NCBI GenBank assembly: GCA_945883545.1
Contig: CAMCXT010000008.1
Location: 7,396 to 71,395, forward strand
Origin: Chitinophaga pinensis
Lineage (GTDB): Bacteria > Bacteroidota > Bacteroidia > M30B66
Reading direction: 5' to 3'
Length of the DNA stretch: 64,000 nt
In this document: positions 1 to 64,000 of the stretch, piece by piece
Numbering within the stretch: position 1 is the stretch's first letter
How the letters are laid out: every line of letters starts with the position of its first letter
Notes under the pieces: generated by a model
The model's database searches: none
What the model was told of the DNA's origin: nothing
The model's input: the letters and a program-made list of their open reading frames with translations, nothing else
Program-made: the position numbers and the translations under genes

Positions 1-2
1 AT

Positions 3-251
3 TTGATGGATCATCTATTTATTCCATTTCTGGATGCTACAAATGGCGAAACAACCTATGAAGGCGGGCGCTACATAGACATCAACATTTCAGATATAAG
101 TTTAAATAAAGCAACAATCGACTTTAATCTCTGTTACAACCCTTACTGCGCCTACAGCAGTGGATACAATTGTCCTATACCTCCAGCAGAGAATAGATTA
201 AAAATTCCGATCAATGCGGGAGAAAAAAAGTGGACCAAAAGCGATCATTAA
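3..251 (+). CDS. DUF1684-like protein, C-terminal part (5' end cut by window edge)
   Basis: ORF runs off the left edge. GGRYID...DFN.CYNPYCAYS..YNCP.PP.ENRL...I.AGEK matches my memory of the DUF1684 C-terminus. Confidence 0.55.
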   Translation: MMDHLFIPFLDATNGETTYEGGRYIDINISDISLNKATIDFNLCYNPYCAYSSGYNCPIPPAENRLKIPINAGEKKWTKSDH

Positions 252-279
252 AATTTAAATAGCACGCATCTTGTTTCCC

Positions 280-621
280 CTAGCTTCGTTGGTTACCTCG
301 GCCAAGCCAAGAACTTCCATGAGCGGAGGAACATACATACCATCCTTTTACTGGATTTGATTCAGACCGTCCCCAGAATTCAACAGTTCCTGCTTTTGCT
401 TCCTTTTGTTCGTCGGCACTTCCTAATTCCATCCAATCTCCGTGTGACTTAAGCATTGCATGCAAATCAGCTATGCATTTAAAATCATACAATAAGGTTG
501 TCTTTCCAACTACACATACAATAACTTTTTTCCCATCTTTTTCCTCTATATACATTTCATATTCAGAGGAGAGTGGCGGAGTTTTAAGTTTCCAAGGATT
601 TTCTTTTGTTCCTATTTCCAT
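280..621 (-). CDS. Small conserved hypothetical protein (NPWKLKTPP...HGDWMELGSADEQK family); 3' end possibly frameshifted
   Basis: 113-aa ORF. A family-like C-terminal peptide continues in another frame down to 255 (see finding). Confidence 0.5.
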   Translation of the reverse strand: MEIGTKENPWKLKTPPLSSEYEMYIEEKDGKKVIVCVVGKTTLLYDFKCIADLHAMLKSHGDWMELGSADEQKEAKAGTVEFWGRSESNPVKGWYVCSSAHGSSWLGRGNQRS

Positions 622-654
622 AGAATGTAATTTGAAATAATTATTAAATGAAAT

Positions 655-1062
655 TTACAAACGAATATCATATACATCGCGCTCATTCCTTAATAAATTG
701 GGATAATAAAATCCACCTGGTTGAGGAATAATTTCTGCCAAATCGAACAACAAAGTATCTTTTGGCAACGACTCAAAAATCAAAGTAAATGAATAAGGGA
801 AATTTGCTTTTACTTCAGTCCAAACTGGTGCCAAAGAAATATTCTCCGCGTGCAACAAACGACTTTTATGCGAAGATGTTCTTGATACCAAATAGGTAGT
901 TCTCCAAACTCGAATTGCATATTCTTCGGGTTGTGGCGGACAAAAAACATGAACAATTACTTGCCCTTGTTCTTCTGTTTGTTGGAGCAATGTAATTAAA
1001 GCATCCGGACTAACTAGGTTCTTCCTTGTTTTAACCTTAACAGGTTCAATGATCAAAGGCAT
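655..1062 (-). CDS. Hypothetical protein, paralogue of the two small proteins in the WYL cassette (54192-54611, 55771-56163)
   Basis: 135-aa ORF. Segment ...FTLIFESLPKDTLLFDLAEIIP...FYYPNL aligns with ...FSLLFESIPLKDCVIDIIEE...FNFYNI of the other two. Confidence 0.6.
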   Translation of the reverse strand: MPLIIEPVKVKTRKNLVSPDALITLLQQTEEQGQVIVHVFCPPQPEEYAIRVWRTTYLVSRTSSHKSRLLHAENISLAPVWTEVKANFPYSFTLIFESLPKDTLLFDLAEIIPQPGGFYYPNLLRNERDVYDIRL

Positions 1063-1115
1063 AATTCACTTTTTACAAATATTATAGTTAAAATTATTCG
1101 CACTTTAAAGTCAAT

Positions 1116-1538
1116 TTAGATTGATTCTTTTAGCCTTTCAATCAAACGAGCTCCAAGCCAAGCGCATGGGATATATGCAAATACAAGATCAATAACATTA
1201 AACCACATTGGTGCTGGTAAAATACACACCATCCAAATTCCACCAAAAAGGAATACAAAACCAATCACCAAAGCTAATTTTAATTGATTGTTTACCGCAA
1301 TTAAAGCTGCTAATATGGCCCCGCTTAATGTACCTAATGCATGTGCTAAAAAAGGGAAAATAAAATGTTTAGGCTCTAGGAAGGGCATCGATGCTTTCAA
1401 GCCTGCTTCAGTAGTTAGATCAAAACCTTCTGGTGGAGGAATAATTGAACCCGATATATTGATCAGGCTCATGTTAACGATACCTCCAACAAAAACCCCA
1501 ACTAAAACAGCAAGTATATTTCTAATGATTGATTTCAT
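1116..1538 (-). CDS. Small integral membrane protein (about 4 TM), unknown function
   Basis: 140-aa ORF with hydrophobic helices. The antisense ORF 1288-1557 was rejected. Confidence 0.6.
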   Translation of the reverse strand: MKSIIRNILAVLVGVFVGGIVNMSLINISGSIIPPPEGFDLTTEAGLKASMPFLEPKHFIFPFLAHALGTLSGAILAALIAVNNQLKLALVIGFVFLFGGIWMVCILPAPMWFNVIDLVFAYIPCAWLGARLIERLKESI

Positions 1539-1656
1539 TCACATTGATTTGATGTAAAGGTAACCTTTTGATTTCAAACCAAACAAGCACATTATTGCTA
1601 TTAAATTTTCAACTTATAGCAATTTTAATAAGTAAATTCAAATAAATTTAAAATGA

Positions 1657-2288
1657 ATTTAATTTATCCGTCTCAAGCCGATTATAATCGATTATATCCG
1701 TTTAAAACCGGATAACCATCTCTTTTTTCTTTTCCTTGCAACGGGGAGGGGTTGATGGTGTTCCCAACAAAAAATTCAAACCATGGTCAAGTAAAAAGTA
1801 TCAACAAGTGCTGTGAATTCTAAACTCTCCGCTTTAGCAATATTATCCAATTGCATAAATCTTCAACCAGCAACTCAAACCACAACTTGATTTAATTTAT
1901 CCGTCTCAAGCCGATTATAATCGATTATATCCGTTTAAAATCGGATAATCATCTCTTTTTTCTTTTCCTTGCAACGGGGAGGGGCCGATGGTGTTCCTAA
2001 TAAAAAAAATTCAAACCACTGTCAAGCAAAAAGTATCAACAAGTGCTGTGAATTCTAAACTCTCCGCTTTATCAATATTATCCAATTGCATAAATCTTTA
2101 ACCAGCAACTCAAACCACAACTTGATTTAATTTATCCGTCTCAAGCCGATTATAATCGATTATATCCGTTTAAAATCGGATAACCATCTCTTTTTTCTTT
2201 TCCTTGCAACGGGGAGGGGCCGATGGTGTTCCCAACAAAAAAACAAAACCACTGTCAAGCAAAAAGTATCAACAAGTGCAGTGAATTC
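1657..2288. repeat. Tandem array 1: three head-to-tail copies (period 233/235 bp) of a non-coding element; the last copy has the ~164-nt core only
   Basis: Units start at 1657, 1890 and 2125 with ATTTAATTTATCCGTCTCAAGCCG and are near identical. No conserved ORF. Confidence 0.92.
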
Positions 2289-2366
2289 AAGCCAATGTAA
2301 ATTCCGCAAACCTTATTGAAATTAAAATGGTTTGTAATACCTTACTCCCAAAATCAACTACTCCAA

Positions 2367-3794
2367 GTGAATATCCTACATATTGCTGCAGAATGCTATC
2401 CAGCCGCTAAAGCAGGCGGATTAGGCGATGTTGTTGGCGCATTACCCAAATACCTCAATCAAGCTGGACACAAAGCCGCTGTGCTCATTCCTGGTTACCG
2501 ACAAAAATGGATCATCAACCAGCCTTTCGAACACATTTGGAGCGGACTCGTTCGCTTGGGCGACATTAAAATCCCCGTACATATTCGCCGCCACACTGGC
2601 GATTCACTTGGTTTCGAATTACTCATCGCTGATATTCCTGGTCTTTTCGATCGTGAAGGAATCTACACCGATCCGCAATCTGGCTTTGGTTATTCCGATG
2701 AAACCGAGCGATATATTGTATTTCAGCAATGTGCCTTGCAGTATATCCAATCGCTCGACCAAAAGCCCAATGTTATTCATTGCCACGATCACCACACAGG
2801 ACTCATTCCCTTTATGGTGAAACATTGCCCTGAATTCAGAAACCTTTCCCACATTCCTGCCATTTTCACCATCCACAATGGAGTATATCATGGTTCTTTC
2901 GGATGGTCAAAAGCCTGGATACTCCCATGGTATGATGCCGATGCCAACGGACTCCTCGATTGGGCCGGAAATATCAATCCGCTAGCTTGCGGCATCAAAT
3001 GCTGCTGGAAACTCACAACCGTTTCTCCTGGATATTTGCTAGAGTTGCTAGCGTCTTCAAATGGTCTTGAATGGCTTATTAGAAACGAATTGCCTAAATC
3101 GCAAGGCATTCTCAACGGTATCGATACTCAGGTTTGGGACCCCGAATCAGATCCACTCATCGAAAACCGATTTTACAACGATATCAGCAGGTTTAAGTCA
3201 GACAACAAAGCCGTTCTCAGGAAACGTTTCGACATTCATGCCGATCAACCGCTCATCACTTTTATCGGTCGCTTGGTAGCGGAAAAAGGAGCCGATCTCC
3301 TGCCTGATGCCATTGCAAAATTCCTCCACGAAGGTGGAAAAGCCTCATTTGTAGTGCTTGGAACTGGCGATCCAAATCTAAAAGATGCCTTTCTTACCAT
3401 GAAGCATCATTTTACCTCTTGGTTCGATACTTCCATCGAATACAACGAAGCTCTTTCACATCAACTCTACGCTGGAAGCGACTTCCTTGTAATGCCTTCC
3501 CGAGTTGAACCTTGCGGACTAAATCAACTCTACGCTTTCCGATATGGTACTATCCCAATCGTTAGGGCTACAGGCGGTTTAGCAGATACTGTTACAGATG
3601 TTTCACAACCAAACGGAAATGGAATTCGATTCGACCACTTCTCAGTGGATGCCCTTGCCGCAAGTTTTCATCGAGCCACTGCAGTTTATCATCATCCTGA
3701 AGCCATGAACCAACTTCGAGCACACAACATGAGTCTCGATTATAGCTGGGAAAAAGCAGCCAATTCATACATTCATATATATCAAAGCACATAA
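2367..3794 (+). CDS. glgA: Glycogen synthase (ADP-glucose type)
   Basis: ILHIAAECYPAAKAGGLGDVVGALPK N-terminal motif and full-length GT5-like sequence. The ORF opens at TTG 2316; GTG 2367 fits the family N-terminus better. Confidence 0.9.
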   Translation: MNILHIAAECYPAAKAGGLGDVVGALPKYLNQAGHKAAVLIPGYRQKWIINQPFEHIWSGLVRLGDIKIPVHIRRHTGDSLGFELLIADIPGLFDREGIYTDPQSGFGYSDETERYIVFQQCALQYIQSLDQKPNVIHCHDHHTGLIPFMVKHCPEFRNLSHIPAIFTIHNGVYHGSFGWSKAWILPWYDADANGLLDWAGNINPLACGIKCCWKLTTVSPGYLLELLASSNGLEWLIRNELPKSQGILNGIDTQVWDPESDPLIENRFYNDISRFKSDNKAVLRKRFDIHADQPLITFIGRLVAEKGADLLPDAIAKFLHEGGKASFVVLGTGDPNLKDAFLTMKHHFTSWFDTSIEYNEALSHQLYAGSDFLVMPSRVEPCGLNQLYAFRYGTIPIVRATGGLADTVTDVSQPNGNGIRFDHFSVDALAASFHRATAVYHHPEAMNQLRAHNMSLDYSWEKAANSYIHIYQST

Positions 3795-3799
3795 CATTT

Positions 3800-5080
3800 A
3801 TGAGCGCAATTATTAAAATGGTATGCCTGATTTTAGGCGGTGGACAAGGAAGCAGATTGTATCCTCTTACATCAAGTCGATCAAAACCTGCCGTTCCAAT
3901 TGGAGGGAAATACCGTCTCATCGATATCCCAATTTCAAACTGTATCAATTCTGGCGTTCGCCGGATGTTTGTCCTTACTCAGTTCAACTCCGCGTCGCTG
4001 AACCGACACATCAAAAATACCTATCAATTCGATAGCTTCAGTCCAGGATTTGTGGATATCCTTGCTGCTGAACAAACACCCGGTTCCGACAAATGGTTCC
4101 AAGGAACAGCCGATGCGGTGCGCCAAAGCATGCATCACCTCAGTTCACATGAGTACGATTATGTACTTATTCTGAGCGGTGATCAACTGTACCAGATGGA
4201 TTTTAAGCAAATGGCCGAATTCCACATTTCACAAAAAGCGGATCTCACCATAGCCACAATTCCAGTGGTAGCTAAGGAAGCCTCCGAATTCGGAATCATG
4301 AAAGTGGATAAAAAAGGATACATCAGCTCATTCATCGAAAAACCAGCTGCTCCACTCCTACCCGACTGGACTTCCCCCGTCCAAAACACACTCAAGAAAA
4401 AAGGTCGCGAATACCTCGCTTCTATGGGTATCTATATTTTCAAAAAAGAAGCACTCGAGAAACTGTTCGAAGATCATCCCGACGCAACCGACTTTGGGAA
4501 AGCCATCATCCCTGCTGCAATTCAATCAGGATATAGTGTTGCTTCATACCAATTTGATGATTATTGGACCGACATCGGAAATATCCGCTCCTTCTATGAA
4601 GCAAATTTGGAACTGTGTGGAGATATCCCTCGGTACAATTTGTTCGATAACCACAAACGCGTTTTTACACGCTCTCGCGCATTGGCTCCATCGAAATTCT
4701 TCGGAACAAGACTCAACAAATCGATCGTGGCCGAAGGATGCATCATTCATGCTAAACTAATCGATTACAGCCTGATCGGAATCCGTTCAAGAATTGGTGC
4801 CAAAACAGTGGTAAAAAATTCAATTGTGATGGGAAATGACTTCTATCAAACGCTCGAAGAAATCGTCCACAAGAAGGGCGAAATCCATGTTGGAATTGGT
4901 AAAAATTGCCACATCGAACAAGCCATCATCGACAAAGATTGCCGCATCGGCGACAACGTAGTGATCAAAGGAGGCGATCATCTTCAAAATATTGAAACCG
5001 AAATGTATTGCATTGTTGATGGAATCATTGTGGTGAAGAAAAAAGCAATCATCCCAAGTGGGTCGAAAATCGGCGCATAG
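3800..5080 (+). CDS. glgC: Glucose-1-phosphate adenylyltransferase
   Basis: LILGGGQGSRLYPLT...SKPAVPIGGKYRLIDIPISNC motif, 426 aa, directly downstream of glgA. Confidence 0.93.
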   Translation: MSAIIKMVCLILGGGQGSRLYPLTSSRSKPAVPIGGKYRLIDIPISNCINSGVRRMFVLTQFNSASLNRHIKNTYQFDSFSPGFVDILAAEQTPGSDKWFQGTADAVRQSMHHLSSHEYDYVLILSGDQLYQMDFKQMAEFHISQKADLTIATIPVVAKEASEFGIMKVDKKGYISSFIEKPAAPLLPDWTSPVQNTLKKKGREYLASMGIYIFKKEALEKLFEDHPDATDFGKAIIPAAIQSGYSVASYQFDDYWTDIGNIRSFYEANLELCGDIPRYNLFDNHKRVFTRSRALAPSKFFGTRLNKSIVAEGCIIHAKLIDYSLIGIRSRIGAKTVVKNSIVMGNDFYQTLEEIVHKKGEIHVGIGKNCHIEQAIIDKDCRIGDNVVIKGGDHLQNIETEMYCIVDGIIVVKKKAIIPSGSKIGA

Positions 5081-5130
5081 AATCTAGTTTTTAGACTTAT
5101 CTAAATTTATTTTTCGCAAGATAAAAATCC

Positions 5131-5138
5131 TATCTTTG
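5131..5138 (+). promoter_or_regulatory. Candidate Bacteroidota -7 promoter element (TATCTTTG = TAnnTTTG) upstream of the metal ABC operon
   Basis: Exact match to TAnnTTTG about 20 nt upstream of ATG 5158. AGATA-N7-TATCT inverted repeat overlaps it. Confidence 0.3.
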
Positions 5139-5157
5139 TGTTGAAATTGATTTGGGT

Positions 5158-6075
5158 ATGAAGTTGATTAAAAGTCTATTGATTTTCCTCCCGTTGCTGA
5201 TTCTTGCATCTTGCGGTAACACAGCTAACCCTAGCGGGGGAAAGAAAAAGATCGTAGTAACCACCGGCATGGTAGGTGATGCTGTAAAAAACCTTGTTGG
5301 CGATATCGCAGAAGTGGAAGTTCTGATGGGTGCTGGAGTAGATCCTCACCTGTACAAAGCTTCCCAGGGCGACATGGAAAAGCTCTCGAAAGCCGATATA
5401 ATCGTTTACAACGGTCACCATTTGGAAGGTAAAATGACAGAGGTGTTCGAAAAAATGCGTCGCAACAAGCCTGTTATTCCATTGGCAGAACTTGTTCATG
5501 AAAACCGCTACCAGCGTGCGCAAGAAGGCAGCAATATGATTGATCCACATATCTGGATGGACATCAAATCGTGGTCAACTGGAATTAGCAATCTCCGGGA
5601 AGATCTTATCGATCTATTCCCTAACGATTCGGCAAAGATTGAAAGCAACCACGACCAATATCAAAAGGAGCTCATCAAAACAGATTACCAAATTGAGCTC
5701 TTGATAGGTTCAATACCAACAAACCAAAGGGTAATCATTACCTCGCACGATGCATTTCGATATTTTGGATTGAATTATGGCATCGAAGTGAAAGGCTTAC
5801 AAGGCGTTTCAACTGTTTCCGAATATGGGCTGCGCGATGTAAGCGATATGGTGAATTTCATTGTGAACCGAAAAATCAAAGCTGTGTTCGTTGAAAGTTC
5901 AGTTTCGGATAAATCATTGCAAGCCGTGATTGAAGGATGCGCAAAAAAAGGCCATCAAGTGGTAATTGGAGGAAAGCTACACTCTGATGCCCTCGGAGCA
6001 GAAGGAACGCCCGAAGGTACTTACTGCGGAATGCTGCTTCACAATGCCCGAACAATCCAAAAAGCCCTGAAATAA
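5158..6075 (+). CDS. Metal (Mn/Zn/Fe) ABC transporter substrate-binding lipoprotein, ZnuA/TroA family
   Basis: Lipobox LILASCGN. DPHLY...DPHIW...SHDAF motifs typical of cluster A-I SBPs. Confidence 0.85.
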   Translation: MKLIKSLLIFLPLLILASCGNTANPSGGKKKIVVTTGMVGDAVKNLVGDIAEVEVLMGAGVDPHLYKASQGDMEKLSKADIIVYNGHHLEGKMTEVFEKMRRNKPVIPLAELVHENRYQRAQEGSNMIDPHIWMDIKSWSTGISNLREDLIDLFPNDSAKIESNHDQYQKELIKTDYQIELLIGSIPTNQRVIITSHDAFRYFGLNYGIEVKGLQGVSTVSEYGLRDVSDMVNFIVNRKIKAVFVESSVSDKSLQAVIEGCAKKGHQVVIGGKLHSDALGAEGTPEGTYCGMLLHNARTIQKALK

Positions 6076-6077
6076 GC

Positions 6078-6866
6078 ATGATCATCAACGTTCAGGATCC
6101 TTCGCTCGAAGCACACAATCTCACAGTTATTTACCACAGGAAACCAGTACTTTGGAACATCGATTTTTCCCTTCCCAAAGGTGAAATCATCGGAATCATG
6201 GGACCAAACGGCGCGGGCAAATCAACCCTCATCAAAGCCATTCTCGAACTCGCTCCATTGAATTCTGGATATTCAAAAATCTTCGGAAAATCCCTAAACG
6301 AAGTACGAAAGAAAGTAAGCTATATCCCACAACGTCAAACCATTGATTGGGATTTCCCCGCATCCGTCTCCGATGTAGTCATGATGGGAAGATACCCTTC
6401 ATTAGGGCTCTTTAAACGCATCACCAAAAGCGACCGCGAAATCGTGCGCCTTGCACTCGAACAGGTGAACATGACCGAATACGCCAATCGTCAAATTTCA
6501 CAGCTTTCAGGTGGCCAACAACAGCGCGTGTTTTTAGCTCGTGCCTTAGCTCAACAGGCAGATTTGTATTTATTGGATGAACCTTTTGTAGGTGTCGACG
6601 CATCCACCGAGGCAGCTATCATGCAACTGCTTCGAACCATGAAAAACGAAGGCAAAACCATTGTTGTAGTCCACCACGATTTGCACACAGCTGCCGAATA
6701 TTTCAATTGGTTGGTGCTCATCAATGCTTCACTCATTGCAAGCGGCCCTACCGAAAAAGTTTTCACCGACGAACTTCTTCGAAACACCTACAGCGGCAAA
6801 CTTACCGTGCTATCACAAGTGGGCGATGTAATGCGTGAACAGAATTTCCCGGTGCGCGAAAAATGA
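6078..6866 (+). CDS. Metal ABC transporter ATP-binding protein
   Basis: Walker A GPNGAGKST, signature LSGGQQQR, Walker B LYLLDEP. Confidence 0.9.
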   Translation: MIINVQDPSLEAHNLTVIYHRKPVLWNIDFSLPKGEIIGIMGPNGAGKSTLIKAILELAPLNSGYSKIFGKSLNEVRKKVSYIPQRQTIDWDFPASVSDVVMMGRYPSLGLFKRITKSDREIVRLALEQVNMTEYANRQISQLSGGQQQRVFLARALAQQADLYLLDEPFVGVDASTEAAIMQLLRTMKNEGKTIVVVHHDLHTAAEYFNWLVLINASLIASGPTEKVFTDELLRNTYSGKLTVLSQVGDVMREQNFPVREK

Positions 6867-8161
6867 CCTCAGATCAATTTATCGGATTTTTACTTCTCGA
6901 AGAGCCCAACGTTCGGATGGTCGTTGCAGGAACACTTTTGCTCTGCGGAATGGCAGCATTGGTAGGCTGTTTCACCTTTCTTAGGAAACGTTCATTAGTA
7001 GGTGATGCCGTTTCTCACAGCGTGCTGCCAGGAATTTGCATGGCGTTCCTCCTCAGTGGAGAAAAAAATCCAATCATCTTGCTTCTTGGTGCTTTAGCAA
7101 CAGGATTACTTTCGCTGATTTTGATGGAAGTCTTAAGTAGAAACAGACTCACACGACCTGATACTGCTATTTCATTGATGCTTTCGTTTTTCTTCGGATT
7201 GGGCATTCTTTTACTCACCTACATTCAACACCAAGGAAATGCAGCACAGGCAGGACTCGACAAATTCATTTTCGGCAAAGCAGCATCAATCACTGAAGCC
7301 GATTTAAGGCTATTTCTTTTCTCAGGAATATTCATCACTGCTTCTGTAGCAATCTTATTAAGAGGATTTTACTTGATTTCCTTCGATGAGGATTTTGCAC
7401 GTGCAACTGGATTCCCCATCAAGTTCTTGAGACTATCGTTGTCGGTACTTACCGTGTGGACTGTCGCCATTGGTATTCAAGCAGTTGGAGTGGTTTTAAT
7501 GGCTGCTTTGCTCATCACGCCTGCTCTTGCGGCTCGCTTTTGGACCCATTCGATTGGGAGGATGCTTGTTATTGCTGCCCTTTTCGGGATGATTGCAGGT
7601 TATACCGGATCGTTTGTTTCTTACCTAGCTCCAGCCATGCCAACCGGCCCGTGGATAGTTGTAATGGCGACTTTCATTGCCATTGTATCGATGTTTCTTG
7701 CTCCTGGCAGAGGATTGTTGGCACGTTGGAACACCCGAAGTAAAAACCGAGAAAAAACACTGTTGGAGAATATCCTGAAACTCTTCTACCAAATCGGTGA
7801 AAAGTCAGGGCAATTGCAAGGAAACATCCTTGAAGAAGATCTCCTCAACCATCGAGCATTTGGGCACGATGAACTTCGTAAAGGATTGAAACGGTTAACC
7901 TCCAAAAATCTTCTGGAATCGAACCTGCTAACTTATCGCCTCACCAACCAAGGATTGCTAGAAGCACAAAGAATCGTTCGCTTACACCGCTTGTGGGAGT
8001 TGTACTTACAACGTTATCTGCACCTTGAACCTGATCATGTGCACGATGATGCTGAAGCGATGGAGCACGTGATCACTCCTGAAATCGAAGCCCAACTGGA
8101 GCTCATTCTCGGCAATCCAGAAACAGATCCTCACAATACCATTATTCCTCCGAAGGCATGA
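6863..8161 (+). CDS. Metal ABC transporter permease (ABC-3 family) fused to a C-terminal DtxR/MntR-like repressor domain
   Basis: About 285 aa of TM permease, then ...RLTNQGLLEAQRIVRLHRLWELYL...HVHDDAEAMEHVITPE...DPHNTIIP, i.e. the DtxR-family wHTH end plus metal-binding/dimerisation motifs. ATGA overlap with the ATPase gene. Confidence 0.85.
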   Translation: MTSDQFIGFLLLEEPNVRMVVAGTLLLCGMAALVGCFTFLRKRSLVGDAVSHSVLPGICMAFLLSGEKNPIILLLGALATGLLSLILMEVLSRNRLTRPDTAISLMLSFFFGLGILLLTYIQHQGNAAQAGLDKFIFGKAASITEADLRLFLFSGIFITASVAILLRGFYLISFDEDFARATGFPIKFLRLSLSVLTVWTVAIGIQAVGVVLMAALLITPALAARFWTHSIGRMLVIAALFGMIAGYTGSFVSYLAPAMPTGPWIVVMATFIAIVSMFLAPGRGLLARWNTRSKNREKTLLENILKLFYQIGEKSGQLQGNILEEDLLNHRAFGHDELRKGLKRLTSKNLLESNLLTYRLTNQGLLEAQRIVRLHRLWELYLQRYLHLEPDHVHDDAEAMEHVITPEIEAQLELILGNPETDPHNTIIPPKA

Positions 8162-8991
8162 ATGTAAACGACATACAAATCGTTCTCACAGCGAGCCTCG
8201 TTACGCTTGCATGCGTTATTCCGGGATGTTTCCTTGTGCTGCGCCGGATGACAATGTTTGGAGACGCTATTTCACATGCTGTTTTACCGGGCATTGTGGC
8301 TGCATTTCTTTTCTCAGGCAGCCTCAATGGAATTGCGATGATCATTGGCGCATCACTAACAGGCTTGCTAGTTACATTGTTGATCGAATTGATCCAAAAG
8401 AAAATGCGGATCAGTCCCGACGCCTCCATTGGAATCACCTACACATTCCTATTTGCTATCGGAGTGATCATGGTGAGCCTACTCAGCAATCAAACCGATC
8501 TTGACCAAGAATGTGTGCTTTATGGCGACATTACCTTGGTGCCGCTCGATTTGGGCATGTGGGGAATCCCTCGTCAAATCTGGATTGCATCCATCCTCGA
8601 TATCGTTCTAATCATCACTTTATTGGTTGGTTACCGCGGTTTGTGGGTGAGCACTTTCGACCCATCTTTTGCAGCAGCCACGGGCATTGCCACCGTTTTC
8701 TGGCATTATCTCCTGATGGGCATGGTTTCACTTTCAACCGTAACAGCATTCGAATCGGTTGGAGCAATTATGGTAATCGCCTTGCTTACAGGTCCAGCAG
8801 CAACAGCCGCTTTGTTTGCACGTTCGCTTCCGCGGATGCTTGTAATTGCAAGCATTTCAGGAATTATCAGCTGTATTCTAGGATACATTCTAGCCACAAT
8901 ACTAGATGCTTCCATCGCCGGAGCAATTGCGGTAATGAACGGGCTATTGTTTTTTATATCACTTCTAATTAGAAAATTTATTAGAAATTAA
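8158..8991 (+). CDS. Metal ABC transporter permease (ABC-3 family)
   Basis: 277-aa TM protein, paralogous to the N-terminal part of the previous gene (GDAISHAVLPGI motif). Confidence 0.88.
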   Translation: MNVNDIQIVLTASLVTLACVIPGCFLVLRRMTMFGDAISHAVLPGIVAAFLFSGSLNGIAMIIGASLTGLLVTLLIELIQKKMRISPDASIGITYTFLFAIGVIMVSLLSNQTDLDQECVLYGDITLVPLDLGMWGIPRQIWIASILDIVLIITLLVGYRGLWVSTFDPSFAAATGIATVFWHYLLMGMVSLSTVTAFESVGAIMVIALLTGPAATAALFARSLPRMLVIASISGIISCILGYILATILDASIAGAIAVMNGLLFFISLLIRKFIRN

Positions 8992-9070
8992 TGATTATGT
9001 AATTCAAATAATTATTGGTTTTAAATGTAATAGGAAATGCACGCTTAATTTAGATTCAGATCAAAATTAA

Positions 9071-10054
9071 TCAATGCTGCAATGGTCTTTTCTTAATCAT
9101 TCCGCCACGGGTGTCTTTTACACTATTCATCACTACGAAAGCTGTTGGTTCAATCCGTTGGATTTCTGCATTTAATTTATTCAATTCCAATCGTGTAATT
9201 ACCGTATAAATGATATCTACTTCCTTGAGTTCTCCACGCTTCCCAAATCCACGCTTTCCAGAATAAACAGTCACACCACGGCCCATTTGGTTGATAATCA
9301 TTTGTCGAATTTCTTCATTTCGCGCCGATACGATTGTAACTCCAATATACTCTTCAATTCCTTCGATAATAAAATCTAATGTTCTTGATGCAGCGAAATA
9401 GGTGATCATCGAATACATGGCCACTTCAACACCCAAAAAATAAGCTGCTACACTAAAAATCAAAATATTAATCACAATGATAACATCCCCAATCGTAACA
9501 CCGAATTTACGACTCAAATAAATGGCAAGCACCTCAGTTCCATCAATTACAGCACCTCCACGAATCGAAAATCCAATGCCTGCACCAAGCAACATTCCAC
9601 CAAACAACGACACCAACAAATTGTCGTTCGTTACATCTGGAAATGGAACCAATGCCAATACAATAGCCAACAAGCCAATGGAAAGCGCGGTTTTCATGGC
9701 AAATTGCTTCCCCATTGTATTGTAACCCAAAATGATGAATGGTATATTGATCCCAACGATCAACAATGGCAAAGGCACTCCAGTAATAATAGACGCCAAC
9801 AATGAAATTCCAGTAGCACCACCATCAATAAATCCGTTGGTTAATAAAAAACCCTTAAAACCAAATGCTGCACAAAAAACACCTAAAGTCATTAAAGAAA
9901 AATCTTTCATGATCCTGCGCAACATGAAAAGCAAATCTTTGTGTCCGCGAGCTAATTGAAATTTAGAATATTGAGTATTCTCCGGTCGACCACGGTATTT
10001 AGCCTTTAGAACACTTCGAATAATCAGGTCTTTCCAGAATTTATTCATTTTCAT
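9071..10054 (-). CDS. YitT-family membrane protein (with DUF2179-like C-terminal domain)
   Basis: TM N-terminal half with GGATGIS / GGAVIDGTE repeats. Soluble C-terminus ...VTVYSGKRGF...VITRLEL. Confidence 0.78.
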   Translation of the reverse strand: MKMNKFWKDLIIRSVLKAKYRGRPENTQYSKFQLARGHKDLLFMLRRIMKDFSLMTLGVFCAAFGFKGFLLTNGFIDGGATGISLLASIITGVPLPLLIVGINIPFIILGYNTMGKQFAMKTALSIGLLAIVLALVPFPDVTNDNLLVSLFGGMLLGAGIGFSIRGGAVIDGTEVLAIYLSRKFGVTIGDVIIVINILIFSVAAYFLGVEVAMYSMITYFAASRTLDFIIEGIEEYIGVTIVSARNEEIRQMIINQMGRGVTVYSGKRGFGKRGELKEVDIIYTVITRLELNKLNAEIQRIEPTAFVVMNSVKDTRGGMIKKRPLQH

Positions 10055-10112
10055 TTCTCACTGTATTTTGAAGGGTAAAGAAAATCAATTTCATTAATTA
10101 AATCATGTTAAA

Positions 10113-10781
10113 TCAACATGAACAACCTGCTACAATAACCACTTGCTCCGAAGTTAGTTTCTTCAATAACAATTGAAATGCTTCAGCATATTCTTCCAGT
10201 TTAGCATCTTCCAGATCCTCACCAATATATTCAGTTGAGAGTTTTTTTAGTTCCTCTAAAACCAATCGTGTTGTCTTTGTTGGCTTGTGCACAAAGATTA
10301 AATATTCACATAAATAAACTCCATAATTTACCGATTCTTTGGGCTTACTTATTATCCAAGACCGATCGGAGGCTTTTAATTCATTATGAATACCAATACT
10401 GTATGTAAATTCAAACTGATCAGTAATTGTAATTTTTTGAATTTCACTTTTCAAAATTGATTTCTCTTGAATTAACTGATACACTTTAAATTTCTCTTTT
10501 TTAGGATCGTTTGGATAATTATATGCATAACTAATTCTATCTTGATAAAACGTAAATGAATCATCTGAAAATGCTGTTGGATAGCCTAATACCCTTAATA
10601 AATAGGCTTGATTGCCCATCGAATCGTTCGAAAAATAACCATCTGCCACATAGTTATATGCTTTAATTGACTCACCTTGATTTGTTTGAATGATAAAAGT
10701 GAAATGCTGACCATTGTATTCAGCTTTAACATCAGAATAAATACAAATAATAAGAGAAATGATGAAGATTATCTTTTTCAT
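10113..10781 (-). CDS. Hypothetical secreted protein
   Basis: Signal peptide MKKIIFIISLIICIYSDVKA (ATG 10781 preferred over 10802). No recognised domain. Confidence 0.5.
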   Translation of the reverse strand: MKKIIFIISLIICIYSDVKAEYNGQHFTFIIQTNQGESIKAYNYVADGYFSNDSMGNQAYLLRVLGYPTAFSDDSFTFYQDRISYAYNYPNDPKKEKFKVYQLIQEKSILKSEIQKITITDQFEFTYSIGIHNELKASDRSWIISKPKESVNYGVYLCEYLIFVHKPTKTTRLVLEELKKLSTEYIGEDLEDAKLEEYAEAFQLLLKKLTSEQVVIVAGCSC

Positions 10782-10853
10782 TTTAGCAGTTTCAGCTGTC
10801 AAATATACCCTTAATTTTACAGCTTACTTGTTTACCTATACACACATTCATCT

Positions 10854-11252
10854 ATGTCACTCACGCTTAAAGAAGCCATCCAACACGTACAGGATTTCCA
10901 CCATGCTTTCAAGTTGCCAGTTCGTTTCGAACCAACAGCAGTTCTATCAGACCAAGAAAGAATGCTTCGTTTCAACCTAATGAAGGAAGAAAATGAAGAA
11001 TACCTCGAAGCTGCCGAAAGAGGCGACATTGTTGAAATTGCAGATGCACTTGGCGATATGCTTTACATTCTTTGTGGAACCATCAATGCACATGGTTTAC
11101 AAGAATACATGGCACCCGTTTTTGAGGAAATCCAACGCAGCAACATGAGTAAACTCGATGAGAACGGCCAACCGATCTACCGCGAAGATGGCAAGGTGAT
11201 GAAATCAGACCGATACTTCAAACCGAATCTTTACGCCATATTGGAAAAGTAA
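10854..11252 (+). CDS. MazG-like nucleoside triphosphate pyrophosphohydrolase family protein
   Basis: EENEEYLEA...EIADALGDMLY (EExxE...D) helical NTP-PPase pattern, 132 aa. Confidence 0.68.
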   Translation: MSLTLKEAIQHVQDFHHAFKLPVRFEPTAVLSDQERMLRFNLMKEENEEYLEAAERGDIVEIADALGDMLYILCGTINAHGLQEYMAPVFEEIQRSNMSKLDENGQPIYREDGKVMKSDRYFKPNLYAILEK

Positions 11253-11258
11253 TTCGGC

Positions 11259-14159
11259 TTATTGCCCTGGAGGTGGTCCAATCGGATTGGTTCCATAACC
11301 CGGTTCCCTTGGTCCAAAAACTCCGGGAGGAGCTCCTGCTGCAGGCTTGAAACTTCTCAAAGTGTAAGTGAAGGTCAACATGAAATACCTATTCAAAACA
11401 CGTGTGATATTGTCTTCCACAAAGGTTTCGGTTACGGTTCTGGTAATACTGTTGTTTTGATTTAAAATATCAAAAGCTGAAATCTTTAATTCGCCAGCTT
11501 GATTTTTCAGGAATTTATATCCCAAATAGGCATTCCACAAAATAAATTGCTGATCAAACCCTTCGCCTAATCCAATGAATTGATTGTAATTGAAATCCGA
11601 ATTCAACACAAATCTTTTCGATGGCATCCAGTTGATTTTCGCGCCAGCTGTATGAATTTGATAATTGTTATTTAACTGAGGCTGAAGAGAATTTTCTACA
11701 ATATTCCAACCTCCGTTGTATGACAAGGTAAAATCAAGTTTTTCGCTGATATTACTTGCGATAACAACTCCTCCACTCCACATGGTATTTGCGGTTTCAT
11801 TGCGAATTCCATTCACCATACCTGGTGTCAAGATGTAATTATTACCAGCCTGGAAATTCAATGTGCTTTTTAGAAATTTCAGTGGTGTGCTGTAAGTTAA
11901 AAGCGATCGAATTGCAACATAACCGTTCATATTTACCGGGCGACTTAATTGCGCTCCTGGACGTAAATTTATCCCCTCATACACGGTTGTATCGCCGTTA
12001 GCCAATAAAGTAGCATTTGCAATGTACTGATTGGTGAATGAGGCACTTCCATTAAAAAACAAAGATCTGCTCGTATTGGCATTTGTAGTTCCAAAACGGG
12101 CAGTGATGGATTGTGAAAACTCTTGTTTCAAATCTGGATTTCCAGTGCTCAATTGAAGCGGATTGCTATTGTCGACTACGTTTTGCAATTGAGCTACACT
12201 GGGAGAATTGGTATTGCTTCGGTAAAACAACCGAAGGTTTGTGGCTGAACTGAATTTGTAATTAAGCATCGCAAATGGCAAAACATTCACCCACGATTTT
12301 CGAAGCGATAATCCTTCAGGAAAAGTAGTTTCATTCGCCAGCGTAAATTGTTGCACGTTGAAATTAATTACACCCATCAATTTCGGCGATCTAAGTCGGA
12401 TTCCCGCGCCACCTCTTTGAATGGTTTGCGTGTTATTGAATTGATTGCTCAACGAAGAATCCAATCGGGTTAATTCGTTGGTAATGGAATCGTTTCGAAA
12501 CGTCCGCTTGTCAGAGTAATTGTAAGTAATCGATGGAGCATAACTCAAAAACAACTGCATCACTTTGCCCAAAGGCTCGGTGTATGTGAGGTTGGAAGAA
12601 TATGTCTGACTGTTTGTGTAATTCTCACCTTTCTGCTTGAAAGTGATGGTTGAATCGAACTGCGAAAAATCATTCGAAGTGGTGAGATCAGAATTACCAT
12701 TGCGTTCATTCCAATCGGCATTCAGCGCCAATGAAACCGTTCTACCTGTTTTTTTGAATCGGTGACGAATCAGAAGGTTGTTATTGACACTGTAAGGTGT
12801 ATTCGCAGAACTGTTAATGGTTTTGGTATTGCTTAATGATGCATCAGAATTGATTCTTGTAGCACCATCGAGATCGGATCCAGCTTGATTTCCTTGCCAA
12901 GAAATTCGAGGGGTATAAATAATTGAATTCATCGTATCGAGCGTGTATTCGATTCGAAGGTTTAACCTATGATTCAAATTGTTCGACCACGAGGTATTGG
13001 TTTCGTTGTAGTTCTGTGTAGTGGTATCGTTGAGGAAAAATGCTCGATTTACAGTTTTATCGGTTGCATTGTAAGTGTTGTTGAAGAAATAGCTTCCCTG
13101 GAACTTCAATTTTGGAGACAGCGAATCAGAGTAATTTATTCCTAATGTATGCGTGGTGTTGATTCCATTCGATTGATTTACCATGAAATTCGACGGATCC
13201 GATGCACCCGGAACCATGCCCATCATGCGCATCATTCCACCGCCGCCACCTCCGCCGCCAGCGCGCCCACCACCAGCCGAACCACCTGTTAGACCAATTA
13301 AATCTTGAGATGAAAAATTCTGCTGGTTGATATTATTGGATTGCCCAAGAATGGTAAACTTTCGATTTCCCTTGAATTTGTTGTAGTTAAAACCAGCGTT
13401 AAATCGATCGTCTGTGCCATATCCACCATAAAACTTGCCGAAACTGGCATTTTTCATTCCTCCACCGCGCGTAATTACATTGATCGAACGACGCGAATTG
13501 CCGTCATCAAACCCAGTAAATTGCGCTTGATCACTCAATCTATCAAACACTTGAATTTTTTCAACGACTTCGGCAGGCAGATTTTTTAAAGCGGTTGCAG
13601 CATCATCACCAAAAAACTCCTTCCCATCAATCAAAACCTTCTGCACTGTTTCTCCGCCAGCTTTCAAGGTGCCATTTTCGACCGTCATGCCGGGCATTTT
13701 CTTCACCAAGTCTTCCAAATTCGCATCTGGATTGGTTTTAAAAGCGGCTGCATTAAATTGTGTGGTGTCGCCTTTTTGCTCCGTTCGAACCTGAGCTCCT
13801 TCAACATTTAACTCCTTTAGATTCTTAGAATCCACTTCCAAAAAAATTGGCCCCGTTCGAACAGGTTCATTCGCAACTACAATCGATTTATATTGGTATT
13901 TATAACCGACAGATCTAATTTGTAAAATGTAATTACCCGCGTCCACATTGTTGATCGAAAAAATTCCCTCCGGGGAAGTTGGAGCCCCCTTGTAAATGGA
14001 AGAATCAGGTTTCAAAAGCACTGCACCGGCACCTGGAATCGGTTCTTGGCTAGCTTTGTCCATCACCCGACCTCGTACCGATGATTGTGCATCGAGCCCG
14101 GAAACGAAGAACATTGATAGAAAAACAAGAAGGATTGTGGAACGTATGGATATATTCAT
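11259..14159 (-). CDS. Outer-membrane beta-barrel / TonB-dependent-receptor-like protein with N-terminal CarboxypepD_reg-like domain
   Basis: Signal peptide, then a VRGRV.D....PIPGA...GNY.L..SVGY domain, then a long beta-rich region ending ...TFTYTLRSF. Internal Gly run. Confidence 0.78.
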   Translation of the reverse strand: MNISIRSTILLVFLSMFFVSGLDAQSSVRGRVMDKASQEPIPGAGAVLLKPDSSIYKGAPTSPEGIFSINNVDAGNYILQIRSVGYKYQYKSIVVANEPVRTGPIFLEVDSKNLKELNVEGAQVRTEQKGDTTQFNAAAFKTNPDANLEDLVKKMPGMTVENGTLKAGGETVQKVLIDGKEFFGDDAATALKNLPAEVVEKIQVFDRLSDQAQFTGFDDGNSRRSINVITRGGGMKNASFGKFYGGYGTDDRFNAGFNYNKFKGNRKFTILGQSNNINQQNFSSQDLIGLTGGSAGGGRAGGGGGGGGMMRMMGMVPGASDPSNFMVNQSNGINTTHTLGINYSDSLSPKLKFQGSYFFNNTYNATDKTVNRAFFLNDTTTQNYNETNTSWSNNLNHRLNLRIEYTLDTMNSIIYTPRISWQGNQAGSDLDGATRINSDASLSNTKTINSSANTPYSVNNNLLIRHRFKKTGRTVSLALNADWNERNGNSDLTTSNDFSQFDSTITFKQKGENYTNSQTYSSNLTYTEPLGKVMQLFLSYAPSITYNYSDKRTFRNDSITNELTRLDSSLSNQFNNTQTIQRGGAGIRLRSPKLMGVINFNVQQFTLANETTFPEGLSLRKSWVNVLPFAMLNYKFSSATNLRLFYRSNTNSPSVAQLQNVVDNSNPLQLSTGNPDLKQEFSQSITARFGTTNANTSRSLFFNGSASFTNQYIANATLLANGDTTVYEGINLRPGAQLSRPVNMNGYVAIRSLLTYSTPLKFLKSTLNFQAGNNYILTPGMVNGIRNETANTMWSGGVVIASNISEKLDFTLSYNGGWNIVENSLQPQLNNNYQIHTAGAKINWMPSKRFVLNSDFNYNQFIGLGEGFDQQFILWNAYLGYKFLKNQAGELKISAFDILNQNNSITRTVTETFVEDNITRVLNRYFMLTFTYTLRSFKPAAGAPPGVFGPREPGYGTNPIGPPPGQ

Positions 14160-14337
14160 TCTGAGGAAATTCTAAGCAAAGGTAGGATTTAGCAGCAAGG
14201 CTAAAACTCTTTTGGATGATATTGGTTTAAACATGAAAAACATATATCATTGAATTGCTCAGCAATAAATTAGATTGAATCCTTTAGACATGTTAAAATT
14301 GATCGAAATAGAAATTCAAAAAATACTTGATTTAGCA

Positions 14338-16161
14338 TTATCTATTCCTATCCAACAATTGCTTTGCCTTCTTCATGAATTCTTCAGGCATTTCAACAGG
14401 TGGCGCATGGAATGGCTTAATTCGAGCATCTACAATCAACGAACCTTTGCAGCCCCAATGTTTATTTTCTGTGAAACTTCCTACACCATAAACATCATGC
14501 GATGGATTGGATCTTGTAAAGGTTACCCAGAGCCAATTCCCCAATGTTTTCGATACAAATGATGCATCATCACACAATGTGATAAATGGAAATTCTGATG
14601 CCAATTCCAACGGAAGCTTCTCCGTCAATCGCAGCAATTCGTGCTTTGCAGATTCGTAATTTGTGAATTTAGGTCCACTAACCGACAAAACTCCAGGAAA
14701 AACAAAGTGTAGATCACTGAAACCATCAGGCAATTCAACATTGTTCGGAATTGTATTCCCCAATTTCCTGCTGGAATTTCCAGTTGCAGCCAAAACAAGT
14801 TTAGATCCTGTATTCAACCCATCACCACTATAATCAAGGGTATCTATTGTGGTTTGGGTGTGAAAATGTAAATCGCGACTTAAATCGATTCTCTCTAAAA
14901 TGTGCTCGAAAAAAGCCTGTTCATGGTGTGTCGTAAGCGCTTGATTGTCTTCTTTCGCAGCAATGAAAAGCCATTTCGCCAAACTTAACTGCCCAGTTCC
15001 TAAAATATGATTTGAAATCGTGAGCAATTCTGCCGGGCGGCGATCTTCTTTCAAAAATGGCGTGTAACGTTCCGATCCAATAGCCAATAACAATGGATGA
15101 ACTCCTGCAGCATCTACTGCATGAACTTCATGAACACCAGGCAATTCACTCTTAATCGCACCTCCAGTTAATTCATGGATTAATGCACCAAAAGCAGTAT
15201 CTTCTTGAGGAGGTCTTCCAACAACGGTGAATGGCCAAATCGCATCTTTCCGATGATATACATTGTGCACGCGCATCAATGGGAATGGATGCTTTAAACT
15301 GTAATAGCCAAGATGGTCGCCAAATGGACCTTCCAGCTTATTTTCATTCGGATAAACTTCACCAGTGATAACAAAATCAGCATCTGCACTGATACAGAAC
15401 CCTTCTTGATCATAAAAATACCGAAACCTGCGATTGTTCAAAGCTCCGGCGAATGTCATTTCTGAAAGCCCTTCAGGCAAAGGCATTACAGCACCTAAAA
15501 TATGCGATGGCGGACCACCAACAAAAATGCTCACTTTTAAAGGCAAATTCTTTGCATTTGTCTTGCTTTGATGCACGCCAATTCCTCGATGCAACTGATA
15601 ATGCAATCCAATTTCTTGATCTTGGATATAATCATTTCCACCCAATTGAATTCTGTACATGCCTAAATTGGCATTCATAATTCCAGGCTTATCAATATCT
15701 TCAGTGTAAACTGCAGGCAAAGTAACGAAAGGCCCGCCATCATTGGGCCAATGTACAATTTGAGGAATATCGCTGATTTTACATTTCCCAAATGCAACAG
15801 GCTTCGAAAATATAGACTTAGAAGGAAGTGCCTTTATTGCTAATAATGGGATCGCCAAATTGTCTAAAGGGTGCTTCAAAGCTTGCATTGGATCGGTTTT
15901 CAGTGCAATCAACTTCTGAATATTCTTCCAAGTATCACGAAACATGAATTTGCTTCGATCAATATCCCCAAAAAGATTAGATACTGCCGGAAACTTAGAG
16001 CCTTTCACACGTTCAAATAGAACCGCCTTACCATTTCGCTCGAAAGTTTCTAAATGAATAGCCGACATTTCCAAGTACGGATCTACCTCATCCTTAATGC
16101 GTAACAAATGACCATTTTTCTCAAGATCAGCAACGCAATGTGCAAGACTTTTATATCCCAT
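14338..16161 (-). CDS. UbiD-family decarboxylase (menaquinone/ubiquinone biosynthesis type)
   Basis: 607 aa. ...PAVSNLFG...GGPFVTLP...GMYR.Q...HHQ...GGPP motif order typical of UbiD. Confidence 0.86.
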   Translation of the reverse strand: MGYKSLAHCVADLEKNGHLLRIKDEVDPYLEMSAIHLETFERNGKAVLFERVKGSKFPAVSNLFGDIDRSKFMFRDTWKNIQKLIALKTDPMQALKHPLDNLAIPLLAIKALPSKSIFSKPVAFGKCKISDIPQIVHWPNDGGPFVTLPAVYTEDIDKPGIMNANLGMYRIQLGGNDYIQDQEIGLHYQLHRGIGVHQSKTNAKNLPLKVSIFVGGPPSHILGAVMPLPEGLSEMTFAGALNNRRFRYFYDQEGFCISADADFVITGEVYPNENKLEGPFGDHLGYYSLKHPFPLMRVHNVYHRKDAIWPFTVVGRPPQEDTAFGALIHELTGGAIKSELPGVHEVHAVDAAGVHPLLLAIGSERYTPFLKEDRRPAELLTISNHILGTGQLSLAKWLFIAAKEDNQALTTHHEQAFFEHILERIDLSRDLHFHTQTTIDTLDYSGDGLNTGSKLVLAATGNSSRKLGNTIPNNVELPDGFSDLHFVFPGVLSVSGPKFTNYESAKHELLRLTEKLPLELASEFPFITLCDDASFVSKTLGNWLWVTFTRSNPSHDVYGVGSFTENKHWGCKGSLIVDARIKPFHAPPVEMPEEFMKKAKQLLDRNR

Positions 16162-16243
16162 GACGGCAGCAAGTTAACGATTCAACCGCAATACAACAGC
16201 ATTCTTGGATTTTGGTTCGCCGAGTTTCACATTCTATTAAAAT

Positions 16244-16277
16244 AAAAATCCCCGAAACGAATTAATCGAATCGGGGA
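16244..16277 (-). terminator. Rho-independent terminator candidate for the 16297-17367 gene
   Basis: On the minus strand, TCCCCGA-N15-TCGGGGA hairpin followed by TTTTTATTTT. Confidence 0.55.
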
Positions 16278-16296
16278 AATCAAATGAATTAGATTA

Positions 16297-17367
16297 TTAT
16301 TTCGTACGAACAGTAACTGTTGTATTGTTATTTACTGTTCCACCTGCATTTTTAATTTTCTGATGAATTTCTGCTCTGCGCAATTGCAAATCCAATTCAC
16401 GATCTTCACGCTCACGCTTAGCTACATCAGCCAAAACGATTTTATAATTCACTGTTAAATTGAAATAAAACTGCACAGTTGGCTCAACCATATCTGGGTT
16501 CAATACCACGTCGAATTGATTGTATGGAACTTTTTCATAATAAATTGTCGACATTTTTTCGGTATAATTAATTTCAATGGGCTTTTCTTTCCCAGGCTTT
16601 GTAGGCTTAACCTTCGGAACAGTCGTATTTGCAGCTGTATATTTCATATATCTTTCCATCGGATAAACAGAACCTTGTGTACTTCCATATTGCTGCGCTT
16701 CTACTGTAAAACCCATGCGATCGTAAGATTCCACTTTGCGATTAATTATTTCCTCTGCTTTTGCACGCAATTGATCATAAATTTTATCCATATCTGCAAC
16801 ATTGTAATCAATTTTCACCAAATCATAAATCTCTGCTTTGGCCGCTGCACTAATCAAATCGTTCACGCGATCATGGTTATCAAATTTCACGTGAATATTC
16901 TTTTTCATTTCAAATCCTGCTGGAACTTCATTAAATGTTTTTGAATATTTCTTTTCAGTCGATTCGAAGTCATATTTTGGAACCATCGAAATAAAATCAA
17001 CATGCGTATTTGCAATTGAAATTCCCACTTTTAATAATTCTTCAAATACATTATTTAATCTTATATCCATCATTGAATCAGTCTCTTCTATCGTTTCACC
17101 AACCTGCGTTACACTCAAAATTGCCACATAAGATGTTGCCTTCATATTGATCATTACATCCGCTTTTACAGGTGTAATTGTGCTATTATAACTTGGATTT
17201 AAATTTACTCCTTTAGGTTGTTGATATGGAATATATCCATTTCCATAAGAATCATTGCTGTAAATATTATTACCTGTAGATGAGGCATTTACAGCATTTC
17301 CAGCCGATTGAGCATTTAATTGAATGGCTGAAAATATTACCAGCGCAGAGAGAATTATTTTTTTCAT
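16297..17367 (-). CDS. Secreted protein, possibly SIMPL/DUF541-like
   Basis: Signal peptide MKKIILSALVIFSAIQLNAQ. Weak resemblance to the DUF541 pattern. Basic/acidic coiled C-terminus. Confidence 0.55.
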   Translation of the reverse strand: MKKIILSALVIFSAIQLNAQSAGNAVNASSTGNNIYSNDSYGNGYIPYQQPKGVNLNPSYNSTITPVKADVMINMKATSYVAILSVTQVGETIEETDSMMDIRLNNVFEELLKVGISIANTHVDFISMVPKYDFESTEKKYSKTFNEVPAGFEMKKNIHVKFDNHDRVNDLISAAAKAEIYDLVKIDYNVADMDKIYDQLRAKAEEIINRKVESYDRMGFTVEAQQYGSTQGSVYPMERYMKYTAANTTVPKVKPTKPGKEKPIEINYTEKMSTIYYEKVPYNQFDVVLNPDMVEPTVQFYFNLTVNYKIVLADVAKREREDRELDLQLRRAEIHQKIKNAGGTVNNNTTVTVRTK

Positions 17368-17637
17368 GGTGTCGAATTTTGCTGCCTTTATGGTTGAAAA
17401 TAAAAGAGGTTCATTTCAACACGAAAAAAAATTATTTATTTTTCATATGTACTGTATTTCAGCACTTTATTTTGCCGGCCGCCGAATCAATATTTCGTTC
17501 AATTACACATTTTGGTCGGCGCCACGCTTTCCGCGCTACGCACTTTCGCTCCGCTTCAGTGGGTAGCCAGCTCCAATCGCTGCCGGAATTCACCAATAAC
17601 ATCCAAATTCCAAATTCGCGTGCATCACCATCGTACA

Positions 17638-17672
17638 ACAAAAAATCCCTGAACCATAATTGGAACAGGGAT
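17638..17672 (-). terminator. Rho-independent terminator of the aconitase gene
   Basis: On the minus strand, ATCCCTG-N14-CAGGGAT hairpin followed by TTTTTTGTTG, 25 nt after the stop. Confidence 0.7.
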
Positions 17673-17696
17673 TTTCGAATGATTTGAAAATGCGAA

Positions 17697-19961
17697 TTAC
17701 TTCACACTCGCTTTAATGATGTTTAGTGCAGCACCAGCTTTGAACCACTCAATTTGTTGTTCGTTATAGCTGTGGTTCACCTGAATGCTATCAGAAGTTC
17801 CGTCGCTGTGGTTAAATACCATAGTTAATGGAGTGTTTGGAGCAAACGATGTTAATCCAAGAATATCGATAGTGTCATTCTCTTGAATTTTCTCATAATC
17901 GGCTTTGTCGGCAAATGTAAGCGCCAACATACCTTGCTTCTTCAAGTTGGTTTCATGGATACGTGCAAAACTCTTCACAAGAACCGCACGAACACCCAAA
18001 TGTCTAGGTTCCATCGCAGCATGCTCACGGCTCGAACCTTCACCATAATTTTCATCACCAACTACGACAGATCCAATTCCTGCTGCTTTGTAAGCACGTT
18101 GAGTAGCTGGAACAGGACCGTATTCTCCTGTTAATTGATTCTTCACGTTATCGGTTTTCTCATTGAAGAAATTCACCGCACCGATCAACATATTGTTAGA
18201 GATGTTGTCTAAGTGACCACGGAATTTCAACCACGGACCAGCCATAGAAATATGGTCTGTTGTACACTTGCCTTTCGCTTTGATCAACAATTTCAATCCA
18301 TGAAGATCCACTCCATCCCAAGGTGTGAAAGATTCTAGCAATTGTAAACGTGTGCTATCAGGTGATACCAGAACTTGAATGTTCGAACCATCTTCCGCTG
18401 GAGCTTGATAACCTGCATCTTCCACCGCAAATCCGCGTGCTGGAAGTTCTACACCTGTTGGTTCATCCAACTTCACAGCAACACCGTCGGCATTAATTAA
18501 TGTATCGGTAATTGGATTAAAGGTAAGATCTCCTGCGATTGCAATAGCTGTAACCAATTCAGGTGAACCTACAAATGCAAATGTGTTTGGATTTCCATCG
18601 GCACGCTTTGCAAAGTTTCTGTTGAACGAGTGAACGATGGTGTTTTTCTCTTGTTTTTCTGCACCAACACGATCCCACATCCCGATACAAGGTCCGCAGG
18701 CATTTGCAAAAACTTTTGCTCCAATTTTATCGAACACTTCCAAGAATCCGTCGCGCTCAATAGTGTAACGAACTTGTTCAGATCCAGGTGTGATGGTAAA
18801 TTCAGCTTTTGGCGCCAATTTTTTATCCGCCGCTTGGCGAGCGAGAGAAACCGAACGGCTAATGTCTTCATAGGAAGAGTTTGTGCAAGAACCGATCAAG
18901 CCAACATCTACTTTGGTAGGCCAACCGTTTGCTGCAGCAACTTCTTTCATTTTAGAAATTGGAGTTGCCAAATCTGGAGTGAATGGCCCGTTCAAGTGTG
19001 GTTCCAATTCATCCAAATTGATTTCAATCACTTGATCGAAATATTGTTCTGGATTTGCATAAACTTCCGCATCTGCAGTAAGGTGTGGACGAATTCCGTT
19101 TGCCAAATCTGCAATTTCTGCACGACCAGTTGAACGCAAGTAACGTTCCATTGAATCGTCGTAACCAAAAGTGGATGTAGTTGCTCCAATTTCAGCACCC
19201 ATGTTGCAAATGGTTCCTTTTCCGGTGCAGCTCATTGATGTAGCACCTTCGCCGAAATATTCTACAATAGCACCGGTTCCACCTTTAACGGTAAGGATTC
19301 CAGCCACTTTCAAAATCACGTCTTTCGGGGAAGTCCAACCGCTAAGTTTACCGGTCAATTTCACACCGATCAACTTAGGCCATTTCAATTCCCAAGCTAA
19401 ACCAGCCATCACATCGCAAGCATCTGCACCACCAACACCGATTGCAATCATGCCCAATCCACCTGCATTTACAGTGTGCGAATCGGTTCCGATCATCATC
19501 CCGCCAGGGAAAGCATAGTTTTCAAGTACCACTTGGTGAATAATTCCAGCACCTGGTTTCCAGAAGCCAATTCCATATTTATTGGAAATTGACGCGAGGA
19601 AATCGTAAACTTCTTTGTTTCCAGTAACTGCTTTATTGAGGTCGGTTGCTGAATCAACTTGCGCTGTAATCAAGTGATCGCAATGCACTGAAGATGGAAC
19701 GGCAACTTTTGGGCGGCCTGCTTGCATGAACTGAAGCAAAGCCATTTGAGCAGTTGCATCTTGCATCGCAACACGATCCGGCGCAAAGTCAACGTAGTCC
19801 TTACCTCTTTCGAATGCTTTTGAAGCAGGGTTTTCCCAAAGGTGAGCGTAAAGGATTTTTTCTGACAAAGTGAGGGGCTTGCCTGTATTTTTACGGGCTG
19901 CTTCAATACGTTCGCCGAATCGGGCGTAAACGTTGCGGATCATTTCGAGATCAAATGCCAT
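17697..19961 (-). CDS. acnA: Aconitate hydratase (mitochondrial-type, ~754 aa)
   Basis: GTDSHT, ...IGSCTNSS..., ...ANACGPCIG... Fe-S ligand motifs and full-length similarity to aconitase. Confidence 0.93.
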
Positions 19962-20095
19962 GCTTTTTATAGTTATTTATTTGAAAATCAGATTTTTGTG
20001 CATTTTCTAATGCAATGGCTAAAATAAGGCACTCGCACCATCCATACAAGTAAAACCATTTTAAATTAGGAAATGTTTTTGGCAAATGGTCTAGG

Positions 20096-20305
20096 TTACT
20101 TCACTGTACACACATAACTTTCAAATTCTTTCTTCAATACTCTAGCATTTAGGATCATTTTACCAACCAAACCTGTTTCACACATTTCAACTTTACTGCC
20201 CTCTACTGTGCAACCAAATTCTGTTGAAGTGTCGACGCATTTGTATTCGAAGCATTTATTTCAAGAACCAAATATTAAAAGGACTACAGAAAATGAAAGC
20301 AACAT
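20096..20305 (-). pseudogene. Small Cys-rich lipoprotein-like ORF interrupted by an in-frame TGA at codon 15
   Basis: MLLSFSVVLLIFGS-TGA-NKCFEYKCVDTSTEFGCTVEGSKVEMCETGLVGK...VCTVK-TAA, all in one frame. The TGA sits where a lipobox Cys would be. Confidence 0.35.
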
Positions 20306-20517
20306 TTTTTTATAATTCAAATATAATTGAACGAAAAATTTTTGCGAATTAAAAATCCAAAATTGTCTATTAAAACCAACATGAACTAGAGTTAATTTAC
20401 AATAATAATTCTACTGATAATACATATAAGAAGTAGTTTATCAACAAGCTATTGGCTGGCTAAAATTAATTCCGACATTCGCCCTGCACTGTATCGGTCA
20501 ACCTAGATCGGATTATC

Positions 20518-22788
20518 ATGAATGAATTTGCTGAAACAACAGATGCTGCCGAATTGGTTATTAACCTAATTCAACGCAGTGCTCTCAATATATTTCTAAC
20601 CGGAAAGGCTGGAACAGGGAAGACTACACTTATTCGTAAAGTCTGTGAAACCACTTATAAAAGGTTTGCAATCCTCGCTCCTACTGGAGTTGCAGCCATC
20701 AATGCTGGTGGTGTTACTATCCATTCATTCCTTCGGGTTCATCCACATACTTTTTTACCTAGCGGACAAGTTCCTCCCGGAGAAGGGAATCGTTTCGAAA
20801 CGTCATTTACACTAGGCAGAAACATGCGATTGACGAAGGATAGGATTCAAATTCTTCGGAATATCGACCTACTTATTATCGATGAAATTTCGATGGTTCG
20901 ATGCGATTTGCTTGATGCAATGGATACAATCCTTCGAAAGTACCGTCAAAATCAAGCGCCTTTTGGTGGTGTTCAATTGCTCATGAGTGGAGATTTGTAC
21001 CAATTGCCTCCAGTGGTGAAAGAAGAGGACGCTAGATTGCTCAAAGAGTTTTATCCGTCTTTTTATTTCTACGAATCCAAAGCACTCCAAAAAGCAGGTT
21101 TCTTACCGATAGAATTGAAAGAAGTATACCGCCAATCGGATCCTATTTTTCTCAATATTCTAAACGAAATCAGAGAAGGATATCTAACCCACGAGTCGGC
21201 TCATTTACTTGAAGCAAGATACAATCCCAATCCGCCAGAGAATTCAAATGATGGCTACATAACACTTACTTCACATGTGGCTCAAGCTGAGAGAATAAAT
21301 GCTCAAAAACTAGAATCGCTCAAAGCAACAAAGTTTTCTTTTGATGCACGAATTGAAGGTGAATTCCCTCAACAAGCCTATCCAACAGACCAACAACTCA
21401 TCTTGAAATTAGGTGCACAGGTTATGTTTATAAAAAACAACCGTGAATTAAATTATTTCAATGGGAAAATTGGTTGGATTGAAGATGTAAATATTGAGAA
21501 TGAAACAATAAAAGTTAGGTGTGAAAAGAATGAAATCCTGCATGTTCCTAGAGAAGTATGGGAGAACAACCAATATGGATTTGATGATGAAAAAAACACA
21601 GTAAAACAAAATGTAGTTGGTAAATTCTATCAATATCCTTTACGTTTAGCTTGGGCGATAACAATCCACAAAAGCCAAGGCTTAACTTTCGATAAAGCCA
21701 TTGTTGATGCAGGAAAGGCATTTGCTTCAGGTCAAGTGTATGTTGCATTAAGTAGATGCAGAACCCTTGAAGGATTGATATTAAGTAGCAGAATTTCAGC
21801 TGGCGACCAATTAAATGATTTGAACGTAGGTTATTTTCACCAAACATTTCCTGAAGCCCATGAAAGAAAAGCGGTTTCAGATGCAGCAATGCGATATTTC
21901 CCTGAATCGATCGTTTTACAATCCATTCGTATGGATGCGGTTGTTGATTTGTATCAATCGATCAGGGAACCTTTGAAAGCTGCGGCAAAATACCTGAGTG
22001 ATGATACAATTGAAAAACTTGAAGCCATTCCCCGCATGCTTCAGCACATTCAAAACATCAGCCGAAAGTACCATTATGCAGCAGCAACAATTGTTTCAGG
22101 CGGATATCAACTCGATGAAATAGAGCGATATTACAAAGCAATCGAATATTTCAAAACCCAAATTTTAGAACATTTTGCGATTCCAATCATACACACTCTG
22201 TCGGAGCTGGAACAAATCAATAAAGCAAAAAACATCCATCAACAAGTAAAAGTAGCTATCCCTGAGCTCCCAAGTTTGTTTAGAAACTTCTTACTCGGCG
22301 CTGCATATATTAAGGGAATTTCGAAAAATAACCTGGAAGGCATTAAAAAGCTAATTGACCAGCAAATTCTAGAAATTTCGATGCACCTCGATGGAGTTTA
22401 CAGACAAAAGGCGCAAATGGGGTTGCATGAAATAAAACCCAAACAGAAAAAAGAAAAAGGACCATCGCAGCCTAAGAAACCCAAGGATCATTCTAGAAAA
22501 GAAAGCCTCGATCTATTTAAAAATGGACTAACAATTTCGGAAATTGCAGCAGGTCGCGGCTTGGTTGAAGGAACCATTTGGTCGCATCTGTTGAAATCGT
22601 TGGTTGCTAATGAAGTTAAACTTGATGAATTGTTGGTAAAAGATGATATCGACGAAATTCAGCGATTTATGTGGAAACATCCTGAGCATGATTCATTAGG
22701 GAAATTGATTCAAGCCACAGAAGACCGATTCAATCCAAATCATCTGAAATTGGTTTGGACACAAAAATTAATGGATACAAATCATTAA
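20518..22788 (+). CDS. Pif1/RecD-like SF1 DNA helicase with C-terminal HTH domain
   Basis: Walker A GKAGTGKTT, DEISMV, ...ITIHKSQGLTFD..., VALSRCR. C-terminal ...ISEIAAGRGLVEGTIWSHL HTH-like segment. Confidence 0.8.
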   Translation: MNEFAETTDAAELVINLIQRSALNIFLTGKAGTGKTTLIRKVCETTYKRFAILAPTGVAAINAGGVTIHSFLRVHPHTFLPSGQVPPGEGNRFETSFTLGRNMRLTKDRIQILRNIDLLIIDEISMVRCDLLDAMDTILRKYRQNQAPFGGVQLLMSGDLYQLPPVVKEEDARLLKEFYPSFYFYESKALQKAGFLPIELKEVYRQSDPIFLNILNEIREGYLTHESAHLLEARYNPNPPENSNDGYITLTSHVAQAERINAQKLESLKATKFSFDARIEGEFPQQAYPTDQQLILKLGAQVMFIKNNRELNYFNGKIGWIEDVNIENETIKVRCEKNEILHVPREVWENNQYGFDDEKNTVKQNVVGKFYQYPLRLAWAITIHKSQGLTFDKAIVDAGKAFASGQVYVALSRCRTLEGLILSSRISAGDQLNDLNVGYFHQTFPEAHERKAVSDAAMRYFPESIVLQSIRMDAVVDLYQSIREPLKAAAKYLSDDTIEKLEAIPRMLQHIQNISRKYHYAAATIVSGGYQLDEIERYYKAIEYFKTQILEHFAIPIIHTLSELEQINKAKNIHQQVKVAIPELPSLFRNFLLGAAYIKGISKNNLEGIKKLIDQQILEISMHLDGVYRQKAQMGLHEIKPKQKKEKGPSQPKKPKDHSRKESLDLFKNGLTISEIAAGRGLVEGTIWSHLLKSLVANEVKLDELLVKDDIDEIQRFMWKHPEHDSLGKLIQATEDRFNPNHLKLVWTQKLMDTNH

Positions 22789-22938
22789 CGGTCTTTATTG
22801 AATATTCGTTCTGTGGACAAAAGTAATTCCAATGTTTGAAGTGCTTTAACCCAAACGAAAATTCAATTTAAATAAACATCTTTTGACCTTTGTTTTGAAA
22901 TAAAAAACTTTGTAATAGAATTCAATTTAAAACTTATG

Positions 22939-22980
22939 AAAAAAATCCCTCAGTAAACTGATAATAGTCTACTGAGGGAT
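22939..22980 (-). terminator. Rho-independent terminator of the 23001-24281 gene (hairpin shared by convergent genes)
   Basis: ATCCCTCAGTA-N14-TACTGAGGGAT 11-bp stem, followed on the minus strand by TTTTTTT. Confidence 0.65.
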
Positions 22981-23000
22981 AAATCAGATTTTATTGTTGT

Positions 23001-24281
23001 TTACAATTTAAAGGCTCTATAAATCTCTTGCATATTTGAGTTGTTGTCTTTCAAGGCAAATGGCAGCTGTTCTGAAATTATCGTGAGCAGATTATAGATT
23101 TCTTCGAATGTATGATTTGTTGTTAAAGGAATTCTCAAACCAGTGTTCTTGTATGGCACACTTGGAAATACGCTCAAATTGATATAAAATCCTTTGTTCA
23201 TGATTCGAGTAACCATATTGTAACCAACTGCAGGTTTCCCAACACCAATGAAGAAAATTGGAGAATTTGACTCACCAATCAATGGTAAATTCAACTGCTT
23301 ACAAGTTTCTACAAAGTAATCCACTCGCTTTTGAAGCTCCATTTGGCGTCCTTTGATTTCCTCACTTAAGTGGATTTTCGCTGAGGCAATAATTGCACCC
23401 AACATCGGTGGTTGAATTGGGCCAGAAAAGATGAAAGTGCCACCGCAGTTTCTAACTTTTCGCTTAATTTTCTCATCAGGAAAAACCAAAACGCCACCAC
23501 AAGCAGCGAAACTTTTTGCTAATCCTGCAACTAAAAACAACCTTTCATGAAATGGCTTTTTACTCAAGACATATCCAGTTCCATTTTTACCTGCCCAACC
23601 TGTTCCGTGAGCATCATCAACATACAAATTGAACTGAGGATATTTATCAAGAAGTTTATAAAGATCATCAATTGGGAGAAAATCGCCATACATCGAATAA
23701 ACTCCATCTGCCATGTACCAAATCTTCTCAAACTTTTCGCTCAGCTCTAAAATTCTCTCTTCAAGAATATCCATTCTGTTGTGACGAATCAATTCAACAT
23801 GCACTCCACGCGCTTTGATCAACTGAGAAGCTGTTTGAACACAAGCATGAACTTGAAGATCAAGTATTACAGCATCACGATCGCCTACTAGAACTGGTAT
23901 GTTAGATAAGTGACCTAATGTAACTGTTGGAGCCAATAAAATCGGACGCTCAAAAATTTCTTCTAATAGATTTTCAGCTTCGGTGTATAGCGTTACTGAT
24001 GCATAAGCTCGTGAAGAAGAAAACTGAGAACCATAGTTTGTAACTGCATCAATAACACCTTGTACAATTGAAGGGTGCTTTTCTAAGCCAAGATAGCTGC
24101 AAGAACCAAAATTAACCACCTTTTTACCATTCACCTGAATAGACGCACCATGAATTTCTTTATCTTGAACTTCCAGCTGTGCAATTCCTAATGATGCAGA
24201 AATGATTGTTACTTCGTCGATTGTTTCTAAGACTTGCTCATGCCTCGTTTTTGTTTGTTGAGTGGTAGTATTTTGGCTCAT
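23001..24281 (-). CDS. PLP-dependent alpha-oxoamine synthase family acyltransferase (AONS/KBL/serine palmitoyltransferase-like)
   Basis: ...FGSCSYLGL..., ...YVDDAHGTG..., ...GLAKSFAACGG (Lys in SF context). ATG 24281 (MSQNTTT) preferred over TTG 24308. Confidence 0.8.
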   Translation of the reverse strand: MSQNTTTQQTKTRHEQVLETIDEVTIISASLGIAQLEVQDKEIHGASIQVNGKKVVNFGSCSYLGLEKHPSIVQGVIDAVTNYGSQFSSSRAYASVTLYTEAENLLEEIFERPILLAPTVTLGHLSNIPVLVGDRDAVILDLQVHACVQTASQLIKARGVHVELIRHNRMDILEERILELSEKFEKIWYMADGVYSMYGDFLPIDDLYKLLDKYPQFNLYVDDAHGTGWAGKNGTGYVLSKKPFHERLFLVAGLAKSFAACGGVLVFPDEKIKRKVRNCGGTFIFSGPIQPPMLGAIIASAKIHLSEEIKGRQMELQKRVDYFVETCKQLNLPLIGESNSPIFFIGVGKPAVGYNMVTRIMNKGFYINLSVFPSVPYKNTGLRIPLTTNHTFEEIYNLLTIISEQLPFALKDNNSNMQEIYRAFKL

Positions 24282-24499
24282 AACTGACAACAGGTAGGTT
24301 TTGATCAAATTTCACTATGTATTGCTTCGCTTTTAAAGAAAAATCTTGAAAGATATAGACAGGGTTATTAACATTCTCAAACATTTGATAAATAACCCTT
24401 TGGAGCTATAGAAAAACAGGTTTTTCACTGTTTATTAACAACTTGTATCAAATGAGAATTCTTCAACTATTTTTGAAGGAATAATTCAAATGTAGAAGT

Positions 24500-24835
24500 A
24501 TGATTGCTGAAGAAAAAGAAACTGAAAAATTATTTTATTCAATCGGTGAGGTAGCCGATCAGTTTGGCGTTAATCCTTCGTTGATTAGATTTTGGGAGAA
24601 GGAGTTTGAAATCATCAAACCCAGAAAAAATAAAAAAGGAAACAGGCTTTTCACCATCGAAGACTTGCAAAATTTTCGAACGATATATCATCTTGTAAAA
24701 GAGCGTGGTTATACCCTCGAAGGAGCTCGTCAAAAACTCAAAGGTGGAAAATCAAAACTAGACAAAGAGGCTGATATTGTAGGGAAATTAACAAAGATCA
24801 GGTCTTTCTTAGTTGAATTAAGAAATAACTTGTAG
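24500..24835 (+). CDS. MerR-family transcriptional regulator
   Basis: YSIGEVADQFGVNPSLIRFWEKEF...GNRLFT..DL MerR HTH signature, 111 aa. Confidence 0.85.
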   Translation: MIAEEKETEKLFYSIGEVADQFGVNPSLIRFWEKEFEIIKPRKNKKGNRLFTIEDLQNFRTIYHLVKERGYTLEGARQKLKGGKSKLDKEADIVGKLTKIRSFLVELRNNL

Positions 24836-24849
24836 TCAAGCCAATTCAA

Positions 24850-26328
24850 TTATTCATCTGGCAAAGCATACCACTTTCGATAAGATTTGTAAATTAAAGT
24901 TGGAATTAGAATTATCAATAACAAAATACCTACGATTTCTGCTACCTGAATTCTAACTTCGAATTCAGCATAATAGCTATAGTAATTTGGGCTGCCTCCA
25001 TAACGAGAACTTATAATCTCATTATAATAAAGTACGATTATCACAGGCAAAAAGCCTATCACTAAAGTAAATAAGTTTAATGCTACTCCTTGTATTTTGC
25101 TTTTCCTTGTTGATTTAAAGATGGAAAAAGTAGATATAAAAAACATGAGAATATACAGTAACATCAAGTTATAAATACCAATTTCGTCAAGGGATAAAAA
25201 TGCTCCTAACAATCCCGAAATCATCATCAACAAGACACTCACAAACAACGACAAGAAAAATACTTTTGTAGTAGAATGTCTAAAGACAAAAATCAACAAC
25301 GACAATCCTAGCACAGTGTAAAACCAAATTCTAAAAAATACTTCAATAGCTTCACCACTCCAGAAATATTTTCTAAATGAAATATTTCCAAGTCCTTCCT
25401 CAATACTTCTAATACCAAGCATATCAAGATAGGAAGAACCATCACTTTCATAGTAAGTTCTATTTAAATAATAATCCTCGTCTGATGCATACTTTATTTT
25501 GAATTTCTCGAATTCAGTGCGCCATTTGCTAAGACTGTCAGAATTATAATTTCTATGAATCGAATTATAAAACTCCAAGTTGCTTAAGCTTTTTACTGGA
25601 AAATAATTCTTTGATTTATCTGCATTTAAAAAACGATAATTAGGTGCAGTTAACAATATATAATAACCATTCCCAATTGAAACAATGCTATCATAATCAA
25701 CAATTTTTCTAAGCAAAAATTCTTGTGTGCATATATTCAAAGATCCTTCCAAATAATTCTCAATTACATAAGTATTTTTATCATTCTCTGCTTGAATCAA
25801 AGAATCAGAAACCAATAAAGTATCTCCAGTAAAATCTACAATTAATGAATCATAAATGAGCTCACTAATCAAGAAGTTCATTCGTTCTGCTTCTAAAATC
25901 AACTCTTCAGATGTGTAGGCTTGATCTGCCCGATATGCCTCGATAGCAGAAGGCAAAAATGGCAACAAAACAAACCATCCCAATGATGCAAAGAGTAGTA
26001 AAAATGATCCCAACATCGATTTCCATGTATAAGTTCCAAAACGTTTAAAGACATTGAATCTCAGAAGATAGATCAACCAAATAATTATCCCAACTACAGA
26101 AATAATCAGAACGAAAAATGTAGGCAAATAAACGACAGACTCATGGCGAGGATCATTTGGAATCGTGAAAAAGATGAGTGCTAAAATTGCTAACGACAAC
26201 AATCCTAACCAACTAACTAAATGCGCTCTTGATGTCCATAAAACGGGATTGTTCAAAAGCAACTTATGATCGAATTTCCTCAGAAATGCTGGCAAAAACC
26301 AAGATTTCAATTTTTCTATTATTCTCAT
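24850..26328 (-). CDS. Polytopic membrane protein of unknown function (probable partner of the upstream ABC ATPase)
   Basis: 492 aa. TM clusters at both ends around a soluble ~200-aa middle. 5-nt gap to the ATPase gene. Confidence 0.6.
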   Translation of the reverse strand: MRIIEKLKSWFLPAFLRKFDHKLLLNNPVLWTSRAHLVSWLGLLSLAILALIFFTIPNDPRHESVVYLPTFFVLIISVVGIIIWLIYLLRFNVFKRFGTYTWKSMLGSFLLLFASLGWFVLLPFLPSAIEAYRADQAYTSEELILEAERMNFLISELIYDSLIVDFTGDTLLVSDSLIQAENDKNTYVIENYLEGSLNICTQEFLLRKIVDYDSIVSIGNGYYILLTAPNYRFLNADKSKNYFPVKSLSNLEFYNSIHRNYNSDSLSKWRTEFEKFKIKYASDEDYYLNRTYYESDGSSYLDMLGIRSIEEGLGNISFRKYFWSGEAIEVFFRIWFYTVLGLSLLIFVFRHSTTKVFFLSLFVSVLLMMISGLLGAFLSLDEIGIYNLMLLYILMFFISTFSIFKSTRKSKIQGVALNLFTLVIGFLPVIIVLYYNEIISSRYGGSPNYYSYYAEFEVRIQVAEIVGILLLIILIPTLIYKSYRKWYALPDE

Positions 26329-26333
26329 TCTAA

Positions 26334-27494
26334 TTAATTGAAATAACGTTTTGTAGAGTGTGTGATATCCCTGAAATAGGTAACTGGGATATTTTTTGAG
26401 AAAACCAATTGAATAATTTGCTGAGCATTCAATGATTCAGAGCTCAACGTGTAGAAAACACCATTAAATTGTAGTTGAATATCGCTTTGCTGAAATAAAT
26501 CAACCAGTCCTTCTCGAGAAATGCTTGTTTCCAACTCTATAACTGTTGAAGGTTTTTCATTAGTAGCTTCCCCAGTTGTAAACAAACACTTTCCTTGTTT
26601 AATAAATAGAACTCTATCGGCAACTTTTTCAACTTCATGCAATTGCTGAGAACTTAATACAATTCCCAATGGATGATAAGTTGATTTAGCCAAATACCGC
26701 AAATCAGTAAGAATTGTTTGTTGGGCATTGATATCAAGATTCGCAAGAGGTTCATCCAATATCAACAATCCAGGCTTAAACAAAAGCACCCGCGCAATCT
26801 CGAACCGGGTCCGATAACCACTACTGATCTTATCCCAAGTTAAATGAGCATACTTAGATAAATTTAGGCGCTCGAGCATAAAATCAACCATCAATTCATT
26901 TCGTTCGCCATGTAAACCAGCAAGTGACGCTGAAAAACAAAGATTGTCTTTTAAATAGCCAAACCATTTTGGAATTCTTTGCGGAATGAATGCAACATGA
27001 TTTTTCACAGAATAAAAATCTGCATTTGGAATTCTATTGTACTCAATCTTTCCACTATCGATCGCCAATTGACCAGACAAGCATCTTAAAAAAGTGGTTT
27101 TACCATTTCCATTCTCACCAACAATTCCAACGATGTCAGATGTATTTATTTCAAGTGAAATCGGTGAAAGGCTAAAATTGCTTCCAATATATTTTTTTGA
27201 AATCGAATTAACTTTGATCAGTGTTTCTGAATTAAATGACAATGGTGGAGTCGCACGATCCAAAGCATCCAACAAATCTAAAGACTCAGCCTTTAAAGCG
27301 GAATTAATTTGAAGAGAATCATTCTCTATTCGCGATTGATGATAGTTCTTACTTATTGAAATTGCCATTTTCAATAAATCTGTTTGATTTATCTCTAAAC
27401 TATAATCTAATAATCTTCGAATAGCCAATGAATCATCGCCATGCTCCAAAAAACTCTTTATCTCAGCTGATTTGTTTATCATACTATTAAACAA
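26334..27494 (-). CDS. ABC transporter ATP-binding protein with ~100-aa N-terminal helical extension
   Basis: Walker A GENGNGKTT, signature SSGYRTR, Walker B LILDEP. The N-terminal 100 aa lie outside the ABC fold. Confidence 0.8.
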   Translation of the reverse strand: MFNSMINKSAEIKSFLEHGDDSLAIRRLLDYSLEINQTDLLKMAISISKNYHQSRIENDSLQINSALKAESLDLLDALDRATPPLSFNSETLIKVNSISKKYIGSNFSLSPISLEINTSDIVGIVGENGNGKTTFLRCLSGQLAIDSGKIEYNRIPNADFYSVKNHVAFIPQRIPKWFGYLKDNLCFSASLAGLHGERNELMVDFMLERLNLSKYAHLTWDKISSGYRTRFEIARVLLFKPGLLILDEPLANLDINAQQTILTDLRYLAKSTYHPLGIVLSSQQLHEVEKVADRVLFIKQGKCLFTTGEATNEKPSTVIELETSISREGLVDLFQQSDIQLQFNGVFYTLSSESLNAQQIIQLVFSKNIPVTYFRDITHSTKRYFN

Positions 27495-27668
27495 TTATAA
27501 AAGTAAACCTCACCAATGTAACGAATTGAATGCAACAAAATGATAGAGTGGCAAATATTTCAACGAATAAATTTCAACCAACAAAAAAGCCAAAAGATAG
27601 ATTAATAAGCTAAGAACATTTTCAAATCTCCTCGATTTTAGGTGGTTTTAAATCTTATTTTTGCAAAT

Positions 27669-29675
27669 ATGAAACTCAGACTCATCTCAGATTTTGTTCC
27701 GACTGGAGATCAACCTCAAGCCATAAAACAATTGGTGGAAGGATTAAATCGTGGAGATAAAGCCCAAGTACTTTTAGGCGTTACAGGATCTGGTAAAACA
27801 TTCACGATTGCCAATGTTATCAAAGAAACTGAGCGACCAACGCTTATTTTAAGTCACAACAAAACGCTTGCCGCTCAACTATATCAGGAATTTAAAACTT
27901 TCTTTCCCGATAATTCTGTAGAATACTTCGTTTCCTATTACGATTATTATCAGCCTGAAGCATATTTACCCGTGACTGGAACCTATATTGAAAAGGATCT
28001 TTCAATCAACGAGGAGATCGAAAAACTCCGACTAAGCACTGCTTCAGCTCTTCTATCCGGCCGTAGAGATGTTATTGTGATTTCATCGGTTAGTTGCATT
28101 TACGGTATGGGAAATCCGGACAATATCCGAAGCAACACCATCCGATTGAAAAAGGGCGATATCATCTCAAGAAATCGTTTTTTGCATCTACTCGTTTCGG
28201 CACTATACTCAAGAACTGAAAATGAGTTTAAAAATGGAACATTCCGCGTAAAGGGCGATACTGTAGACGTTTGTATCGGCAGTGCAGATATCGCTTATCG
28301 AGTATATTTCTTTGGAGATGAAGTTGAATTGATCGAAAATATTGATCCTGTTTCTGGCGCCTCTTGGGAAGAACTGGATCAAATCGTTATTTATCCTTCC
28401 ACCATTTATGTTGCAAAAAAGGAAGGCATGATTGATATCATCCATGAAATTCAGGATGATATGATGAAGCAGGTCGAATTTTTCAGATCTGAATCGAAAT
28501 TCCTTGAAGCAAAACGCCTTGAAGATCGGGTGAATTACGACATGGAGATGATGCGTGAATTAGGCTACTGCAGTGGAATTGAAAATTACTCAAGATACTT
28601 CGATGGTCGGGCGGCTGGAACTAGACCTTTCTGTTTGATTGATTACTTTCCAGATGATTTTCTCTTAGTTATAGATGAAAGTCACGTAACTGTTTCTCAA
28701 ATTAGAGCAATGTTTGCAGGTGACTTATCACGCAAAATTAATTTGGTGGAGTATGGCTTCCGTTTGCCTGCAGCGATGGACAACCGCCCGTTAAAATTTG
28801 AGGAGTTTCTAATGCTCCAAAATCAAGTGATTTATGTAAGTGCAACTCCTGCAGATTACGAATTAAATGAAAGTGATGGGGTTGTGGTGGAACAATTAAT
28901 TCGTCCAACTGGATTATTAGATCCTATCATTGAAGTTCGTCCAAGTCAAAACCAAATCGACGATTTATTGGAAGCCGTGGATGAGGTAATCAAAAGAGAT
29001 GAAAGAATTTTGGTTACTACACTAACCAAACGAATGGCCGAAGAACTTGCAAAGTACATGACAAGACTCAACATTAGATGCCGGTATATTCACTCGGATG
29101 TAGATACAATGGAACGAGTAGAAATTTTAGGTGACCTAAGGTTAGGAAAATTTGATGTTTTGATTGGAGTGAATCTTTTAAGAGAAGGCCTCGATTTACC
29201 AGAAGTTTCATTGGTAGCAATCCTAGATGCTGATAAAGAAGGCTTTTTAAGGTCGCAAAGATCTCTTGTTCAAACTGTAGGTCGTGCTGCGCGAAATGTA
29301 AATGGTCGCGTGATCATGTATGCCGATAAAATGACGGATTCAATGTCACGAACGATCGAAGAAACAAACCGAAGAAGAGAAACACAAATTCGGTATAATA
29401 TTGATAACGATATCATTCCGACGCAAATTAAAAAATCGCACGACAGTATATTTGCAAAATCTTCTGGTGGAAAAGGCAAAGCATACATTGAAAATGAAAG
29501 TATTTCGATAGCTGCAGATCCAGTTGTACAATACATGACGAAAGAACAACTTCAAAAAGCCATTGCACAAACAAGAAAATCAATGGAAAAAGCAGCAAAA
29601 GAACTCGACTTTATGGAGGCTGCTCGCCTGAGAGATGAATTGTTTGATTTAGAAAAAAGACTGAAGGATAAATAG
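27669..29675 (+). CDS. uvrB: Excinuclease ABC subunit B
   Basis: GDQPQAI...GVTGSGKTFT..., DESH, C-terminal UVR motif FMEAARLRDEL. ATG 27669 (MKLRLISDF) preferred. Confidence 0.95.
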   Translation: MKLRLISDFVPTGDQPQAIKQLVEGLNRGDKAQVLLGVTGSGKTFTIANVIKETERPTLILSHNKTLAAQLYQEFKTFFPDNSVEYFVSYYDYYQPEAYLPVTGTYIEKDLSINEEIEKLRLSTASALLSGRRDVIVISSVSCIYGMGNPDNIRSNTIRLKKGDIISRNRFLHLLVSALYSRTENEFKNGTFRVKGDTVDVCIGSADIAYRVYFFGDEVELIENIDPVSGASWEELDQIVIYPSTIYVAKKEGMIDIIHEIQDDMMKQVEFFRSESKFLEAKRLEDRVNYDMEMMRELGYCSGIENYSRYFDGRAAGTRPFCLIDYFPDDFLLVIDESHVTVSQIRAMFAGDLSRKINLVEYGFRLPAAMDNRPLKFEEFLMLQNQVIYVSATPADYELNESDGVVVEQLIRPTGLLDPIIEVRPSQNQIDDLLEAVDEVIKRDERILVTTLTKRMAEELAKYMTRLNIRCRYIHSDVDTMERVEILGDLRLGKFDVLIGVNLLREGLDLPEVSLVAILDADKEGFLRSQRSLVQTVGRAARNVNGRVIMYADKMTDSMSRTIEETNRRRETQIRYNIDNDIIPTQIKKSHDSIFAKSSGGKGKAYIENESISIAADPVVQYMTKEQLQKAIAQTRKSMEKAAKELDFMEAARLRDELFDLEKRLKDK

Positions 29676-29851
29676 TGTTCTATTTTAGAATGATCTTGTA
29701 TAGGCTTTAAATACTCAAGTTATTGCTACATTTTCAATACAGAATTTAAATAATTATTCAGTTTTATTTGAAGCTAAAAGTTTTAAATTGAAATCAATTT
29801 TGATATTCATAATTAATTATTTTTACAAAGATCATTTTCAATTTAGACGAA

Positions 29852-31084
29852 ATGAATAAATTACTTTTATCAATATCTCTAATTTTCATTTTTCTAAATG
29901 GATTTAGTCAATCATGTTGTGGAGATTTAACTTCACCCTTTTATACAAACATCATTCGATACGATTCGGTTTATGCAGCTGCACAACCAACATTTGCATC
30001 TAATAACATTAATTTATCAGTTAGAATAACCGATGCTTCACAAAATACCTGTACCAAAAGACCGCTAATTATTTTACTTCATGGTGGAGGCTTTTCTTCG
30101 GGCACTCCAGCACTGATGGATTCTGTAGCAACTCAATTTGCACGAAGGGGTTATCTCACTGCATCAATACAATACAGGCTAGGATTTAAAGGCTCCACCT
30201 TGACCTGCCCGATGGACACAACCGAACTGATTCGTGCTTGGTATCGTGCAACCCAAGATGCGAAATCGGCAGTTAGATGGTTCAAACAAAGAAATGAAGC
30301 CTTCAGAATCGACACTAACTTAATTTTCGCAGGAGGCTGGAGTGCAGGAGGTTACACACTCAGTGGACTCGCGTGGATGAATGATGAATCAGAAAAGCCA
30401 TTTCAAGCCAATGCATTAAATGACACGCTTATTAACAATATGATTTATAATAGACCAGATCTCGGAAGTGTTCAAGGAATTTCAAATCTGAATGGGTATT
30501 CAACAACTGTGAAAGGAATATTCTCTTTCTCTTCATCATTCATGTTTCCAAATCATTTAGATGCGGATGAACAAACTGCCATTTTGTACTTCAACAATAA
30601 ACTTGATCAATACGAAATCCCTTGGGAAGATTGCGCACAGCCTGCTTGGAATTATTTATGTCCGAATGGCATCCCAAAATCCTGTGGAATTGAATCATTA
30701 ACAGAAGCATTAACGGCTTACAACATACCATTCCAATACACTTTGTTCGAAACTACAATTTGCAGCCATAATTTACATGAACCATGTTTTCCAATGTTTC
30801 AGCAAGAAATAAACGAAATATCTGCATTCCTAAATGAATTATCAGATTGCCCAATTACAATTGATATTGCCAATGTGAAAAATCAAAACTTTAGGAAAAT
30901 CATCTCATTAAACGAACAAGAATTATTGTATTTTATTCAACAGCACCAAGACTGGACACTTACATCTTCGTCTGGAATCCAAATCAAACTCGGCAAGAAT
31001 TCTCAACCTCACTTAGCTAAGGGAATATATGTTTGCTCTAGTAATGATCCAACCATTCAAAAGATGCGATTGAACGTATATTGA
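29852..31084 (+). CDS. Secreted alpha/beta-hydrolase (esterase/lipase type), possible T9SS C-terminal domain
   Basis: Signal peptide. HGGGF oxyanion motif and GGWSAGG nucleophile elbow. C-terminal ~70 aa resemble a sorting domain. Confidence 0.68.
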   Translation: MNKLLLSISLIFIFLNGFSQSCCGDLTSPFYTNIIRYDSVYAAAQPTFASNNINLSVRITDASQNTCTKRPLIILLHGGGFSSGTPALMDSVATQFARRGYLTASIQYRLGFKGSTLTCPMDTTELIRAWYRATQDAKSAVRWFKQRNEAFRIDTNLIFAGGWSAGGYTLSGLAWMNDESEKPFQANALNDTLINNMIYNRPDLGSVQGISNLNGYSTTVKGIFSFSSSFMFPNHLDADEQTAILYFNNKLDQYEIPWEDCAQPAWNYLCPNGIPKSCGIESLTEALTAYNIPFQYTLFETTICSHNLHEPCFPMFQQEINEISAFLNELSDCPITIDIANVKNQNFRKIISLNEQELLYFIQQHQDWTLTSSSGIQIKLGKNSQPHLAKGIYVCSSNDPTIQKMRLNVY

Positions 31085-31217
31085 GATAGTAAGAAGGATA
31101 ACAAGCATCCATACCTGCCAATAAAAAAAGTCACACAATACTGTAAAGCAGGCTTTTACAGATTCTTGTTTCACTATAGTTCATTGGTCTCTTTTTTACT
31201 AATTTCGCACCAACGTT

Positions 31218-31291
31218 GGCTCCATAGTTCAACTGGATAGAATGGCAGATTCCGGTTCTGTTGGTTGGGGGTTCGAATCCCTCTGGGGTCA
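31218..31291 (+). tRNA. tRNA-Arg (anticodon CCG)
   Basis: Hand-folded 74-nt cloverleaf: acceptor GGCTCCA/TGGGGTC, D arm GTTC-AACTGGATA-GAAT, anticodon loop TTCCGGT, T arm GGGGG-TTCGAAT-CCCTC. Confidence 0.85.
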
Positions 31292-31319
31292 CACAATAAT
31301 TAAATTATTACCTTTTAAT

Positions 31320-31362
31320 TTCGACTCAAGAAGTAGCAGTATTTACTTCTTGAGTCGAATTT
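31320..31362 (+). terminator. Strong hairpin (16-bp stem) downstream of tRNA-Arg, terminator candidate
   Basis: TTCGACTCAAGAAGTA-N8-TACTTCTTGAGTCGAA followed by TTT only, so the U tract is weak. Confidence 0.5.
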
Positions 31363-31477
31363 GCAAATAGGTTTATTAGCCATAATACAGCTCAAATCCA
31401 ATTATAGCATTAAACTGATATCAGCATATTTCTAACCTTAACTTGAACTTTAAAAACGAATCTTCATAAACCAAACC

Positions 31478-31954
31478 ATGAAGAGCATTCTTACAATATT
31501 GCTGATTTCTAAGTGCTTATCTGGCATCAGTCAGAAACAAATTGACTTTAAAAAGTACTTCGAAACATCTGATTTACTAGTTATTGCTAAAGTAACACAG
31601 GCACTACCAGATATCCTACAAGATGATGTAGGAACTTCTTATGGCAGTGTATCTATAGAATGTATTAATACAATAGATTTAAAATCAAATTCTATTGAAA
31701 ATTGCCCAAGCGATACTTATTATTCATTGATTTACCTTTCAACAAATGGCAACAGAAGAAATATACATTTAGAGGCGCAATTGCTTTTCTTAGCTTTTCT
31801 GAAAGCCGAGAAAACTGTCGACAATGAGGCTATTACTATTTTTAGCCTAACAGATGAAAATTCGATATTTGAATTAACACCAGCATTAGTTCAACAATTG
31901 ATCGCAAAATATCCTTCATTTAACCAATTAAACTTGTATGAATTTATTCGCTAA
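31478..31954 (+). CDS. Hypothetical secreted protein
   Basis: 158-aa ORF with an N-terminal signal-like segment. No recognised domain. Confidence 0.5.
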   Translation: MKSILTILLISKCLSGISQKQIDFKKYFETSDLLVIAKVTQALPDILQDDVGTSYGSVSIECINTIDLKSNSIENCPSDTYYSLIYLSTNGNRRNIHLEAQLLFLAFLKAEKTVDNEAITIFSLTDENSIFELTPALVQQLIAKYPSFNQLNLYEFIR

Positions 31955-32690
31955 AGTGTTTTTGGGCTTGTGCTTATTTCTGTTTACTTGGCAATTGCCT
32001 GTTTCAGCTCAATTAAAATGCAAAGAGGAAACGTCAAAAGAGAATAAATTAAACAAATGCTTCCATCAAAACGGTGAAGTATCAAGTCTCATCAGCTGGG
32101 ACAAAGAAAATAAGTGGGGAAGGTTGTTAATCTACAGATCCAATGGAACACCTATAAATGAATGGGAACTCCGAAAAATTCATGGAATTGCAAGAGCAGA
32201 GGTTGAATACCATCCGAACGGACAAGTGAGCAAAGTAAATTATTCATCTGCTCCAGATGGTGGCATTCAACGATTTGAAAGTACATACTATTATAGTTTA
32301 GAAGGGCATTTAATCAAAACAGAAAAGAACGATTACCCTCCTAAACTCAATGATTTTCTTCTCACCGAAGAGGAGCCACTTCAACCTAACACTGTGCAAT
32401 GTGCAGAAATTTGGATCAGTAAAATTCAATTAACCAACAACTTAAAAAGAACTCAAAAGTTAGTAATAACGCCTTTATTGCCGAATTCTCTAACAAAACC
32501 TAGAACAATTGCACTAAAGCCCAAACAAACACTAACATTAGATTCTTGTATCCAAGCGCAGTTCTTTCAAGACCCAATCAATCAAATTAACATCTCATTT
32601 CAAAAATCAAATAAGAAGCCCAATTTGAAATTCAAAGAAGCCAAACAACCATCGAAAACTGAAAAGATATTTATTTACGAGTTAAATTAA
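31938..32690 (+). CDS. Hypothetical secreted protein (weak MORN/YwqK-like repeats)
   Basis: Signal peptide, then HQNGEVSS...YRSNGTPINEW...YHPNGQVSKV repeat-like segments. Overlaps the previous gene by 17 nt. Confidence 0.5.
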   Translation: MNLFAKVFLGLCLFLFTWQLPVSAQLKCKEETSKENKLNKCFHQNGEVSSLISWDKENKWGRLLIYRSNGTPINEWELRKIHGIARAEVEYHPNGQVSKVNYSSAPDGGIQRFESTYYYSLEGHLIKTEKNDYPPKLNDFLLTEEEPLQPNTVQCAEIWISKIQLTNNLKRTQKLVITPLLPNSLTKPRTIALKPKQTLTLDSCIQAQFFQDPINQINISFQKSNKKPNLKFKEAKQPSKTEKIFIYELN

Positions 32691-32700
32691 CGCAGGCAGC

Positions 32701-33411
32701 TCAAGCCTTCATTTGCCAGGCCGCTTGAACTTGCGCACATACAACAACAGCTGCGGTTTCAGCTCTAAGACGACTCTCACCTAAGGAAATTCCTTGAAAG
32801 CCATTGTGGATACACTTCTCGATTTCTTCCATTGTAAAATCACCTTCAGGCCCTATAAGTACCAATAAATCTGTTGCAACTGAGGAAACATTGGTTAAAT
32901 AGCGCTTATCCAATTTCTCACAATGAGCAATAAATCTATTTTCAGGAAGCTGCTGTTTTAAAAAGGCTGAAAATCCAATTGCTTCGTTTAATTTAGGCAT
33001 CCAAGGGGTGATGGATTGCTTCATTGCAGCTAAAACGATTTTCTCCATTCTCGCCATTTTAACCTGATCACGCTCTGTTCGTTTCGTTAAAATTGGAGTA
33101 ATTTCATCAATTCCTATTTCAACAGCTTTTTCTAAAAACCATTCGAAACGTTCCATCATTTTGGTAGGAGCCATAGCAACATGAAGCTTATATGGTCTTT
33201 TCGATAAAACAGGTAGGGCAATTAAATCAGTTATTGAAGTATGTTTAGGATGAACTTGTAAAATAACTCCTTGAAAATAGCCTCCAATTCCATCTATTAA
33301 TTGAACAGAATCGCCAGATTTCAATCGAAGTACCTTACTCAAATGTAAACTCTCCTCCTCACCTAGTAAAGCCGAATTTCCAGAAATCGATGTAGTATAG
33401 AATATATGCAT
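32701..33411 (-). CDS. rsmE: 16S rRNA (uracil1498-N3)-methyltransferase
   Basis: MHIFY...HL.KVLRLK.GD.V...DG... N-terminus and C-terminal ...IGPEGDF...E....G......LG..RLRAETA motif. Confidence 0.85.
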   Translation of the reverse strand: MHIFYTTSISGNSALLGEEESLHLSKVLRLKSGDSVQLIDGIGGYFQGVILQVHPKHTSITDLIALPVLSKRPYKLHVAMAPTKMMERFEWFLEKAVEIGIDEITPILTKRTERDQVKMARMEKIVLAAMKQSITPWMPKLNEAIGFSAFLKQQLPENRFIAHCEKLDKRYLTNVSSVATDLLVLIGPEGDFTMEEIEKCIHNGFQGISLGESRLRAETAAVVVCAQVQAAWQMKA

Positions 33412-36400
33412 TATTCAGGCAATACAATTTCAGGTTGAATGGAATTTTTCATCAAAATCAATGATTGAACAACCATATCAATGTTACGCATTTGATCCAT
33501 AACCAAAGTTAATTTGTTGTTTTTCTCCTTCATGCGTGCTCTTGCAGGATACTTTGCCAAATACTGCATCAATCTTGAGAAACTCTCACTTTGGTAATAA
33601 GCACTTTTTTGATTTTGTACAAAATAGGCTACAAATATTTGCTGCTTTAATACAACTTTTTCAAACCCTAAATCCTTTGCTAACCAACGCAATCGAATTG
33701 TATTCATCAATTCGGCTGTTGGCCTTGGAATCGCGCCAAATCGATCTACCAAATTCTTTCCAAATTGCAACAATTCATCTTCTGTTTCTAGGTTATCAAG
33801 ATCCTTATAAAGTAGCAATCGCTCCGTAATACTTGTTACATACTGATCAGGGATCAATATTTCTAAGTCAGTGTCAATCTGGCAATCACTAACCCATACC
33901 TTGTGTTTTTCTTCAAGTTCTTCTTGAAACAAATCTTTAAAATCCGACTCTTTAAGTTCTTGAATCGCCTCATCCAAAATCTTATGGTACATATCGAAAC
34001 CAATCTCGGCAATAAAACCAGATTGTTCAGCACCTAACAAATCGCCAGCACCACGAATATCAAGATCGCGCATCGCAATGTTAAATCCACTTCCCAATTC
34101 CGCAAAATCTTCAATTGCTTTCAAGCGCTTTCTTGCATCAGCAGTGAGCAACGATACTGGTGTTGTAAGCAAATAACAGAATGCTTTTTTATTGCTCCGC
34201 CCTACCCTACCGCGCATTTGATGCAAATCACTCAATCCGAATAAATGTGCGTTATTAATGAGTATCGTATTGGCATTTGAAATATCTAAACCAGATTCAA
34301 TAATTGTGGTTGCCACCAACACATCGGCTCGACCTTCAATGAAATTCATCATCACGTCTTCCAAGGCTTCTGGATCCATTTGACCGTGCCCCGTAAGTAC
34401 TTTCACACCCGGACAAAGTCGAACAATCATTTCAGCTACTTCCTTGATATTCTGCACCCTGTTGTGAACAAAGAAGACCTGTCCACCGCGTTGAATTTCG
34501 AAATTAATTGCTTCGCGAATTATTTCTTCATTGAAAGTATGCAATTCAGTTTGAACTGGATATCTATTCGGAGGCGGTGTATTAATTACACTCAAATCAC
34601 GCGCTCCCATCATGCTAAAATGCAAGGTACGTGGAATCGGCGTTGCAGTAAGTGTTAAGGTATCTACATTAATTTTGATGTGCTTTAATTTCTCTTTTGC
34701 AGCCACACCAAATTTCTGCTCCTCATCGATAATCATCAGTCCTAAGTCTTTAAACTTAACATCTTTACTTAACAATCGATGGGTACCAATTAAAATATCA
34801 ATTTCTCCCTTTTCTAATTTTTCAAGGGTTAATTTCTGCTCTTTGGCCGTTTTAAAACGATTTACATAATCAACCTTACAAGGAAATTGCTCTAAACGTT
34901 CCGAAAACGTTCTCCAATGCTGTAACGCCAAAATAGTCGTGGGCACCAAAACCGCAACTTGTTTGCTATCGGTTACTGCTTTAAATGCAGCACGAACAGC
35001 CACTTCCGTTTTACCAAAACCTACATCGCCACATACCAAACGATCCATCGGACTGTCTTTTTCCATGTCGCGTTTTATGTCGCGGGTCGATTTAATTTGA
35101 TCGGGAGTATCTTCATAAATAAATGAAGCCTCAAGTTCATTTTGAAGATATGTATCCTTACTGAATGCAAAGCCTTTCTTAGTTTTTCGCTCAGCATACA
35201 ATTTAATTAAATCGCGGGCAATATCTTTAACTCTGCTTTTTGTTTTTTGCTTTAATGATGCCCAAGCATTACTGCCCAACTTATTCATTTTCGGCGCCGT
35301 ACCTTCTTTTCCAGTGAATTTAGAAATACGATGCAAAGAATGAATGCTTACATACAAAATATCGTTGTCGCGATAAACCAAGCGAATGGCCTCTTGTTGC
35401 TTTCCATTTACATCAATTTTCTCTAACCCAGCATATTTACCAACTCCATGATCGACGTGGGTAACATAATCGCCAGGCTGAAGCCCTTTTAATTCCTTGA
35501 GTGTAATGGATTCTTTGTTACTAAAACCATCTTTCAATTTGTATCTGTGATACCGATCAAACAATTGATGGTCGGTAAAACAAGCAATTTTCAAACTGTG
35601 ATCTATAAAACCCTCATGCAATGCCATATTAATTGGCGTGAAACGTATATCCTTACCGATATCCTCGAATATCGCGTAAATACGTTCAATCTGGCGAGCA
35701 TTGTCTGAAAAAATTAAATTCGTAATCCCTTCTGTGGTCTGCTTTGTAAGCGTTTGTGTAATTAAATTGAAATTCTTGTGGAACGCTGGTTGTGGTGTGG
35801 AATGAACTTGAATTACTTGTCTATCTGCAAATACAGGTCGACTTCCACATTCTATTACATTAAAATTGATAATTCCAGCGAGAATTTCCTTTGCATCACA
35901 AAACAATTCTTCAGGCGACAATTGAATGGATGATGCGCCATGAGCTGCATAATGTTCTTGCGCTTTAATATAATCTGAAGCAATTCGCTCAAATATTAAT
36001 TCCGACTCACGCATCCAAATGGAAGTTCCAGTTGGAATAAATTGCAAGAAATTCTCTCGACTTTCTTTTAATATTTTTCCTTGAACATCGGGAACAATAT
36101 TTACAAAATCAAGCGATTTTACAGACAACTGATCAACCGGATTAAACGAACGAATGGAGTCTATTTCATCTCCGAAAAACTCAATCCGATATGGCTGTTC
36201 ATCAGAATAAGAATATACATCGAGAATTCCTCCTCGAATTGCAAACTGACCTGGTTCTGTAACAAAATCAACTCGTTCAAAGTCATATTCCTGCAGAAAA
36301 TCATTTACAAAATCAATCGACAATTTCTCGCTTCGCTGAATTTTAAATGTATTTTTCTTTAAGGTACCGTGTGTAACTACCTTTTCCAATAAGGCTTCTG

Positions 36401-36770
36401 GATAGGTTACAATGATGAACTTTTTTTGTTGAACGGTATTAATTTTATTTAATACTTCAGCCCGAAGCAATTTCGCATTCGCGTCGGCTGAGTCTGGATC
36501 ATATACTTTCTTGGATGCTGCTGGAAAAAATATGGCCGAATTTTCAGGCAATAAGCTTTCTAAATCATTTAAGAAATAAGCCGCCAATTCCCGGTCAGGC
36601 AAAATAGCTAAAATGAAATTTTGATTCTCTTGAAACCAAGCGGCAGCCAGCAAACTCTCTACTGATCCCGACATACCAATTAGATTCACCCGATAACCGC
36701 TAGGTAAATCTTGTAAATCCTTCAGTGCCGGATGCTGCTGAAAACGTTGTATTAGCTCTTCTTTTGTCAA
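33411..36770 (-). CDS. mfd: Transcription-repair coupling factor
   Basis: 1119 aa. YVTHVDHGVGKY CarD-like segment, helicase motifs GDVGFGKTEVA, DEEQKFG, TATPIPRT, and C-terminal TRG/D7 region. Confidence 0.95.
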   Translation of the reverse strand: MTKEELIQRFQQHPALKDLQDLPSGYRVNLIGMSGSVESLLAAAWFQENQNFILAILPDRELAAYFLNDLESLLPENSAIFFPAASKKVYDPDSADANAKLLRAEVLNKINTVQQKKFIIVTYPEALLEKVVTHGTLKKNTFKIQRSEKLSIDFVNDFLQEYDFERVDFVTEPGQFAIRGGILDVYSYSDEQPYRIEFFGDEIDSIRSFNPVDQLSVKSLDFVNIVPDVQGKILKESRENFLQFIPTGTSIWMRESELIFERIASDYIKAQEHYAAHGASSIQLSPEELFCDAKEILAGIINFNVIECGSRPVFADRQVIQVHSTPQPAFHKNFNLITQTLTKQTTEGITNLIFSDNARQIERIYAIFEDIGKDIRFTPINMALHEGFIDHSLKIACFTDHQLFDRYHRYKLKDGFSNKESITLKELKGLQPGDYVTHVDHGVGKYAGLEKIDVNGKQQEAIRLVYRDNDILYVSIHSLHRISKFTGKEGTAPKMNKLGSNAWASLKQKTKSRVKDIARDLIKLYAERKTKKGFAFSKDTYLQNELEASFIYEDTPDQIKSTRDIKRDMEKDSPMDRLVCGDVGFGKTEVAVRAAFKAVTDSKQVAVLVPTTILALQHWRTFSERLEQFPCKVDYVNRFKTAKEQKLTLEKLEKGEIDILIGTHRLLSKDVKFKDLGLMIIDEEQKFGVAAKEKLKHIKINVDTLTLTATPIPRTLHFSMMGARDLSVINTPPPNRYPVQTELHTFNEEIIREAINFEIQRGGQVFFVHNRVQNIKEVAEMIVRLCPGVKVLTGHGQMDPEALEDVMMNFIEGRADVLVATTIIESGLDISNANTILINNAHLFGLSDLHQMRGRVGRSNKKAFCYLLTTPVSLLTADARKRLKAIEDFAELGSGFNIAMRDLDIRGAGDLLGAEQSGFIAEIGFDMYHKILDEAIQELKESDFKDLFQEELEEKHKVWVSDCQIDTDLEILIPDQYVTSITERLLLYKDLDNLETEDELLQFGKNLVDRFGAIPRPTAELMNTIRLRWLAKDLGFEKVVLKQQIFVAYFVQNQKSAYYQSESFSRLMQYLAKYPARARMKEKNNKLTLVMDQMRNIDMVVQSLILMKNSIQPEIVLPE

Positions 36771-36835
36771 ACCGGTAGAAATAACAAAGCCTGAATAGAA
36801 ATGTTCTGTTCAGGCTTTAAGAATTATTTTACAAA

Positions 36836-37891
36836 TTAAGATTCTTTTGAGGTAACGTAGGTAGGCTGCAAATTAGCGTCGCTGTATTGCTTCATATAAT
36901 CCATCGATTCATCAACCATAGCAGAAGAACCAATAAATAGAGAACAACGCTGGTGAATATCGGTTGGCTGAATTTCCAAAATATCTCTAAATCCGTCTGT
37001 AGCCTTACCACCTGCTTGTTCAACGATCATCGCCATTGGGTTGCATTCATACATCAAACGCAATTTACCTTTTGGAGACGACAATGTAGTTGGATAAATA
37101 TAAATTCCACCTTTAATTAAATTCCTGTGGAAATCGCTAACCAAAGAACCAATATACCTTAAGGTATAAGGCTTTTTGTTGGCCTTATCATCAATTTGCA
37201 AATTCTTTATATAACGTTTTACTCCTTCAGGAAAATGAACGAAATTACCTTGATTTACAGAATAAATATTTCCTCCTTTTGGAATTCTCATGTCAGGATG
37301 TGACAAACAAAATTCCCCGATTGAAGGGTCCAACGTAAATCCATTTACCCCGTTTCCAGTGGTATAAACGAGCATTGTCGACGAACCATAAACAATATAA
37401 CCGGCTGCAACTTGGTCGGAACCATATTGTAAAAAATCATCAACTGTTGCAGGTCCATTTTTTGTTTTCCTACGGTAAATTGAAAATATTGTACCTACAG
37501 ATACATTCACATCGATATTTGAAGATCCATCCAATGGATCCATCGCAACAATATATCGCCCAGAAGAGGCATTCCCATCAAAAAGAATAATTTCATCATT
37601 CTCTTCAGATGCAACTCCAGCACATTCTCCACCTGAAGCCAATGCAGCTAAAAACTGTTCATTGGCAAAAACATCAAGCTTTTTCTGCGATTCTCCTTGA
37701 ATATTTTCCGACCCCGCTTCTCCTAGAATATTAACCAATCCAGCTTTATTTACTTCACGGTTTACTATTTTTGCGGCGATACTAATATCACTCAATAAAC
37801 TCGACAATTCGCCCTTGGCATAAGGAAAATCTGCTTGTTTATCAATGATGAACTCACCGAGAGTTACCAAATTGCGGTGCGGTCGAATCAT
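36836..37891 (-). CDS. fbp: Fructose-1,6-bisphosphatase class 1
   Basis: ...[24 protein letters not shown]..., ...YSVNQGN..., ...[21 protein letters not shown] motifs. Confidence 0.92.
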
Positions 37892-38476
37892 ACAATTAGT
37901 TAATTTTAGGTTAACAAATATAATAAGAATTGTTTGTTGAGTGGCATTTGAATCAAAGACAATTTCACAAGTTATAACACACTAATAATCAAATCAGAAA
38001 GCCATTTATTCGAGCAGTTATATTGTTTCGGGCGCGCCCCAAAGGGTCACGTGCTTGGCTGTAGTTTGCCACTTTTAACATATGCATAAGTGCAATTTAT
38101 GTTAACATGGCAAAGCTACTTGCCTCGCCCGTTCGCGCAGCATTCTACTCCTATCGGCATCATGTTAAAACTAATCCGATCAATTCGATTAAGGCATCTG
38201 TAAAAACATTCCTGCTATAATGAAACTTTAGTTGTCTACCTAGAACAATCAGCCTAAATAAATCTATTCATTGTTCAAATATAGATTTAACTTCAAATCT
38301 AATGCGTTTATAATCCAGATAATTGAATTAACAACACGACATTGTGCACAAAACTGATCTCTATCGACATAAAATTGAATATACGATAATGCAATCCGAT
38401 TCGTTTGAGAAATTCTGAATGTAAACATTTCAATATCAGTGTTAATTATCCTATTTTTGGATAAATTATTTCAAGC

Positions 38477-39306
38477 ATGAAGAAGTCATTCTTTCTATTA
38501 ACCCTTATTTTCTCAGTATTGTTAGGCCATTCACAAACCAATAATACCTTCCATAGCTTTGATGTTAAAACCATTTTAGGCGACACCATCAGCTTGGAAC
38601 AGTTTTCAGGAAAAAAATCTTGGTTGTGAATACTGCAAGTTTTTGCGCCTACACTTCACAATATGGCCTATTGGAAAGCCTCTATGAACAATACAATCAA
38701 AACTATAATTTCGAAATCATCGGTTTCCCTTGTAATGACTTTGGAAACCAAGAACCGGGGCACGATTCAACAATTCTAGAATTCTGCACCAACACGTACG
38801 ATGTTCAATTTCCAATGATGTCGTCGATTCATATTCGAACTGGCGACACAGCTGCAGTTTACAAATGGTTGCAACGTGGTGACCTTAATGGCGTGTCGGA
38901 TGTTGCTGTTGATTGGAATTTCAATAAGTTCCTCATCGACGAAAATGGCAATTGGGTTGATCATTTTACCAGCACGGTTAGCCCATTCGATTCTTCAATT
39001 GTTAATTGGATCACCAGCGGGAGTGTCTCCACTAAAATGGATGAAGTTCCTTCTGAATCTTTACGCATTTTTAACGGCCCTTCTAACTCGATTCAGTTGC
39101 AATACGAAGGCTTACCAAAGCGCGCTCAATTTAGTCTTTACACAATCGACGGGAAACTCATCCTTTCTAAACAGCTCAGCCTTATCAACGGAAACCAATT
39201 GATTTCTCTCGATGGCATTAATTTTTCCAATGGGTTATTTTTCACAAGAATTGAAATTGAAAATAAACCAATTCATCGCCCAATCGTTTTAATCGGCGGA
39301 AACTAA
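38477..39306 (+). pseudogene. Secreted glutathione peroxidase with T9SS C-terminal sorting domain, frameshifted in an A7 run (38611-38617)
   Basis: Frame 1 reads MKKSFFLLTLIFSVLLG...LEQFSGKK then a stop at 38627. The next frame continues (I)LVVNTASFCAYTSQY...GFPCNDFGNQEPG...WNFNKFLID. The C-terminus has a Por_Secre_tail-like segment. Confidence 0.75.
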
Positions 39307-39325
39307 AACTACTTACTCATCACCA

Positions 39326-39760
39326 ATGAAACATTTGATTGCAGCCTTTCTTTTCCTATCTTTTAATATAGTTGCAACAGCTCAAAAAGCCGAAGATATT
39401 CTCGGAGAATGGCTACCTTCTAAGGGCAAAGCGCACATTAAAATTTCAAAATACGGCGACTACTTTTCAGGACGTATTGTATGGTTAGAAGAACCGAATG
39501 ATGAAAAAACAGGCAAGCCAAAGGTCGACAAAAAGAATCCTGACGTTAAAAGACAAAACACTCCGATTTTAGGCTTGCTGTTGATGCAAGGGTTTAAATT
39601 CGACGATGGTGTATGGACAGATGGTACAATCTATGATGCAGAAAGTGGCAAAACCTACAGTTGCACAATTAAGTTAAAAGACAAAAATACCTTAGAAGTT
39701 CGAGGTTTTATTGGCATTTCACTTATCGGCAGAACCGATGTTTGGACAAGATTTAAATAA
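39326..39760 (+). CDS. DUF2147 domain-containing secreted protein
   Basis: Signal peptide, then GEW....GKAHIKI.K.GD.F.G.IVWL......D..NP.......P..GL........F.....W..G.IYD...GK.Y.C......L.VRGF.G pattern. Confidence 0.78.
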   Translation: MKHLIAAFLFLSFNIVATAQKAEDILGEWLPSKGKAHIKISKYGDYFSGRIVWLEEPNDEKTGKPKVDKKNPDVKRQNTPILGLLLMQGFKFDDGVWTDGTIYDAESGKTYSCTIKLKDKNTLEVRGFIGISLIGRTDVWTRFK

Positions 39761-39822
39761 AATGCGCTGCCCAACCAAAAGCAACGCATTTTATTAATCA
39801 CAACCTACCTATCGTTTTAATT

Positions 39823-42429
39823 TCAAACCAATTCTGTATCCATTTGACGGAACAGCAGCTGGTTTTCTATCATATCAAGCAATATTGGTTTATCCTGTTC
39901 GATTTTTCCAGCCAAAATCTGCTTGCTTAATTCGTTTAATACTTTTCTTTGAAACAAGCGTTTCACTGGCCTTGCACCAAATTGTGGATCATAACCCAAT
40001 TGCGCTAACCAGTCTATCGCTTCTGGTGTTGCATTGATTTTAAAGCCTTGTTCTTTTAATAATTCCTGAACACCAATAAATTGCAACTTCACAATTTCTT
40101 CGACGTTTTCTCTGCTCAAAGGCTGAAACATGATTATGTCGTCGATCCTATTGAGAAACTCAGGCCTGATGGTCTTTTTCAATAATTCAAACACCTTGTT
40201 TTTCGCTGAAGCGATGATCTCTTCTTGATTTGAATCTGTAATATTTTCGAATGATTCTTGAATTAAATGCGAACCGATATTAGACGTCATGATAATGATC
40301 GTGTTTTTAAAATTCACTACACGACCTTTGTTATCGGTCAATCGTCCATCATCAAGCACTTGAAGCAAAATGTTAAACACATCAGGATGCGCTTTTTCAA
40401 TTTCATCCAATAAAACAACACTGTAAGGCTTTCTTCTTACGGCTTCGGTAAGTTGACCACCTTCCTCATAACCTACATAGCCTGGAGGCGCCCCCACCAA
40501 TCGACTCACTGAATGTCTTTCTTGGTATTCACTCATGTCGATTCGCGTCATCGCCTGATCATTGTTGAACAGGAACTCAGCAAGGGCTTTCGCTAATTCG
40601 GTCTTACCAACACCCGTTGTTCCTAAAAAGATGAAAGATCCAATTGGACGTTTTTTATCTTGTAGACCAGCTCTAGCGCGACGAATCGCATCAGAAACAG
40701 CTTCGATGGCTTCTTCCTGACCAACCACTCTTTTATGAAGTTCAGCTTCTAAATGAAGCAATTTTTCTCGCTCACTTTGCAACATGCGGTTCACCGGAAT
40801 GCCTGTCCAACGACTTACTACACCTGCAATATCTTCGGCATCAACTTCCTCTTTAATCATCGCTTTTCCACGTTGAGTTTCGGTAAGTTGATTTTTCAAT
40901 TGCTCAATTTGAAGTTCTGCATCTTTAATTCTACCATAACGAATTTCTGCCACTTTTCCGAAATCGCCCGTTCTTTCAGCTTGTTCAGCTTCAAACTTTA
41001 GTGCTTCAATTTGTTCTTTAGATTTCTGAATTTGGTCTAAAACATCTTTCTCTTGCTGCCATTTGGCGCGCATTGAATCACGTTCTTCACTTAAATTGGC
41101 AATTTCTTCGTTTAATGATGAAAGTTTTTTCTCATCATTTTCGCGTTTAATGGCTTCTCTTTCAATTTCTAGCTGTCTGATTCTTCTTTCCAATTCATCC
41201 AACTCTTCAGGCAGAGAATTAATTTCCATTCTTAATTTGGACGCCGCTTCATCTATTAAATCAATTGCTTTGTCGGGTAAAAATCGGTCGTTGATGTAGC
41301 GTTGACTCATTTCCACTGCGGCGATAATGGCTTCATCACGGATCATTACCTTGTGGTGATTCTCGTATTTTTCCTTTAAACCACGAAGTATCGAAATCGC
41401 ATCTTGACTATCGGGCTCATCAATCAGCACTTTTTGAAATCGACGCTCAAGAGCCTTGTCTTTTTCGAAATATTTTTGGTATTCGTTGAGCGTTGTTGCT
41501 CCAATGGCGCGGAGTTCACCTCGGCTGAGTGCTGGTTTTAAAATATTGGCCGCATCCATTGCGCCTTCTCCCCCACCCGCACCAACGAGCGTATGAATTT
41601 CATCGATAAATAATACAATTTCGCCATCGGCAGACGTAACTTCTTTAACTACAGATTTAAGTCTTTCCTCAAATTCGCCCTTGTATTTTGCACCTGCAAT
41701 TAGCGCTCCCATGTCGAGTGAATAAATCTGTTTTGATTTAAGATTTTCGGGCACATCACCATTCACAATTCTATGTGCTAATCCTTCGGCAATAGCTGTT
41801 TTTCCAACACCTGGCTCACCAATTAAAATCGGATTGTTCTTGGTTCTTCTGGAGAGAATTTGCAATACGCGGCGAATTTCTTCATCACGACCAATTACTG
41901 GATCAAGTTTCCCCAATCGTGCTGCTTCATTGAGGTTTTTAGCATATTTTGAAAGCGCATTGTAAGTGTCTTCAGAACTTTGTGAAGTAACGCGTTGTCC
42001 TTTCCGCAATTCTGCAATTCCAGCTCGGAGGTCTTTTTCATTCACACCCGAATCTTTCAATAGCCTTGCTACAGCATCCGATCCAGCCAATATCGCCAAT
42101 GCCAAATGTTCGATGGAAACAAATTCATCTTTCATTTCCGACATGAGCTGAGTTGCTTTGCTTACAGCTTGTTGAGCGGCATTTGATAAATATGGCTGCC
42201 CTCCACTCACTTTCGGATATCCCAAGACAATGGCATCCAGTGCCGATTCTAAGGCTTTACTGTTTACACTTAATTTTTTAAATAAATAAGGCAATACATT
42301 TTCATCGGCTTCCAAAACACCTTTAAGAAGATGTCCTGTTTCTATTCCTTGTTGTCCATTCTGCATTGCCAGTTGTTGGGCAGCTTGAACAGCTTCTTGA
42401 GCCTTGATAGTAAATTGATTAAAATTCAT
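39823..42429 (-). CDS. clpB: ATP-dependent chaperone ClpB
   Basis: 868 aa. Two AAA+ modules ([18 protein letters not shown]) separated by a long coiled-coil M domain. Clp-N repeats at the N-terminus. Confidence 0.95.
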
Positions 42430-42586
42430 GATTATAGGATTTTTCTCTTGCGGCCTCTCAAATCCTTCACCAAGTAAATTTTACTGAAATAATTACCGAA
42501 AATCCTTATCACACAAGTCAATTTGGCTTGTTTATAAAATCAATGTGCTAATTCGGCAGATAATTTTCAATTTTCAGGCGCCCAAC

Positions 42587-42970
42587 TCATCGACTGAGCA
42601 AAAAATTCCAGATCAAAACCGTTATTAATGAAATTGGAATCCCGATGCTCAGCATTAAACTACTGAAACGGGGCTTCAATCCATAAGCACTCGCTACAAT
42701 AGCAGCAGTTACCATGGGGGCCATTGCTGCTTCCAACACACAAACTTTCATTTCTTGACCATTTTGCCCAAAACAAAAACGATATAAAATCCCAATAAAT
42801 AATGGGGCTAAAAAGAGCTTAATCGGAATGTAATGCAGTGCGAGCGAAGGAATCGCGATCCAAATGACGTATTGATTTAGCGTAACATGCGACTGATCGG
42901 GCAGTTTTTTAGAGCGTTTCAGCAGTGCTCCAAGGATAAGAGAAATAAAAATGAGTAAAATGTTCGCCAC
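42587..42970 (-). pseudogene. AEC (auxin efflux carrier)-family transporter remnant, 127 aa instead of ~300
   Basis: The N-terminus (ILLIFISLILGALLKRSKKLP......LNQYV.WIAIPSL) and C-terminus (EAAMAPMVTAAIVASAYGL.P...S..L..GI..SLITV..W) resemble the two ends of AEC permeases. The middle is missing and the start is GTG. Confidence 0.45.
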
Positions 42971-43182
42971 GGTTCAAAGGTATTCATTTGACTAAAAAGC
43001 CGTCGTTGCGCACTTGCAGTTTTAACCCGCATATCTACCCAAATAATTTTAAACGACTCATTTTCTATTATTTACAACAAAATAGCGAATCAAAAGCCCA
43101 AAATCACCAAACCGCCCATTGCCACATTTGCCATCATTGACTACATTTGCGTCATTCATCGACTAGTTATTCGTCAATAAAT

Positions 43183-46119
43183 ATGTTGAACTGTCACTCA
43201 TGGTTTAGTCTACGCTATGGCACCTTATCGCCAGAGCAGCTCATTGCGCAATTGCTTGAGCTTGGCTATACGAGTGCGGCATTAACCGACATCAACACAA
43301 CCTCAGGATGCCTCGATTTTGTGCGCATCTCGAATGAGATGGGCCTACATCCTGTAATTGGCGTAGAGTTTCGCGATGATGGATTGCTCCAGTTTGTTGC
43401 TCTAGCGATTAATAATGATGGATTTGAGCTGATCAATCGGCATTTGTCGTCGAAACTTACTGAAGGAGCAACCCTAGCAGCCGAAGCTCCAGAACAATGG
43501 AATGGGCACGTTTGGGTGATTTATCCTTTGAAGAACATTCCCAAAAGAAAACTGTTTCCCAACGAATTCATAGGTCTTAGCCTTCAAGATTTGAAAAGTG
43601 TATGGAAGCCTAGAGATCCGATCCTCAACAGAGCAGTAGTTTTACAAGCATTTACCTTTCCCGACAAAGCGCATAACAATATCCATAGGCTATTGCGAGC
43701 GATCGATCAAAATACTTTACTGAGCTTACTCGACCCTCTGCAATGTGCCGCGCCTGATGCCTTTTTACTTCCACGAAAAGACCTTGTGTCTGCTTTTTCG
43801 TCATTCCCTGAAGTCATCGCGCGCAGTTTGCAGTTGCTAGAATCTTGCAATGTAGAATTTGAGTTTGGCGTATCAAAAAACCGAAAAACCTTTACTGGAT
43901 CTAAGGTGCAAGACAGGCAACTTCTCGAGAAACTAAGTTTGGATGGCATGCAATATCGTTACGGCAAGAAGAACAAAGAAGCCCAGAAAAGATTGAAGCA
44001 TGAGTTGGAGGTGATTGATAAATTAGGCTTCACACCCTATTTTCTGATCACTGAAGACATCATCCGCTATGCTCGACACCGAGGATTTTTCCATGTTGGA
44101 AGAGGGAGCGGCGCCAATAGCATTGCGGCTTACTGCTTACAAATTACGGATGTTGACCCCATCGAATTGGACCTATATTTTGAGCGATTCATCAATCCGC
44201 ACCGCACATCGCCGCCCGATTTCGATCTCGATTTTTCGTGGCGCGACCGTGATGAAATTTTGAATTACATATTTCAGCGATACGGCACCGAACATACTGC
44301 TCTAATTGCGACTTACACAACTTTCCAAGACAGGGCCGTTATTCGAGAATTGGGCAAGGTGTTCGGGTTGCCGAAATCGGAAATCGACATTCTCAGCGGA
44401 CTCAAGCAACTCCCCAAAGATGCAGATCAAATTAGCCGATTGATCTTTCGTTACGGTGAAAAAATCCATGGCTTCCCTAATCATTTGGGCATCCATGCAG
44501 GCGGAGTGATCATTTCAGAGTCGCCCATTTATCGATATACCGCCACCCAAATGCCTCCCAAGGGCTTGCCCATTACACAATTCGACATGTATGTTTCGGA
44601 AGAAGTGGGCTTATATAAATACGATATATTAAGTCAGCGCGGATTGGGACACATTCGAGAAGCCACCGAATTGATTCTCGAAAACAGGCAAATCAGTGTG
44701 GATATCCACCGGGTTTCGGAATTCAAAAAGGACTTGAAAATCAAACAGCTCATAAAGACAGGTCGAACAATGGGCTGTTTCTATGTTGAATCACCCGCGA
44801 TGCGGATGTTGTTAAGTAAACTAAAATGTGAAGATTATATCACACTGGTTGCGGCAAGCTCAATTATTCGACCGGGAGTTGCGAAATCCGGTATGATGAG
44901 AGAATACATCCACCGTTTTCACCATCCAGGAAGCTTCAGCTACATCCACCCAAAGATGGAAGAGCTCCTCAAAGAAACCTATGGGGTTATGGTTTACCAG
45001 GAGGATGTAATTAAGGTAGCGCATCATTTTGCAGGGCTAGATCCTGCCGATGCCGATATATTGCGCAGAGGAATGTCGGGGAAATTCAGGTCGGCGAAAG
45101 CCTTCCAACTCGTTGCAGATAAATTCATGCAAAACTGCCGCGATATGGGCTATCCCGAAGCGGTTTACACCGAGGTTTGGCGACAAATGGAGAGCTTTTC
45201 GGGGTATTCGTTTTCTAAAGCGCATTCTGCCTCTTTTGCCGTAGAAAGTTTTCAGAGTCTATATCTGAGAGCACATTTTCCACTGGAATTTATGACTGCC
45301 GTATTGAACAACTTCGGTGGATTTTACAAAACACAAGATTATGTGCATGAGGCACGCATGCTTGGTGCTAAAATCGAGGCGCCTTGCGTGAACAGAAGCA
45401 TGCACTTAAACAGCATTTTCGACGATTCAATATACTTAGGTTTTGTGCTTCTGCACCAGCTCGAGGAGCGGAGTTCTGCCATGATTCTCCGCGCTCGAGC
45501 GCAGAGTGGGCCCTTTCTTGGACTTGCTGATTTTGTTTCGCGCGTTAACATTGGTTTGGAACAAGTCCTTATTCTGATTCGTGTTGGAGCCTTTCGATTC
45601 ACCAGTAAACCCAAAAAAGAACTGCTTTGGGATGCACATCTTATTGTAAACAAAACAAGTGTGAAGGTGGAAAAGCCAGCACAGCTATTTCATGCCAATG
45701 AGCCAGATTACAAATTCCCAAACTTAGAAGACTCGTTTATTGAAAATGCATACGATGAGATCGAATTATTGGGATTTCCATTGTGCTCTCCATTCGATCT
45801 AATTGCCCCAACGAAAGATGAATCGATTCGAGCCAAAGAATTATGCAACAACTTAGGGAAACAGGTGCAGATTCTTGGTAGCGTGGTGGCAGTAAAAGAC
45901 ACTCGAACGGTGAAAGGCGAACGAATGAACTTTGCCACATTTGTAGATCAGGATGGCTATTTCTTCGACAGTACACATTTTCCACAAGTGGTAAAACAGT
46001 CGCCTTTCCGAGGCCGCGGCATTTATCGCCTGAAAGGAAAAGTTGCTTGTGAGTTTGGCTTCTTCAGTCTCGAGGCAAGTTACATGGAAAAGATCCCTTA
46101 CCTCGCAAGGGGATATTGA
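43183..46119 (+). CDS. dnaE2: DNA polymerase III alpha-subunit homologue, short DnaE2/ImuC-like form
   Basis: N-terminal PHP motif (LNCHSWFSLRYG), ...GRGSGANS..., ...PPDFDLDF..., ...GIHAGGV..., ...FSKAHSASFA. About 978 aa, so it lacks the long DnaE1 C-terminus. Confidence 0.8.
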   Translation: MLNCHSWFSLRYGTLSPEQLIAQLLELGYTSAALTDINTTSGCLDFVRISNEMGLHPVIGVEFRDDGLLQFVALAINNDGFELINRHLSSKLTEGATLAAEAPEQWNGHVWVIYPLKNIPKRKLFPNEFIGLSLQDLKSVWKPRDPILNRAVVLQAFTFPDKAHNNIHRLLRAIDQNTLLSLLDPLQCAAPDAFLLPRKDLVSAFSSFPEVIARSLQLLESCNVEFEFGVSKNRKTFTGSKVQDRQLLEKLSLDGMQYRYGKKNKEAQKRLKHELEVIDKLGFTPYFLITEDIIRYARHRGFFHVGRGSGANSIAAYCLQITDVDPIELDLYFERFINPHRTSPPDFDLDFSWRDRDEILNYIFQRYGTEHTALIATYTTFQDRAVIRELGKVFGLPKSEIDILSGLKQLPKDADQISRLIFRYGEKIHGFPNHLGIHAGGVIISESPIYRYTATQMPPKGLPITQFDMYVSEEVGLYKYDILSQRGLGHIREATELILENRQISVDIHRVSEFKKDLKIKQLIKTGRTMGCFYVESPAMRMLLSKLKCEDYITLVAASSIIRPGVAKSGMMREYIHRFHHPGSFSYIHPKMEELLKETYGVMVYQEDVIKVAHHFAGLDPADADILRRGMSGKFRSAKAFQLVADKFMQNCRDMGYPEAVYTEVWRQMESFSGYSFSKAHSASFAVESFQSLYLRAHFPLEFMTAVLNNFGGFYKTQDYVHEARMLGAKIEAPCVNRSMHLNSIFDDSIYLGFVLLHQLEERSSAMILRARAQSGPFLGLADFVSRVNIGLEQVLILIRVGAFRFTSKPKKELLWDAHLIVNKTSVKVEKPAQLFHANEPDYKFPNLEDSFIENAYDEIELLGFPLCSPFDLIAPTKDESIRAKELCNNLGKQVQILGSVVAVKDTRTVKGERMNFATFVDQDGYFFDSTHFPQVVKQSPFRGRGIYRLKGKVACEFGFFSLEASYMEKIPYLARGY

Positions 46120-46581
46120 AAAGTATAAAGCAGCCAGCTTAAGAAACGGTGATTCATAAAAATCATAGCAATGTAAAGGTATTGATTTCGCAAAGCGATT
46201 TTTGGGTTGATTATACCTGTCGATACAATTGAATTTTGTCAATTTCGATTTTCGAAAATACTTTATCAGACAACAATTAATAGGTTTGTCATTACTTCGG
46301 AGAATTTATCGAGTATAATACTTCAAATAAAACAAGTTAAATCCATTTTTTTCTGCAAATAAAAGTTGGCTTGTAAAAAACTTTCAATCATCTCAGAGGA
46401 TTTAAAATTCATATTCAATCAACAATTAACGCATAAATAAATACCGATATTAGGCAATCTTAAAAGCTCTAACAAAAGAAATATGAGAACTTTTAAACGC
46501 AAAATAAACAAGGTTATAAACAGAACTGTTTGTAATAAAAAAACAAGACTGTTTAAGGTATTTCTCATTTAACGAAATTTG

Positions 46582-46956
46582 CACTGGGAAGGGGATAGAT
46601 GCGGGTTCCCTTCGACAATTCAAAATAACTTGTCAAGTGAAAAATGAGAAAAGAAATCAACACGACTGTTAATTCTAATTTGATCATTCAATTCGATAGT
46701 GTTTAATTAAACCCGAACTTTCCACTGGGAAGGGGATAGATGCGGGTTCCCTGCGACAATTCAAAATAACTTGTCAAGTGAAAAAAGGAGAAAAGAAATC
46801 AACACGACTGTTAATTCTAATTTGATCATTCAATTCGATGGTATTTAACTAAATCCGAACTTTCAACTGGGAATGGGATAGATGCGGGTTCCCTTCGACA
46901 ATTCAAAATAATTTGTCAACTGGAAAATGAGAAAATAAATCAACACGACTGTTATT
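46582..46956. repeat. Tandem array 2: three copies (period 141 bp) of a non-coding element related to the core of array 1; the last copy has the core only
   Basis: Cores start at 46582, 46723 and 46864 (CACTGGGAAGGGGATAGATGCGGGTTCCC...). The linkers are also conserved. A degenerate partial copy may lie just upstream. Confidence 0.92.
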
Positions 46957-47108
46957 GGTAATGGCAATAATGACGAGCAGGTTGTGTATTCAATTATATT
47001 TTACTAGACTAGAAAATAATCTTAAAATAAAAGTAATGAGAAAAGTCAGCAAATCAATGTCATAGGCTCTTGTAATGTTGAACTCAATGTCATACCTTAG
47101 ACAAAGAG

Positions 47109-47879
47109 ATGAAAGGATTTCAAATCACAAGCAAAAAATACTTTGACGATTCTATGTCATTGATTGGCAATGAAATAGATAATCTAGTCAGTAGATTTGA
47201 TTTCAAATACAAAGACTTAGATCTTGGCTATCAAACTCAGTCTTCGGCTGTTTATTCTTCAAACATTGAAGGAAATACAATTGATTTGAATTCATTCATG
47301 AATTTCAAATTATCAAATGAAAAATTTAAACCCAGTAAAGAAATAAAAGAAATTGAAGACCTAATTCTTGCATACGATTTTGCTCAGAAAGAGATCTTAA
47401 ACCAGAAAAACTTCCTTAAAATTCATAAAATTCTATCTGAAACACTATTAATATCGAGTTTAAGAGGTAAGTATAGAAATGATAAAGTTGGAGTTTTTAG
47501 CGAGTCTGGATTAGTCTACTTTGCTATAGAATCTGAATTTCTAAAAGAAACTATGAATGAGTTATTTTCAGAAATCGGAGAAATTTTATCAAGTAATTTA
47601 AGCATTGAAGAAGTTTTTTATTTCGCATCACTTATTCACATGAAGTTTGTTCACATCCACCCATTTAGAGAAGGAAATGGTAGAACTGCAAGAATTCTTG
47701 AAAAATGGTTTATTACAACAAAACTTGGCGAAGAATTTTGGAAACTACCTTCTGAAAAGTATTATAAAGAAAAACAAGCTGATTATTACAGAAATCTAAA
47801 TTTAGGAGTGAATTATTATGAGTTGAATTATGACAAATGCTTGCCTTTTTTAACTATGCTGCCAAACTGCATGAAATAA
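47109..47879 (+). CDS. Fic-family protein (class II type with internal inhibitory motif)
   Basis: Fic motif HPFREGNGRTAR. N-terminal SSNIEG fits the [ST]xxxE[GN] inhibitory-helix motif. Confidence 0.88.
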   Translation: MKGFQITSKKYFDDSMSLIGNEIDNLVSRFDFKYKDLDLGYQTQSSAVYSSNIEGNTIDLNSFMNFKLSNEKFKPSKEIKEIEDLILAYDFAQKEILNQKNFLKIHKILSETLLISSLRGKYRNDKVGVFSESGLVYFAIESEFLKETMNELFSEIGEILSSNLSIEEVFYFASLIHMKFVHIHPFREGNGRTARILEKWFITTKLGEEFWKLPSEKYYKEKQADYYRNLNLGVNYYELNYDKCLPFLTMLPNCMK

Positions 47880-48074
47880 TTGATTCAATCGCATAATAAC
47901 TAATAGGCTCAATTAGGTAATTGGTAGTTTTCACAATCATCGAGTTACCAGAAAACCTTCAATAACTTTTATACATTTGAGAAAACTTGCCATTTATTGC
48001 CAACAGCACATCGATGTTTTCAATGATTCAACAAATCAGTTTTAAAATGGTCACAGAAAATAAATTAAGAAAAA

Positions 48075-48605
48075 ATGAAATTTATTTTTGCCTTTTTTTT
48101 GACCGTATTTACAACAACAGTTTATTCTCAAAGATTCGACAGTCTTGAGATTCCTTCCAATTCATTTGAAAGTAGCTACCGAAAGACAAATCCTAATTTA
48201 ATGTATAAATATGACGATATATCCCAAACACACAACTACTCTAATAACTGGGACTTTGACAAAGACGGGATAAATGACGAACTGTATTTTATTGGAACAG
48301 GTGGTACGCATTTATACTATTATCTAAAAGTGATTTTGAGTACTGATAAATTACCCCGAGAATTTGATTTCATCCAATCTGACTTTCCTTTCCTAACAGC
48401 GACCGACACATTGAATATGAATAAAACACCTTTAGGTTTTGTCGTCGCAGACCTTGAAACAGACATGAAACCAACTGTTATCGTTCGTCTTGATGATAAA
48501 ACATATCAAGTGAATAAAAATAAATTGACTAAACTGAGAATCAAAACTAGAAATATTGCGATTAGCTTTGAAAATGGCAAATCAAATTACCAAAGCCTAA
48601 AATAA
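48075..48605 (+). CDS. Hypothetical secreted protein
   Basis: Signal peptide MKFIFAFFLTVFTTTVYSQ. No recognised domain. Confidence 0.5.
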   Translation: MKFIFAFFLTVFTTTVYSQRFDSLEIPSNSFESSYRKTNPNLMYKYDDISQTHNYSNNWDFDKDGINDELYFIGTGGTHLYYYLKVILSTDKLPREFDFIQSDFPFLTATDTLNMNKTPLGFVVADLETDMKPTVIVRLDDKTYQVNKNKLTKLRIKTRNIAISFENGKSNYQSLK

Positions 48606-48641
48606 TAAGTTCAAACAATTGCCAATCAATCCACACATTAA

Positions 48642-49004
48642 TCACCTTAAAATCTTATCCATCGCTTTGCCCTTTGCCAATTCGTCGATGATTTTATCTA
48701 AATACCTCACCTTTTGTGTAAGTGGATTTTCGATCTCTTCGACACGGTAACCGCAGATTTCTCCACGAATCAGTGAGGCATTCGGGTTTAGGTTTGCACG
48801 TTGGAAGAATTCAGTAAAGGTTACTTTTTCCTCAATTAACTTCTGCAAATCATCCTCTTTGAAAGCTGTTAGCCATTCAATTACTTGATGCAGTTCGGCA
48901 ACGCTTCTCCCTTTTGCTTCAACTTTTTTCACATAGTATGGATACACCGAGGCAAAAGTGATCTTTGCCATCTTCGCATTGTGCTCTGGTGTTGGAATCA
49001 TCAT
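48642..49004 (-). CDS. DUF2200 domain-containing protein
   Basis: ...[19 protein letters not shown]...VI.WLT... pattern as remembered for DUF2200, 120 aa. Confidence 0.65.
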
Positions 49005-49016
49005 AAAATCAAGAAT

Positions 49017-49415
49017 TTAAAGACCCTCTGATAAAGGCAAAAGCACACCCTTACGCTTTACAATGTTCTTATAATCCCATTGGATTGATCTGGCTTTTTC
49101 CAACCAACGTTTCAAAGAATCTAAATCAACATCTTCCACCTGGAGATAAGCTTTTTCAGCAGCTTTAAACTTACCCTCCGACTTTAATTGCGATTCTTCA
49201 AACGATTGTCCACTCCAAAACAATAACCTTACAGAATGCTTCAGTTTACTGTATCCAACAATCGGATTCCCATCCAAAAACCAAACAGGATGCGCATGCC
49301 ACACCTTACTTTCAGCTTCAGGCAATTCAGAATAGATCGTTTGAGCCAATAGGTTACAAATGGCACGATCTGATTCCAACTGCTGGTCGTTGTAGGCTTG
49401 AATTTCAGAATTCAC
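49017..49415 (-). CDS. DUF1801 (YdhG-like) domain-containing protein
   Basis: Size and the ...W.AHPVWFLDGNPIVGYS..K..V.LLFW.G pattern. Confidence 0.55.
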   Translation of the reverse strand: MNSEIQAYNDQQLESDRAICNLLAQTIYSELPEAESKVWHAHPVWFLDGNPIVGYSKLKHSVRLLFWSGQSFEESQLKSEGKFKAAEKAYLQVEDVDLDSLKRWLEKARSIQWDYKNIVKRKGVLLPLSEGL

Positions 49416-49454
49416 GGAGATCTATTTTCAAATGTAATCAATTGTATTTTTATC

Positions 49455-49647
49455 CTCGGACTAAAGTCCGAGGCTGCGAGGAGTCCGAGGCAGCATGGAA
49501 TCCGAGGCAGCTAAGAGAAAACACAAACCTATAAAATGATCACCAACACACCCTGCAACCACGGACTTTAGTCCGTGGAAACATGGAAACAAGAACTTGT
49601 GCATTTTAAAATGGTCGCAATCGCAACCACGGTCTTTAGTCCGTGGA
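49455..49647. repeat. REP-like palindromic element cluster 1 (three full copies plus two half-sites)
   Basis: CCTCGGACTAAAGTCCGAGG (49455-49474). CCACGGACTTTAGTCCGTGG (49560-49579) and CCACGGTCTTTAGTCCGTGG (49628-49647) are in the opposite orientation. Half-sites (A)GTCCGAGGCAGC lie at ~49483 and ~49500. Confidence 0.85.
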
Positions 49648-49678
49648 AACCATGAAATTCGTGGATTTAAGACGAACC

Positions 49679-50293
49679 TTAGTGCAACCTCGATCCGATC
49701 AAGCTGATAAATTCGGCTCTGGTCTTGTCTTCTAAAAACTCACCTGTGAATGCAGAGGTTGTGGTGACACTGTTCTGCTTTTGAACACCACGCATTTGCA
49801 TACAGAGATGCTGCGCTTCAATAACAACGGCAACTCCAAGTGGTTTGAGGGTTTCCTCAATGCAATTACGGATGTCGGTCGTGAGGCGTTCCTGCACTTG
49901 TAAACGGCGCGAAAAAGCATCCACTAAACGGGGAATTTTACTCAATCCAACGATGTAACCATCAGGGATGTAAGCGATATGCGCCTTTCCGAAAAATGGC
50001 AACAAGTGATGCTCACAAAGTGAATACACTTCAATGTCTTTCACGATCACCATCTGACGGTAATCTTCGGCGAACATAGCTGATTTGAGGATTTCTGCTG
50101 GATCAATATCGTAGCCATGCGTCAAAAACTGCATCGCTTTTGCAGCGCGCTCGGGTGTTTTCAACAAGCCTTCACGAGTTACATCTTCACCCGCACCTTT
50201 CAAAATCTCTGCATACGCATCCGACATCTGCTTTGTACTTTCAGGTTCGTACGAATCGTTACGCTGATAACCCTTTTCGTTTGCCTCGTCCAT
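49679..50293 (-). CDS. folE: GTP cyclohydrolase I
   Basis: ...[19 protein letters not shown]...V.GLSK..R.V....RR.QVQERLT motif. ATG 50293 preferred over TTG 50305. Confidence 0.92.
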
Positions 50294-50297
50294 TTGA

Positions 50298-50708
50298 TCA
50301 ACCAAAATATTCTACGAAATTGTTTTCTGTTTCGTACAGTTTAATGCAGTGAATTTGGCATCCATGTGCCTCAATGTGTGGAAGTAACTGCTCCCAAATC
50401 TTGATCGCCAGATTTTCTGTGGATGGCATCAAACCTTCCATGAAAGGCACGTCAAGATTTAGATTCTTGTGGTCGAGGGCTTCCACGATTTCTTCCTTAA
50501 TAATGGTACTCAGGCGTTTCAAATCGATCACAAACCCTGTGAGTGGATCCGGATTGCCTTTTACAGTAACGTATAGATCGAAATTGTGTCCGTGCCAGTT
50601 CGCATTGGCGCATTTGCCAAAAACCTCGATATTCTTCTCATCCGACCAATCGGGGCGGGCCAACTTGTGCGCAGCGTTGAAATGTTCCTTGCGGGTTAAA
50701 TAGATCAT
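50298..50708 (-). CDS. queD: 6-carboxytetrahydropterin / 6-pyruvoyl-tetrahydropterin synthase family protein
   Basis: ...FNAAHKL......E.N...FGKC.N.NWHGHN... motif, ~136 aa from ATG 50708. Stop lies 4 nt before the folE start. Confidence 0.82.
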
Positions 50709-50795
50709 GCCTTGAATTGCAGCCGCAAAGATAGGATGCAGTTTCGATTGTTGATCCACACAACGAAATATTTGATAGAACCACACTGAAATGGG

Positions 50796-52490
50796 CTACT
50801 CCTGCTTCTCTTTCCCCGGAACCGGGCGCATAGCAAACGAAAACCCATTTTTATCTTTCAGCCACACCAAATCGGAATAGGCCTCATATTCCTTTTTGCG
50901 GTTCGTTTTAAGCACGAAATACACTGGTTTATCAATATTTCCAGATAAATACCAACTGCGCAAGGCATCAATGTGGTAATACCCTTCTGTATCTAAACAG
51001 TGATGGGCTTCTTGGGCTGAAAATCCCGGTTTACGGAAATAGAAATACTGCGCAAAGCTCTTAAAATGAAGCGTTTCCACATAAACATCGCGCCCTTGCA
51101 ACGAAGTATAAAAATCCAATGGCGCTTGTTGCGTGTACCCAGCGATTCGCTTTGGGAAACTCATCAAAAAGATCGATGTACTTAAGATTACGGGAACGAA
51201 TAACCATGTGATGGCTTGGAACCGCCGCTGGCGGAAGAAGTGCATCGCTGCTACACTGATGCCCAGAATCCAGATGAATCCCGGCAATAAATCCATCCAA
51301 TTCCAGGTCACTGCCGCTTGTAAATTCCCGACTGCGAATGAGTCCTTCAACAGGGGAAGCACCCAATCGGGATGCATACCCACCAAGGGAATTCCGATCA
51401 TAGCTAGGCCAATGATGCTTCCCACGAGGAATAAACCCGAAACTTGCCAGAAATTCCAAGCCTGCCGGCCTCTCAGGTATTCTTCCATCGAAACCGCCGC
51501 AATCGCACTCAGTGGCAGATATGCCATCGAGGAATAGTGCGCAATCTTGGTTGTAACAACCGAAAACAGGATCATCACCACCCAAAACAAGGTCTTCATC
51601 CAAAACAAGAAATCAGGATCTTCGAGCCTCGCCTGCGGATAGCGGAAAAGCGCGCGCAACGCGGGAACCGACATTGGGAAACATCCCAACAATACCACCA
51701 CAAAATGATAGAAAAACGGCTGTGCATGGCCTGCATCAGGCGTTCTAAACAAGCGGATTTGGTATTCGATAAATTCTTGCAAGAACCACGGTCCGTTCTT
51801 GATAGTTTCTGGGATGAACCAGATGCTGGTAACCAATGTGGCAGCAATGGCGCAGTAAATGAGGTGCTTGAATGCAACAATCGCTTTAAACCGCGAACTC
51901 ATCCAAAAGAAAAACACGGTGAGCAAAGGCAATAGTAAGCCTACCGGACCTTTGGTGAGTACTGCCAAACCGATGAAGATACCCGCTAAAATCGGGTGAA
52001 GATTGGCTGCACCGTCTTTGTAAGCCCTTACGGTTTTGGCGATGAACCACACCGACAAGAAGATGAAGTAGTTGAAAACCGGATCAATGATGCCCGATTT
52101 GAAATATACGTGAGGCAAAAAGCTTCCAAGCATGCAGAGCGCCCAGAGGAAACCGTAGCGGTCGGATCTTAATTCACGACCAAACTCAAACAAAGTGAGC
52201 AGCGTGATGATTCCAAAAATGGCGTTGGGAAGCCTTGCTGCAAATTCATTCACCCCGAAAATATGCATGCAAGACGCCTGCATCCAAAAGAACAAAGGTG
52301 GTTTTTCCCAGAAGGGTTGGAAATTGATTTTCACCCGGGCATAATCACCAGATACGAGCATTTCGCGGGCTGATTCTGCAAAGTTGATTTCATCCCAATC
52401 GAACAGAGGCGCCGCACCCAAAAATGGGAGGAAGAGCAGTGCGCCGAGGATGAACAAGAGCATCCTGTAATGACTGGTTTGCAGGTTCAT
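50796..52490 (-). CDS. ArnT/PMT-like (GT39/GT83-type) membrane glycosyltransferase
   Basis: Polytopic. N-terminal ...APLFDWDEINFAESAREM...YARVKINFQPFWEKPPLFFW loop motif typical of the family. ATG 52490 gives an ATGA overlap with the upstream PAP2 gene. Confidence 0.78.
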   Translation of the reverse strand: MNLQTSHYRMLLFILGALLFLPFLGAAPLFDWDEINFAESAREMLVSGDYARVKINFQPFWEKPPLFFWMQASCMHIFGVNEFAARLPNAIFGIITLLTLFEFGRELRSDRYGFLWALCMLGSFLPHVYFKSGIIDPVFNYFIFLSVWFIAKTVRAYKDGAANLHPILAGIFIGLAVLTKGPVGLLLPLLTVFFFWMSSRFKAIVAFKHLIYCAIAATLVTSIWFIPETIKNGPWFLQEFIEYQIRLFRTPDAGHAQPFFYHFVVVLLGCFPMSVPALRALFRYPQARLEDPDFLFWMKTLFWVVMILFSVVTTKIAHYSSMAYLPLSAIAAVSMEEYLRGRQAWNFWQVSGLFLVGSIIGLAMIGIPLVGMHPDWVLPLLKDSFAVGNLQAAVTWNWMDLLPGFIWILGISVAAMHFFRQRRFQAITWLFVPVILSTSIFLMSFPKRIAGYTQQAPLDFYTSLQGRDVYVETLHFKSFAQYFYFRKPGFSAQEAHHCLDTEGYYHIDALRSWYLSGNIDKPVYFVLKTNRKKEYEAYSDLVWLKDKNGFSFAMRPVPGKEKQE

Positions 52491-53137
52491 CGTTTCTGAA
52501 TGAAAGGTAAATTGGCCTGAAGTGGGAATCTTTTTTGGAACACGTTGTAAAGGTACAAAGATGCCGGAATGGTGCACATGCCTAAGAAAGCACCAGCAAG
52601 CACATCAGCTGGAAAATGCTGAAACAGAGCGATTCGTGAAATCCCTGCCAAGCATGCAAGCGTGGCGAAGACGACTTTCCTCGTTTTAGCGACCGACAGC
52701 CAAGCAAGCAAGCCAAACACTCCAAAAGCTGTTGTAGTGTGGCCCGACGGCATGCTGTTGTGGGCATGGGGCTTTATCCCACCGGGGATTTCAAGCGTAA
52801 GATCGTGTTGCTCGAACCATAAAACAGGGCGCGGCTCGTCTTTAAAGACTGTGTGTTTCAATCCTTGCGCAAGAGCTGCACCAAGAAGCCAGCTGAGTAA
52901 AACAGCTGCTGCGAGAGATCTATTTTGAAACAGGGCGATGAGAACAACAAGCGAGGCTGCGAAGATTCCGTCGCCAACGAAAGTGATCACCTGCCATGCG
53001 GAGGTGGGCAGCGGAAGCAGTTGGTTCCAGAAGAGGAAGGCATCGGCTTTTTTGAACAATAGCAAGGAAATAGCGAGGCCAACTGTGGCGATCAGAAGGG
53101 GAATGATGGTGGCCAATTGATTTTTCGAACCTTGCAT
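52487..53137 (-). CDS. PAP2-family membrane phosphatase (LpxE/LpxF-like candidate)
   Basis: Tripartite PAP2 motif KHTVFKDEPRP ... PSGHT ... SRIALFQHFPADV. Start is uncertain (53137 or further upstream, to 53227). Confidence 0.78.
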   Translation of the reverse strand: MQGSKNQLATIIPLLIATVGLAISLLLFKKADAFLFWNQLLPLPTSAWQVITFVGDGIFAASLVVLIALFQNRSLAAAVLLSWLLGAALAQGLKHTVFKDEPRPVLWFEQHDLTLEIPGGIKPHAHNSMPSGHTTTAFGVFGLLAWLSVAKTRKVVFATLACLAGISRIALFQHFPADVLAGAFLGMCTIPASLYLYNVFQKRFPLQANLPFIQKR

Positions 53138-53235
53138 GGGTGCAAAGGTAAAGGCTTCTTTGAAAAATAATACTTTCATAAAACCCTGACTGATTGACAC
53201 TTTTGATTTTACCTTAGAAAAAAGCATGAATAACG

Positions 53236-53265
53236 TTTGCTAAAAACACTTTTCAATTATATTTG
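53236..53265 (+). promoter_or_regulatory. Bacteroidota sigma-A type promoter for the tRNA gene (TTTG-N18-TATATTTG)
   Basis: TTTG at 53236-53239 and an exact TAnnTTTG at 53258-53265, 11 nt before the mature tRNA 5' end. Confidence 0.45.
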
Positions 53266-53276
53266 CAGCCCATTTT

Positions 53277-53350
53277 GGCGGGGTAGCTCAGATGGTTAGA
53301 GCGCAGGATTCATAACCCTGAGGTCACGGGTTCAACTCCCGTCCCCGCTA
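53277..53350 (+). tRNA. tRNA with CAT anticodon (elongator Met, or Ile2 if lysidine-modified)
   Basis: Hand-folded 74-nt cloverleaf: GGCGGGG/CCCCGCT acceptor (G1-U72), D arm GCTC-AGATGGTTA-GAGC, anticodon loop TTCATAA, T arm ACGGG-TTCAACT-CCCGT. The paired 1-72 position argues against an initiator. Confidence 0.85.
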
Positions 53351-53357
53351 CAAGAAA

Positions 53358-53388
53358 CCTCCTGAATTTCAGGGGGTTTTTGTTTTTT
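53358..53388 (+). terminator. Rho-independent terminator after the tRNA
   Basis: CCTCCTG-AATTT-CAGGGGG hairpin followed by TTTTTGTTTTTT. Confidence 0.65.
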
Positions 53389-53561
53389 ATAGCTGTGGGA
53401 ATTGAAAGAAGGAAAATCTAGAACAACAATTTAGAAAGTTGGGTTGGGATGTGTTGGGGTTGGTTTTTACATGAGAGCCCTTCTCTATCTAAATGATAGT
53501 TTGATGAGAGACGAAATGCTTACAATAACAAATCCCACCTGAAGGATAAATAAATCCAATT

Positions 53562-54029
53562 ATGGCTACAGAAATAGAACACAAGTTTTTAGTTTTCAAA
53601 AACATTTGGAAAAAAGTAATTCCAGACAAAAGTGTTGAAATCAAACAAGCCTATTTGCTAACTGATCCTGAAAAAACAATTCGGGTCAGAACAAAAGGTA
53701 ATTCTGGTTTTATAACGATTAAAGGTAAGTCTAATGGTGCCATCAGACTTGAATTCGAGTATGAAATACCCATTGAAGATGCAAATGAATTAATCAATAA
53801 ATTTTGTTCCAATCTAATTGAAAAGACAAGACACATTGTAATTCATGACGATAACACTTGGGAAGTAGATGAGTTCAAAGGGCTCAATGAAGGATTAATT
53901 GTTGCAGAAATAGAATTAACATGTGAAGACGAGAAATATTCAATACCCAATTGGATCGACAAGAATGTAACAGAAGACCTTAGGTATGCTAACTCTAATT
54001 TAACAATCAAACCTTTTACTACTTGGTAA
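53562..54029 (+). CDS. CYTH-domain protein (triphosphate tunnel metalloenzyme / class IV cyclase-like)
   Basis: N-terminal EIEHKFLV (ExExK) signature, ...IRVR..G....TIKG..., ...WEVDEF.G.N.GL.VAEIEL, 155 aa. Confidence 0.85.
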   Translation: MATEIEHKFLVFKNIWKKVIPDKSVEIKQAYLLTDPEKTIRVRTKGNSGFITIKGKSNGAIRLEFEYEIPIEDANELINKFCSNLIEKTRHIVIHDDNTWEVDEFKGLNEGLIVAEIELTCEDEKYSIPNWIDKNVTEDLRYANSNLTIKPFTTW

Positions 54030-54191
54030 ACTTGGATTATAGTTAATTCTTGGTAAAGAGAAAAATTCAAGCTATAAATCTTAATCATATTTAATAAAAT
54101 AAAAAGAGGTAGTCACATCAAAATTTAAATGCTTTTATATTAGCAACAAGACTCGTGACTCAATAAAACGTCAAGAACAACGCACTTGGAA

Positions 54192-54611
54192 TCAGCCCCT
54201 CAAAACCATTTCAGTCACATTCTTTAACTTAATGTTGTAGAAATTAAAATCATCCAAGCTAGGCACTTCTTCTTCGATGATATCGATAACGCAATCTTTT
54301 AAAGGAATTGACTCGAATAACAATGAGAAGACACGCCAATCCTCCGTTGATTCAAATTCGAATTGTTGTGGGGCAAGGGGAATATTTATCGCTTCTTTTA
54401 AGGCATATTTTTTCTTGCTGCCATGCACTTGAATATGAGTATATGGGGCAATGCGAATCCAACCACCACGATCATACATCCAAGGTGCTATGTATCCAAA
54501 ATCAATTTTAATGTATTGCGCTCCCATGAGAACACGAAGAATTTTCGGATTCTTTATGATCAGTTCACTAGCATCTACATTAACTAAATAAACATCCTCC
54601 GTTTTTTTCAT
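54192..54611 (-). CDS. Small protein of unknown function, paralogue family member A (translationally coupled to the WYL regulator)
   Basis: 139-aa ORF. Its ATG overlaps the WYL gene stop (TAATG). Clearly alignable with 55771-56163 and 655-1062. Confidence 0.6.
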   Translation of the reverse strand: MKKTEDVYLVNVDASELIIKNPKILRVLMGAQYIKIDFGYIAPWMYDRGGWIRIAPYTHIQVHGSKKKYALKEAINIPLAPQQFEFESTEDWRVFSLLFESIPLKDCVIDIIEEEVPSLDDFNFYNIKLKNVTEMVLRG

Positions 54612-55675
54612 TATGCTAAATTTTCAGTGAATTCCTTAAACCATTTGGGTTTTACAATTTTAACATGTCTGCCTTGGGATAAAAAGTACCTAGCAAGCTC
54701 GACAGATGCAATAATCTCAAAGCGAATAAAAGAAGTGCCTTCGTTTTCCTTCTCAATTGTTTGACTTTCATGCAGCGGATATGCTTGGAAATAATGAGTT
54801 CCTAATTGACTAACATGAATCTGAATGAGCTCCTTTTTAGCACCAGGTATTGGAAACACACCAAATACATCATTTAGATAAGAATGCACTAATTGTGGGT
54901 CGATGAAGTGATAGTTCCGATTAATAAATAAGGGCTCTGTTACTCGATCTAATCCAAATGTCCGAATCTCATCGTGGAGCTCAGAATAACCAATAACATA
55001 CCATCGATTTTCAAATTCTTTAATTAGAAAGGGATGAAGGAGTATATGATTAAAGGTGCGTTTTTTATAAGAAAAATGAATGAATGATAATGGAATCTTT
55101 TCACGACAAGCTTTGTAAATCAACTCAATATGTTCAAATCCACGTGAAGTTGGAGGAATCATCGTTTGAATAACAGGCTCCTTGTTTTCATCAACATTGG
55201 CTTTTTCTAATGTTGATGAGAGTATCTTTTCAACAGCATGGTTGAATTTATCGCTCATCCGAGTTCCTCCAATAGACCTGATGATATTAATGGCTTCGCT
55301 GATTGCATCAATTTCTTCCTGCCTTAACGAAACTCCTAAAAGGGAATATTCGGAATCCGTATACTCATATCCCCTTTCAGCTCGATTGTATCTTATAGGC
55401 GCATCAAATCCATCGGGATAAGGCAATCGCATATTCGCAATGTCCTTTTGAATCGTTTCTTCTGAAGGATAAAAATCAAGTTTGGAATGGCAAGCCTCCA
55501 TAAAGTCTACCATTTTGGGATAGCGATTCATAGAATTCCGAAGAACACTATCTATCACTTTGTACCGACGAAATGCACTTTTACTAAGGTTCACAGATTT
55601 TTTTTCGAAAAATAACAAATTATTTCCACTCCGTACAAATAATACGGAGTTCATATTGTCCTTTGTTTCATCCAA
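54611..55675 (-). CDS. WYL-domain transcriptional regulator (N-terminal HTH, central WYL, C-terminal extension)
   Basis: ...LSKSAFRRYKVIDSVLRN... N-terminal HTH-type segment. WYL core ...ILLHPFLIKEFENRWYVIGYSELHDEIRTFGLDRV... The start may be ATG 55654. Confidence 0.8.
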   Translation of the reverse strand: MDETKDNMNSVLFVRSGNNLLFFEKKSVNLSKSAFRRYKVIDSVLRNSMNRYPKMVDFMEACHSKLDFYPSEETIQKDIANMRLPYPDGFDAPIRYNRAERGYEYTDSEYSLLGVSLRQEEIDAISEAINIIRSIGGTRMSDKFNHAVEKILSSTLEKANVDENKEPVIQTMIPPTSRGFEHIELIYKACREKIPLSFIHFSYKKRTFNHILLHPFLIKEFENRWYVIGYSELHDEIRTFGLDRVTEPLFINRNYHFIDPQLVHSYLNDVFGVFPIPGAKKELIQIHVSQLGTHYFQAYPLHESQTIEKENEGTSFIRFEIIASVELARYFLSQGRHVKIVKPKWFKEFTENLA

Positions 55676-55695
55676 AATTTCTCATTGTGGAAACC

Positions 55696-55721
55696 ATCAT
55701 CGAAAAGATCATCGAAAAAAG
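55696..55721. promoter_or_regulatory. Tandem direct repeat ATCATCGAAAAG / ATCATCGAAAAAAG in the divergent promoter region, candidate operator
   Basis: Two adjacent copies between the WYL gene start and ATG 55771. No functional evidence. Confidence 0.2.
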
Positions 55722-55770
55722 TGTTCAAGAAAAGCAAACAAGGATAACTCGCCTATACAATCCAGCATGT

Positions 55771-56163
55771 ATGGATTTTACAAATAGGCATAGAGTTAAA
55801 TCAATTGAAGCTACTGAAGAATACACACGCATCGACTTTATATACCGCTCTTCCATGATTTATATCAATGGAGGCTGGATCCAGATGGCTCAAGGTGCAT
55901 ATATTCAACTAGTTGGATCAAAGAAGCGATATGGTTTAATTAAAGCTATCGGGATCCCAATCACTCCTCAAAAGCACTACTTCACAAGACAAGGAGAATT
56001 CCATACTTACACGCTCATTTATGAAGCTGTTCCAAAAAACACTTCCAAAATTGACATCATTGAAAAGAAAGACGGAAAAGATTGCTTCAATTTTTATAAT
56101 GTGGACTTTTCTAAATGGATGACTATTCCACATGCTGCTGATTTGGCTATTTCAAACAATTAA
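55771..56163 (+). CDS. Small protein of unknown function, paralogue family member B
   Basis: ATG 55771 gives 130 aa, the same size class as A. The track ORF starts at TTG 55663 and would overlap the WYL gene start. Shared motifs: GGWI, GSKK(K/R)Y.L..AI.IP..PQ, (F/Y)E(S/A)(I/V)P, IDIIE, FNFYN. Confidence 0.6.
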   Translation: MDFTNRHRVKSIEATEEYTRIDFIYRSSMIYINGGWIQMAQGAYIQLVGSKKRYGLIKAIGIPITPQKHYFTRQGEFHTYTLIYEAVPKNTSKIDIIEKKDGKDCFNFYNVDFSKWMTIPHAADLAISNN

Positions 56164-56165
56164 TT

Positions 56166-56666
56166 ATGAACCTCAATTTACTTAAAGAAAACATACTTGA
56201 GACTAAATTGAATCTGTTAAGAATTCAATTAGAAAAACAAACTGCTATAAAGGACCTGCAGTATGAAAAGGCGGCTAACTTAAGAGAGCAAGAAAAGCAG
56301 ATCCGTGAGCACATTGAAAATTTGAAATCTGTAGTTATAAAATCTATTCATACTTTAAAAGTCGAACACGGAAGTATTGCCGATTTTATCCTATTACAAG
56401 CACTATTACTTGAGTTTCATTCTATTGATTTTCTAAATGATTGCTCATATACACAATCAATAGAAGTTATCGAAAATTACATGAATTGCTACTGGAGAAT
56501 CAGAGAGCAAATGCAAGATGATCTGATGAAATTCTTGTGTGATGAATACCAATATTTAAGAGTTCAAATTCGTAATTTCAACAACGAATCAGACACATTT
56601 AATGCGCAAGAGGCGATATCACGTCTTACATCAATTAGCGATATCATAAATAGGCATTCGAATTAA
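56166..56666 (+). CDS. Coiled-coil protein with N-terminal UVR-like motif
   Basis: AIKDLQYEKAANLREQEKQI resembles the UVR motif (compare FMEAARLRDEL in uvrB of this window). Starts 2 nt after the stop of paralogue B. Confidence 0.5.
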   Translation: MNLNLLKENILETKLNLLRIQLEKQTAIKDLQYEKAANLREQEKQIREHIENLKSVVIKSIHTLKVEHGSIADFILLQALLLEFHSIDFLNDCSYTQSIEVIENYMNCYWRIREQMQDDLMKFLCDEYQYLRVQIRNFNNESDTFNAQEAISRLTSISDIINRHSN

Positions 56667-56859
56667 TTGGTTCTGGAAACAGGAAAAGGACCTGATAAAA
56701 TAAAAAATGCATAAAAACGGTTTACTTCAGTGACTTTGTAAAGCGAGGGCAATTGAAGTTCAAAAAAGATCCGACAGCTTAGAAGTATTTATCTCCAAAT
56801 TCTCATTTCAGAGAGATTTAACAAACAACATCAGGCACAGGAAAGAAAAATCAATTTAA

Positions 56860-56891
56860 AATCTGATGCTTAAAAATGGGTGCATCAGATT
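56860..56891 (+). terminator. Hairpin (10-bp stem) downstream of the cassette, weak terminator candidate
   Basis: AATCTGATGC-N12-GCATCAGATT. No clean U tract follows. Confidence 0.3.
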
Positions 56892-56943
56892 CTATTATTT
56901 CAGGTTCTTTATATTTACATGACAAAAATAAATAATAGACTCC

Positions 56944-57285
56944 ATGAAAATTTCTAATTCTGAAATGACTCATAAAATCGCTTACAACACTTTGGTGATT
57001 TTATTGATTACTGCAATTTCATTTGTTGTCTCATCGATTTTGTATTATGGTTGTTACTATGTATCATACTTTTTTGACTGGAAATTTGAGCTAAGCTATT
57101 GGCTTTATTGGGTTATCACTGAATCAATTCTGTTGATTTATTATATAAAAACAACCATCTCATCTAAAGAAAAAAAAGGACTCCTGTCAAAAGCAGGAAG
57201 ACACTATGAGGATACAAATTGGATGTCATCGCATGTCGATAGTGATTATTGGGATCCACCAACTGATTATTACGATAGGCCTTAG
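56944..57285 (+). CDS. Small membrane protein (2 TM), unknown function
   Basis: 113-aa ORF with two hydrophobic helices. Confidence 0.45.
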   Translation: MKISNSEMTHKIAYNTLVILLITAISFVVSSILYYGCYYVSYFFDWKFELSYWLYWVITESILLIYYIKTTISSKEKKGLLSKAGRHYEDTNWMSSHVDSDYWDPPTDYYDRP

Positions 57286-57361
57286 TAATTGATCGTCGGA
57301 TAGAGTACATACTCTGATTTTAACAATAGTCGATTCTGAAATCAACTAGATAATTTATAGG

Positions 57362-57481
57362 ATCAGCGCAGAGTTGAATGAAGCATTTGCTTGGCAATTT
57401 TCTCTTGGCTATGCAACTGTTACAAACAGCAATAGATATAAGTCCCTGCAAAACTATGTTCGCGCCATTCGCAGGTTTTAA
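57362..57481 (+). pseudogene. Orphan C-terminal fragment resembling a DUF1566/Lcl-C-terminal-type domain
   Basis: ISAELNEAFAWQFSLGYATVTNSNRYKSLQNYVRAIRRF-stop, with no start codon and a stop just upstream. The A.W...F..G.......N.....YVRA(I/V)R ending is typical of that domain as I remember it. Confidence 0.3.
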
Positions 57482-57742
57482 TGAAATCAAGTAGAGTTTA
57501 ATAAGATTCCAAACCCTCCCATCCTTTTTACTAAAACTTTATCCGTGGATCTCAATCAGCTCTGCTACCACTTGCCTCAAACTTTGCACTTTCATATTCA
57601 CAAACTCTCGTGAATAGTTCTTAATAAAACAATAATTCACAAAGGGTAATTCGATCGATTTTGCAGTATAAATTTGCTGCGCACACACTAAAATGTTCAA
57701 GCGAACATTCTAGGTGGTGAATCATTGATAACGAAAACCTGC

Positions 57743-58282
57743 ATGACTAAGCAATTCAGTCAATTCATAATTATCATCTTCCTCTTGTTTTGCAACAATG
57801 TTCGTGGTCAACGAAAAGTTCAAACTACAGCACTGGGGGTTTCGGCGATCTACAATTTCCAAACAGAATCATTCGGTAACGGGCTTCGCTTGGCGATTCC
57901 TATTGGGAACCACTTTACCTTAGTGCCACAACTGAGCTATTTCTATCCCTTCAACCAAGTGCATGAACTGCACGAACAGGTGAACCTGCACTATATACCA
58001 TTCCGCCTTGGCGCTTTTTCTCCTTATCTCATTGGCGGTGTTTCAGCAAACCAATGGTTTAATTACGCAGAATCTCCATACAAAAATGCCAGCCCTTTGT
58101 CTATTTTAGCTGAAGTGGGCGGTGGGGTAACATTTCGCCGTAAGCGTTTAGGGATTTTTGCAGAACAACGCTACAATCCTATTTGGGAGGAAGGATCATT
58201 GCATGCAGGTGCATTGCTCTATTTCAAGAAAAATAAGAAACGCCGCGGCGGAAAAGGCAACGAATGTCCAGCTTACATGTAA
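57743..58282 (+). CDS. Small outer-membrane beta-barrel protein (OMP_b-brl-like)
   Basis: Signal peptide MTKQFSQFIIIIFLLFCNNVRGQ, then alternating beta-strand pattern. Basic C-terminal tail. Confidence 0.58.
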   Translation: MTKQFSQFIIIIFLLFCNNVRGQRKVQTTALGVSAIYNFQTESFGNGLRLAIPIGNHFTLVPQLSYFYPFNQVHELHEQVNLHYIPFRLGAFSPYLIGGVSANQWFNYAESPYKNASPLSILAEVGGGVTFRRKRLGIFAEQRYNPIWEEGSLHAGALLYFKKNKKRRGGKGNECPAYM

Positions 58283-58291
58283 AAACAGATC

Positions 58292-59224
58292 ATGAAAAAC
58301 TTACGCTTATTTTCAGTCATTCTTTTGGTTGCATCAGGTTGGATGATGACCAATAGCTGCTCAAAACAAAGAATCGAAGAGCCCATCCTCAATGCCTATT
58401 CGAAACCTGAAAAATTCATGTACGACAACCGTCCTGAAGAACAGGTATTCATTATCAATGGAGACTCAGCAGGACCAATCATCGGAAACCAAGGCACCCA
58501 CCTCTGGATGGACAGCACTCTTTTCATGTTCGCCGATAGCTCGGATGTACCCTACCCGATCACAATAAAGCTAATCGAATTGTACAAAGCGAAGGATATG
58601 ATGTTGTTCGAAATGCCAACGGTTGCCCAAGGAACACCACTTGTTACTGGTGGAGAAATCCGTGTTCGTGCACTCAAAGGAAACCTACCCATTTACCTCA
58701 AACCTAACAAGATTTACGCTGCGCAGATGCCTTCGGAGACACCATTGAGTGCTATGTCGATCTATTATGGCAGTGAAATCAGCGACAATTTGTTCGATTG
58801 GTTCGATCAAGCTTCAGCAGTTTCAAGCAACCCGGGCATCAACGCCTTAGAACAAATCAATACCGATTCTACCTTTTACAGTTTACTCATCCCAATGCTA
58901 GGATGGATCAATGCAGATTTCCTTTACACCTGGAGCAGCAGCAATGCCACTTTGAAACTCGAGTCGGATGTTGACGATCTCACCAATGTGGTGAAATATG
59001 CTTTCTACCCTCAAACGCGCTCGGTAGTTCAGTTTTATGGAAACACTTCTATCAACCTCCCTTCTGGCGAACCTGTAACCATCGTTTGCTTCGCTATGAA
59101 CACGCAAGGTGTGATGTTTAAGTACATCGAAACCGTGAATCCCAATGCTGGTGAAAACATCGTGAATGTAACCATGTCGCAAGTTACTGAAGATGGGTTG
59201 CTGACTTTGATGAATGATTTGTAA
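58292..59224 (+). CDS. Hypothetical lipoprotein
   Basis: Signal peptide with lipobox-like MMTNSC. 310 aa, no recognised domain. Confidence 0.55.
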   Translation: MKNLRLFSVILLVASGWMMTNSCSKQRIEEPILNAYSKPEKFMYDNRPEEQVFIINGDSAGPIIGNQGTHLWMDSTLFMFADSSDVPYPITIKLIELYKAKDMMLFEMPTVAQGTPLVTGGEIRVRALKGNLPIYLKPNKIYAAQMPSETPLSAMSIYYGSEISDNLFDWFDQASAVSSNPGINALEQINTDSTFYSLLIPMLGWINADFLYTWSSSNATLKLESDVDDLTNVVKYAFYPQTRSVVQFYGNTSINLPSGEPVTIVCFAMNTQGVMFKYIETVNPNAGENIVNVTMSQVTEDGLLTLMNDL

Positions 59225-59240
59225 GTCTTAAAAAGTACAA

Positions 59241-59275
59241 CGTATTTCGTAATTCGTATTTCGTATTTCGTATTT
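59241..59275. repeat. Heptanucleotide microsatellite (CGTATTT/CGTAATT) x5
   Basis: CGTATTT CGTAATT CGTATTT CGTATTT CGTATTT, flanked by the 10-bp inverted repeat GTACAACGTA (59235-59244) / TACGTTGTAC (59301-59310). Confidence 0.85.
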
Positions 59276-59342
59276 CGCTTATTCACAACGTTGTAATTAA
59301 TACGTTGTACGTTGCACCTATTTAGCTAATACGATCATTCAT

Positions 59343-59519
59343 CCACGGTCTAAAGTTCGAGGCTACGAATAATCCTAAATTATTTGATTAAGATTGGGGC
59401 ATCCTCCCCCCGGACTAAAGTCCGAGGCTGAGGGGAATTAATTGTAGCACTTTTCCCTTTCTCCTTTCCACTTCGCTAATACGATCATTCATCCCCGGAC
59501 TAAAGTCCGAGGCTGCAGG
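59343..59519. repeat. REP-like palindromic element cluster 2 (three copies, same family as 49455-49647)
   Basis: CCACGGTCTAAAGTTCGAGGCTACG (59343, degenerate), CCCCGGACTAAAGTCCGAGGCTGAGGGG (~59408), CCCCGGACTAAAGTCCGAGGCTGCAGG (59493). Copies 1 and 3 are both preceded by GCTAATACGATCATTCATCC. Confidence 0.85.
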
Positions 59520-59583
59520 TAATTAAGTGTAGCAAATTATGCTAAAGACTCAATACTAAGTACTCAAGACTCAATACCAAAGA

Positions 59584-61980
59584 CTAATTCACCTGCACCA
59601 ACCTCGTCGCTACCCTGCCATCTGCCGTAACCACACGAACCAAATAACTGCCAGAAGGAAGGTGCGACACTGGCAATTTAACACTGTGGTTTCCTTTCGA
59701 AACCGGAATGCGCCCCAATGATCTTCCTTGGAGGTCGTTCAGTTCAACATATTCAACAACTTCGTCTTTCCAGGTAATTTCAACTAGATCTTTAGCAGGA
59801 TTCGGAAAAACCATCAATTCGAAGCTCGAATCTTTCGCGGTTTTCAGACCTAAACTGCTGTCGATTTCTGCAAAAACATATTCTCCAAGCATCACACTGT
59901 CTAAAACGAAATAGCCGAATTTATCGGTTATGCTTGTGAATGTGGTTCTTGCAGCATCGGTTACTTGCCAATCGCTGCGATTGTCGGGGCGATACAACAA
60001 AAATAATTTTGATTCGTCGGTTACCAAATCTTGGTCTAGCCAACCTGCTGAAGAGCTAGCAGTTCGGCCATTGTACGAAAACTTCATCGTTGCTTCAAAG
60101 CCAGGCTTCAAAATCCCATCTACCTTCCAATAACGGTTAGGCGACAAACGATACATCGCAAACGGCTGCTTAAATGGATCTGGCTTCACCCAAAAATGAT
60201 CTACTCGAAGTAACACAGAATCCTGAATAGCATTCACATCAACTTCCAAAAGTGAGTTGGTCCATGCGGAATTTGCAGCTGTCTTGATAAACCGCTCTTC
60301 GCCCGTAACTGCCTGAGAAATCTTCTCTCCACGGTTCAGGTAAACCATCACAGGTTCAAAGTCGATGTCAACATCCACATAACCATTCGGACCACTCAAC
60401 AAGGCTGATCGGGTTTCAAGACTAAAGTCTGGACGTCGAAACGCGATTTCAAGTGGTACATTTTGGTAATTGTGTGTGTTTCCAGCCGATTTCTGACTGT
60501 AAAACACACGCACGCCTGCTCCAACCAAGGCAGTTGAATCCACTTCAAAACCAGCCCAGCCAGGAGTATCCACCCAATCGGCAAAATAATCGTTGAGATC
60601 CAAACCTGTTGGAGCTTCCAAAGCATCGCGCAGATCGTTCGAATTGGCATCAGCGAAACTGTAGGTTTGCATGTAATTCCGTAATCCCACAAAAAACAAA
60701 CTGTCGCCCATGTAGGTGCGCAAGGTGTGAATCTTGTCGGAAGGCAATTCATACGTGTGGTTGCTGTAAGTATAATCGTTCGGAACGTTGCTCAAGGGCC
60801 AATATCCACCATCGCGCACATGTGCGAAATTCAACATCAATCGGTGATTTACGCGCACTTCACTATCGTAGGTAGAACGCGAAATCAACCATTCATCGAA
60901 CAAACGCTCAGTGTAGGATGCAAAACCTTCATTCAACCACATGTGAGCAGCCGATTCACATGTCGCCAAATCGCCAAACCAATGGTGCGAAAGCTCATGT
61001 GCCATAATGTGCTGATTACCTGAAGCTCCAGCGCTCAATAAATCGCGTGGAAATGCAATGTTTGTAGCATGCTCCATCGCGCCTGCTTGAAACGGAACCG
61101 AAACATAACCCACACGATCCCACTTGTAAGGACCAAAATGTTCCTCGAAAAGATGAAAGATCGGCTCCAAACTCACAAACGAATTCTTCATCGTGGTTGT
61201 ATCCGCGGCAAGCGCTACCAACTTCACGTTCAGCGCAGGATTCAGCAAACTGTTGTAGGTGTAATTCACTTCCTGAAAAGGCGCTACAGCCACCGATGCC
61301 AAATAGGTCGGAATCTGCTGATTCAACTGCCAAACCATTGTGCGCAGGTTGTTTTCCACTACGTTGGATAGGAGAAGCCCGCCACAGTATGCTTTCAAGT
61401 TAGAAGGGGTAATCACAGAAACAGTGAAGGTGCTGCGTTCTACGAAATTGTCGAAACAAGGAAACCACACTCGCCCGAAGTTGTGCGGAATCGCATCGAA
61501 TCCAACACCAATATTGTACGCATAATTGCCCGAAAAACTGAAGCCTCCAAACCCCGATGCGTCTTCTACCGGAGTACCTTGATAGAACACTTCGACAGAT
61601 GATGAATCGCTGGTATTCAAGGCTTCTGAAAGTGTGATGTTCAATTGCGGATCGGTGTGACTAAACACTAAAACGTTACCGTTCTGCCGCACCGAATCAA
61701 CCGTTAGGCCTTCCAAATCCAACACAATCGAACTGATTTGATCCACCTTCGCTTTAAAATCCACCACGCATCGAGCATGCAATTCGTTCACTGGAAGTGT
61801 CGAAAAATCTAGATAAATCGAATAATGTGTGATATTGATACTGTCGCTTCGCGTATCGATATAATCGGAGGCTTGATTCCTGTTTGATTTGGTCTTGTTG
61901 CTGCACTGTGCGGAGGCTTGAGCCACAACGAATTGCGATACAAGTAAACTTGTAAAAAGCAGTAAACTTTTCATTTTCAT
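59584..61980 (-). CDS. M1-family zinc aminopeptidase with T9SS C-terminal sorting domain
   Basis: GAMEH, HELSHHWFGD (HExxH), WLNEGFASY. Signal peptide. C-terminal ...VFPNPAKDLVEI...GSYLVRVVTADGRVATRLVQVN. Confidence 0.88.
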   Translation of the reverse strand: MKMKSLLLFTSLLVSQFVVAQASAQCSNKTKSNRNQASDYIDTRSDSINITHYSIYLDFSTLPVNELHARCVVDFKAKVDQISSIVLDLEGLTVDSVRQNGNVLVFSHTDPQLNITLSEALNTSDSSSVEVFYQGTPVEDASGFGGFSFSGNYAYNIGVGFDAIPHNFGRVWFPCFDNFVERSTFTVSVITPSNLKAYCGGLLLSNVVENNLRTMVWQLNQQIPTYLASVAVAPFQEVNYTYNSLLNPALNVKLVALAADTTTMKNSFVSLEPIFHLFEEHFGPYKWDRVGYVSVPFQAGAMEHATNIAFPRDLLSAGASGNQHIMAHELSHHWFGDLATCESAAHMWLNEGFASYTERLFDEWLISRSTYDSEVRVNHRLMLNFAHVRDGGYWPLSNVPNDYTYSNHTYELPSDKIHTLRTYMGDSLFFVGLRNYMQTYSFADANSNDLRDALEAPTGLDLNDYFADWVDTPGWAGFEVDSTALVGAGVRVFYSQKSAGNTHNYQNVPLEIAFRRPDFSLETRSALLSGPNGYVDVDIDFEPVMVYLNRGEKISQAVTGEERFIKTAANSAWTNSLLEVDVNAIQDSVLLRVDHFWVKPDPFKQPFAMYRLSPNRYWKVDGILKPGFEATMKFSYNGRTASSSAGWLDQDLVTDESKLFLLYRPDNRSDWQVTDAARTTFTSITDKFGYFVLDSVMLGEYVFAEIDSSLGLKTAKDSSFELMVFPNPAKDLVEITWKDEVVEYVELNDLQGRSLGRIPVSKGNHSVKLPVSHLPSGSYLVRVVTADGRVATRLVQVN

Positions 61981-62067
61981 AGATCACAAATTTGCAGAAA
62001 AAAGACGCTTGAAACACCGCTTCCACCGAACCAAAATTCGGTTCTTCTCAATTTTGCACTTTCAATT

Positions 62068-62481
62068 CTACTTGCAATTGTCGCAGATCCCTTCAGCGCT
62101 GAGCTGGATTTTCGAAAGCATAAACCCAGCAGGCAAGTTCACTTCAGGGTAATCGTCGACCGCAAGGCAAAACACATTCATACAGGTATTGCAGTGGAAA
62201 TGCAAATGTTGATCATCGTGGCGATGCACCGTGCAATCATCCTGGCACAAAGCATAACGCGCAATGCCATCACGGCCAAGCACTTTATGAACGATGCCCT
62301 TTTCTTCCAACGTATTTAGAGCACGATACAAGGTTACCCGATCGGCATCACCATTAAATGCACCTTCGAGTTCGGCATGACTCACGGCATGTTTCCGCTC
62401 CTCCATGAATGAAAGCACTTTTCGACGAACTGGTGTGTTCTTCAAACCATGCTCACTGAGTAAATGTGCCGAACGATCCAT
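62068..62481 (-). CDS. fur: Fur-family metalloregulator
   Basis: ...TPVRRKVL..... wHTH, ...TLYRALNTLEEKGIVHKV..., HHDDQHLHFHCNTC and CDNC Cys pairs. 137 aa. Confidence 0.85.
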   Translation of the reverse strand: MDRSAHLLSEHGLKNTPVRRKVLSFMEERKHAVSHAELEGAFNGDADRVTLYRALNTLEEKGIVHKVLGRDGIARYALCQDDCTVHRHDDQHLHFHCNTCMNVFCLAVDDYPEVNLPAGFMLSKIQLSAEGICDNCK

Positions 62482-62506
62482 GCGACAAAGTTAAAAAAAG
62501 AACCAG

Positions 62507-62523
62507 ATGCAACTGAATTGCAT
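62507..62523. promoter_or_regulatory. Inverted repeat ATGCAA-N5-TTGCAT between fur and the TonB-dependent receptor gene, candidate operator
   Basis: Perfect 6-bp arms in the 86-bp divergent intergenic region. It does not match the classical GATAATGATAATCATTATC Fur box. Confidence 0.25.
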
Positions 62524-62567
62524 TTGAAACAAATTGCTACTTTTGCTTTCGAATTTGATCCTTCCTT

Positions 62568-64000
62568 GTGCTGAACAGATGCTTCCGTTTGATATTGTTG
62601 ATGCTGCTGATTTTGTCGGCAAACAACAATTTTGCGCAAACCATCGCTAACATTTCAGGAACGATAACCGACGAACAGGGCACTCCACTTCCTGCTGTTA
62701 CAGTTTTTATCCACGAAGTGTCGAAATCAACCCAAACCAATAACCTCGGAGAGTTCAAAATTTCAGGCATCAAGCCCGGAAACTACCATCTTCACTTGCA
62801 TCTGATTGGTTACAAGGCTGCAGAAATCGACCTGACTGTAGCGGCCATGAACGAACCGCTCAAAATCACCTTGCAACAGGCATCCATCGAGTTGAACAAC
62901 ATCACCATCGAGGAAAGCATCTTGAAATCTGGACAAAGAGAGCAATCTCAATCGATGCAAGTGGTTGATAAAGAATTCATGCTCAAAAACGGCAATGCTT
63001 CCTTGGTGAAAATCCTCGAGAATATTCCCGGCGTGAGTTCAATCAATACCGGACAAGGTGTTTCTAAACCAGTCATCCGTGGAATGGGCTTTAACCGTGT
63101 GGTGGTTGCCGAAAATGGTATCAAGCAAGAAGGGCAACAATGGGGCGGCGACCACGGTTTGGAGATCGATCAGTTTGCAGTTGACCGTGTGGAAGTCTTG
63201 AAAGGCCCGTCATCTTTGATGTATGGCTCTGATGGGATCGGTGGAGTTGTAAATATTCGTCCTGCGCCAGCTCCCGAACTCAACACCACACAGTCGGCAT
63301 TGCTACTAACTGGTCGTTCTGTGAATGATTTCGTGGGTTTGTCGGGTATGGCATCCATCAATAAAAACGATAAATTCTTCCGCGCTCGAATCTCTGTGCA
63401 AGACTACGCCGATTACCGTGTTCCGGCAGATTCGTTCATCTACAATTCCTACATCTTACCGATCGAAAACAAGCGCCTCAAAAATACGGCTGGCCGCGAA
63501 AGAAACGCCCAGTTCATGATGGGCACAAGCAAGAAATGGGGATATTCGACGCTCACATTCAGCGTGTTCGATCAAAAAGTCGGACTCTTCTCAGGTGCTC
63601 ATGGCATCCCGCGTAGCTACGAACTAAAACACGATTCAACCCACCGCGACATCGACCTGCCATACCAACGCGTGCAGCATTACAAGGCTCTTTCGAACAC
63701 CAGTTTGATGATTGGGAAGCACTGGATGGAAATCGATTTGGGCTATCAGTTCAACCACCGGAGAGAATTTTCTTCTCCACATGCACACGGGAAAGGCCCA
63801 CAGCCACAAGGAGATGTGGAGCTAGAGTTCAAGTTGCAAACCATCACTTCGAACGTGCGCTTCCATTATGAAGGACAACACGACCTTAAATGGGTGTTCG
63901 GAATCAACAACAGCGTGCAGCAGAACCGCATCGGAGGCTTCAGTTTCCTCATTCCGGTCTACAACAATTTCTCCTCGGGAGCCTTCGCGTTTATGCGGAA
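62568..64000 (+). CDS. TonB-dependent receptor (N-terminal CarboxypepD_reg-like and plug domains), 3' end beyond the window
   Basis: My own translation: (GTG)LNRCFRLILLMLLILSANNNFAQ signal, GTITDEQGTPLPAVTVFI...GNYHLHLHLIGY, plug motifs ...LENIPGVSS...PVIRGMGFNRV...DRVEVLKGPSSLMYGSDGIGGVVNI. Open to the window end and not listed in the ORF track. ATG 62601 is an alternative start. Confidence 0.85.
   Translation, partial: MLNRCFRLILLMLLILSANNNFAQTIANISGTITDEQGTPLPAVTVFIHEVSKSTQTNNLGEFKISGIKPGNYHLHLHLIGYKAAEIDLTVAAMNEPLKITLQQASIELNNITIEESILKSGQREQSQSMQVVDKEFMLKNGNASLVKILENIPGVSSINTGQGVSKPVIRGMGFNRVVVAENGIKQEGQQWGGDHGLEIDQFAVDRVEVLKGPSSLMYGSDGIGGVVNIRPAPAPELNTTQSALLLTGRSVNDFVGLSGMASINKNDKFFRARISVQDYADYRVPADSFIYNSYILPIENKRLKNTAGRERNAQFMMGTSKKWGYSTLTFSVFDQKVGLFSGAHGIPRSYELKHDSTHRDIDLPYQRVQHYKALSNTSLMIGKHWMEIDLGYQFNHRREFSSPHAHGKGPQPQGDVELEFKLQTITSNVRFHYEGQHDLKWVFGINNSVQQNRIGGFSFLIPVYNNFSSGAFAFMR

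Follow-up and report, generated by a model that had tools for sequence, protein, structure and literature searches.

The window, a stretch of 64,000 nucleotides, contains two short tandem arrays of related non-coding units, one upstream of the glycogen synthase gene glgA (array A) and the other upstream of a Fic-domain gene (array B). The features at these two loci are as follows:

1116-1538, minus strand: gene for a 140-aa membrane-like protein, upstream of array A and divergent (open reading frame list; syntenic in the related loci L002 and L094)
1657-2288, plus strand: array A, three head-to-tail units at 1657-1889, 1890-2124 and 2125-2288 (TRF and unit alignment)
2367-3794, plus strand: glgA, glycogen synthase, downstream of array A in the same orientation (Pfam Glyco_transf_5 and homologues)
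3800-5080, after glgA: glgC (Pfam NTP_transferase)
46573-46960, plus strand: array B, 2.7 units of 142 bp related to array A (TRF, alignment and HMM matches)
47109-47879, downstream of array B in the same orientation: Fic-domain gene (Pfam Fic)

TRF describes array A as 2.7 copies of a repeat with a period of 235 and 94% matches. The preliminary description had recognized three head-to-tail units starting at 1657, 1890 and 2125 in a core-linker-core-linker-core order, and TRF and the unit alignment bear this out; the similarity between units, and with it the third unit, stops at about 2288-2290. A chance origin of these repeats is excluded, because both a composite pattern of the core (four matches, none expected) and GGGRAGGGG (five matches, 0.18 expected) exceed expectation. 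The glgA gene most likely starts at the GTG at 2367 (MNILHIAAE), and the equivalent start is also called in a 99%-identical homologue. The non-coding gap in front of glgA is thus about 830 nt long and not 750 bp as given earlier. No Pfam match was obtained for the 140-aa gene at 1116-1538.

The core of each unit is built of several parts, listed here for unit 1 with the other units in brackets, all on the plus strand:

1665-1711 (1898-1944, 2133-2179): Block I, with the palindrome CGATTATAATCG inside
1712-1731 (1945-1964, 2180-2199): spacer, columns 56-77 of core alignment A4
1732-1775 (1965-2010, 2200-2243): Block II, nearly invariant columns in A4
1743-1765 (1976-1998, 2211-2233): SD-like complement of the 16S rRNA tail, with an ATG five nucleotides after GGAGG (RNAduplex)
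1776-1820 (2011-2055, 2244-2288): 3' tail of the core, about 60% identical between subtypes
1821-1889 (linker 1) and 2056-2124 (linker 2): linkers specific to array A, with nothing in common with those of other arrays

Block I carries five CpG dinucleotides at an exact spacing of 10 nt (unit positions 13, 23, 33, 43 and 53) in four to five copies of YCGNTTAWAW, and consists of CCG repeats phased at 10 bp. The first two of these 10-mers tend to vary jointly (ATT/ATT, TTT/TTT, TGT/TGT). Within the window, neither the palindrome pattern nor the Block I motifs occur outside the array. The spacer is 20-22 nt long in all subtypes, with indels of at most 1 nt, and its sequence is 27-52% identical between them. 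Block II reads TTCCTTGCARC GGGGAGGGG YYGAT GGTGTTCCC AAC and ends in a run of A. The 3' tail consists of an A-rich stretch, (T)TGTCAAG, ATCAACAAGTG and an imperfect 13-bp inverted repeat, AATTCAAACCACT/AGTGCTGTGAATT; 7 of 24 positions in this tail differ in a 99%-related strain. All the elements named in the preliminary description (the palindrome, the hairpin TATCCG-N8-CGGATA, the pyrimidine and purine tracts, the ACCATC/GATGGT pair and the 3' stem) are found as stated, the last of them being in reality the imperfect inverted repeat of up to 13 bp.

Array B has no Block I. Its Block II' copies lie at 46586-46610, 46727-46751 and 46869-46893, and the array stops at the homologous position of the core, 150 nt upstream of the Fic-domain gene. 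Arrays A and B together hold all six core copies of the window. Homologous arrays of 1-4 units occur at no fewer than three loci in related uncultured freshwater Flavobacteriales, in few genomes and at only about 2-4 loci per genome. Before glgA there are two units in L094 and three in the window and in L002, a copy number that varies even among near-identical strains (2 vs 3 units). Another locus has the order ECF-sigma/anti-sigma genes, array, rpe; its arrays comprise between one and four units that repeat every 155-298 nt, are oriented like rpe and are syntenic in about seven genomes. The third locus carries diverged single copies of the core. Core subtypes can be mixed within an array, as in L103, and assemblies break at the arrays. 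Plasmid and phage collections gave no match to the element, and two scans of viral contigs gave chance matches only.

Identity between diverged genome groups is 86% in Block I and 92% in Block II, while the fourfold-degenerate sites of rpe are only 30-48% identical in the same comparison. The spacer between the blocks is 41% identical, yet its length is kept. Purifying selection clearly acts on the element in both blocks, and the length of the spacer is constrained; because the blocks are conserved far beyond the fourfold-degenerate sites while the spacer keeps its length only, it is functional and not junk. The earlier view that the array is no junk satellite DNA is thereby upheld, with conservation of this multi-copy non-coding element far above the neutral expectation. 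The argument offered for it at the time, that the differences among the units preserve base pairing, falls: the 94%-identical trio has no statistical weight, and the pattern fails in the wider family. The arrays are composed of a previously undescribed, strongly conserved non-coding module.

Within Block II, GGGGAGGGG-CCGAU-GGUGUUCC is complementary, in two parts, to the 16S rRNA 3' tail of Bacteroidia, and an AUG stands at SD spacing. RNAduplex gives -20.9 kcal/mol against GGAACACCUCCUUUCU, a tail sequence confirmed for F. johnsoniae by a published oligonucleotide; shuffled sequences give -8.8 ± 2.7 kcal/mol, and 0 of 2000 reach the observed value. For this pairing, an idea that arose post hoc from inspection of the sequence, the cores rank 1-3 in the window and first in every related locus as well. 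The score depends on pairing to G1529-A1531. Type A cores form 8+8 pairs with a 5-nt bulge, and their energy falls from the full value with a 16-nt tail to -14.0 kcal/mol with 14 nt and -13.1 with 13 nt. With the 13-14-nt tail that is paired in the rpsU complex, the cores occupy window ranks 7-17, and with 13 nt alone ranks 15-17. Cores of the F. silvaticum type have the same energy as those of type A, the single type reaches -17.4 kcal/mol with 10 consecutive pairs, and the B type, whose 16S pairing is unexceptional, reaches -15.9 kcal/mol.

By combining these observations, we tentatively favour a description of the arrays as tandemly amplified small transcription units, each made up of a control region, a promoter and a short RNA of the plus strand whose 5' part is SD-like. 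Each core of about 135-165 nt would then be a small autonomous genetic module. Block I would act as DNA, as a protein-binding control region; the fixed spacer would be followed by the invariant TTCCTTGCAGC as the promoter-proximal region and then by the start of the RNA. The 5' half of the core indeed looks like a sequence recognised as DNA, with the phased CCG repeats as candidate protein-binding sites, because the spacer length is fixed and the CpG are phased at 10 bp. The conserved, purine-rich 5' part of the RNA would close on itself as a GGGGA/UUCCC hairpin or pair with pyrimidine-rich partners, of which the 16S tail is the best candidate. Unequal recombination would let the arrays grow and shrink, resulting in 1-4 copies per locus. 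The module would be an independent unit and not a leader of the gene that follows, because the single-type copies and L079 precede no co-oriented gene and because the array is missing beside the glgA relatives that are 74% and 69% identical.

Such an organization has precedents. NsiR1 of heterocystous cyanobacteria is a 60-nt sRNA of which 12 copies lie in tandem, every one of them behind a 70-nt promoter of its own (PMC4030482), and LhrC1-5 of Listeria are multicopy sRNAs with conserved regulator-responsive promoters (PMC4132741). Like these, the modules are short non-coding copies placed head to tail in one intergenic region beside an unrelated gene, with an upstream control sequence repeated per copy and a copy number that varies between genomes. 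Block I, spacer and Block II recur in every unit; the B type is without Block I, and the control-region part of the proposal is therefore not applicable to every array. The dimensions are also similar, Block I plus spacer being about 78 nt long and followed by about 60 nt. The modules have no sequence or Rfam kinship with NsiR1 and LhrC, and their linkers are array-specific; their conserved RNA part would be G-rich and SD-like, in contrast to the C/U-rich, anti-SD-like seeds of LhrC. Should the modules be regulated sRNA genes, they would rank with the first arrays of multicopy sRNAs described in the Flavobacteriales, whose RNA regulators are poorly known, and their strain-variable copy number would be a simple way to alter the RNA dose. 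Either way, the conserved succession of block, spacer and block makes the element well delimited and open to experiment, its DNA half and its RNA half both being defined.

Searches for promoter and terminator signals gave the following results. The Bacteroidetes promoter TTTG-N19-TAnnTTTG, seen before the tRNA at 53277, is absent from both strands on inspection, as is any conserved sigma-54 or ECF promoter motif; a weak match to T(T/A)nnTTG lies 4-6 nt before the G-run, with nothing stronger. Generic sigma-70 and terminator scans found nothing inside array A, and no hairpin with a U-run follows Block II. Several candidates were examined and set aside: a minus-strand sigma-70-type promoter (TTGACA-N17), which is not conserved; sigma-54, for which TTGCA is present but no GG at -24; a minus-strand ECF promoter GGAAC-N16-CGYT, whose -10 element varies (CGCT, CGTT, CAAT, CACT) and whose spacer is more conserved than its boxes; and a plus-strand ECF promoter AAC-N17-GTC, as GTCAAG is degenerate in several last units. 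A terminator was likewise rejected, array A standing between divergent genes with no hairpin and U-run, and so was a DnaA box (TTATCCG has three positions mismatched with TTATCCACA). At the rpe locus, Block I begins 10-20 nt past the anti-sigma stop codon, so there is no room for a promoter upstream of Block I.

It is possible, if rather unlikely, that the module is purely a DNA element, i.e. a composite protein-binding site (a complex promoter or operator, an insulator, a nucleoid or recombination site) that gives no functional RNA. Such a site would agree with the 10-bp phase of the CpG repeats, the joint variation of the first two Block I 10-mers, a spacer that is free in sequence at 20-22 nt, primary-sequence conservation without covariation, and arrays that occupy 5' regions co-oriented with glgA, rpe and fic. 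Against it stand the lack of a known promoter motif and the case of rpe, which retains its own TACCTTTG box beside the start codon, downstream of the array. Orthologous glgA loci function without the element, the single-type copies and L079 do not precede co-oriented genes, and the Pfam matches of the neighbours reveal no shared regulator gene adjoining the arrays. Furthermore, the B type is entirely without Block I, the motifs of which are found nowhere else in the window.

Occurrence at several unrelated loci and absence from the orthologous glgA loci of relatives raise the question of a selfish or tolerated intergenic repeat (BOX-, MITE- or REP-like), which spreads and expands locally with no host-selected function; the polymorphic copy number of near-identical strains, the mixed subtypes of L103 and the broken assemblies point the same way. 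This explanation is unlikely, given only about 2-4 loci per genome, a core without terminal inverted repeats or evident target-site duplication, no transposase or recombinase noted beside the arrays, and no match in the plasmid and phage collections. The block-spacer-block pattern, seen where synonymous sites are saturated, indicates purifying selection rather than recent spread, and the rpe-locus array is syntenic in about seven genomes.

The modules were also compared with known repeat classes. Pneumococcal BOX elements are dispersed in more than 100 copies, are assembled from fixed modules (A, B and C, of 45-59 nt) and can affect neighbouring genes. The modules resemble them as modular intergenic non-coding repeats in which the number of tandem sub-units varies and local hairpins occur and which may likewise affect the genes beside them, and differ in having 2-4 loci per genome, a core of about 135 nt, array-specific linkers and strong purifying selection across species. 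ToxI-type repeats, of about 34-46 nt, are followed by a terminator and then by a ToxN/AbiQ-type endoribonuclease gene. Array B is similar in that its direct repeats lie directly upstream of, and co-oriented with, a gene of a putative toxin family, the Fic-domain gene; a type III toxin-antitoxin repeat was rejected, as the units measure 142-235 nt and other arrays precede glgA and rpe. Fic is not known as a type III toxin. A MITE or IS-derived element was set aside (internal palindromes only, six window copies all in two arrays, no plasmid or phage match), and the ends of IS200/605 elements fail as well. A CRISPR array was rejected: its repeats would be identical, 23-55 bp long and separated by unique spacers of similar length, in contrast to cores of 135-165 bp and, within array A, linkers that are copies at 94% identity. 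An integron attC site, an imperfect inverted repeat between RYYYAAC and GTTRRRY core sites, was likewise rejected, as TCCCAAC resembles an inverse core site on inspection, with no GTTRRRY partner after it and no integrase among the Pfam matches of the neighbours.

A more specific proposal is that the invariant 5' segment of the plus-strand RNAs pairs with the normally sequestered 16S tail of Bacteroidia, and that the arrays act on bS21-lacking ribosomes as sponges, standby sites or SD-dependent mini-cistrons. The complementarity described above suggests it, and we regard it as a long shot. A close known counterpart is the extended SD of rpsU (bS21) in Flavobacteriales (PMC9976891, PMC13000457), found in the same phylum, likewise purine-rich and complementary to much of the 16S tail. 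As in rpsU, the AUG of the modules stands at SD spacing, and their energy falls within the published rpsU range of -14 to -21 kcal/mol if a 16-nt tail is assumed. An rpsU-type SD is defined by 9-13 consecutive pairs with 16S nucleotides 1532-1544 and a duplex below -13 kcal/mol. The pairing of type A differs from it in its two runs of 8 bp, with four G.U pairs, on either side of a 5-nt bulge in which the AUG lies, and in a score that drops to -13 to -14 kcal/mol with a 13-14-nt tail; the single type forms 10 consecutive pairs. The modules precede no conserved protein, the frame after the AUG having 7-37 codons and no conservation, and they form tandem arrays at several loci; rpsU itself was not found in the window or in the related loci examined. 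The possibility that a minus-strand RNA mimics the 16S tail was also considered and rejected, as such an RNA pairs less well with an ideal extended SD (-14.6 kcal/mol) than the plus strand does with the tail (-20.9). Should the 16S complementarity prove functional, it would touch on a question under active study, since Bacteroidia ribosomes hide their anti-SD, and the modules would add a second class of elements that depend on the anti-SD, within an order whose SD control is thought to be limited to rpsU. Published genome scans of annotated genes conclude that rpsU alone uses a strong SD; an unannotated non-coding family of comparable complementarity would escape them. Tools for bS21 already exist in F. 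johnsoniae and would allow a direct test.

That no open reading frame is conserved, as the preliminary description claimed, holds for lengths and tails, while the start GGAGG-N5-ATG GTG TTC CC (MVFP...) is kept in all three units of array A, where the frames have 22, 37 and 25 codons with different tails. As coding sequences, this plus-strand frame was rejected (length, frame and start codon are not conserved), as were a minus-strand frame across Block II, closed by a stop codon in L008, and a second B-type frame, M(R/K)KE(I/M)N, whose start codon is missing in unit B2 and which is shortened in B3. In an SD-led mini-cistron or leader peptide (GGAGG-N5-AUG GUG UUC CC, MVFPTKK...), used by bS21-lacking ribosomes as at rpsU, translation would couple downstream expression or ribosome loading to ribosome composition. 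The SD core and the AUG are canonically spaced in all A-type units, the start being GTG in L074, TTG in L001 and otherwise mostly ATG, and B-type units also have an ATG, 4 nt past the G-run. The SD is strong even with a short tail (-12.8 to -16.5 kcal/mol), and strong SDs in Flavobacteriales are otherwise reported for rpsU only (PMC9976891), although similar strength arises by chance in coding regions of the window. A mini-cistron is nevertheless quite improbable: the frame varies in length (7 to 37 codons) and tail, L106 has lost the start (ATT TAC), L003_3 and L103_3 carry ATA in its place, no start stands at the proper spacing in the single type, the B type reads GTTCCC in another frame, and the invariant TTCCTTGCAGC and Block I are left without explanation.

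A compactly folded, structure-dependent RNA (a riboswitch, a ribozyme or a protein sponge) with hairpins kept by compensatory changes is very improbable. In the whole window, Rfam 15 at the gathering threshold finds two tRNAs only, and permissive scans of 1500-2400 and 46400-47100 give best values of E=2.2 (12 bits vs a gathering score of 100) and E=0.085 (23 vs 100), so that the earlier failure to assign a known RNA family is confirmed for both arrays. Of the structured RNA then proposed, the local hairpins exist; the structure-preserving substitutions do not, shuffles being equal and covariation absent. Folding energies of single cores match those of shuffled sequences (z from -0.65 to +0.64). 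RNAalifold yields -12.2 kcal/mol for 17 cores and -10.2 for 27, with covariation terms of -0.39 and +0.08 over about 150 nt, and in neither alignment does a compensatory pair support any helix. The sole double-sided change concerns one pair of the 12-nt palindrome in L008-type cores (7 of 27), and the palindrome helix is disrupted in four other lineages (L102, L103_2-4, L106, L081_1). A long-range CAAG/CTTG pairing breaks without compensation. The TTTCAA with which Block I closes on its 3' side meets, in most subtypes, a TTGA(AA) partner at a variable offset, and in the window subtype the TATCCG/CGGATA hairpin takes the place of this pairing, which favours a fold; against it, the spacer length stays constant although the position of the hairpin inside the spacer shifts. 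Most of the stems named earlier as conserved structure sit in non-conserved parts, ACCATC and most of the pyrimidine tract falling within the spacer, and the 3' stem is lost in the 99%-related strain. A role as a folded RNA is unproven.

The alternative fold of the SD-like segment at 1743-1765, the hairpin GGGGA(N13)UUCCC, is compatible with all four subtypes. It has a standard pair in 97% of cells, values that shuffles also reach, and its fourth pair is G.U, A-U or G-C. Of the two strands, the plus strand more plausibly gives the RNA, because this G.U pair would turn into a C.A mismatch in a minus-strand transcript and the arrays are co-oriented with the downstream genes; the same strand had been proposed before, from the ACCATC of the spacer.

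Three head-to-tail units, the last of them partial, fill much of the non-coding region upstream of glgA (array A), as the preliminary description had stated and as both Tandem Repeats Finder and an alignment of the units confirm. The small palindromes and hairpins that it listed are also all found in the array. A second array (array B) is built of units corresponding to the 3' half of the array A core, and ends at the position homologous to the array A end. The features are as follows.

1116-1538, minus strand: 140-aa gene, the upstream flank of array A
1539-2366: non-coding region between the 140-aa gene and glgA
1657-2288: array A, period 235, 2.7 copies, 94% matches; units align from 1657, 1890 and 2125, and similarity of the third stops after ...GTGAATTC at 2288
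43147-46119: 990-aa gene with PHP and Pol III alpha domains, about 450 nt upstream of array B
46573-46960: array B; Tandem Repeats Finder places it at 46573-46954, with period 142 and 2.7 copies
47109-47879: Fic-domain gene, 150 nt downstream of array B

The mechanical glgA ORF begins at TTG 2316. The start is most likely GTG 2367, since the same start is called in a 99%-identical homologue; the conserved N-terminus MNILHIAAE also places it there. Between the final array A core and this GTG there is a weak -7-like box (ATGGTTTG, about 2328-2335).

Array B units and the A core share the blocks YGGGRAGGGG, GTTCCC, AATTCAAAA, TGTCAAG, ATCAACA and CTGTKAATTC. A pattern made from the common blocks has four matches in the window against none expected, all in the two arrays, which hold the only six copies of the module in the window. 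Tandem Repeats Finder also lists three short repeats there: CGTATTT x5.3 (59241-59277), a 17-mer x2.8 (49465-49511) and a 27-mer x2.1 (37691-37746).

When the family pattern was scanned against one genome per species (GTDB), 26 loci were obtained, a number near chance expectation, of which five are clearly real: a syntenic glgA array (L002) and a second array (L003) in the Flavobacteriales MAG EUL_048, an array of four 160-bp units (L008) and a B-type array (L021) in the MAG RE-26jul17-123, and a single copy in Flavobacterium silvaticum (L001). In L021 (1-560) the period is 141 nt (47 codons) and one ORF of 98 aa runs through two units; this read-through looks accidental, because array B of the window has period 142 and lacks such an ORF. 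A second pattern, GGGGAGGGGNNNNTNGTGTTCCC, gave 64 matches, including three further real loci from metagenomes (L074, L081 and L079). Scans of viral contigs and of plasmid and phage collections yielded no real copy, and no Rfam family matches. The module is real, conserved, of no described family, and more widely spread than could be seen when it was first described.

At the glgA locus, an assembly with 99% identical GlgA (L094, GCA_964913165.1) has two units versus three in the window, and in the 3' tail of its final core 7 of 24 positions are different. In relatives whose GlgA is 74% and 69% identical, the gaps are 133 nt and 87 nt long and contain no module. At the second locus the gene order is ECF sigma, anti-sigma, array, rpe, with array periods of 155 to 298 nt.

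Units per array at the rpe locus in other genomes and metagenomes
1 unit: L106
2 units: L081, L102
3 units: L003, L097
4 units: L008, L103 (L104 identical)

The L103 array is a mixture of two core subtypes. At the third locus a diverged single copy, ...CCTGGGGAGGAGGTTGGAGGCCCCCAAAAAAAG, is conserved in L097 (19474-19560), L103 (19975-20063) and L102 (about 19241), between a DUF1905/OmdA gene and a SprB-like gene and antisense to both. The F. silvaticum copy (1466-1512) has Block II with TTG replacing ATG; by eye, the gene about 390 nt downstream resembles a Fur-family regulator, and the next resembles adenylosuccinate synthetase (purA). A single copy similar to this one, on the metagenome contig L079, directly adjoins a convergent gene at its 3' end. 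Five short-read Logan contigs (L098-L101, L105) stop within 45-85 nt of the end of the anti-sigma gene, at the very point where the array starts. Assemblies are thus broken by the arrays, and copy numbers derived from MAGs may be too low.

From an alignment of 27 A-type cores, two genome groups were compared in which identity at the fourfold-degenerate sites of rpe is just 30-48%.

Identity of core parts between the two genome groups
Block I (47 nt): 86%
Spacer (20-22 nt, indels at most 1 nt): 41%
Block II (44 nt): 92%
3' tail: 60%

Judged from this comparison, the block-spacer-block pattern indicates two functional parts at a fixed distance.

On the most economical reading, which we propose tentatively, the module is a small self-contained unit that has been multiplied in tandem. 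Block I and the fixed spacer would form a control region acting as DNA, followed by a putative promoter-proximal sequence and a short plus-strand RNA. The conserved, Shine-Dalgarno (SD)-like 5' part of this RNA would fold back into a hairpin or else base-pair with pyrimidine-rich partners, of which the 16S rRNA tail is the best candidate. The layout can be likened to that of NsiR1 (12 tandem copies, each a 70-nt promoter plus a 60-nt RNA), and LhrC1-5 works similarly; neither is related to the module by sequence.

Block I carries CpG at unit positions 13, 23, 33, 43 and 53, and in effect amounts to the 10-bp motif YCGNTTAWAW repeated four or five times, the first two copies often changing jointly. 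At the rpe locus it begins 10-20 nt past the anti-sigma stop codon, so that a promoter for an RNA containing Block I would fall within the upstream gene. The phased CpG, this position and the constant spacer length agree with a control region lying upstream of a putative transcription start near the start of Block II. In comparison with flavobacterial promoter motifs (PMC9723704), no canonical promoter was found in the module; the tRNA at 53277 in the window has TTTG-N19-TATATTTG. The sole promoter-like match, T(T/A)nnTTG, is weak; four subtypes have it, 4-6 nt ahead of the G-run. A site acting purely as DNA, with which the phasing of Block I would also agree, we consider rather unlikely. The units are also amplified in tandem and vary in number, and a tolerated or selfish repeat is a somewhat poorer candidate: the conservation pattern rules out junk duplication and is hard to square with recent spread alone.

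Block II reads GGGGAGGGG-CCGAU-GGUGUUCC. The F. johnsoniae 16S rRNA 3' end, GGAACACCUCCUUUCU, is confirmed by a published oligonucleotide ending ...AGAAAGGAGGTGTTCC (PMC13000453), and the tail is given as ACCUCCUUUCU in PMC7797042. In the duplex predicted by RNAduplex all 16 tail nucleotides are paired (8 bp, a 5-nt bulge and 8 bp, with four G.U pairs).

Predicted 16S duplex energies (kcal/mol), for a pairing conceived once the sequence had been seen and so post hoc
A type and F. silvaticum type: -20.9
Single type (10 consecutive pairs): -17.4
B type: -15.9
Degenerate L106 copy: -13.9
Block II shuffles: -8.8 +/- 2.7; 0 of 2000 reach -20.9

When every 28-nt stretch of either strand of the window is ranked for 16S-tail pairing, the A cores come 1-3, and cores are the best match in each related locus where an A- or silvaticum-type core is intact. 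Pairing with a tail of the E. coli type yields just -14.6 kcal/mol. With a 14-nt or 13-nt tail, the length that pairs in the rpsU initiation complex (PMC13000457), the score of the A cores falls to -14.0 or -13.1 and their rank to 7-9 or 15-17. In Flavobacteriales, analysis of annotated genes only has found a strong SD to be typically limited to rpsU (PMC9976891).

An SD-led mini-cistron is suggested by the AUG five nt past GGAGG. The earlier statement that no ORF is conserved holds for the array A ORFs, which differ (22, 37 and 25 codons), and misses the GGAGG-preceded ATG kept in all three units. Among the wider family no conserved ORF follows the AUG, L106 and the single type lack the start codon (the single type has none properly spaced), and the B type has GTTCCC in another frame; such a cistron is improbable.

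The preliminary description read the array as a structured RNA with pair-preserving substitutions, a property that three units at 94% identity are unable to show. Single-unit folds of either strand are no better than shuffles (z -0.65, +0.44, +0.41, +0.64). RNAalifold gave -12.2 kcal/mol on 17 cores (covariation term -0.39) and -10.2 on 27 (+0.08), the latter with no compensatory pairs. In helix counts the palindrome has changed on both sides once, from A-U to U-A in L008-type cores (7/27 cells), and is disrupted in L102, L103_2-4, L106 and L081_1; in the long-range CAAG/CTTG pairing there are breaks only, all uncompensated. For GGGGA/UUCCC, 97-99% of cells in all subtypes hold a standard pair, the fourth pair being G.U, A-U or G-C; its columns are nearly invariant and shuffles also reach these values. 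Most subtypes have a hairpin that involves the terminal TTTCAA of Block I, and its position in the spacer shifts while spacer length is fixed. ACCATC, proposed as a stem element, lies in the non-conserved spacer, as does most of the pyrimidine tract, and the proposed 3' stem is not conserved. By the folds, RNAalifold, the helix counts and these stems, the structured-RNA reading is not refuted, yet draws no support from covariation, and a compactly folded RNA is very improbable.

Directly after glgA-glgC lies an operon of a ZnuA-like gene, an ABC ATPase and a permease (5152-8161), an order also found in the 74%-identity relative (L095).

Follow-up and report, generated by a model that had tools for sequence, protein, structure and literature searches.

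A lineage-restricted family of tandem non-coding repeats with candidate promoter features in uncultured freshwater Flavobacteriales/Bacteroidota

Two tandem arrays in the 64-kb stretch of DNA that we analysed (the window) belong, on comparative sequence evidence, to a lineage-restricted family of non-coding repeats with no described counterpart. The family is narrow and patchy in its distribution, and its constrained part is the 5′ half of a common core plus, in array 1, an upstream stretch that we call the U module. Our best explanation, held tentatively, is that the units carry promoters in tandem and would make non-coding transcripts from the + strand.

The window has a G+C content of 39%, and its genes are of the usual Bacteroidota content. 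TRF delimits array 1 at 1657-2288 (period 235, 2.7 copies, 94% matches) and array 2 at 46573-46954 (period 142, 2.7 copies, 92% matches). By Pfam, array 1 sits between a divergent 140-aa membrane ORF (1116-1538, -) and glgA (GTG start, 2367-3794, +), which is followed by glgC; array 2 sits between a DNA polymerase III alpha-like gene (ending at 46119, +) and a Fic-domain gene (47109-47879, +). The arrays and their cores are as follows.

1657-2288, + strand: array 1, three units of ~235 nt, arranged as U module, core and spacer twice and then U module and core (TRF)
1728-1829, + strand: core of array 1 unit 1 (nhmmer E=1e-31 with the array-1-type profile; alignment)
1961-2064, + strand: core of array 1 unit 2, with the TTCCT variant and an A-run 2 nt longer
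2196-2295, + strand: core of array 1 unit 3, the last unit, with the glgA start 72 nt downstream
46573-46954, + strand: array 2, three units of 141-142 nt, arranged as core and spacer twice and then core (TRF)
46575-46679, + strand: core of array 2 unit 1
46713-46821, + strand: core of array 2 unit 2
46854-46961, + strand: core of array 2 unit 3, with C to A together with G to T at 46865/46874

Degenerate copies lie beside array 2 (46499-46640, 63% identity; fragments at 46988-47052), and the arrays end at different points of the repeat unit. The number of three units may not be fixed, since an ENA contig from the window's own organism holds two in each array, through either true variation or assembly collapse. 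A CRISPR has identical short repeats and unique spacers, whereas here the 'spacer' repeats along with the whole unit. Terminal inverted repeats and target-site duplications, as expected of a MITE or transposon remnant, were absent; the inverted-repeat search returned short internal palindromes only.

All six units align co-linearly over ~95-110 nt, with their blocks in one order and all on one strand. A common core had been proposed in a sequence-only reading of this DNA, whose coordinates 1738-1820 fall inside the core of array 1 unit 1. Alignment located every block named there (GGGRAGGGG, GATG, GTTCCC, TGTCAAG, the A-run, ATCAACA and CTGTKAATTC), and GGGGA...TTCCT does stand in unit 2 of array 1. 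With a profile HMM made solely from array-1-type units, the array-2 units were the best non-self matches of the 64-kb window (E=1.4e-4 and 1.5e-3; next E>3), and the reciprocal profile search from array 2 to array 1 gave E=8e-4. A composite pattern of the blocks was observed five times, with none expected in shuffles. Because the profile matches are reciprocal and the composite pattern finds no match in shuffled sequence, the similarity of the two arrays exceeds chance. Profile search found no further copies in the window. Within the units, four elements recur in what follows.

1660-1727, again 1893-1960 and 2128-2195, + strand: U module of the array-1-type units
1743-1765, again 1976-1998 and 2211-2233, + strand: G-run and stem of array 1, GGGGAGGGGTTGATGGTGTTCCC, a 5-bp GGGGA/UUCCC stem with a 13-nt loop, at the predicted start
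46586-46610, again 46727-46751 and 46869-46893, + strand: G-run and stem of array 2, GGGAAGGGGATAGATGCGGGTTCCC, a GGGAA/UUCCC stem with a 15-nt loop, at the predicted start
1792-1811, + strand: fixed-length 20-nt stretch between GTCAAG and TGTGAATTC, in which 4-8 of 20 positions differ between strains

The U module contains TTATCCG twice in direct and once in inverted orientation and a 12-bp palindrome, CGATTATAATCG. It is kept in one diverged relative (L021) and partly in two others (L062 and L068), with its distance to TTGCAAC fixed at 39-40 nt, and we infer that it is an upstream regulatory region carrying activator sites. Other short palindromes in the units are CTTG-T-CAAG and ACA-N4-5-TGT.

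To find relatives, we scanned the genome and the metagenome collections once each with a sequence pattern, and also looked up proteins encoded nearby. All members come from uncultured freshwater Flavobacteriales/Bacteroidota of a few lineages and always form arrays of 2-5 units; the comparison set spans only ~5 lineages and so has low comparative power. Five loci (L001-L004 and L006) are from the same species and syntenic at glgA. L021 carries a diverged form of the array-1 type in ~330-nt units 3′ of an opp-like permease gene. Two loci have the array-2 type: L014, with at least four units 5′ of an AraC-type gene, and L015, whose upstream flank is that of the window and whose downstream gene is different. 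A third type, here P-type, consists of 271-nt units (3-5 per array) in L062, L063 and L068, at loci syntenic with L021, with a convergent gene next downstream. Finally, L010, from a Flavobacteriaceae MAG, has only the 25-nt module CGGGGAGGGGATTGGTGTTCCCC in common and a profile score at the level of chance hits; it is a probable, unproven relative. Profile scores removed L005, L007-L009, L011-L013, L016-L020 and L022 as chance matches in coding regions or unrelated hairpins. Plasmid BLAST and two scans of viral contigs gave no true matches. The orthologous sites of relatives (glgA 69-74% identity; permease 59%) hold no array and have short intergenic gaps, which would be the expected look of a recently spread, amplified cassette.

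We then asked which parts of the units are held under constraint. Between the window and L003, 4-fold sites of glgA are 90% identical, and there is not one difference in the U module or the 5′ half of the core. Substitutions gather in the A-run and in the 20 nt that follow GTCAAG, which together evolve faster than the rest of the unit. Across types, nhmmer recovers the 5′ half only (model positions 5-60 of 78), and all three types hold a common block order and spacing. At the locus syntenic among L021, L062 and L068, islands are kept (ATTATCCG, AATCGTTTATA, TTGCAAC-GGGRAGGGG, TTCCC with the A-run, and TCAAG) while the intervening DNA is unalignable. Units within one strain evolve in concert. 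The 3′ blocks had been put forward as binding sites. TGTCAAG is invariant between strains, whereas ATCAACA falls inside the rapidly changing 20 nt, and the third type keeps only TCAAG of the former and TCAAC of the latter. By these comparisons the proposed 3′ sites are among the least constrained parts of the unit.

The units do not behave as protein-coding genes. Short ORFs occur on both strands, among them mini-ORFs of the SD+ATG kind, MVFPTK... (+), hydrophobic ORFs of 22-40 aa (-, array 2) and 60-aa ORFs called by a gene finder in L068. Their starts, lengths and frames vary among units, changes in A-run length shift the frame, and no frame on either strand has a synonymous excess. Since frames are not kept and synonymous excess is lacking, the element is non-coding on both strands. 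The presence of short ORFs in every unit could still suggest small-protein genes in tandem, such as Ldr/Ibs-like type I toxin-antitoxin repeats or peptide precursors. We find this hardly credible: nearly all differences are non-synonymous whatever the frame, and the hydrophobicity is a mere consequence of the T-rich - strand. Nor does the element match a known RNA. In the window, two tRNAs and nothing else pass Rfam 15 at gathering thresholds, and a search at permissive E-values with both arrays and five related loci gave at best E=0.11 (RF03532, 23 bits against a gathering threshold of 100). Thus the earlier suggestion of a family of non-coding cores without described counterpart is borne out by the profile searches and the absence of Rfam, plasmid and viral matches.

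The companion suggestion, that the core forms two mutually exclusive hairpins and acts as a switch, fared differently: folds, covariation and the third type all speak against it. Single-sequence folds of all three types on both strands mostly have z of +0.4 to +2 relative to dinucleotide shuffles, and hence no extra stability. When 18 units were folded jointly with RNAalifold, the sole surviving stem was the 5-bp GGGRA/UUCCC, at -5 kcal/mol. It has no compensatory pairs, varying on one side only (G-U versus A-U, G-C versus G-U). Of the two partners proposed to compete for the purine tract, both are complementary to it in the six window copies, as claimed; the upstream pairing, however, changes register between arrays, is mismatched in array 2 unit 1 and is absent from the P-type. 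The upstream pyrimidine:purine hairpin lacks covariation, and the pyrimidine tract overlaps the predicted -7-box position, which probably places it 5′ of the transcript start. The P-type also lacks the ATG of the loop, the CTTGTCAAG palindrome and the ACA..TGT palindrome. Features found in all types are a TTGCAAC-like block, GGGRAGGGG, TTCCC 12-16 nt further on, the A-run, AACCA, TCAAG and TCAAC. This list excludes the upstream partner, so two exclusive hairpins are not a feature of the family. The observation that the G-U pairs work only on the + strand does stand. As the pairing needs G-U wobbles and the loop ranges from 12 to 16 nt, the + strand is more likely the functional one; the variable loop and the G-U pair of the array-1 type likewise favour an RNA hairpin over a DNA site bound by a dimer.

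It is therefore improbable, in our estimation, that the element is a structured regulatory RNA, whether its purine tract switches between the upstream tract and UUCCC or engages both in an H-type pseudoknot. In its favour are the complementarity in six of six window copies, G-U dependent and hence confined to the + strand, and the double change in the unit at 46854-46961 (C to A with G to U), which keeps a pair of the pseudoknot register. Yet 66 of 500 shuffles match the pseudoknot score, fold energies do not exceed shuffle level, RNAalifold keeps one 5-bp stem, and the upstream helix is without covariation, unstable in register, mismatched in first units and missing in the P-type, and its tract overlaps the predicted -7 box. 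We rejected the H-type pseudoknot itself, whose single compensatory change is not significant and which the P-type lacks. Inspection also disposed of a preQ1-I-like pseudoknot with an A-rich tail (loop-tail pairing in array 1 only) and of a G-quadruplex (too few G-tracts).

The promoter interpretation starts from mapped transcription start sites in F. psychrophilum, where sigma-A promoters carry a -7 box TAnnTTTG, or the variant TAnnTTGY (SM5), at -12 to -5 (PMC9723704, Guerin et al. 2021). Flavobacterium sigma-A promoters also carry TTG at -33 (PMC9723704). We scored candidate boxes as matches out of six to these consensuses (PMC9723704), a reading made post hoc from inspection of the sequences. 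In every type, a box-like octamer ends 3-4 nt 5′ of the G-run. The P-type has the best match, 6/6 to TAnnTTGY with a -33 element, as TTTG-N20-TACATTGC-AAC(C/T)-GGGAAGGGGG; box and -33 element are unchanged in 10 units while the spacer varies. L010 reads TTG-N20-TATCTTTA-ACC-GGGG, with a box of 5/6, and L014 reads TTG-N20-AACTTTCC. The candidate sites in the window are weaker.

1732-1739, again 1965-1972 and 2200-2207, + strand: -7-box-like octamer of array 1, TTCCTTGC, 5/6 to TAnnTTGY, ending 3 nt before the G-run
46574-46582, + strand: -7-box-like site of array 2 unit 1, GAAATTTGC, containing GAAATTTG (5/6 to TAnnTTTG) and AAATTTGC (5/6 to TAnnTTGY)
46716-46723 and 46858-46865, + strand: weaker -7-box-like sites of the internal units of array 2, AACTTTCC/AACTTTCA, 3-4/6
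46281-46288, + strand: exact TAnnTTTG box, TAGGTTTG, in AT-rich non-coding DNA ~300 nt 5′ of array 2

The array 1 box has TT where TA is highly conserved, and TTG at the expected -33 spacing is absent from both window arrays and L021; the P-type, L010 and L014 do have it, at N20. Intergenic DNA of the window is enriched 2.8-fold in TAnnTTTG, indicating that the organism uses such promoters. The exact TAGGTTTG box is a possible additional promoter that would read through array 2; the DNA from ~46284, just 3′ of it, is conserved in L015, whose contig starts there, short of the box. Scans for sigma-70-type promoters and terminators stayed at background level, and by inspection we rejected a minus-strand ECF-sigma promoter (GGAAC...CGTT, spacing 16-20 nt across types), a minus-strand Bacteroidetes promoter (TTGACA/TTTTTG, spacing inconsistent across types) and a sigma-54 promoter (-24/-12, no GG at -24).

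When folded from the predicted +1, most units form a stem at the extreme 5′ end; its register differs between types, and no stable fold begins at the predicted 5′ end. The terminator scan found no intrinsic terminator or hairpin with U-run in any unit or inside either array. Without a terminator, the units have no defined transcript end and depart from the typical sRNA gene. The genes on either side are divergent for array 1, co-directional for array 2 and convergent for the P-type arrays, and consequently no single 5′-UTR or 3′-UTR role fits all loci; the convergent setting of the P-type rules out a role as a 5′-UTR only.

From these patterns we infer promoter function, a start site, a 5′ hairpin and any role that the RNA may have, which would combine as follows. 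Each unit would be a small non-coding transcription unit, duplicated in tandem. The first part of its core would be a Bacteroidetes-type sigma-A -7 region, making the TTGCAAC or CTTTCC block promoter DNA and not an RNA partner; the second part would be the first 30-60 nt of the + strand transcript. In all types, transcription would start at the first or second G of GGGRAGGGG, giving an RNA whose 5′ end may fold into a short GGGRA/UUCCC stem-loop with a G-rich loop. An A-rich, essentially unstructured tail would follow, its last 20-30 nt free to evolve. The U module of array-1-type units, with its TTATCCG repeats and palindrome, would lie at about -48 to -85, an activator position. The arrays would then act as tandem copies of a portable promoter/leader cassette that yields short + strand non-coding RNAs, and transcription from the last unit could run on into glgA or the Fic gene downstream.

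Two alternatives would not need a functional RNA. One is an array of DNA-level binding sites for a regulator or recombinase that marks a recombination-prone intergenic site, for example with GGGRA-N12-16-TYCCC as an operator that covers the start site and the TTATCCG repeats of the U module as arm-like sites. We consider this unlikely, although several observations would suit it: the palindromes CGATTATAATCG, CTTG-T-CAAG (impossible as an RNA hairpin) and ACA-N4-5-TGT need no G-U pairs, block spacing is kept and the sequence between is not, relatives lack the arrays, and the arrays lie at synteny breakpoints whose neighbouring genes vary (upstream of the array, the window and L015 agree; downstream, their genes differ). 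Its difficulty is that the only universal repeat, GGGRA/TYCCC, varies by 4 bp in spacing, which would not favour binding of a dimer to duplex DNA, and in the array-1 type it is not a perfect repeat at the DNA level. Moreover, CTTGTCAAG and ACA..TGT are missing from the P-type, the loci have no integrase, transposase or consistently linked regulator nearby, and neither terminal inverted repeats nor target-site duplications are present. The other alternative is a minisatellite, selfish or neutral, that reached a few intergenic sites, grows and shrinks there by unequal recombination and does nothing for the cell; its apparent conservation would reflect recent spread. Patchy presence, copy number that differs between assemblies, degenerate flanking copies, concerted evolution within a strain and a 5′ half nearly identical in window array 1 and L021 despite unrelated loci are all what it predicts. 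We regard it as rather unlikely, since L021 and L062/L068, with permeases 82% identical, keep islands amid unalignable DNA, the U module and 5′ core are far more conserved within the species than 4-fold sites, and three types agree in block order and spacing.

Two further alternatives assign the RNA a specific partner. In the first, it would pair with the 3′ tail of 16S rRNA, the anti-Shine-Dalgarno region: the arms GGGRAGGG and GGUGUUCC form a split complement of ...GGAACACCUCCUUUCU-3′, with GGAGG 5 nt before AUG/GUG. In Bacteroidia, bS21 normally hides this tail, and the RNAs would engage only bS21-free ribosomes, like rpsU mRNA. Flavobacteriales otherwise confine strong SDs to rpsU (PMC9976891), and we took the tail sequence, ACCUCCUUUCU, from PMC7797042. 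Array-1 units, at -20.9 to -21.3 kcal/mol, are the window's best sites on both strands, equalled by 0.3% of permuted tails; L010 reaches -23.1 kcal/mol (0 of 2000 permuted tails equal), the P-type -17.6 and array 2 -15.9. These energies notwithstanding, the idea is quite improbable. It arose post hoc as one of many hypotheses tried, and a pyrimidine tail pairs well with any purine tract. The duplex uses the first five bases of the tail, an assumed sequence and a stretch probably buried in the 30S subunit. Neither array 2 nor the P-type keeps the pairing of GGUGU with the accessible ACACC, an AUG/GUG is absent from the P-type, and the short ORFs are unconserved. If true, the units would join rpsU mRNA as a second natural class of anti-SD-binding RNAs in Flavobacteriales, one that only bS21-less ribosomes would read or titrate, and an amplified non-coding locus would be tied to ribosome heterogeneity. 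In the second, the units would be tandem orphans of a dCas12f-sigmaE RNA-guided transcription system, either its guide RNAs or its target sites; the gRNAs of such systems are 85-105 nt long, sometimes tandem, and found in Flavobacteriales (PMC13472631, Hoffmann et al. 2026). Length, tandem near-identical copies, bacterial order and a conserved 5′ part with 20 variable nt at the 3′ end all agree. However, described gRNAs lie immediately 3′ of dcas12f and have stem-loop scaffolds (PMC13472631), whereas our units have no stable fold and neither the window nor the related loci carry a dCas12f/TnpB-like or ECF sigma gene; Pfam found no TnpB/Cas12f or sigma-70 r2/r4 domain in 28 window ORFs scanned or in genes of related loci. 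We consider this origin very improbable.

If the promoter interpretation is right, the family offers a promoter/leader cassette that is compact and portable by nature, comes from an uncultured Flavobacteriales lineage, amplifies in tandem and settles beside unrelated genes, including those for glycogen synthesis and a Fic-domain protein. Few genetic parts are at hand for Flavobacteriales, and promoter turnover there is hardly studied. A functional small RNA, were that what the units make instead, would be out of the ordinary: purine-rich, lacking structure, conserved at its 5′ end and free-running at its 3′ end. In both cases the first interpretation as an RNA switch is corrected, there being no evidence for one, and a defined start site is predicted. 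With the family narrow and its function unproven, its practical weight is moderate.

Several known systems resemble the element in part. Tandemly duplicated sRNA genes include Listeria LhrC1-4, Vibrio Qrr and Pseudomonas PrrF1/2. Like these, the element consists of near-identical intergenic non-coding units of 100-300 nt that may each have their own promoter, with related copies at a second genomic locus. In contrast to them, it lacks a terminator, a stable structure and a recognisable conserved seed, its 3′ part is the least conserved, and its distribution is far narrower and patchier. Another parallel is with putative mobile promoters and with intergenic repeats that carry promoters, for example the Correia elements of Neisseria. 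Here too, promoter-like sequence stands beside genes unrelated to one another (glgA, Fic, an AraC-type regulator, an opp operon) and is missing from orthologous sites in relatives, but the element has neither terminal inverted repeats nor target duplications, and the units are always tandem, never single insertions. With dCas12f-sigmaE gRNA arrays the element has in common its bacterial order, near-identical tandem units of ~90-100 nt and a variable 3′ end, and differs in having no linked dcas12f/rpoE or structured scaffold. The extended Shine-Dalgarno of rpsU (PMC9976891) likewise places a purine tract complementary to the 16S 3′ tail before a start codon in a lineage that otherwise avoids SD sequences; in our element, a 5-8-nt bulge splits the complementarity, G-U pairs are needed, no conserved ORF follows, and the complementarity is not kept in the array-2 and P types. 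Lastly, compared with Flavobacterium sigma-A promoters, the window boxes miss TA (array 1) or score 3-5/6 (array 2), and the element is conserved 30-60 nt into the predicted transcript and repeated 2-5 times head to tail. Its likeness to those promoters lies in an invariant TT at box positions 5-6, an octamer 3-4 nt before the G-run, a TTG/TTTG exactly 20 nt upstream in relatives and, in the P-type, a full 6/6 match to TAnnTTGY.

We compared copy number between the window arrays and loci L001 (same species; 7974-8517) and L061 (2152-3001). In k141_1101330, an ENA contig of the window's organism, both arrays carry 2 units each versus 3 in the window, reflecting either a true difference in copy number or collapse of the repeats during short-read assembly. 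In several cases (L002, L003, L014 and L021) the contig itself stops inside an array. The array of L014 (33-329), an array-2-type relative, has a period of 141 nt; this is a multiple of 3, and a 98-aa ORF therefore spans the repeat units. Mis-annotation of that ORF as a repeat protein is likely.

The surroundings of array 2 contain the following features.
46120-46570, AT-rich non-coding stretch of 450 nt, upstream of the array
46281-46288, exact TAnnTTTG box (sigma-A promoter -7 box), within this stretch
46499-46640, decayed repeat unit (63% identity), starting in this stretch
47109-47879, Fic-domain protein, immediately downstream of the array
48075-48605, 176-aa ORF, next after the Fic-domain gene

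Most of the AT-rich stretch, from about 46284, is conserved in L015, another array-2-type relative. Because L015 shares the upstream flank and array with the window and then encodes a different, small secreted-looking protein, the region downstream of array 2 is a variable spot. In the window, the Fic-domain protein retains an intact HPFxxGNGR motif, and the neighbouring 176-aa ORF has no Pfam match.

Elsewhere in the window, we noted a regulator with an adjacent ORF, microsatellites and a tRNA locus.
53238-53265, textbook Bacteroidetes promoter, TTG-N18-TATATTTG
53277-53350, tRNA gene
54192-54611, minus strand, 139-aa ORF, next after the WYL/WCX gene
54611-55675, minus strand, WYL/WCX-domain regulator
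59241-59277, 7-nt microsatellite CGTATTT x5.3
59545-59585, 7-nt microsatellite AAGACTC-like x5.9

The 139-aa ORF has no Pfam match, and together with the WYL/WCX regulator it could form a defence-associated or regulatory pair. Both microsatellites are intergenic, upstream of a 798-aa ORF (59584-61980, minus strand), and are candidate slippage tracts.

A second repeat family comprises short REP-like hairpins, of pattern CC(N)CGGACTAAAGTCCG(N)GG(CTGC), clustered in two intergenic regions.
49455-49510, 49560-49580 and 49625-49648, first region, with the first cluster a 17-nt tandem repeat by TRF
59335-59360, 59410-59432 and 59495-59518, second region

The tRNA promoter, whose end lies 12 nt upstream of the tRNA gene, follows the textbook Bacteroidetes form and is a useful internal standard against which to judge how this organism's promoters are laid out.

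What the first reader, a model, noticed from the sequence alone, without database searches (positions are those of the whole stretch)
46582..46956. Second tandem array (3 x 141 bp) in the 990-bp gap between the DnaE2-like gene and a Fic gene
Cores start at 46582, 46723 and 46864. Here too the last copy carries only the ~94-nt core (CACTGGGAAGGGGATAGATGCGGGTTCCC ... ATCAACACGACTGTTAATTC), giving core-linker-core-linker-core. The 20-codon ORF starting ATGAGAAAAG in copy 1 is destroyed in copy 2 (ATG becomes AGG) and truncated in copy 3 (early TAA), so the element is non-coding. Three hairpins can be drawn. The first is CTTTCC-ACTG-GGAAGG, where the linker end pairs with the core start, closed by ACCCG/CGGGT. 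The second is the alternative GGGAA-N15-TTCCC. The third is a 3' stem TAAC...GTTA in copies 1-2 that becomes AATAAT...GTTATT in copy 3, through a C>T change and loss of one A that extend pairing. A degenerate partial copy (AACAAGACTGTTTAAGG) lies just upstream at ~46544. The array sits in an AT-rich islet next to a Fic gene.
Basis: seen in the sequence. Interest (0 to 1): 0.7.

Follow-up and report, generated by a model that had tools for sequence, protein, structure and literature searches.

The report
Strain-variable non-coding tandem repeat family
The 3 x 141-bp array is real and belongs to a small family of non-coding tandem repeats found only in one narrow group of uncultured Flavobacteriales; copy number differs between strains and the arrays sit where gene order has been rearranged, but nothing shows that it is a structured RNA or a gene.

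Summary
There are three head-to-tail units (cores at 46582, 46723 and 46864; period 141-142 nt), and they are homologous to the 235-nt array at 1657-2288.

No Rfam family matches. No phage, plasmid or viral-contig relative was found.

The family is confined to one narrow uncultured Flavobacteriales lineage. It occupies at least three loci: downstream of a Pol III alpha (dnaE-family) gene, upstream of glgA, and upstream of rpe. In each case the units point the same way as the downstream gene.

- **Copy number:** it varies among near-identical strains, 2, 3, 3+ or 4+ units at array 2 and 2 or 3 at array 1.
- **Edge copies:** these decay.
- **Next relatives:** they lack arrays at the same junctions.
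- **Synteny:** in one relative dnaE directly abuts glgA, so the window's two arrays bracket a 43.7-kb block whose ends are joined elsewhere.
- **Fic:** the gene is a strain-specific insertion at the array edge.
- **Folding:** energies equal those of shuffled sequence, and formal pair counts show no covariation.
- **Per-unit signals:** I found no promoters or terminators.
- **Evolution:** units change at close to the neutral rate.
- **Short ORFs:** they show dN/dS of about 1.

Best reading: a lineage-specific minisatellite-like intergenic repeat that expands and contracts by unequal recombination. A regulatory RNA or DNA role is not excluded.

The parts
46582..46675 (+). Array 2, unit 1 core (94 nt), carrying the G-block GGGAAGGGG-ATA-GATG-CGG-GTTCCC
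46676..46722 (+). Array 2, linker 1 (47 nt). It is homologous to the 3' part of Block I plus the spacer of the array-1 units.
46723..46817 (+). Array 2, unit 2 core (95 nt)
46818..46863 (+). Array 2, linker 2
46864..46955 (+). Array 2, unit 3 core. This terminal copy is the most diverged (87-90% to the other two; GGGAATGGG) and has no linker after it.
46517..46581 (+). Decayed leader with two AACA-N4-TGTT remnants and a GGTATTT..CGAA..TTTGC segment. It looks like an eroded unit upstream of unit 1 and is conserved in L087, L101 and L107-L110.
1657..2288 (+). Array 1: 2.7 units of 235 nt from the same family. Each unit is Block I (with the 22-bp near-palindrome CGATTATAATCGATTATATCCG), a 25-nt spacer, Block II (TTCCTTGCAACGGGGAGGGGCCGATGGTGTTCCC), a 3' half and a 70-nt linker. 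It ends 78 nt before glgA.
43183..46119 (+). Pol III alpha family gene (978 aa as called in relatives). Array 2 is anchored to its 3' side in every strain examined. A DnaE2/ImuC assignment is not established.
2367..3794 (+). glgA (followed by glgC), the gene downstream of array 1. In relatives L102 and L103 it lies directly after the dnaE-family gene.
46963..48005 (+). Strain-specific insertion carrying the Fic gene (47109-47879; GC 29%). It replaces the last linker and decayed unit that L101 and L087 have at this position.
46565..46687 (-). Minus-strand open frame of unit 1 (40 codons, MIKLELTVVLISFLIFHLTSYFELSKGTRIYPLPSANFVK). Unit 2 has a 22-codon version at 46761-46829. I judge both to be compositional, not coding.
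48075..48605 (+). 176-aa ORF with no family match (Pfam, NCBIfam). It is the gene that directly follows the array in strains without Fic (97.5% identical in L101; L087 has a similar ORF at this position).

Best explanation
Array 2 is one locus of a lineage-specific, low-copy family of non-coding tandem repeats. It behaves like a minisatellite (VNTR) in an uncultured Flavobacteriales lineage.

**Shown**
- Units are head-to-tail.
- Arrays gain and lose whole units between near-identical strains.
- Internal copies are kept similar to each other, while edge copies erode.
- Units change at close to the neutral rate.
- The arrays lie at points where gene order differs from the nearest array-free relatives.
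- Accessory DNA (the Fic cassette) has been inserted at an array edge.

**Inferred**
- Copy number changes by unequal homologous recombination or replication slippage between units.
- Arrays 1 and 2 descend from sequence that once lay in one dnaE-glgA spacer and were separated by a rearrangement through or beside the repeats.
- The arrays act mainly as recombination-prone DNA, not as genes.
- Any effect on the downstream gene would be a by-product. All three array types point the same way as the gene 80-150 nt downstream, so changed spacing or leader content is conceivable. It would not be a dedicated function.
For: **Tandem structure and family**
-.

**Copy-number polymorphism**
- Array 2 has 3 units in the window and 2 in L001 (99.4-99.95% identical flanks).
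- It has 3 plus a partial unit in L087 and 4 plus a decayed fifth in L101.
- Array 1 has 3 units in the window and 2 in L123 (97-98% identical).
- Four short-read contigs all break at the same base inside unit 1.

**Homogenisation and edge decay**
- Three of the four full L101 cores are identical to each other.
- Terminal window unit 3 is only 87-90% identical to its neighbours.
- The last unit of L123 has a scrambled 3' half.

**Near-neutral evolution (window against L101)**
- Four-fold degenerate sites are 87% identical and unique intergenic sequence 82%.
- Linkers are about 86% and cores on average 91.5% identical.

**Narrow distribution**
- A scan of one genome per species (185,579 species) gave 85 hits, about the ~90 chance matches I estimated for this pattern. 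Only one was real: a Flavobacteriales MAG 86% identical to the window.
- The JGI metagenome scan gave two real contigs.
- Array-free orthologous junctions occur in relatives at 86% (DnaE), 68-74% (GlgA) and 81% (Rpe) protein identity.

**Rearrangement**
- In L102 and L103, dnaE is followed after 239 nt by glgA-glgC. Window 35823-46087 and 2377-9839 are contiguous there.
- The rpe-type array also sits at a local inversion breakpoint relative to L120.

**No sign of a gene or RNA**
- Rfam negative.
- Folding z-scores about 0.
- No covariation.
- No promoter-like or terminator-like site recurs in every unit.
- ORFs are not conserved, and dN/dS is about 1.
Against: - All three array types share orientation with the gene just downstream. 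For three loci this has a chance probability of about 1 in 8, and it hints at a role tied to that gene.
- Some blocks persist across arrays that are otherwise only about 65% alike: GGGRAGGGG-N2-3-GATG-N2-4-GTTCC, TGTCAAG and ATCAACA.
- Between the glgA-type and rpe-type units, two blocks of 44 and 42 nt are 93-98% identical. They flank an unalignable spacer of almost the same length, 25 nt.
- Internal cores are slightly better conserved than four-fold sites (91.5% against 87%; P about 0.06 for one pair).
- Three co-ordinated substitutions turn CCACTG..CAAGTG into the perfect pair CAATTG..CAATTG in some units. This needs either selection for pairing or quasi-palindrome correction.
- A family with only about three loci is unusual for selfish repeats.
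- No transcription data were available.
Confidence: 0.5

Rival explanations
1. Tandem array of small regulatory RNAs, or repeated modules of a cis-acting leader RNA, read from the + strand. The 5' domain would be two adjacent hairpins sharing the G-block: pyrimidine tract with GGGRA, and GGGG with UCCC with GAUG in the loop. The single-stranded UGUCAAG and AUCAACA would then act as the functional segments.
For: - Units are co-oriented with the downstream gene at three loci.
- The G-block, GATG and GTTCC are conserved across all three array types.
- Several changes are wobble-compatible only on the + strand: ACCCG/CGGGU to AUCCG/UGGGU, and UCCCU to UCCCC.
- Opposite the R of GGGRAGGGG, C-G in array 1 becomes U-A in array 2.
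- The + strand of the array is purine-rich, like the sense strand of its neighbours.
Against: - No Rfam hit, even at E<10, that makes sense.
- Minimum free energy is no better than shuffles on either strand.
- Pair counting gives 0 pairs with changes on both sides, no better than shuffled or slid controls.
- No unit carries a terminator-like hairpin plus U-tract, a sigma-70-like promoter, or a Bacteroidetes-type TTG-N19-TAnnTTTG promoter on the + strand.
- The candidate -7 box in the linker varies (TTTA, TTTG, TTAA) between strains.
- A pyrimidine tract pairs with a G-run in many registers, so the one 'compensatory' pair is weak evidence.
- Units evolve near the neutral rate.
Confidence: 0.22
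2. Tandemly duplicated promoter/operator (cis-regulatory DNA) modules. Block I, with its 22-bp near-palindrome CGGTTATAATCGATTATAACCG, and Block II (the G-block) would be protein-binding sites at a fixed distance. Duplication of the module would tune expression of the gene downstream.
For: - The palindrome is perfect in L119 unit 1 and within 1-2 mismatches elsewhere. It occurs only in the arrays: six strand-matches in the window against 0 expected.
- The two blocks are 93-98% identical between glgA-type and rpe-type units, although the spacer between them is unalignable and of nearly the same length: 55 against 56 nt from the palindrome centre to the G-block.
- The array-2 unit is 21 nt shorter there, which is two helical turns (counted from the sequence).
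- Units are co-oriented with the downstream genes.
Against: - The palindrome is absent from array-2 units.
- No single-copy occurrence was found upstream of any other gene in the 64-kb window or the fetched loci.
- TATAAT is not the known -7 motif of Bacteroidota primary sigma factors (own knowledge), and no TTG/TAnnTTTG pair fits.
- An ECF-like GGAAC-N16-CGT can be read on the minus strand of array 1. Its spacing changes in array 2, and CGT becomes CGC in the rpe-type units.
- The blocks-and-spacer mosaic could come from a single replacement event.
Confidence: 0.15
3. Tandem type I toxin-antitoxin-like modules. Each array-2 unit would encode a small membrane peptide on the minus strand (MIKLELTVVLISFLIF... 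with a polar, aromatic tail; 22-46 aa), with the + strand giving an antisense RNA.
For: - Every array-2 unit in three lineages has this open frame, and one unit is exactly 47 codons.
- In the window and L087 each frame starts at an ATG directly after the previous stop.
- A hydrophobic N-terminus with a polar C-terminal tail is the architecture used to search for type I toxins, which are often tandemly duplicated in one intergenic region (PMC2887945).
- The two changes seen in the hydrophobic segment are conservative: L to F and V to I.
Against: - dN/dS is 0.7-2.8 between lineages, and variable sites fall 9/9/8 on codon positions 1/2/3.
- ATG is ATA in all four L101 units.
- Frameshifts of +1 and +7 nt and a nonsense change occur in three units.
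- The frame is not shared with array 1, which has a different 26-aa ORF, and the rpe-type units have no such ORF.
- The minus strand is T-rich. This both suppresses stop codons and yields hydrophobic codons. With that composition I estimate that one or no stop in 47 codons has a probability of about 0.3 per frame.
Confidence: 0.07
4. Non-autonomous mobile element (MITE-like or REP/BIME-like) that inserted at several intergenic sites and then duplicated.
For: - Three separate loci.
- Arrays at synteny breakpoints.
- A Bacteroidota precedent exists for a minisatellite inside a MITE: BrickBuilt (PMC4596501).
Against: - No terminal inverted repeats or target duplications flank the arrays beyond AT-rich chance matches.
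- Only about three loci. The scans found one locus in the related MAG and two contigs in the JGI data.
- No similarity to the IS element or integrase neighbourhoods in the fetched loci.
- No phage, plasmid or viral-contig hits.
Confidence: 0.05
5. Assembly artefact (collapsed or expanded repeat, or a chimeric join).
For: - Short-read contigs break inside unit 1.
- Copy number differs between two contigs of the same sample.
Against: - Arrays with the same flanks were recovered in independent assemblies from ENA, JGI, NCBI and Logan.
- Units within an array differ at several positions, so they are not a collapsed duplicate.
- Arrays 1 and 2 are only about 65% alike, too different to cause a chimeric join.
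Confidence: 0.01

Closest known systems
BrickBuilt minisatellite/MITE of Porphyromonas gingivalis (PMC4596501)
   Same: - Found in Bacteroidota.
- Strictly intergenic.
- Tandemly repeated non-coding units with leader and tail segments.
- Species-restricted.
- Copy number differs between strains.
- Discussed as a driver of genome evolution and a modulator of neighbouring transcription.
   Different: - BrickBuilt units are 23 nt with no spacers. They sit inside a MITE with inverted-repeat ends and occur 19 times per genome.
- Here the units are 141-249 nt, no inverted ends were found, and only about three loci are seen.
- There is no sequence similarity.
Tandemly duplicated type I toxin-antitoxin loci of E. 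coli (ibs-sib, ldr-rdl; PMC2887945)
   Same: - Long direct repeats within one intergenic region.
- Units of 100-500 nt.
- A short hydrophobic ORF on one strand, overlapped by the other strand.
- Single or tandem copies depending on the strain.
   Different: - The ORF here shows no coding-type constraint (dN/dS about 1).
- It loses its ATG in one lineage.
- It is not shared with arrays 1 and 3.
- No promoter or terminator for an antisense RNA was found.
Tandem sRNA gene arrays (for example NsiR1 of Nostoc, LhrC1-5 of Listeria, CcsR1-4 of Rhodobacter; own knowledge)
   Same: - Near-identical units of 100-250 nt arrayed head to tail in one intergenic region.
- Units share orientation.
   Different: - In those arrays each unit carries its own promoter and an intrinsic terminator, and folds into conserved hairpins.
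- None of the three features could be shown here.
Neisseria intergenic mosaic elements and pneumococcal BOX elements (own knowledge)
   Same: - Intergenic arrays of repeat modules with a variable number of internal units.
- Associated with recombination and rearrangement, and with effects on neighbouring genes.
   Different: - Those are high-copy families (tens to hundreds of loci) with shorter modules and defined boundary repeats.
- This family is low-copy and has no boundary repeats.

Membership tests
Any Rfam 15 RNA family | Covariance-model score at or above the family's gathering threshold | tested here: not met
   - The whole window at gathering threshold gives only two tRNAs.
- Both arrays at E<=10 give only chance-level hits far below threshold: best 23 bits against 100.
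- Loci with related arrays give only a tRNA.
Tandem sRNA gene array | Each unit has its own promoter | tested here: inconclusive
   - Sigma-70-type sites are no more frequent than in shuffles and none recurs in every unit.
- My own scan for the Bacteroidetes TTG-N17-23-TAnnTTTG motif finds no per-unit + strand site. On the minus strand it finds only a 1-mismatch -7-like TTATTTTG with no -33 element.
- Consensus scans cannot exclude unusual promoters.
Tandem sRNA gene array | Each unit ends in an intrinsic terminator | tested here: not met
   There is no terminator-like site inside either array. The 3' hairpin AACA-CGAC-UGUU has 4 A-U-rich pairs and no U-tract.
Structured ncRNA (general) | Conserved secondary structure supported by covariation or by folding energy beyond background | tested here: not met
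   - z-scores range from -0.87 to +1.67 against 200 dinucleotide shuffles, on both strands.
- For the best candidate helix set, 0 pairs show change on both sides, and the paired fraction is no better than the controls.
- The sample is small and closely related, so power is low.
Structured ncRNA / sRNA | Discrete transcript | not testable with these tools
   No transcriptome data were available.
Minisatellite / VNTR-type tandem repeat | Head-to-tail units without unique spacers | tested here: met
   TRF gives period 142 x 2.7 copies and period 235 x 2.7 copies. The linkers are repeated along with the cores.
Minisatellite / VNTR-type tandem repeat | Whole-unit copy-number differences between close strains | tested here: met
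   Array 2 has 2, 3, 3+ or 4+ units. Array 1 has 2 or 3 units.
Minisatellite / VNTR-type tandem repeat | Within-array homogenisation with divergent edge copies | tested here: met
   - Three of the four full L101 cores are identical to each other.
- The window's terminal unit is 87-90% identical to its neighbours.
- Decayed units flank the arrays.
Type I toxin-antitoxin | Conserved short ORF for a membrane peptide under coding constraint | tested here: not met
   - The ORF is present, but dN/dS is about 1 and changes spread evenly over codon positions (9/9/8).
- ATG becomes ATA in L101, and frameshifts occur.
- The ORF is absent from the other array types.
MITE / REP-like mobile repeat | Terminal inverted repeats, target-site duplication, many dispersed copies | tested here: not met
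   - Inverted-repeat search gives only AT-rich chance pairs.
- Only three loci are known.
- One true hit was found among 185,579 species genomes.
CRISPR array | Short (24-48 nt) repeats separated by unique spacers | tested here: not met
   Repeats are 94 nt, and the intervening 47 nt are themselves repeated.
Integron cassette array (attC sites) | R''/R' core sites (RYYYAAC ... GTTRRRY) bounding each unit | tested here: not met
   Read from the sequence: GTTAATT and AAATAAC do not fit the consensus, and array 1 has GTGAATT.

The most novel reading that the evidence does not exclude
The units are functional modules of a previously undescribed kind in Bacteroidota. Two forms are possible:
- Tandem type I toxin-antitoxin-like cassettes, with a minus-strand membrane peptide (MIKLELTVVLISFLIF...) and a + strand antisense RNA.
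- Arrays of a small RNA whose invariant Shine-Dalgarno-like G-block plus AUG (GGAGGGG-N5-AUG) acts as a decoy for ribosomes or for an RNA-binding protein. This would be in a lineage that otherwise does not use Shine-Dalgarno sequences: only 2 of 31 long ORFs have one.
Probability: 0.1. Interest if true: 0.65.

Novelty: new member of a known kind. Interest (0 to 1): 0.3.

Why it matters
**If it is what it looks like.** Then this is a clean natural example of a long-unit bacterial minisatellite. Its arrays change length between strains, mark rearrangement breakpoints and attract accessory DNA. Such an element could serve as a strain marker. It is also a warning for metagenome assembly, because contigs of this lineage break exactly there.

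**If the conserved G-block, the palindrome or the small ORF turn out to be functional.** Then it would add a regulatory RNA, operator or toxin-like family to a phylum whose post-transcriptional regulation is poorly known. The present evidence does not support that step.

Tried and rejected
- **Rfam** at gathering and permissive thresholds on both arrays and on related loci found nothing.
- **Genome-collection pattern scan** gave 85 hits, of which 84 were chance.
- **Viral contigs, phage records and plasmid records** gave no relatives.
- **A proto-unit in the array-free dnaE-glgA spacer of L102.** Local alignment scores lie within the shuffle range.
- **glgA-anchored synteny** in relatives at 68-74% identity shows short spacers and no element.
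None is thermodynamically distinctive or formally covarying. The alternatives were an outer ACC..GGU helix, the P1/P2 hairpins on the G-block, and the AAUUCA/UGAAUU plus CACUGU/ACAAGUG 3' domain.
- **+ strand short ORFs behind the SD-like G-block** (MRVPFDNSK; MVFPTK...). GTTCCC is read in different frames in arrays 1 and 2, and length ranges from 7 to 37 aa.
- **Minus-strand hydrophobic ORF:** dN/dS about 1.
- **Promoter and recombination-site readings** do not fit. I tried a sigma-70 TTGACA on the minus strand, an ECF-like GGAAC-N16-CGT, a sigma-54 TTGCA, DnaA-box-like TTATCCG and integron attC sites.
- **A first estimate of strong purifying selection** (95-97% core identity) came from gap-tolerant alignment. 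Column-wise identity is 86-96%, mean 91.5%, against 87% at four-fold sites.
- **High identity of array 1 to L003.** It is part of a recombination tract that also covers coding sequence, so it is not evidence of constraint.
Full report
**1.

Tandem Repeats Finder reports an array at 46573-46954 with period 142, 2.7 copies and 92% matches.
- Cores begin at 46582, 46723 and 46864.
- Core 1 is 94 nt and ends in GTTAATTC.
- Linkers of 47 and 46 nt separate the cores, and the third core has no linker.
- The ATGAGAAAAG ORF is lost in copies 2 and 3.
- Degenerate AACA-N4-TGTT remnants lie just upstream.
- The gap between the polymerase gene and Fic is 989 nt and is AT-rich.

The 235-nt array at 1657-2288 is homologous. 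Both share the blocks ..TTCC..GGGRAGGGG-N2-3-GATG-N2-4-GTTCCC..AATTCAAA..TGTCAAG..ATCAACA..CTGT.AATTC. An HMM built from the six units finds these six copies in the window and nothing else.

**2. It is no known RNA family and is not phage- or plasmid-borne**

Rfam 15 gives only two tRNAs in the window at gathering threshold. Permissive searches of both arrays and of related loci give only chance-level hits. Viral contigs, phage records and plasmid records hold nothing similar.

**3. Where it occurs**

The window matches an ENA metagenome assembly (ERZ27280302). The contig retrieved from that sample, L001, has 99.4-99.95% identical flanks and one 141-nt unit fewer.

I scanned one genome per species (185,579 species) with a pattern that fits both arrays. 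It returned 85 loci, about the ~90 chance matches I estimated for this pattern. The HMM accepted only one of them. That locus, L003, is a MAG labelled Flavobacteriales bacterium EUL_048. It is about 86% identical to window 646-6040 and carries the array-1 orthologue upstream of glgA.

A JGI metagenome scan gave two true contigs, both from one sample.
- L087 has the array-2 type: 3 units plus a partial fourth, with the same upstream flank as the window.
- L095 has two units of a third type, with a period of about 249 nt, upstream of rpe.

Look-ups anchored on neighbouring proteins added the following.
- L101 (DnaE 99% identical) has four units plus a decayed fifth and no Fic gene.
- Four Logan contigs (DnaE 97-98%) all end at the same base inside unit 1, at ...GGGAAGGGGATAGATGC.
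- L123 (97-98% identical to the window) has two units in array 1 instead of three.
- L119 has the rpe-type array between an ECF-sigma gene pair and rpe.

The next relatives have no array at these junctions.
- GlgA relatives at 68-74% identity have spacers of 85-130 nt.
- The Rpe relative at 81% identity has a 26-nt spacer after a peptidase gene.
- The DnaE relative at 75% identity has an 89-nt spacer.

**4. Synteny**

In L102 and L103 (DnaE 86% identical, two independent assemblies) the polymerase gene is followed after 239 nt by glgA-glgC. In those loci, window 35823-46087 is contiguous with window 2377-9839. That spacer has no detectable unit.

So in the window, array 1 and array 2 bracket a 43.7-kb block whose two ends are joined in a sister lineage. 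The simplest reading is that the two arrays descend from sequence that once lay in one dnaE-glgA spacer and were separated by a rearrangement. The direction of change cannot be settled with these data.

The rpe-type array also coincides with a local inversion relative to L120.

The Fic gene is not part of the system. Window ~46963-48005 (GC 29%) replaces the last linker and decayed unit seen in L101. Both L101 and L087 lack Fic at this position; in L101 the 176-aa ORF follows the array directly, and L087 has a similar ORF there.

The polymerase is a 978-aa Pol III alpha family protein. NCBIfam places it no closer to the error-prone subfamily than to DnaE, so 'DnaE2-like' is not established.

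**5. Is it a structured RNA?**

- The units fold no better than dinucleotide shuffles on either strand, with z from -0.87 to +1.67.
- RNAalifold consensus structures are short. They comprise a pyrimidine-tract:G-block hairpin, a GGGG:UCCC hairpin with GAUG in its loop, and in array 2 the GACAA/UUGUC and AACA/UGUU hairpins.
- Formal counting on the best 3' helix set shows no pair with changes on both sides. It is no better than the shuffled or slid controls.
- A few changes are wobble-compatible on the + strand only. The R of GGGRAGGGG also co-varies with a pyrimidine opposite it. A pyrimidine tract can pair with a G-run in many registers, so this is weak.
- One notable event was seen in array-1 and rpe-type units. 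Three substitutions convert CCACTG..CAAGTG into the perfect pair CAATTG..CAATTG. This indicates either selection for pairing or quasi-palindrome correction by template switching. It does not show which strand or molecule is involved.
- No sigma-70-like promoter, Bacteroidetes-type promoter or intrinsic terminator recurs in every unit.

**6. Is it coding?**

The G-block followed by ATG looks like a Shine-Dalgarno site plus start codon. However, the lineage does not use such sites: only 2 of 31 long ORFs have one.

The downstream ORFs range from 7 to 37 codons, and GTTCCC is read in different frames in arrays 1 and 2.

On the minus strand every array-2 unit has an open frame of 22-46 codons (MIKLELTVVLISFLIF...). 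One unit is exactly 47 codons. This resembles tandem type I toxin loci (PMC2887945). Several results speak against coding.
- dN/dS between lineages is 0.7-2.8, and variable sites fall 9/9/8 on the three codon positions.
- ATG is ATA in all four L101 units.
- Three units carry frameshifts or a nonsense change.
- Array 1 has a different 26-aa ORF in another frame, and the rpe-type units have none.

The minus strand is T-rich, which by itself yields few stops and hydrophobic codons. I therefore treat the ORF as compositional, with a residual probability of 7%.

**7. Rate of change**

Between the window and L101, identity by class of site is:

| Class of site | Identity |
|---|---|
| Four-fold degenerate sites in DnaE and ClpB | 87% |
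| Unique spacer upstream of the array | 82% |
| Linkers | about 86% |
| Cores | 86-96%, mean 91.5% |

For one internal pair the excess conservation has P about 0.06. An earlier 95-97% figure was inflated by gap-tolerant alignment.

- Three of the four full L101 cores are identical to each other.
- The window's terminal unit is the most diverged.
- Array 1 is 92-100% identical to L003. That high-identity tract (window ~1350-2100) also covers 140 nt of coding sequence at 100%, in an 85% background. It therefore reflects recent recombination and not constraint.

**8. What argues for some function**

- All three array types point the same way as the gene 80-150 nt downstream.
- The G-block/GATG/GTTCC motif is present in 18 of 20 units across arrays that are otherwise about 65% alike.
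- Between glgA-type and rpe-type units, two blocks of 44 and 42 nt are 93-98% identical. They lie around an unalignable spacer of almost the same length.
- Block I holds a 22-bp near-palindrome, CGGTTATAATCGATTATAACCG. It is perfect in one L119 unit and is found nowhere else in the window.

These features keep a cis-regulatory DNA or RNA role alive, but none is decisive.

**9. Verdict**

The finding is real. It extends to a small family with interesting population and genome-structure behaviour.

The evidence best fits a lineage-specific, minisatellite-like non-coding repeat (confidence 0.5). The closest precedent in the same phylum is the BrickBuilt minisatellite/MITE of Porphyromonas gingivalis (PMC4596501). 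This family differs from it in unit length, copy number and the absence of inverted ends.

Rival readings and my confidence in each:
- sRNA or leader modules: 0.22
- Duplicated promoter/operator modules: 0.15
- Type I toxin-like cassettes: 0.07
- Mobile element: 0.05
- Assembly artefact: 0.01

I rate interest as modest (0.3).

Noticed in passing
window 2377-46087, with L102 8375-18548: The two ends of this 43.7-kb block are adjacent in relatives L102 and L103, where dnaE is directly followed by glgA-glgC. In the window they are separated, and each end carries one of the two arrays.
   Followed up: partly
window 46963-48005: The Fic gene (GC 29%) is a strain-specific insertion at the array edge. 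It has a weak NCBIfam hit to 'mobile mystery protein B'. A short inverted motif, TGGCAATAA / TTATTGCCA, lies at its two borders.
   Followed up: partly
window 42587-42970 (junction at 42822/42823): The Mem_trans family transporter gene is truncated to 127 aa. L101, L110 and L102 have 302-317 aa versions, and about 525 nt are missing in the window.
   Followed up: partly
L101 3538-4557, corresponding to window 38258-38266: An IS element (DDE_Tnp_1 transposase, 302 aa) is inserted in L101 but not in the window. The flanks overlap by 9 bp, as expected for a target-site duplication. L102 and L110 carry a tyrosine integrase gene in the same neighbourhood.
   Followed up: no
window 1350-2100, against L003: A tract is 92-100% identical (100% over 1401-1700) in an ~85% background. 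It covers the 5' end of the 140-aa membrane-protein gene, the unique spacer and the first units of array 1. I read it as a recent recombination tract that ends inside the array.
   Followed up: partly
window 46565-46687 and 46761-46829 (minus strand): Hydrophobic short open frames (40 and 22 codons) run antisense to the array-2 cores and recur in L087 and L101. Their evolution looks neutral.
   Followed up: yes
L119 9450-10000; L095 1-480: A third array type of the family (2 units, period ~249 nt) lies upstream of rpe. In L119 it follows an ECF-sigma gene and a 263-aa gene. The 81%-identical relative L120 has a peptidase M14 gene 26 nt before rpe instead.
   Followed up: partly
window 49465-49511; 59241-59277; 37691-37746: Other small tandem repeats are present: 17 nt x 2.8, 7 nt x 5.3 and 27 nt x 2.1. 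I did not examine them.
   Followed up: no

Follow-up and report, generated by a model that had tools for sequence, protein, structure and literature searches.

A four-gene cassette of aquatic Bacteroidota that combines a WYL regulator with paralogous beta-sandwich proteins

It is becoming clear that regulators with WYL domains commonly act as switches in bacterial immunity. To our knowledge, almost all of the cases studied come from Proteobacteria or Actinobacteria, and the systems under their control already had names. The 64-kb stretch of DNA analysed here, referred to as the window, carries a WYL gene of Bacteroidota that is coupled to a gene for a small protein, with a paralogue of the small protein encoded divergently. 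This locus raises the questions of whether the genes belong together, what the regulator controls, and which function they serve. The four genes are a genuine cassette that occurs in many aquatic Bacteroidota and is probably an inducible module for phage defence or for conflict with mobile elements.

Organization of the cassette and its proteins

The cassette occupies positions 54192–56666 of the window. Its four open reading frames, all of which were confirmed, form two divergent bicistrons, WYL-smallA on the minus strand and smallB-U166 on the plus strand, as tightly coupled as originally described. The TAA stop codon of the WYL gene (54613–54611, minus strand) shares one base with the ATG of smallA (54611–54609) in a TAATG overlap. 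On the plus strand, the TAA of smallB (56161–56163) is separated by a gap of 2 nt from the ATG of the 166-aa gene at 56166. A 10-bp stem-loop followed by a U-rich tract (56860–56891, plus strand; RNA fold −13.2 kcal/mol, z −2.3) is a candidate terminator, which possibly ends the smallB-U166 operon.

The genomic setting agrees with its first description. The cassette is positioned in an AT-rich stretch, with a GC content of 0.31–0.37 at 53.5–57.5 kb compared with 0.42–0.50 in the flanks, and is adjoined by a tRNA-Met gene (53277–53351) and a CYTH gene (53562–54029). The flanks are formed by the CYTH gene, a gene for a small membrane protein, and housekeeping genes. No known defence gene is located within 4 kb of the cassette, and searches of PADLOC-DB 2.0.0 with the CYTH and 113-aa proteins gave no match at E up to 1. 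The genes of the islet do not include an integrase, and a search for a direct repeat of the end of the tRNA-Met gene found none. Genes for tRNAs are near only four other distinct cassettes, and each of the tRNAs is different. The tRNA adjacency in this window is real, yet it is no general trait of the cassette.

The regulator (54611–55591, minus strand) has a predicted HTH-WYL-WCX organization. Its longest open reading frame starts at TTG 55675 and gives the 354 aa reported previously, but the N-termini of orthologues (MNLSKSAFRRYKVID) do not support this start. Alignment with approximately 30 orthologues places the start at GTG 55591, and the protein is 326 aa long. The expected WYL domain was identified by Pfam (PF13280, 6.3e-11, 42.6 bits against a cut-off of 21.8), whereas the WCX domain passes its cut-off marginally (PF25583, 4.9e-5, 24.0 bits against 23.9). 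The regulator also matches the WYL models of PADLOC at 6.8e-19, and the JGI annotation of its relatives is "DNA-binding transcriptional regulator YafY". The profile of the regulator family is colinear with PafB (6.6e-8), with chains of WYL-domain and DeoR-family regulators (profile positions 198–323), and with BrxR (E 0.002). No Pfam HTH model matches the N-terminus at E up to 1. The conservation of the family is highest in the first 70 residues, which occupy the place of the HTH of PafB; the colinear alignment with PafB begins at residue 72.

The product of smallA (54192–54611, minus strand) is a cytoplasmic beta-sandwich protein of 139 aa. All of its 153 homologues are unnamed and have no Pfam hits. 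The AF2 model of smallA (pLDDT 87, pTM 0.83) is all-beta with eight strands. It has no match in the PDB below E 0.09, and the weak matches listed are generic beta-sandwiches. The divergent operon begins with smallB (55687–56163, plus strand), which encodes a paralogue of smallA whose N-terminus carries a charged extension of 25 aa. Its length was given as 130 aa, but orthologues begin METEIEKIIE...YNP, and the corresponding GTG start at 55687 yields 158 aa. The proposed paralogy of the two proteins is confirmed by 42% identity over 96 aa (E 4e-26). The subfamilies are distinct, with median identities of 56% within A, 60% within B, and 36% between them, and they differ in charge (median pI of 5.7 for smallA and 8.8 for smallB). 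As anticipated, the paralogues contain no recognized domain: the beta-sandwich is unmatched in Pfam, NCBIfam, PADLOC, PHROGs, PDB, and BFVD. Searches of PADLOC-DB 2.0.0 with smallA, smallB, and U166 gave no matches at E up to 1, and the cargo proteins are in none of the catalogues searched. Bacterial gasdermins were considered on account of the CHAT, caspase-like, and trypsin associations described below, and were rejected: there is no gasdermin among the weak PDB matches of smallA, and proteins of 139–158 aa are too small.

The second gene of the plus-strand operon encodes U166 (56166–56666), an all-helical protein of 166 aa. The UVR-like motif recognized at its N-terminus is a Pfam UVR match at residues 19–48 (3.3e-5, 23.9 bits against a cut-off of 21.5), corresponding to the hairpin of UvrB and UvrC. 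The closest solved sequences are segments of the ClpC M-domain, which align to residues 9–55 with E 0.003. The UVR hairpins of UvrB, UvrC, and ClpC mediate protein-protein contacts. U166 is outside these three families: it contains no helicase, nuclease, or AAA+ domain, and the part beyond the motif is a five-helix bundle. Its AF2 model (pLDDT 85, five helices) has no match among PDB folds. A role of U166 as a UvrB/UvrC repair protein was rejected, as it has the 30-residue UVR motif alone, with no helicase and no GIY-YIG or endonuclease V domain. U166 is homologous to the C-terminal half of a long form of 357–377 aa from other loci (E 4e-6). The long form has, in its N-terminal part, a DnaA/Hda-like AAA+ domain in which the Walker A motif is degenerate; the long protein has no PADLOC match at E up to 0.001. 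The models of smallA and U166 do not reveal a housekeeping fold with a known role, and no enzymatic or pore-forming domain can be recognized in any protein of the cassette in this window.

A palindrome between the divergent operons

The corrected starts of the regulator and smallB genes define the divergent region as positions 55592–55686. The predicted length of about 95 bp was right, whereas the predicted position, 55676–55770, was not. The region must hold both promoters. The orthologous regions have an identical layout and are mostly 81–96 bp long (range 57–124). The direct repeat ATCATCGAAAAG / ATCATCGAAAAAAG (55696–55721), initially put forward as an operator, is inside codons 4–11 of smallB (IIEKIIEK). 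Because smallB starts at GTG 55687, the repeat is coding sequence and not an operator; it is not kept as a repeat in the orthologues of smallB.

The candidate operator is a perfect 8-bp inverted repeat, ACTCCGTA-N7-TACGGAGT, at positions 55628–55650, midway between the two start codons and 36 nt from each. As single-stranded DNA, the palindrome folds with z −4.3. Its core, CCGTA-N7-TACGG, occurs once in the window. In approximately 446 kb of related loci there are 35 exact occurrences, compared with 0.17 expected, and all of them stand before cassette genes, approximately 50 nt upstream. The position of the palindrome is constant in 28 aligned intergenic regions. Additional copies precede, by approximately 50 nt, the long UVR gene (loci L001, L013, L020, L021, L029, and L051), DUF932 genes (L001, L043–45), the short UVR gene (L038), a gene of family c6 (L039), and smallB (L040). 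The operator recurs ahead of each transcription unit of the module, and a regulatory link between the WYL protein and the promoters is thus supported, with the binding itself predicted from sequence. Regulation of the cassette by its WYL protein appears well supported on this basis.

A CTTTG(T) box at 55658–55665 (plus strand) begins 7 nt past the operator arm. Judged by the known Bacteroidota consensus (TAnnTTTG-like), it is a candidate −7 element of the smallB operon, and the ACAAAG column is conserved to at least 80% in the anchored alignment of the 28 intergenic regions. A dimer of the regulator would bind the palindrome at the position of the −33 elements of two back-to-back promoters and would govern WYL-smallA and smallB-U166 jointly.

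The geometry of the operator is compatible with a repressor and equally with an activator of the PafBC type, which takes over from the upstream promoter element. If the regulator were an activator, single-stranded-DNA-bound WYL would recruit RNA polymerase to both promoters from its site just upstream of the −7 boxes in an accessory response to DNA damage or stress, and the UVR protein would take part in a process related to repair or chaperones. PafBC of mycobacteria and DriD of Caulobacter are the closest sequence matches to the regulator among solved structures; the top matches are PafB in the mycobacterial RNA polymerase complex (7p5x) and chains of WYL-domain and DeoR-family regulators. 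The layout, with an operator directly upstream of the (here candidate) −7 box, is shared, and by analogy a single-stranded-DNA ligand is plausible for the cassette regulator too. The operator takes the place of the upstream promoter element and ends 7 nt before the conserved box, a spacing that presumably resembles the geometry of PafBC sites. UVR motifs are found in UvrB, UvrC, and ClpC, and WYL activators of damage responses have been documented (PMC10853764, PMC13010146). However, PafBC is a PafB/PafC pair, whereas the cassette has one WYL gene, and the site of the cassette is symmetric and serves two divergent promoters, which is the classic layout of an autorepressor. The cassette is an accessory island module rather than a chromosomal repair regulon: its patchy, island-like distribution, varying cargo with CHAT and caspase-like proteases, and restriction neighbours are unlike a core repair regulon, and U166 has no nuclease or helicase domain. 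We consider activation of this type unlikely.

CapW and BrxR are the models for assuming that the resting state is repression. BrxR is a repressor that binds inverted repeats, and defence systems adjoin 48% of its homologues (PMC9122601). CapW leaves double-stranded DNA once its WYL domain binds single-stranded DNA (PMC11662680). The regulator of the cassette is similar to both in size and in its WYL and WCX domains, and its predicted binding site is likewise a palindrome just upstream of its own gene. By the same analogy, it is expected to be dimeric and to release DNA upon ligand binding. Several orthologous loci of the cassette lie beside known defence systems; the copy in this window does not. 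In contrast to the described members of the BrxR/CapW group, which have no beta-sandwich partner, the regulator is always co-translated with one, and it would control uncharacterized genes instead of BREX, CBASS, or another named system. The sequence similarity to BrxR is remote, with E 0.002 even by the family profile. The homologues of BrxR are mainly proteobacterial (PMC9122601), whereas the cassette belongs to Bacteroidota.

Distribution and variable genes of related loci

A survey of gene neighbourhoods from the side of the WYL gene returned the same arrangement in all four look-ups. The small-protein family and UVR proteins are conserved beside this WYL subfamily in 34 distinct cassettes. 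The WYL gene is followed by smallA in all 34, even where WYL identity falls to 40%. Approximately 21 of 26 cassettes have the divergent smallB, and 17 of 26 have a UVR coiled-coil protein (nine with the short form, eight with the long form, never both). In the remote member L059, the same four components form one collinear operon, in which smallB, the UVR protein, and a small membrane protein come after WYL-smallA. Cassettes L001–3, L015, L019, and L025 contain smallA and no smallB.

Translational coupling to the regulator, and retention where smallB is absent, make smallA look like a part of the regulatory unit. The earlier description of both paralogues as effector-like fits smallB better than smallA, the invariant partner of the regulator. 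Coupled to the regulator and constantly present, smallA would most likely work in stoichiometric association with it, as a co-sensor or as an adaptor. The paralogues could alternatively resemble a toxin-antitoxin pair, in which smallB (with U166) inhibits growth and smallA neutralizes it by mimicry. The opposite charges of two paralogues under one regulator are in line with such a pair. However, smallA is retained in the cassettes that lack smallB, neither protein resembles a known toxin, and smallB-like proteins adjoin vWA genes in places that have neither smallA nor WYL. We regard a toxin-antitoxin function as highly improbable.

The gene following smallB varies between genomes. It encodes a TPR-CHAT protease in L014 (6.6e-38), a caspase-like protein of 252 aa with a weak Peptidase_C14 match and GHS / DCC motifs in L048, a vWA protein in L041, and an acidic 135-aa protein or others elsewhere. 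In other proteins, the beta-sandwich domain forms fusions with Trypsin_2 peptidases and with an AAA ATPase, and it pairs with vWA proteins, which fits a binding or adaptor module. The Trypsin_2 fusions bear signal peptides, and therefore the domain is not restricted to cytoplasmic conflict systems. Kaur, Burroughs, Iyer, and Aravind reportedly described, in 2020, modular conflict systems of bacteria whose effectors are interchangeable and are connected to a sensor through a shared adaptor domain; the effectors are said to include caspase-like, CHAT, and trypsin-like peptidases and vWA/MoxR modules. The cassette is similar in that one small domain is found beside the sensor (smallA) and beside variable effectors (smallB with CHAT, caspase-like, or vWA proteins), and in the Trypsin_2 and AAA fusions. 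Most cassettes differ from these systems in having no NTPase core; the beta-sandwich is unmatched to the named adaptor domains, and its homotypic pairing is hypothetical.

Restriction-modification systems are present beside relatives of the cassette (type I in L048, type III in L059), and L051 is adjoined by an Mrr-like type IV enzyme and RtcR-CARF. Other neighbours are a retron-type reverse transcriptase (9e-93), PDC-S26, GmrSD, Fic, and RES-Xre. Restriction-modification, Mrr, GmrSD, reverse transcriptase, and toxin-antitoxin genes are all frequent beside the related cassettes. WYL-smallA may be viewed as a regulatory pair for neighbouring defence systems, in the manner of BrxR for BREX, with smallB and U166 as incidental passengers. 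In both L048 and L059, an HTH_3 gene and the restriction-modification genes come directly after the WYL-smallA genes (in L059, after the smallB, UVR, and membrane-protein genes that follow these) and share their strand. However, the operator was found before cassette families only and never before restriction genes in the related loci; the genes downstream of the cassette vary, with few exceptions, from locus to locus and frequently have the opposite orientation; and nothing defence-like comes after smallA in this window. These observations make the regulation of neighbouring systems quite improbable.

A further reading is that of a mobile-element module in place of host defence. The WYL protein might sense the entry or induction of its own element, for example through single-stranded DNA, and turn on genes for establishment, anti-defence, and replication control, namely smallB, the UVR proteins, the acidic 135-aa protein, DUF932, and the DnaA/Hda-like protein. 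DUF932 genes, which match phrog_1221, come after smallA in some Bacteroidota cassettes and carry the operator. The cryptic prophage CP4-57 of E. coli similarly has yfjQ (DUF932) beside yfjR (HTH_DeoR and WYL). However, YfjR is shorter, at 233 aa, with no WCX match found, and the CP4-57 pair is associated with neither a beta-sandwich partner nor a UVR protein. The DnaA/Hda-like domain of the long UVR protein, the strongly acidic, DNA-mimic-like family c4 (pI 4.5, charge −13), and the AlpA-like HTH_17 gene with a Toprim/AAA_25 primase-helicase next to the cassette of L048 point in the same direction, as do the AT-rich islet and the different tRNA genes that abut several cassettes, including that of this window. 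The DUF932 genes, the long UVR protein, and the AlpA-plus-primase neighbours suit a mobile element as well as, or better than, a defence system. In contrast, no integrase, relaxase, or transfer gene was found in the window or among the 25 of 138 neighbour families listed (150 neighbouring proteins). No relatives were found in the IMG/VR viral contigs, phage records, and plasmid records searched; the family is known from uncultured genomes alone. Many copies are bare four-gene islets amid housekeeping genes, as in this window and L050, and the copy in this window has no DUF932, c4, or DnaA-like gene. A mobile-element module is a somewhat unlikely explanation.

Proposed function and significance

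We propose that the genes are a modular, self-contained conflict cassette gated by the WYL protein, with repression of paired promoters, paralogous adaptors, and a role in phage defence or mobile-element conflict, a reading in which our belief and doubt are evenly balanced. The regulator would be freed when its WYL domain binds a nucleic-acid signal, such as single-stranded DNA arising from phage attack or DNA damage; a single-stranded-DNA or nucleotide ligand that alters DNA binding is assumed by analogy with other WYL proteins (PMC11662680, PMC10853764). smallB would head the output operon, with a downstream partner that is swapped between genomes and is here the helical protein with the UVR hairpin. 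The beta-sandwich paralogues may serve in binding or as adaptors, linking the sensor to the resident effector, and they possibly pair with each other. The cassette would serve in phage defence or in mobile-element conflict. A more specific version is put forward tentatively and is rather doubtful: a Bacteroidota-specific inducible system against phages or elements, of a new kind and based on an undescribed family of beta-sandwich domains, with smallA on the WYL sensor, smallB on a swappable effector (the UVR coiled-coil protein, a CHAT or caspase-like protease, or a vWA protein), and paralogue pairing as the relay of the signal, so that the WYL protein is both the switch and a part of the relay.

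The cassette joins a WYL switch, hard-wired to an obligate partner protein, to cargo that is in no catalogue. The clean, conserved operator enables the regulon to be read directly from sequence, and in some genomes recognizable proteases fill the position after smallB. The source organisms are abundant freshwater and marine Bacteroidota, the defence repertoire of which is poorly explored. If the proposed function is correct, the cassette would bring to the known defence systems a domain family and a sensor-effector linkage that are both new, and its four small genes and single 23-bp operator would provide a tractable model for WYL sensing outside Proteobacteria. If it is instead a module of mobile elements, it would offer a first handle on the WYL-DUF932 pairing, which is unexplained in E. 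coli K-12 too.

Organization and conservation of the cassette

The cassette consists of four genes in two divergent pairs, as seen in the ORF list and the sequence. The minus strand encodes a WYL regulator and smallA, its 139-aa partner (54192-54611), and the plus strand encodes smallB, a paralogue of smallA, and U166 (56166-56666), a 166-aa protein with a UVR motif. The stop codon TAA of the WYL gene and the ATG of smallA share one base (TAATG at 54609-54613), and U166 begins 2 nt after smallB. The original prediction had described this layout, including the overlap and the 2-nt gap, and had proposed that the two small proteins are paralogues, in agreement with their 42% identity over 96 residues (E 4e-26). 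The gene starts were set from approximately 30 orthologues whose upstream reading frames were aligned. MNLSKSAFRRYKVID is the start of every WYL orthologue in the alignment, and the window contains a GTG at the position of their start codon (VNLSKSAF...). Therefore, the WYL gene spans 54611-55591 and encodes 326 aa. All aligned orthologues of the plus-strand paralogue begin with METEIEKIIE...(23 residues)...YNP, and a GTG at 55687 (VETIIEKIIEKSVQEKQTRITRLYNP) is positioned at this start, which makes smallB a 158-aa protein encoded by 55687-56163. These starts replace those given previously for the two genes. The divergent intergenic region retains its predicted length of 95 bp, but its position is 55592-55686. 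In substance, the prediction was largely correct; three of its details were wrong.

The scan of one genome per species identified 37 loci, all in aquatic Bacteroidota metagenome-assembled genomes of the Flavobacteriales, Crocinitomicaceae, Chitinophaga-like, and Sphingobacteriia groups. Loci from exact-protein look-ups were added to those from the scan, ORFs were classified with family HMMs, and the gene counts were corrected by hand for over-extended ORF starts. Cassettes were counted as distinct if their WYL proteins differed by more than 5%, which resulted in 34 cassettes with pairwise WYL identity down to 40%. In each of the 34, smallA comes after the WYL gene, and the two mostly share an ATGA overlap. 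Upstream sequence could be seen for 26 cassettes; approximately 21 of these have a divergent smallB, and 17 encode a UVR coiled-coil protein, in a short form of 150-170 aa (nine cassettes) or a long form of 357-377 aa (eight cassettes), never both. smallA is retained in loci in which smallB was lost (L001-3, L015, L019, and L025). The same arrangement was recovered in four of four look-ups starting from the WYL protein. In the remote member L059, the genes of the WYL regulator, smallA, smallB, and the UVR protein form one collinear operon, indicating that the gene content is conserved and the gene order is not.

A small membrane protein was left out as a regular fifth component, since it follows the UVR gene in three groups only. 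In the window, 56944-57285 on the plus strand encodes a 113-aa protein for which membrane helices are predicted, separated from U166 by a 277-nt gap that contains a terminator-like hairpin. The protein is shortened to 59 aa in the related locus L006, and L019 and L059 have, 3' of their UVR gene, unrelated small membrane proteins of 82 and 111 aa, respectively. The 113-aa protein could act as a membrane effector present in some cassettes only, or its position may be a coincidence.

Shared operator and the WYL regulator

A perfect inverted repeat, ACTCCGTA-N7-TACGGAGT, is positioned at 55628-55650 in the middle of the intergenic region, 36 nt from either start codon. Its core, CCGTA-N7-TACGG, occurs once in the 64-kb window. 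The exact core is present in 29 of the first 46 related loci, and approximately 446 kb of loci contain 35 copies, compared with 0.17 predicted from base composition. Each exact copy is located about 50 nt 5' of some cassette gene, and the core is always found 5' of the WYL gene. Additional copies, which match the core exactly or differ from it at one position, are located 5' of the long UVR gene (L001, L013, L020, L021, L029, L051), DUF932 genes (L001, L043-45), a short UVR gene (L038), the gene of the cassette-linked family c6 (L039), and, in L040, a smallB that has been relocated. A direct repeat at 55696-55721, previously described as a feature of the divergent region, is smallB coding sequence for residues 4-11 (IIEKIIEK); it is not kept as a repeat in the orthologues and was rejected as the operator.

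An alignment of 28 distinct intergenic regions anchored on the palindrome contains a common ACAAAG/CTTTGT box, which in the window starts on the side of smallB, 7 nt past the arm of the operator. The box can be read as the Bacteroidota -7 promoter element, in which case the operator would occupy the place of the upstream elements of both promoters. A sigma-70 promoter scan performed no better than on shuffled sequences; sigma-70 is the wrong promoter model for Bacteroidota. The sequence evidence points to a single candidate site at which the regulator would bind to control both operons, and to a small regulon.

The regulator contains the predicted WYL domain (Pfam, 6.3e-11) and a WCX domain (4.9e-5). 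The profile of its family is colinear with mycobacterial PafB (6.6e-8), with chains of WYL-domain and DeoR-family regulators, and with BrxR. The conserved N-terminal 70 residues of the family did not match Pfam HTH models, and the DNA-binding domain is therefore assigned from its position and conservation. The WYL and WCX domains were found and the HTH was not directly detected, and the protein is classed here as a probable, distant wHTH-WYL-WCX regulator. The palindromic site expected of such regulators is present at the cassette. BrxR represses at inverted repeats (PMC9122601), and by analogy a dimer of the regulator bound to the palindrome would repress both operons. Single-stranded DNA releases CapW (PMC11662680), and a nucleic-acid cue may similarly free the regulator. 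A PafBC-like activator of a stress response is one of the main alternatives; the geometry of the operator fits repression and PafBC-style activation alike and does not decide between them.

Small proteins and their variable partners

smallA has at least 153 homologues, all unnamed and without Pfam domains. Its predicted structure (pLDDT 87, pTM 0.83) is an eight-stranded all-beta fold without a significant neighbor in the PDB or BFVD. The smallA/smallB family matched no named family in Pfam, NCBIfam, PADLOC, or PHROGs, a sequence profile search of the PDB with smallA returned only hits with E > 0.7, and Foldseek searches of the PDB and BFVD returned nothing below E 0.03. The median identity is 56% within smallA, 60% within smallB, and 36% between them; judged by these values, the two are distinct, old subfamilies. 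Two separate cassettes are present in one genome bin, JBEGVI01 (L008 and L023), a tandem smallB pair in L052 (5947-6910), and an extra smallB-like gene 3 kb off in L022 (725-1183). The increased copy number of the paralogue may have a bearing on its function.

The predicted beta-sandwich domain of the small proteins has no Pfam family, and its profile, run against 1.84 billion representative proteins, retrieved 895 relatives. The best 150 of the 895 are mostly short cytoplasmic proteins resembling smallA or smallB, and at least 18 of these 150 are long secreted Bacteroidota proteins in which the domain follows a signal peptide, according to a crude signal-peptide test. Fusion to a Trypsin_2 peptidase was found in seven of ten long proteins scanned, and one protein is a fusion to an AAA ATPase. 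Secreted Trypsin_2 fusions sometimes carry the domain in three to four copies. Occurrences beyond cassettes include relatives P0161, P0201, P0225, P0242, P0262, P0276, and P0189, and loci L060-L063. smallB-like genes without a WYL gene are positioned directly 5' of vWA genes, and for one of them a MoxR-type ATPase gene is found at a distance of about 1 kb. Because of the fusions to peptidases and an ATPase and the vWA partners, it is possible that the beta-sandwich serves as a binding or adaptor module.

The gene after smallB encodes U166 in this window and in other loci, and in several loci an acidic 135-aa protein (family c4, pI 4.5, charge -13) or a protein of family c6. In single loci or small groups it encodes a 785-aa TPR-CHAT protease (L014, 6.6e-38), a vWA protein (L041), or a 286-aa protein without an assigned family (L031-33), and in L048 a UVR protein is followed by a 252-aa protein that matches caspases weakly and has GHS and DCC motifs. 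Family c6 was rejected as a divergent DUF932 (hhalign probability 1.2%). Searches of the cargo against PADLOC, Pfam, NCBIfam, and PHROGs were negative, and the cargo did not belong to the gasdermins. smallB heads an operon with interchangeable partners, proteases among them, and smallA is invariant and translationally coupled. A toxin-antitoxin-like pair of smallA and smallB is a further main alternative.

The UVR motif predicted in U166 is located at residues 19-48 (Pfam, 3.3e-5, above the gathering score). The model of U166 has five helices (pLDDT 85), and the fold matches are generic helical bundles only; for the UVR hairpin of U166, the best alignment is to the ClpC M-domain. U166 was ruled out as a UvrB or UvrC protein, as the motif alone is in common. 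The C-terminal half of the long UVR form is homologous to U166 (E 4e-6), and the N-terminal half resembles the AAA+ domains of Hda, DnaA, and DnaC, with a degenerate Walker A motif. A 137-155-aa HNH nuclease and an 80-aa protein recur by the long UVR gene (L001 9272-9685, L020 2033-2500, L021, L051 4130-4543). The one nuclease copy read, that of L001, has a signal-peptide-like N-terminus; a secreted HNH nuclease would be unusual. A second, different WYL and WCX gene (297 aa) located 5 kb from the L052 cassette (L052 11983-13622) is convergent with the gene of a 247-aa protein matching the UVR coiled-coil profile, and the pair may be an independent WYL-UVR association.

Genomic setting and proposed role

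In the window, the cassette forms a bare 4.3-kb AT-rich islet amid housekeeping genes, with GC content of 0.31-0.37 over 53.5-57.5 kb compared with 0.42-0.50 around it. As predicted, a tRNA gene, tRNA-Met (53277-53351), precedes the AT-rich stretch with its CYTH gene; these two border the islet on one side and the small membrane protein on the other. An Rfam scan detected two tRNAs and nothing else, attachment-site repeats of the tRNA end were not found around the islet, and an empty-site search of metagenomes with the flanking PAP2 gene returned 36-51% relatives only, with no tRNA gene nearby. The CYTH-domain gene (53562-54029, plus strand) matches the phage protein family phrog_6660 (1.5e-23). 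Besides the window, only the locus L006, 96% identical, has this gene beside the cassette, which places the gene outside the conserved module. Elsewhere in the window, a 990-aa DnaE-type DNA polymerase III alpha gene (43147-46119, plus strand; PHP, DNA_pol3_alpha, finger, HHH_6), short for a replicative DnaE, could encode an error-prone DnaE2/ImuC-type polymerase. A second AT-rich patch at 46000-48600 (GC 0.28-0.34), with a Fic/DOC family gene (47109-47879, 1.2e-14) and a 176-aa gene (48075-48605), could be a further acquired islet of small size. Fic genes recur near cassettes of other genomes.

The flanks of the cassettes are mixed and include housekeeping genes (GatB, LpxK, queuosine synthesis). 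Defence or mobile-element genes near cassettes comprise a type I R-M system in L048, accompanied by an AlpA-like gene and a primase-helicase; a type III R-M system in L059, alongside KilA-N and Fic; ResIII/RE_endonuc, PDC-S26, and another WYL gene in L052; an Mrr-like type IV enzyme together with RtcR-CARF in L051; and GmrSD and RES-Xre in related loci. That the WYL-smallA pair regulates such neighboring restriction systems is another main alternative. Several Crocinitomicaceae carry, a few kb from the cassette (L013, L014, L016, L020, and L029; approximately 8.3-11.3 kb in L014), a conserved block of a retron-type reverse transcriptase (PADLOC, 9e-93), a 187-aa protein, a DnaB_C helicase, an RtcR-CARF sigma-54 activator, and DUF3127, which looks like a defence island or satellite-like element. 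A module for the establishment or replication of mobile elements also belongs to the main alternatives; the viral contigs, phage records, and plasmid records searched contained no relatives of the cassette.

The nearest described systems are BrxR and CapW, which are regulator-plus-defence-island cases, and the yfjQ (DUF932)-yfjR (WYL) pair of Escherichia coli. In strain K-12 (NC_000913 2768665-2770404, L047), the cryptic prophage CP4-57 contains the DUF932 gene yfjQ next to yfjR, in which HTH_DeoR and WYL were detected, and several Bacteroidota cassettes likewise have a WYL-DUF932 pairing. The literature search found no paper mentioning DUF932 together with WYL, and the titles and abstract openings of the DUF932 or YfjR literature contained no functional study.

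One conserved symmetric site between back-to-back operons is repeated before other module genes. smallA would act together with the regulator, since it persists where smallB was lost, and smallB with its partner would form the output. The role of the cassette may be defence or conflict with mobile elements. The prediction of a novel WYL-centered cassette is supported, and the cassette is very probably real, conserved, and WYL-controlled; the full statement, which adds the defence role, is an even call. The operator, the defined regulon, and the variable effector position sharpen the WYL-centered reading. With the cassette come a domain family that is still unexplored and a small system open to testing, in a phylum that has received little study.
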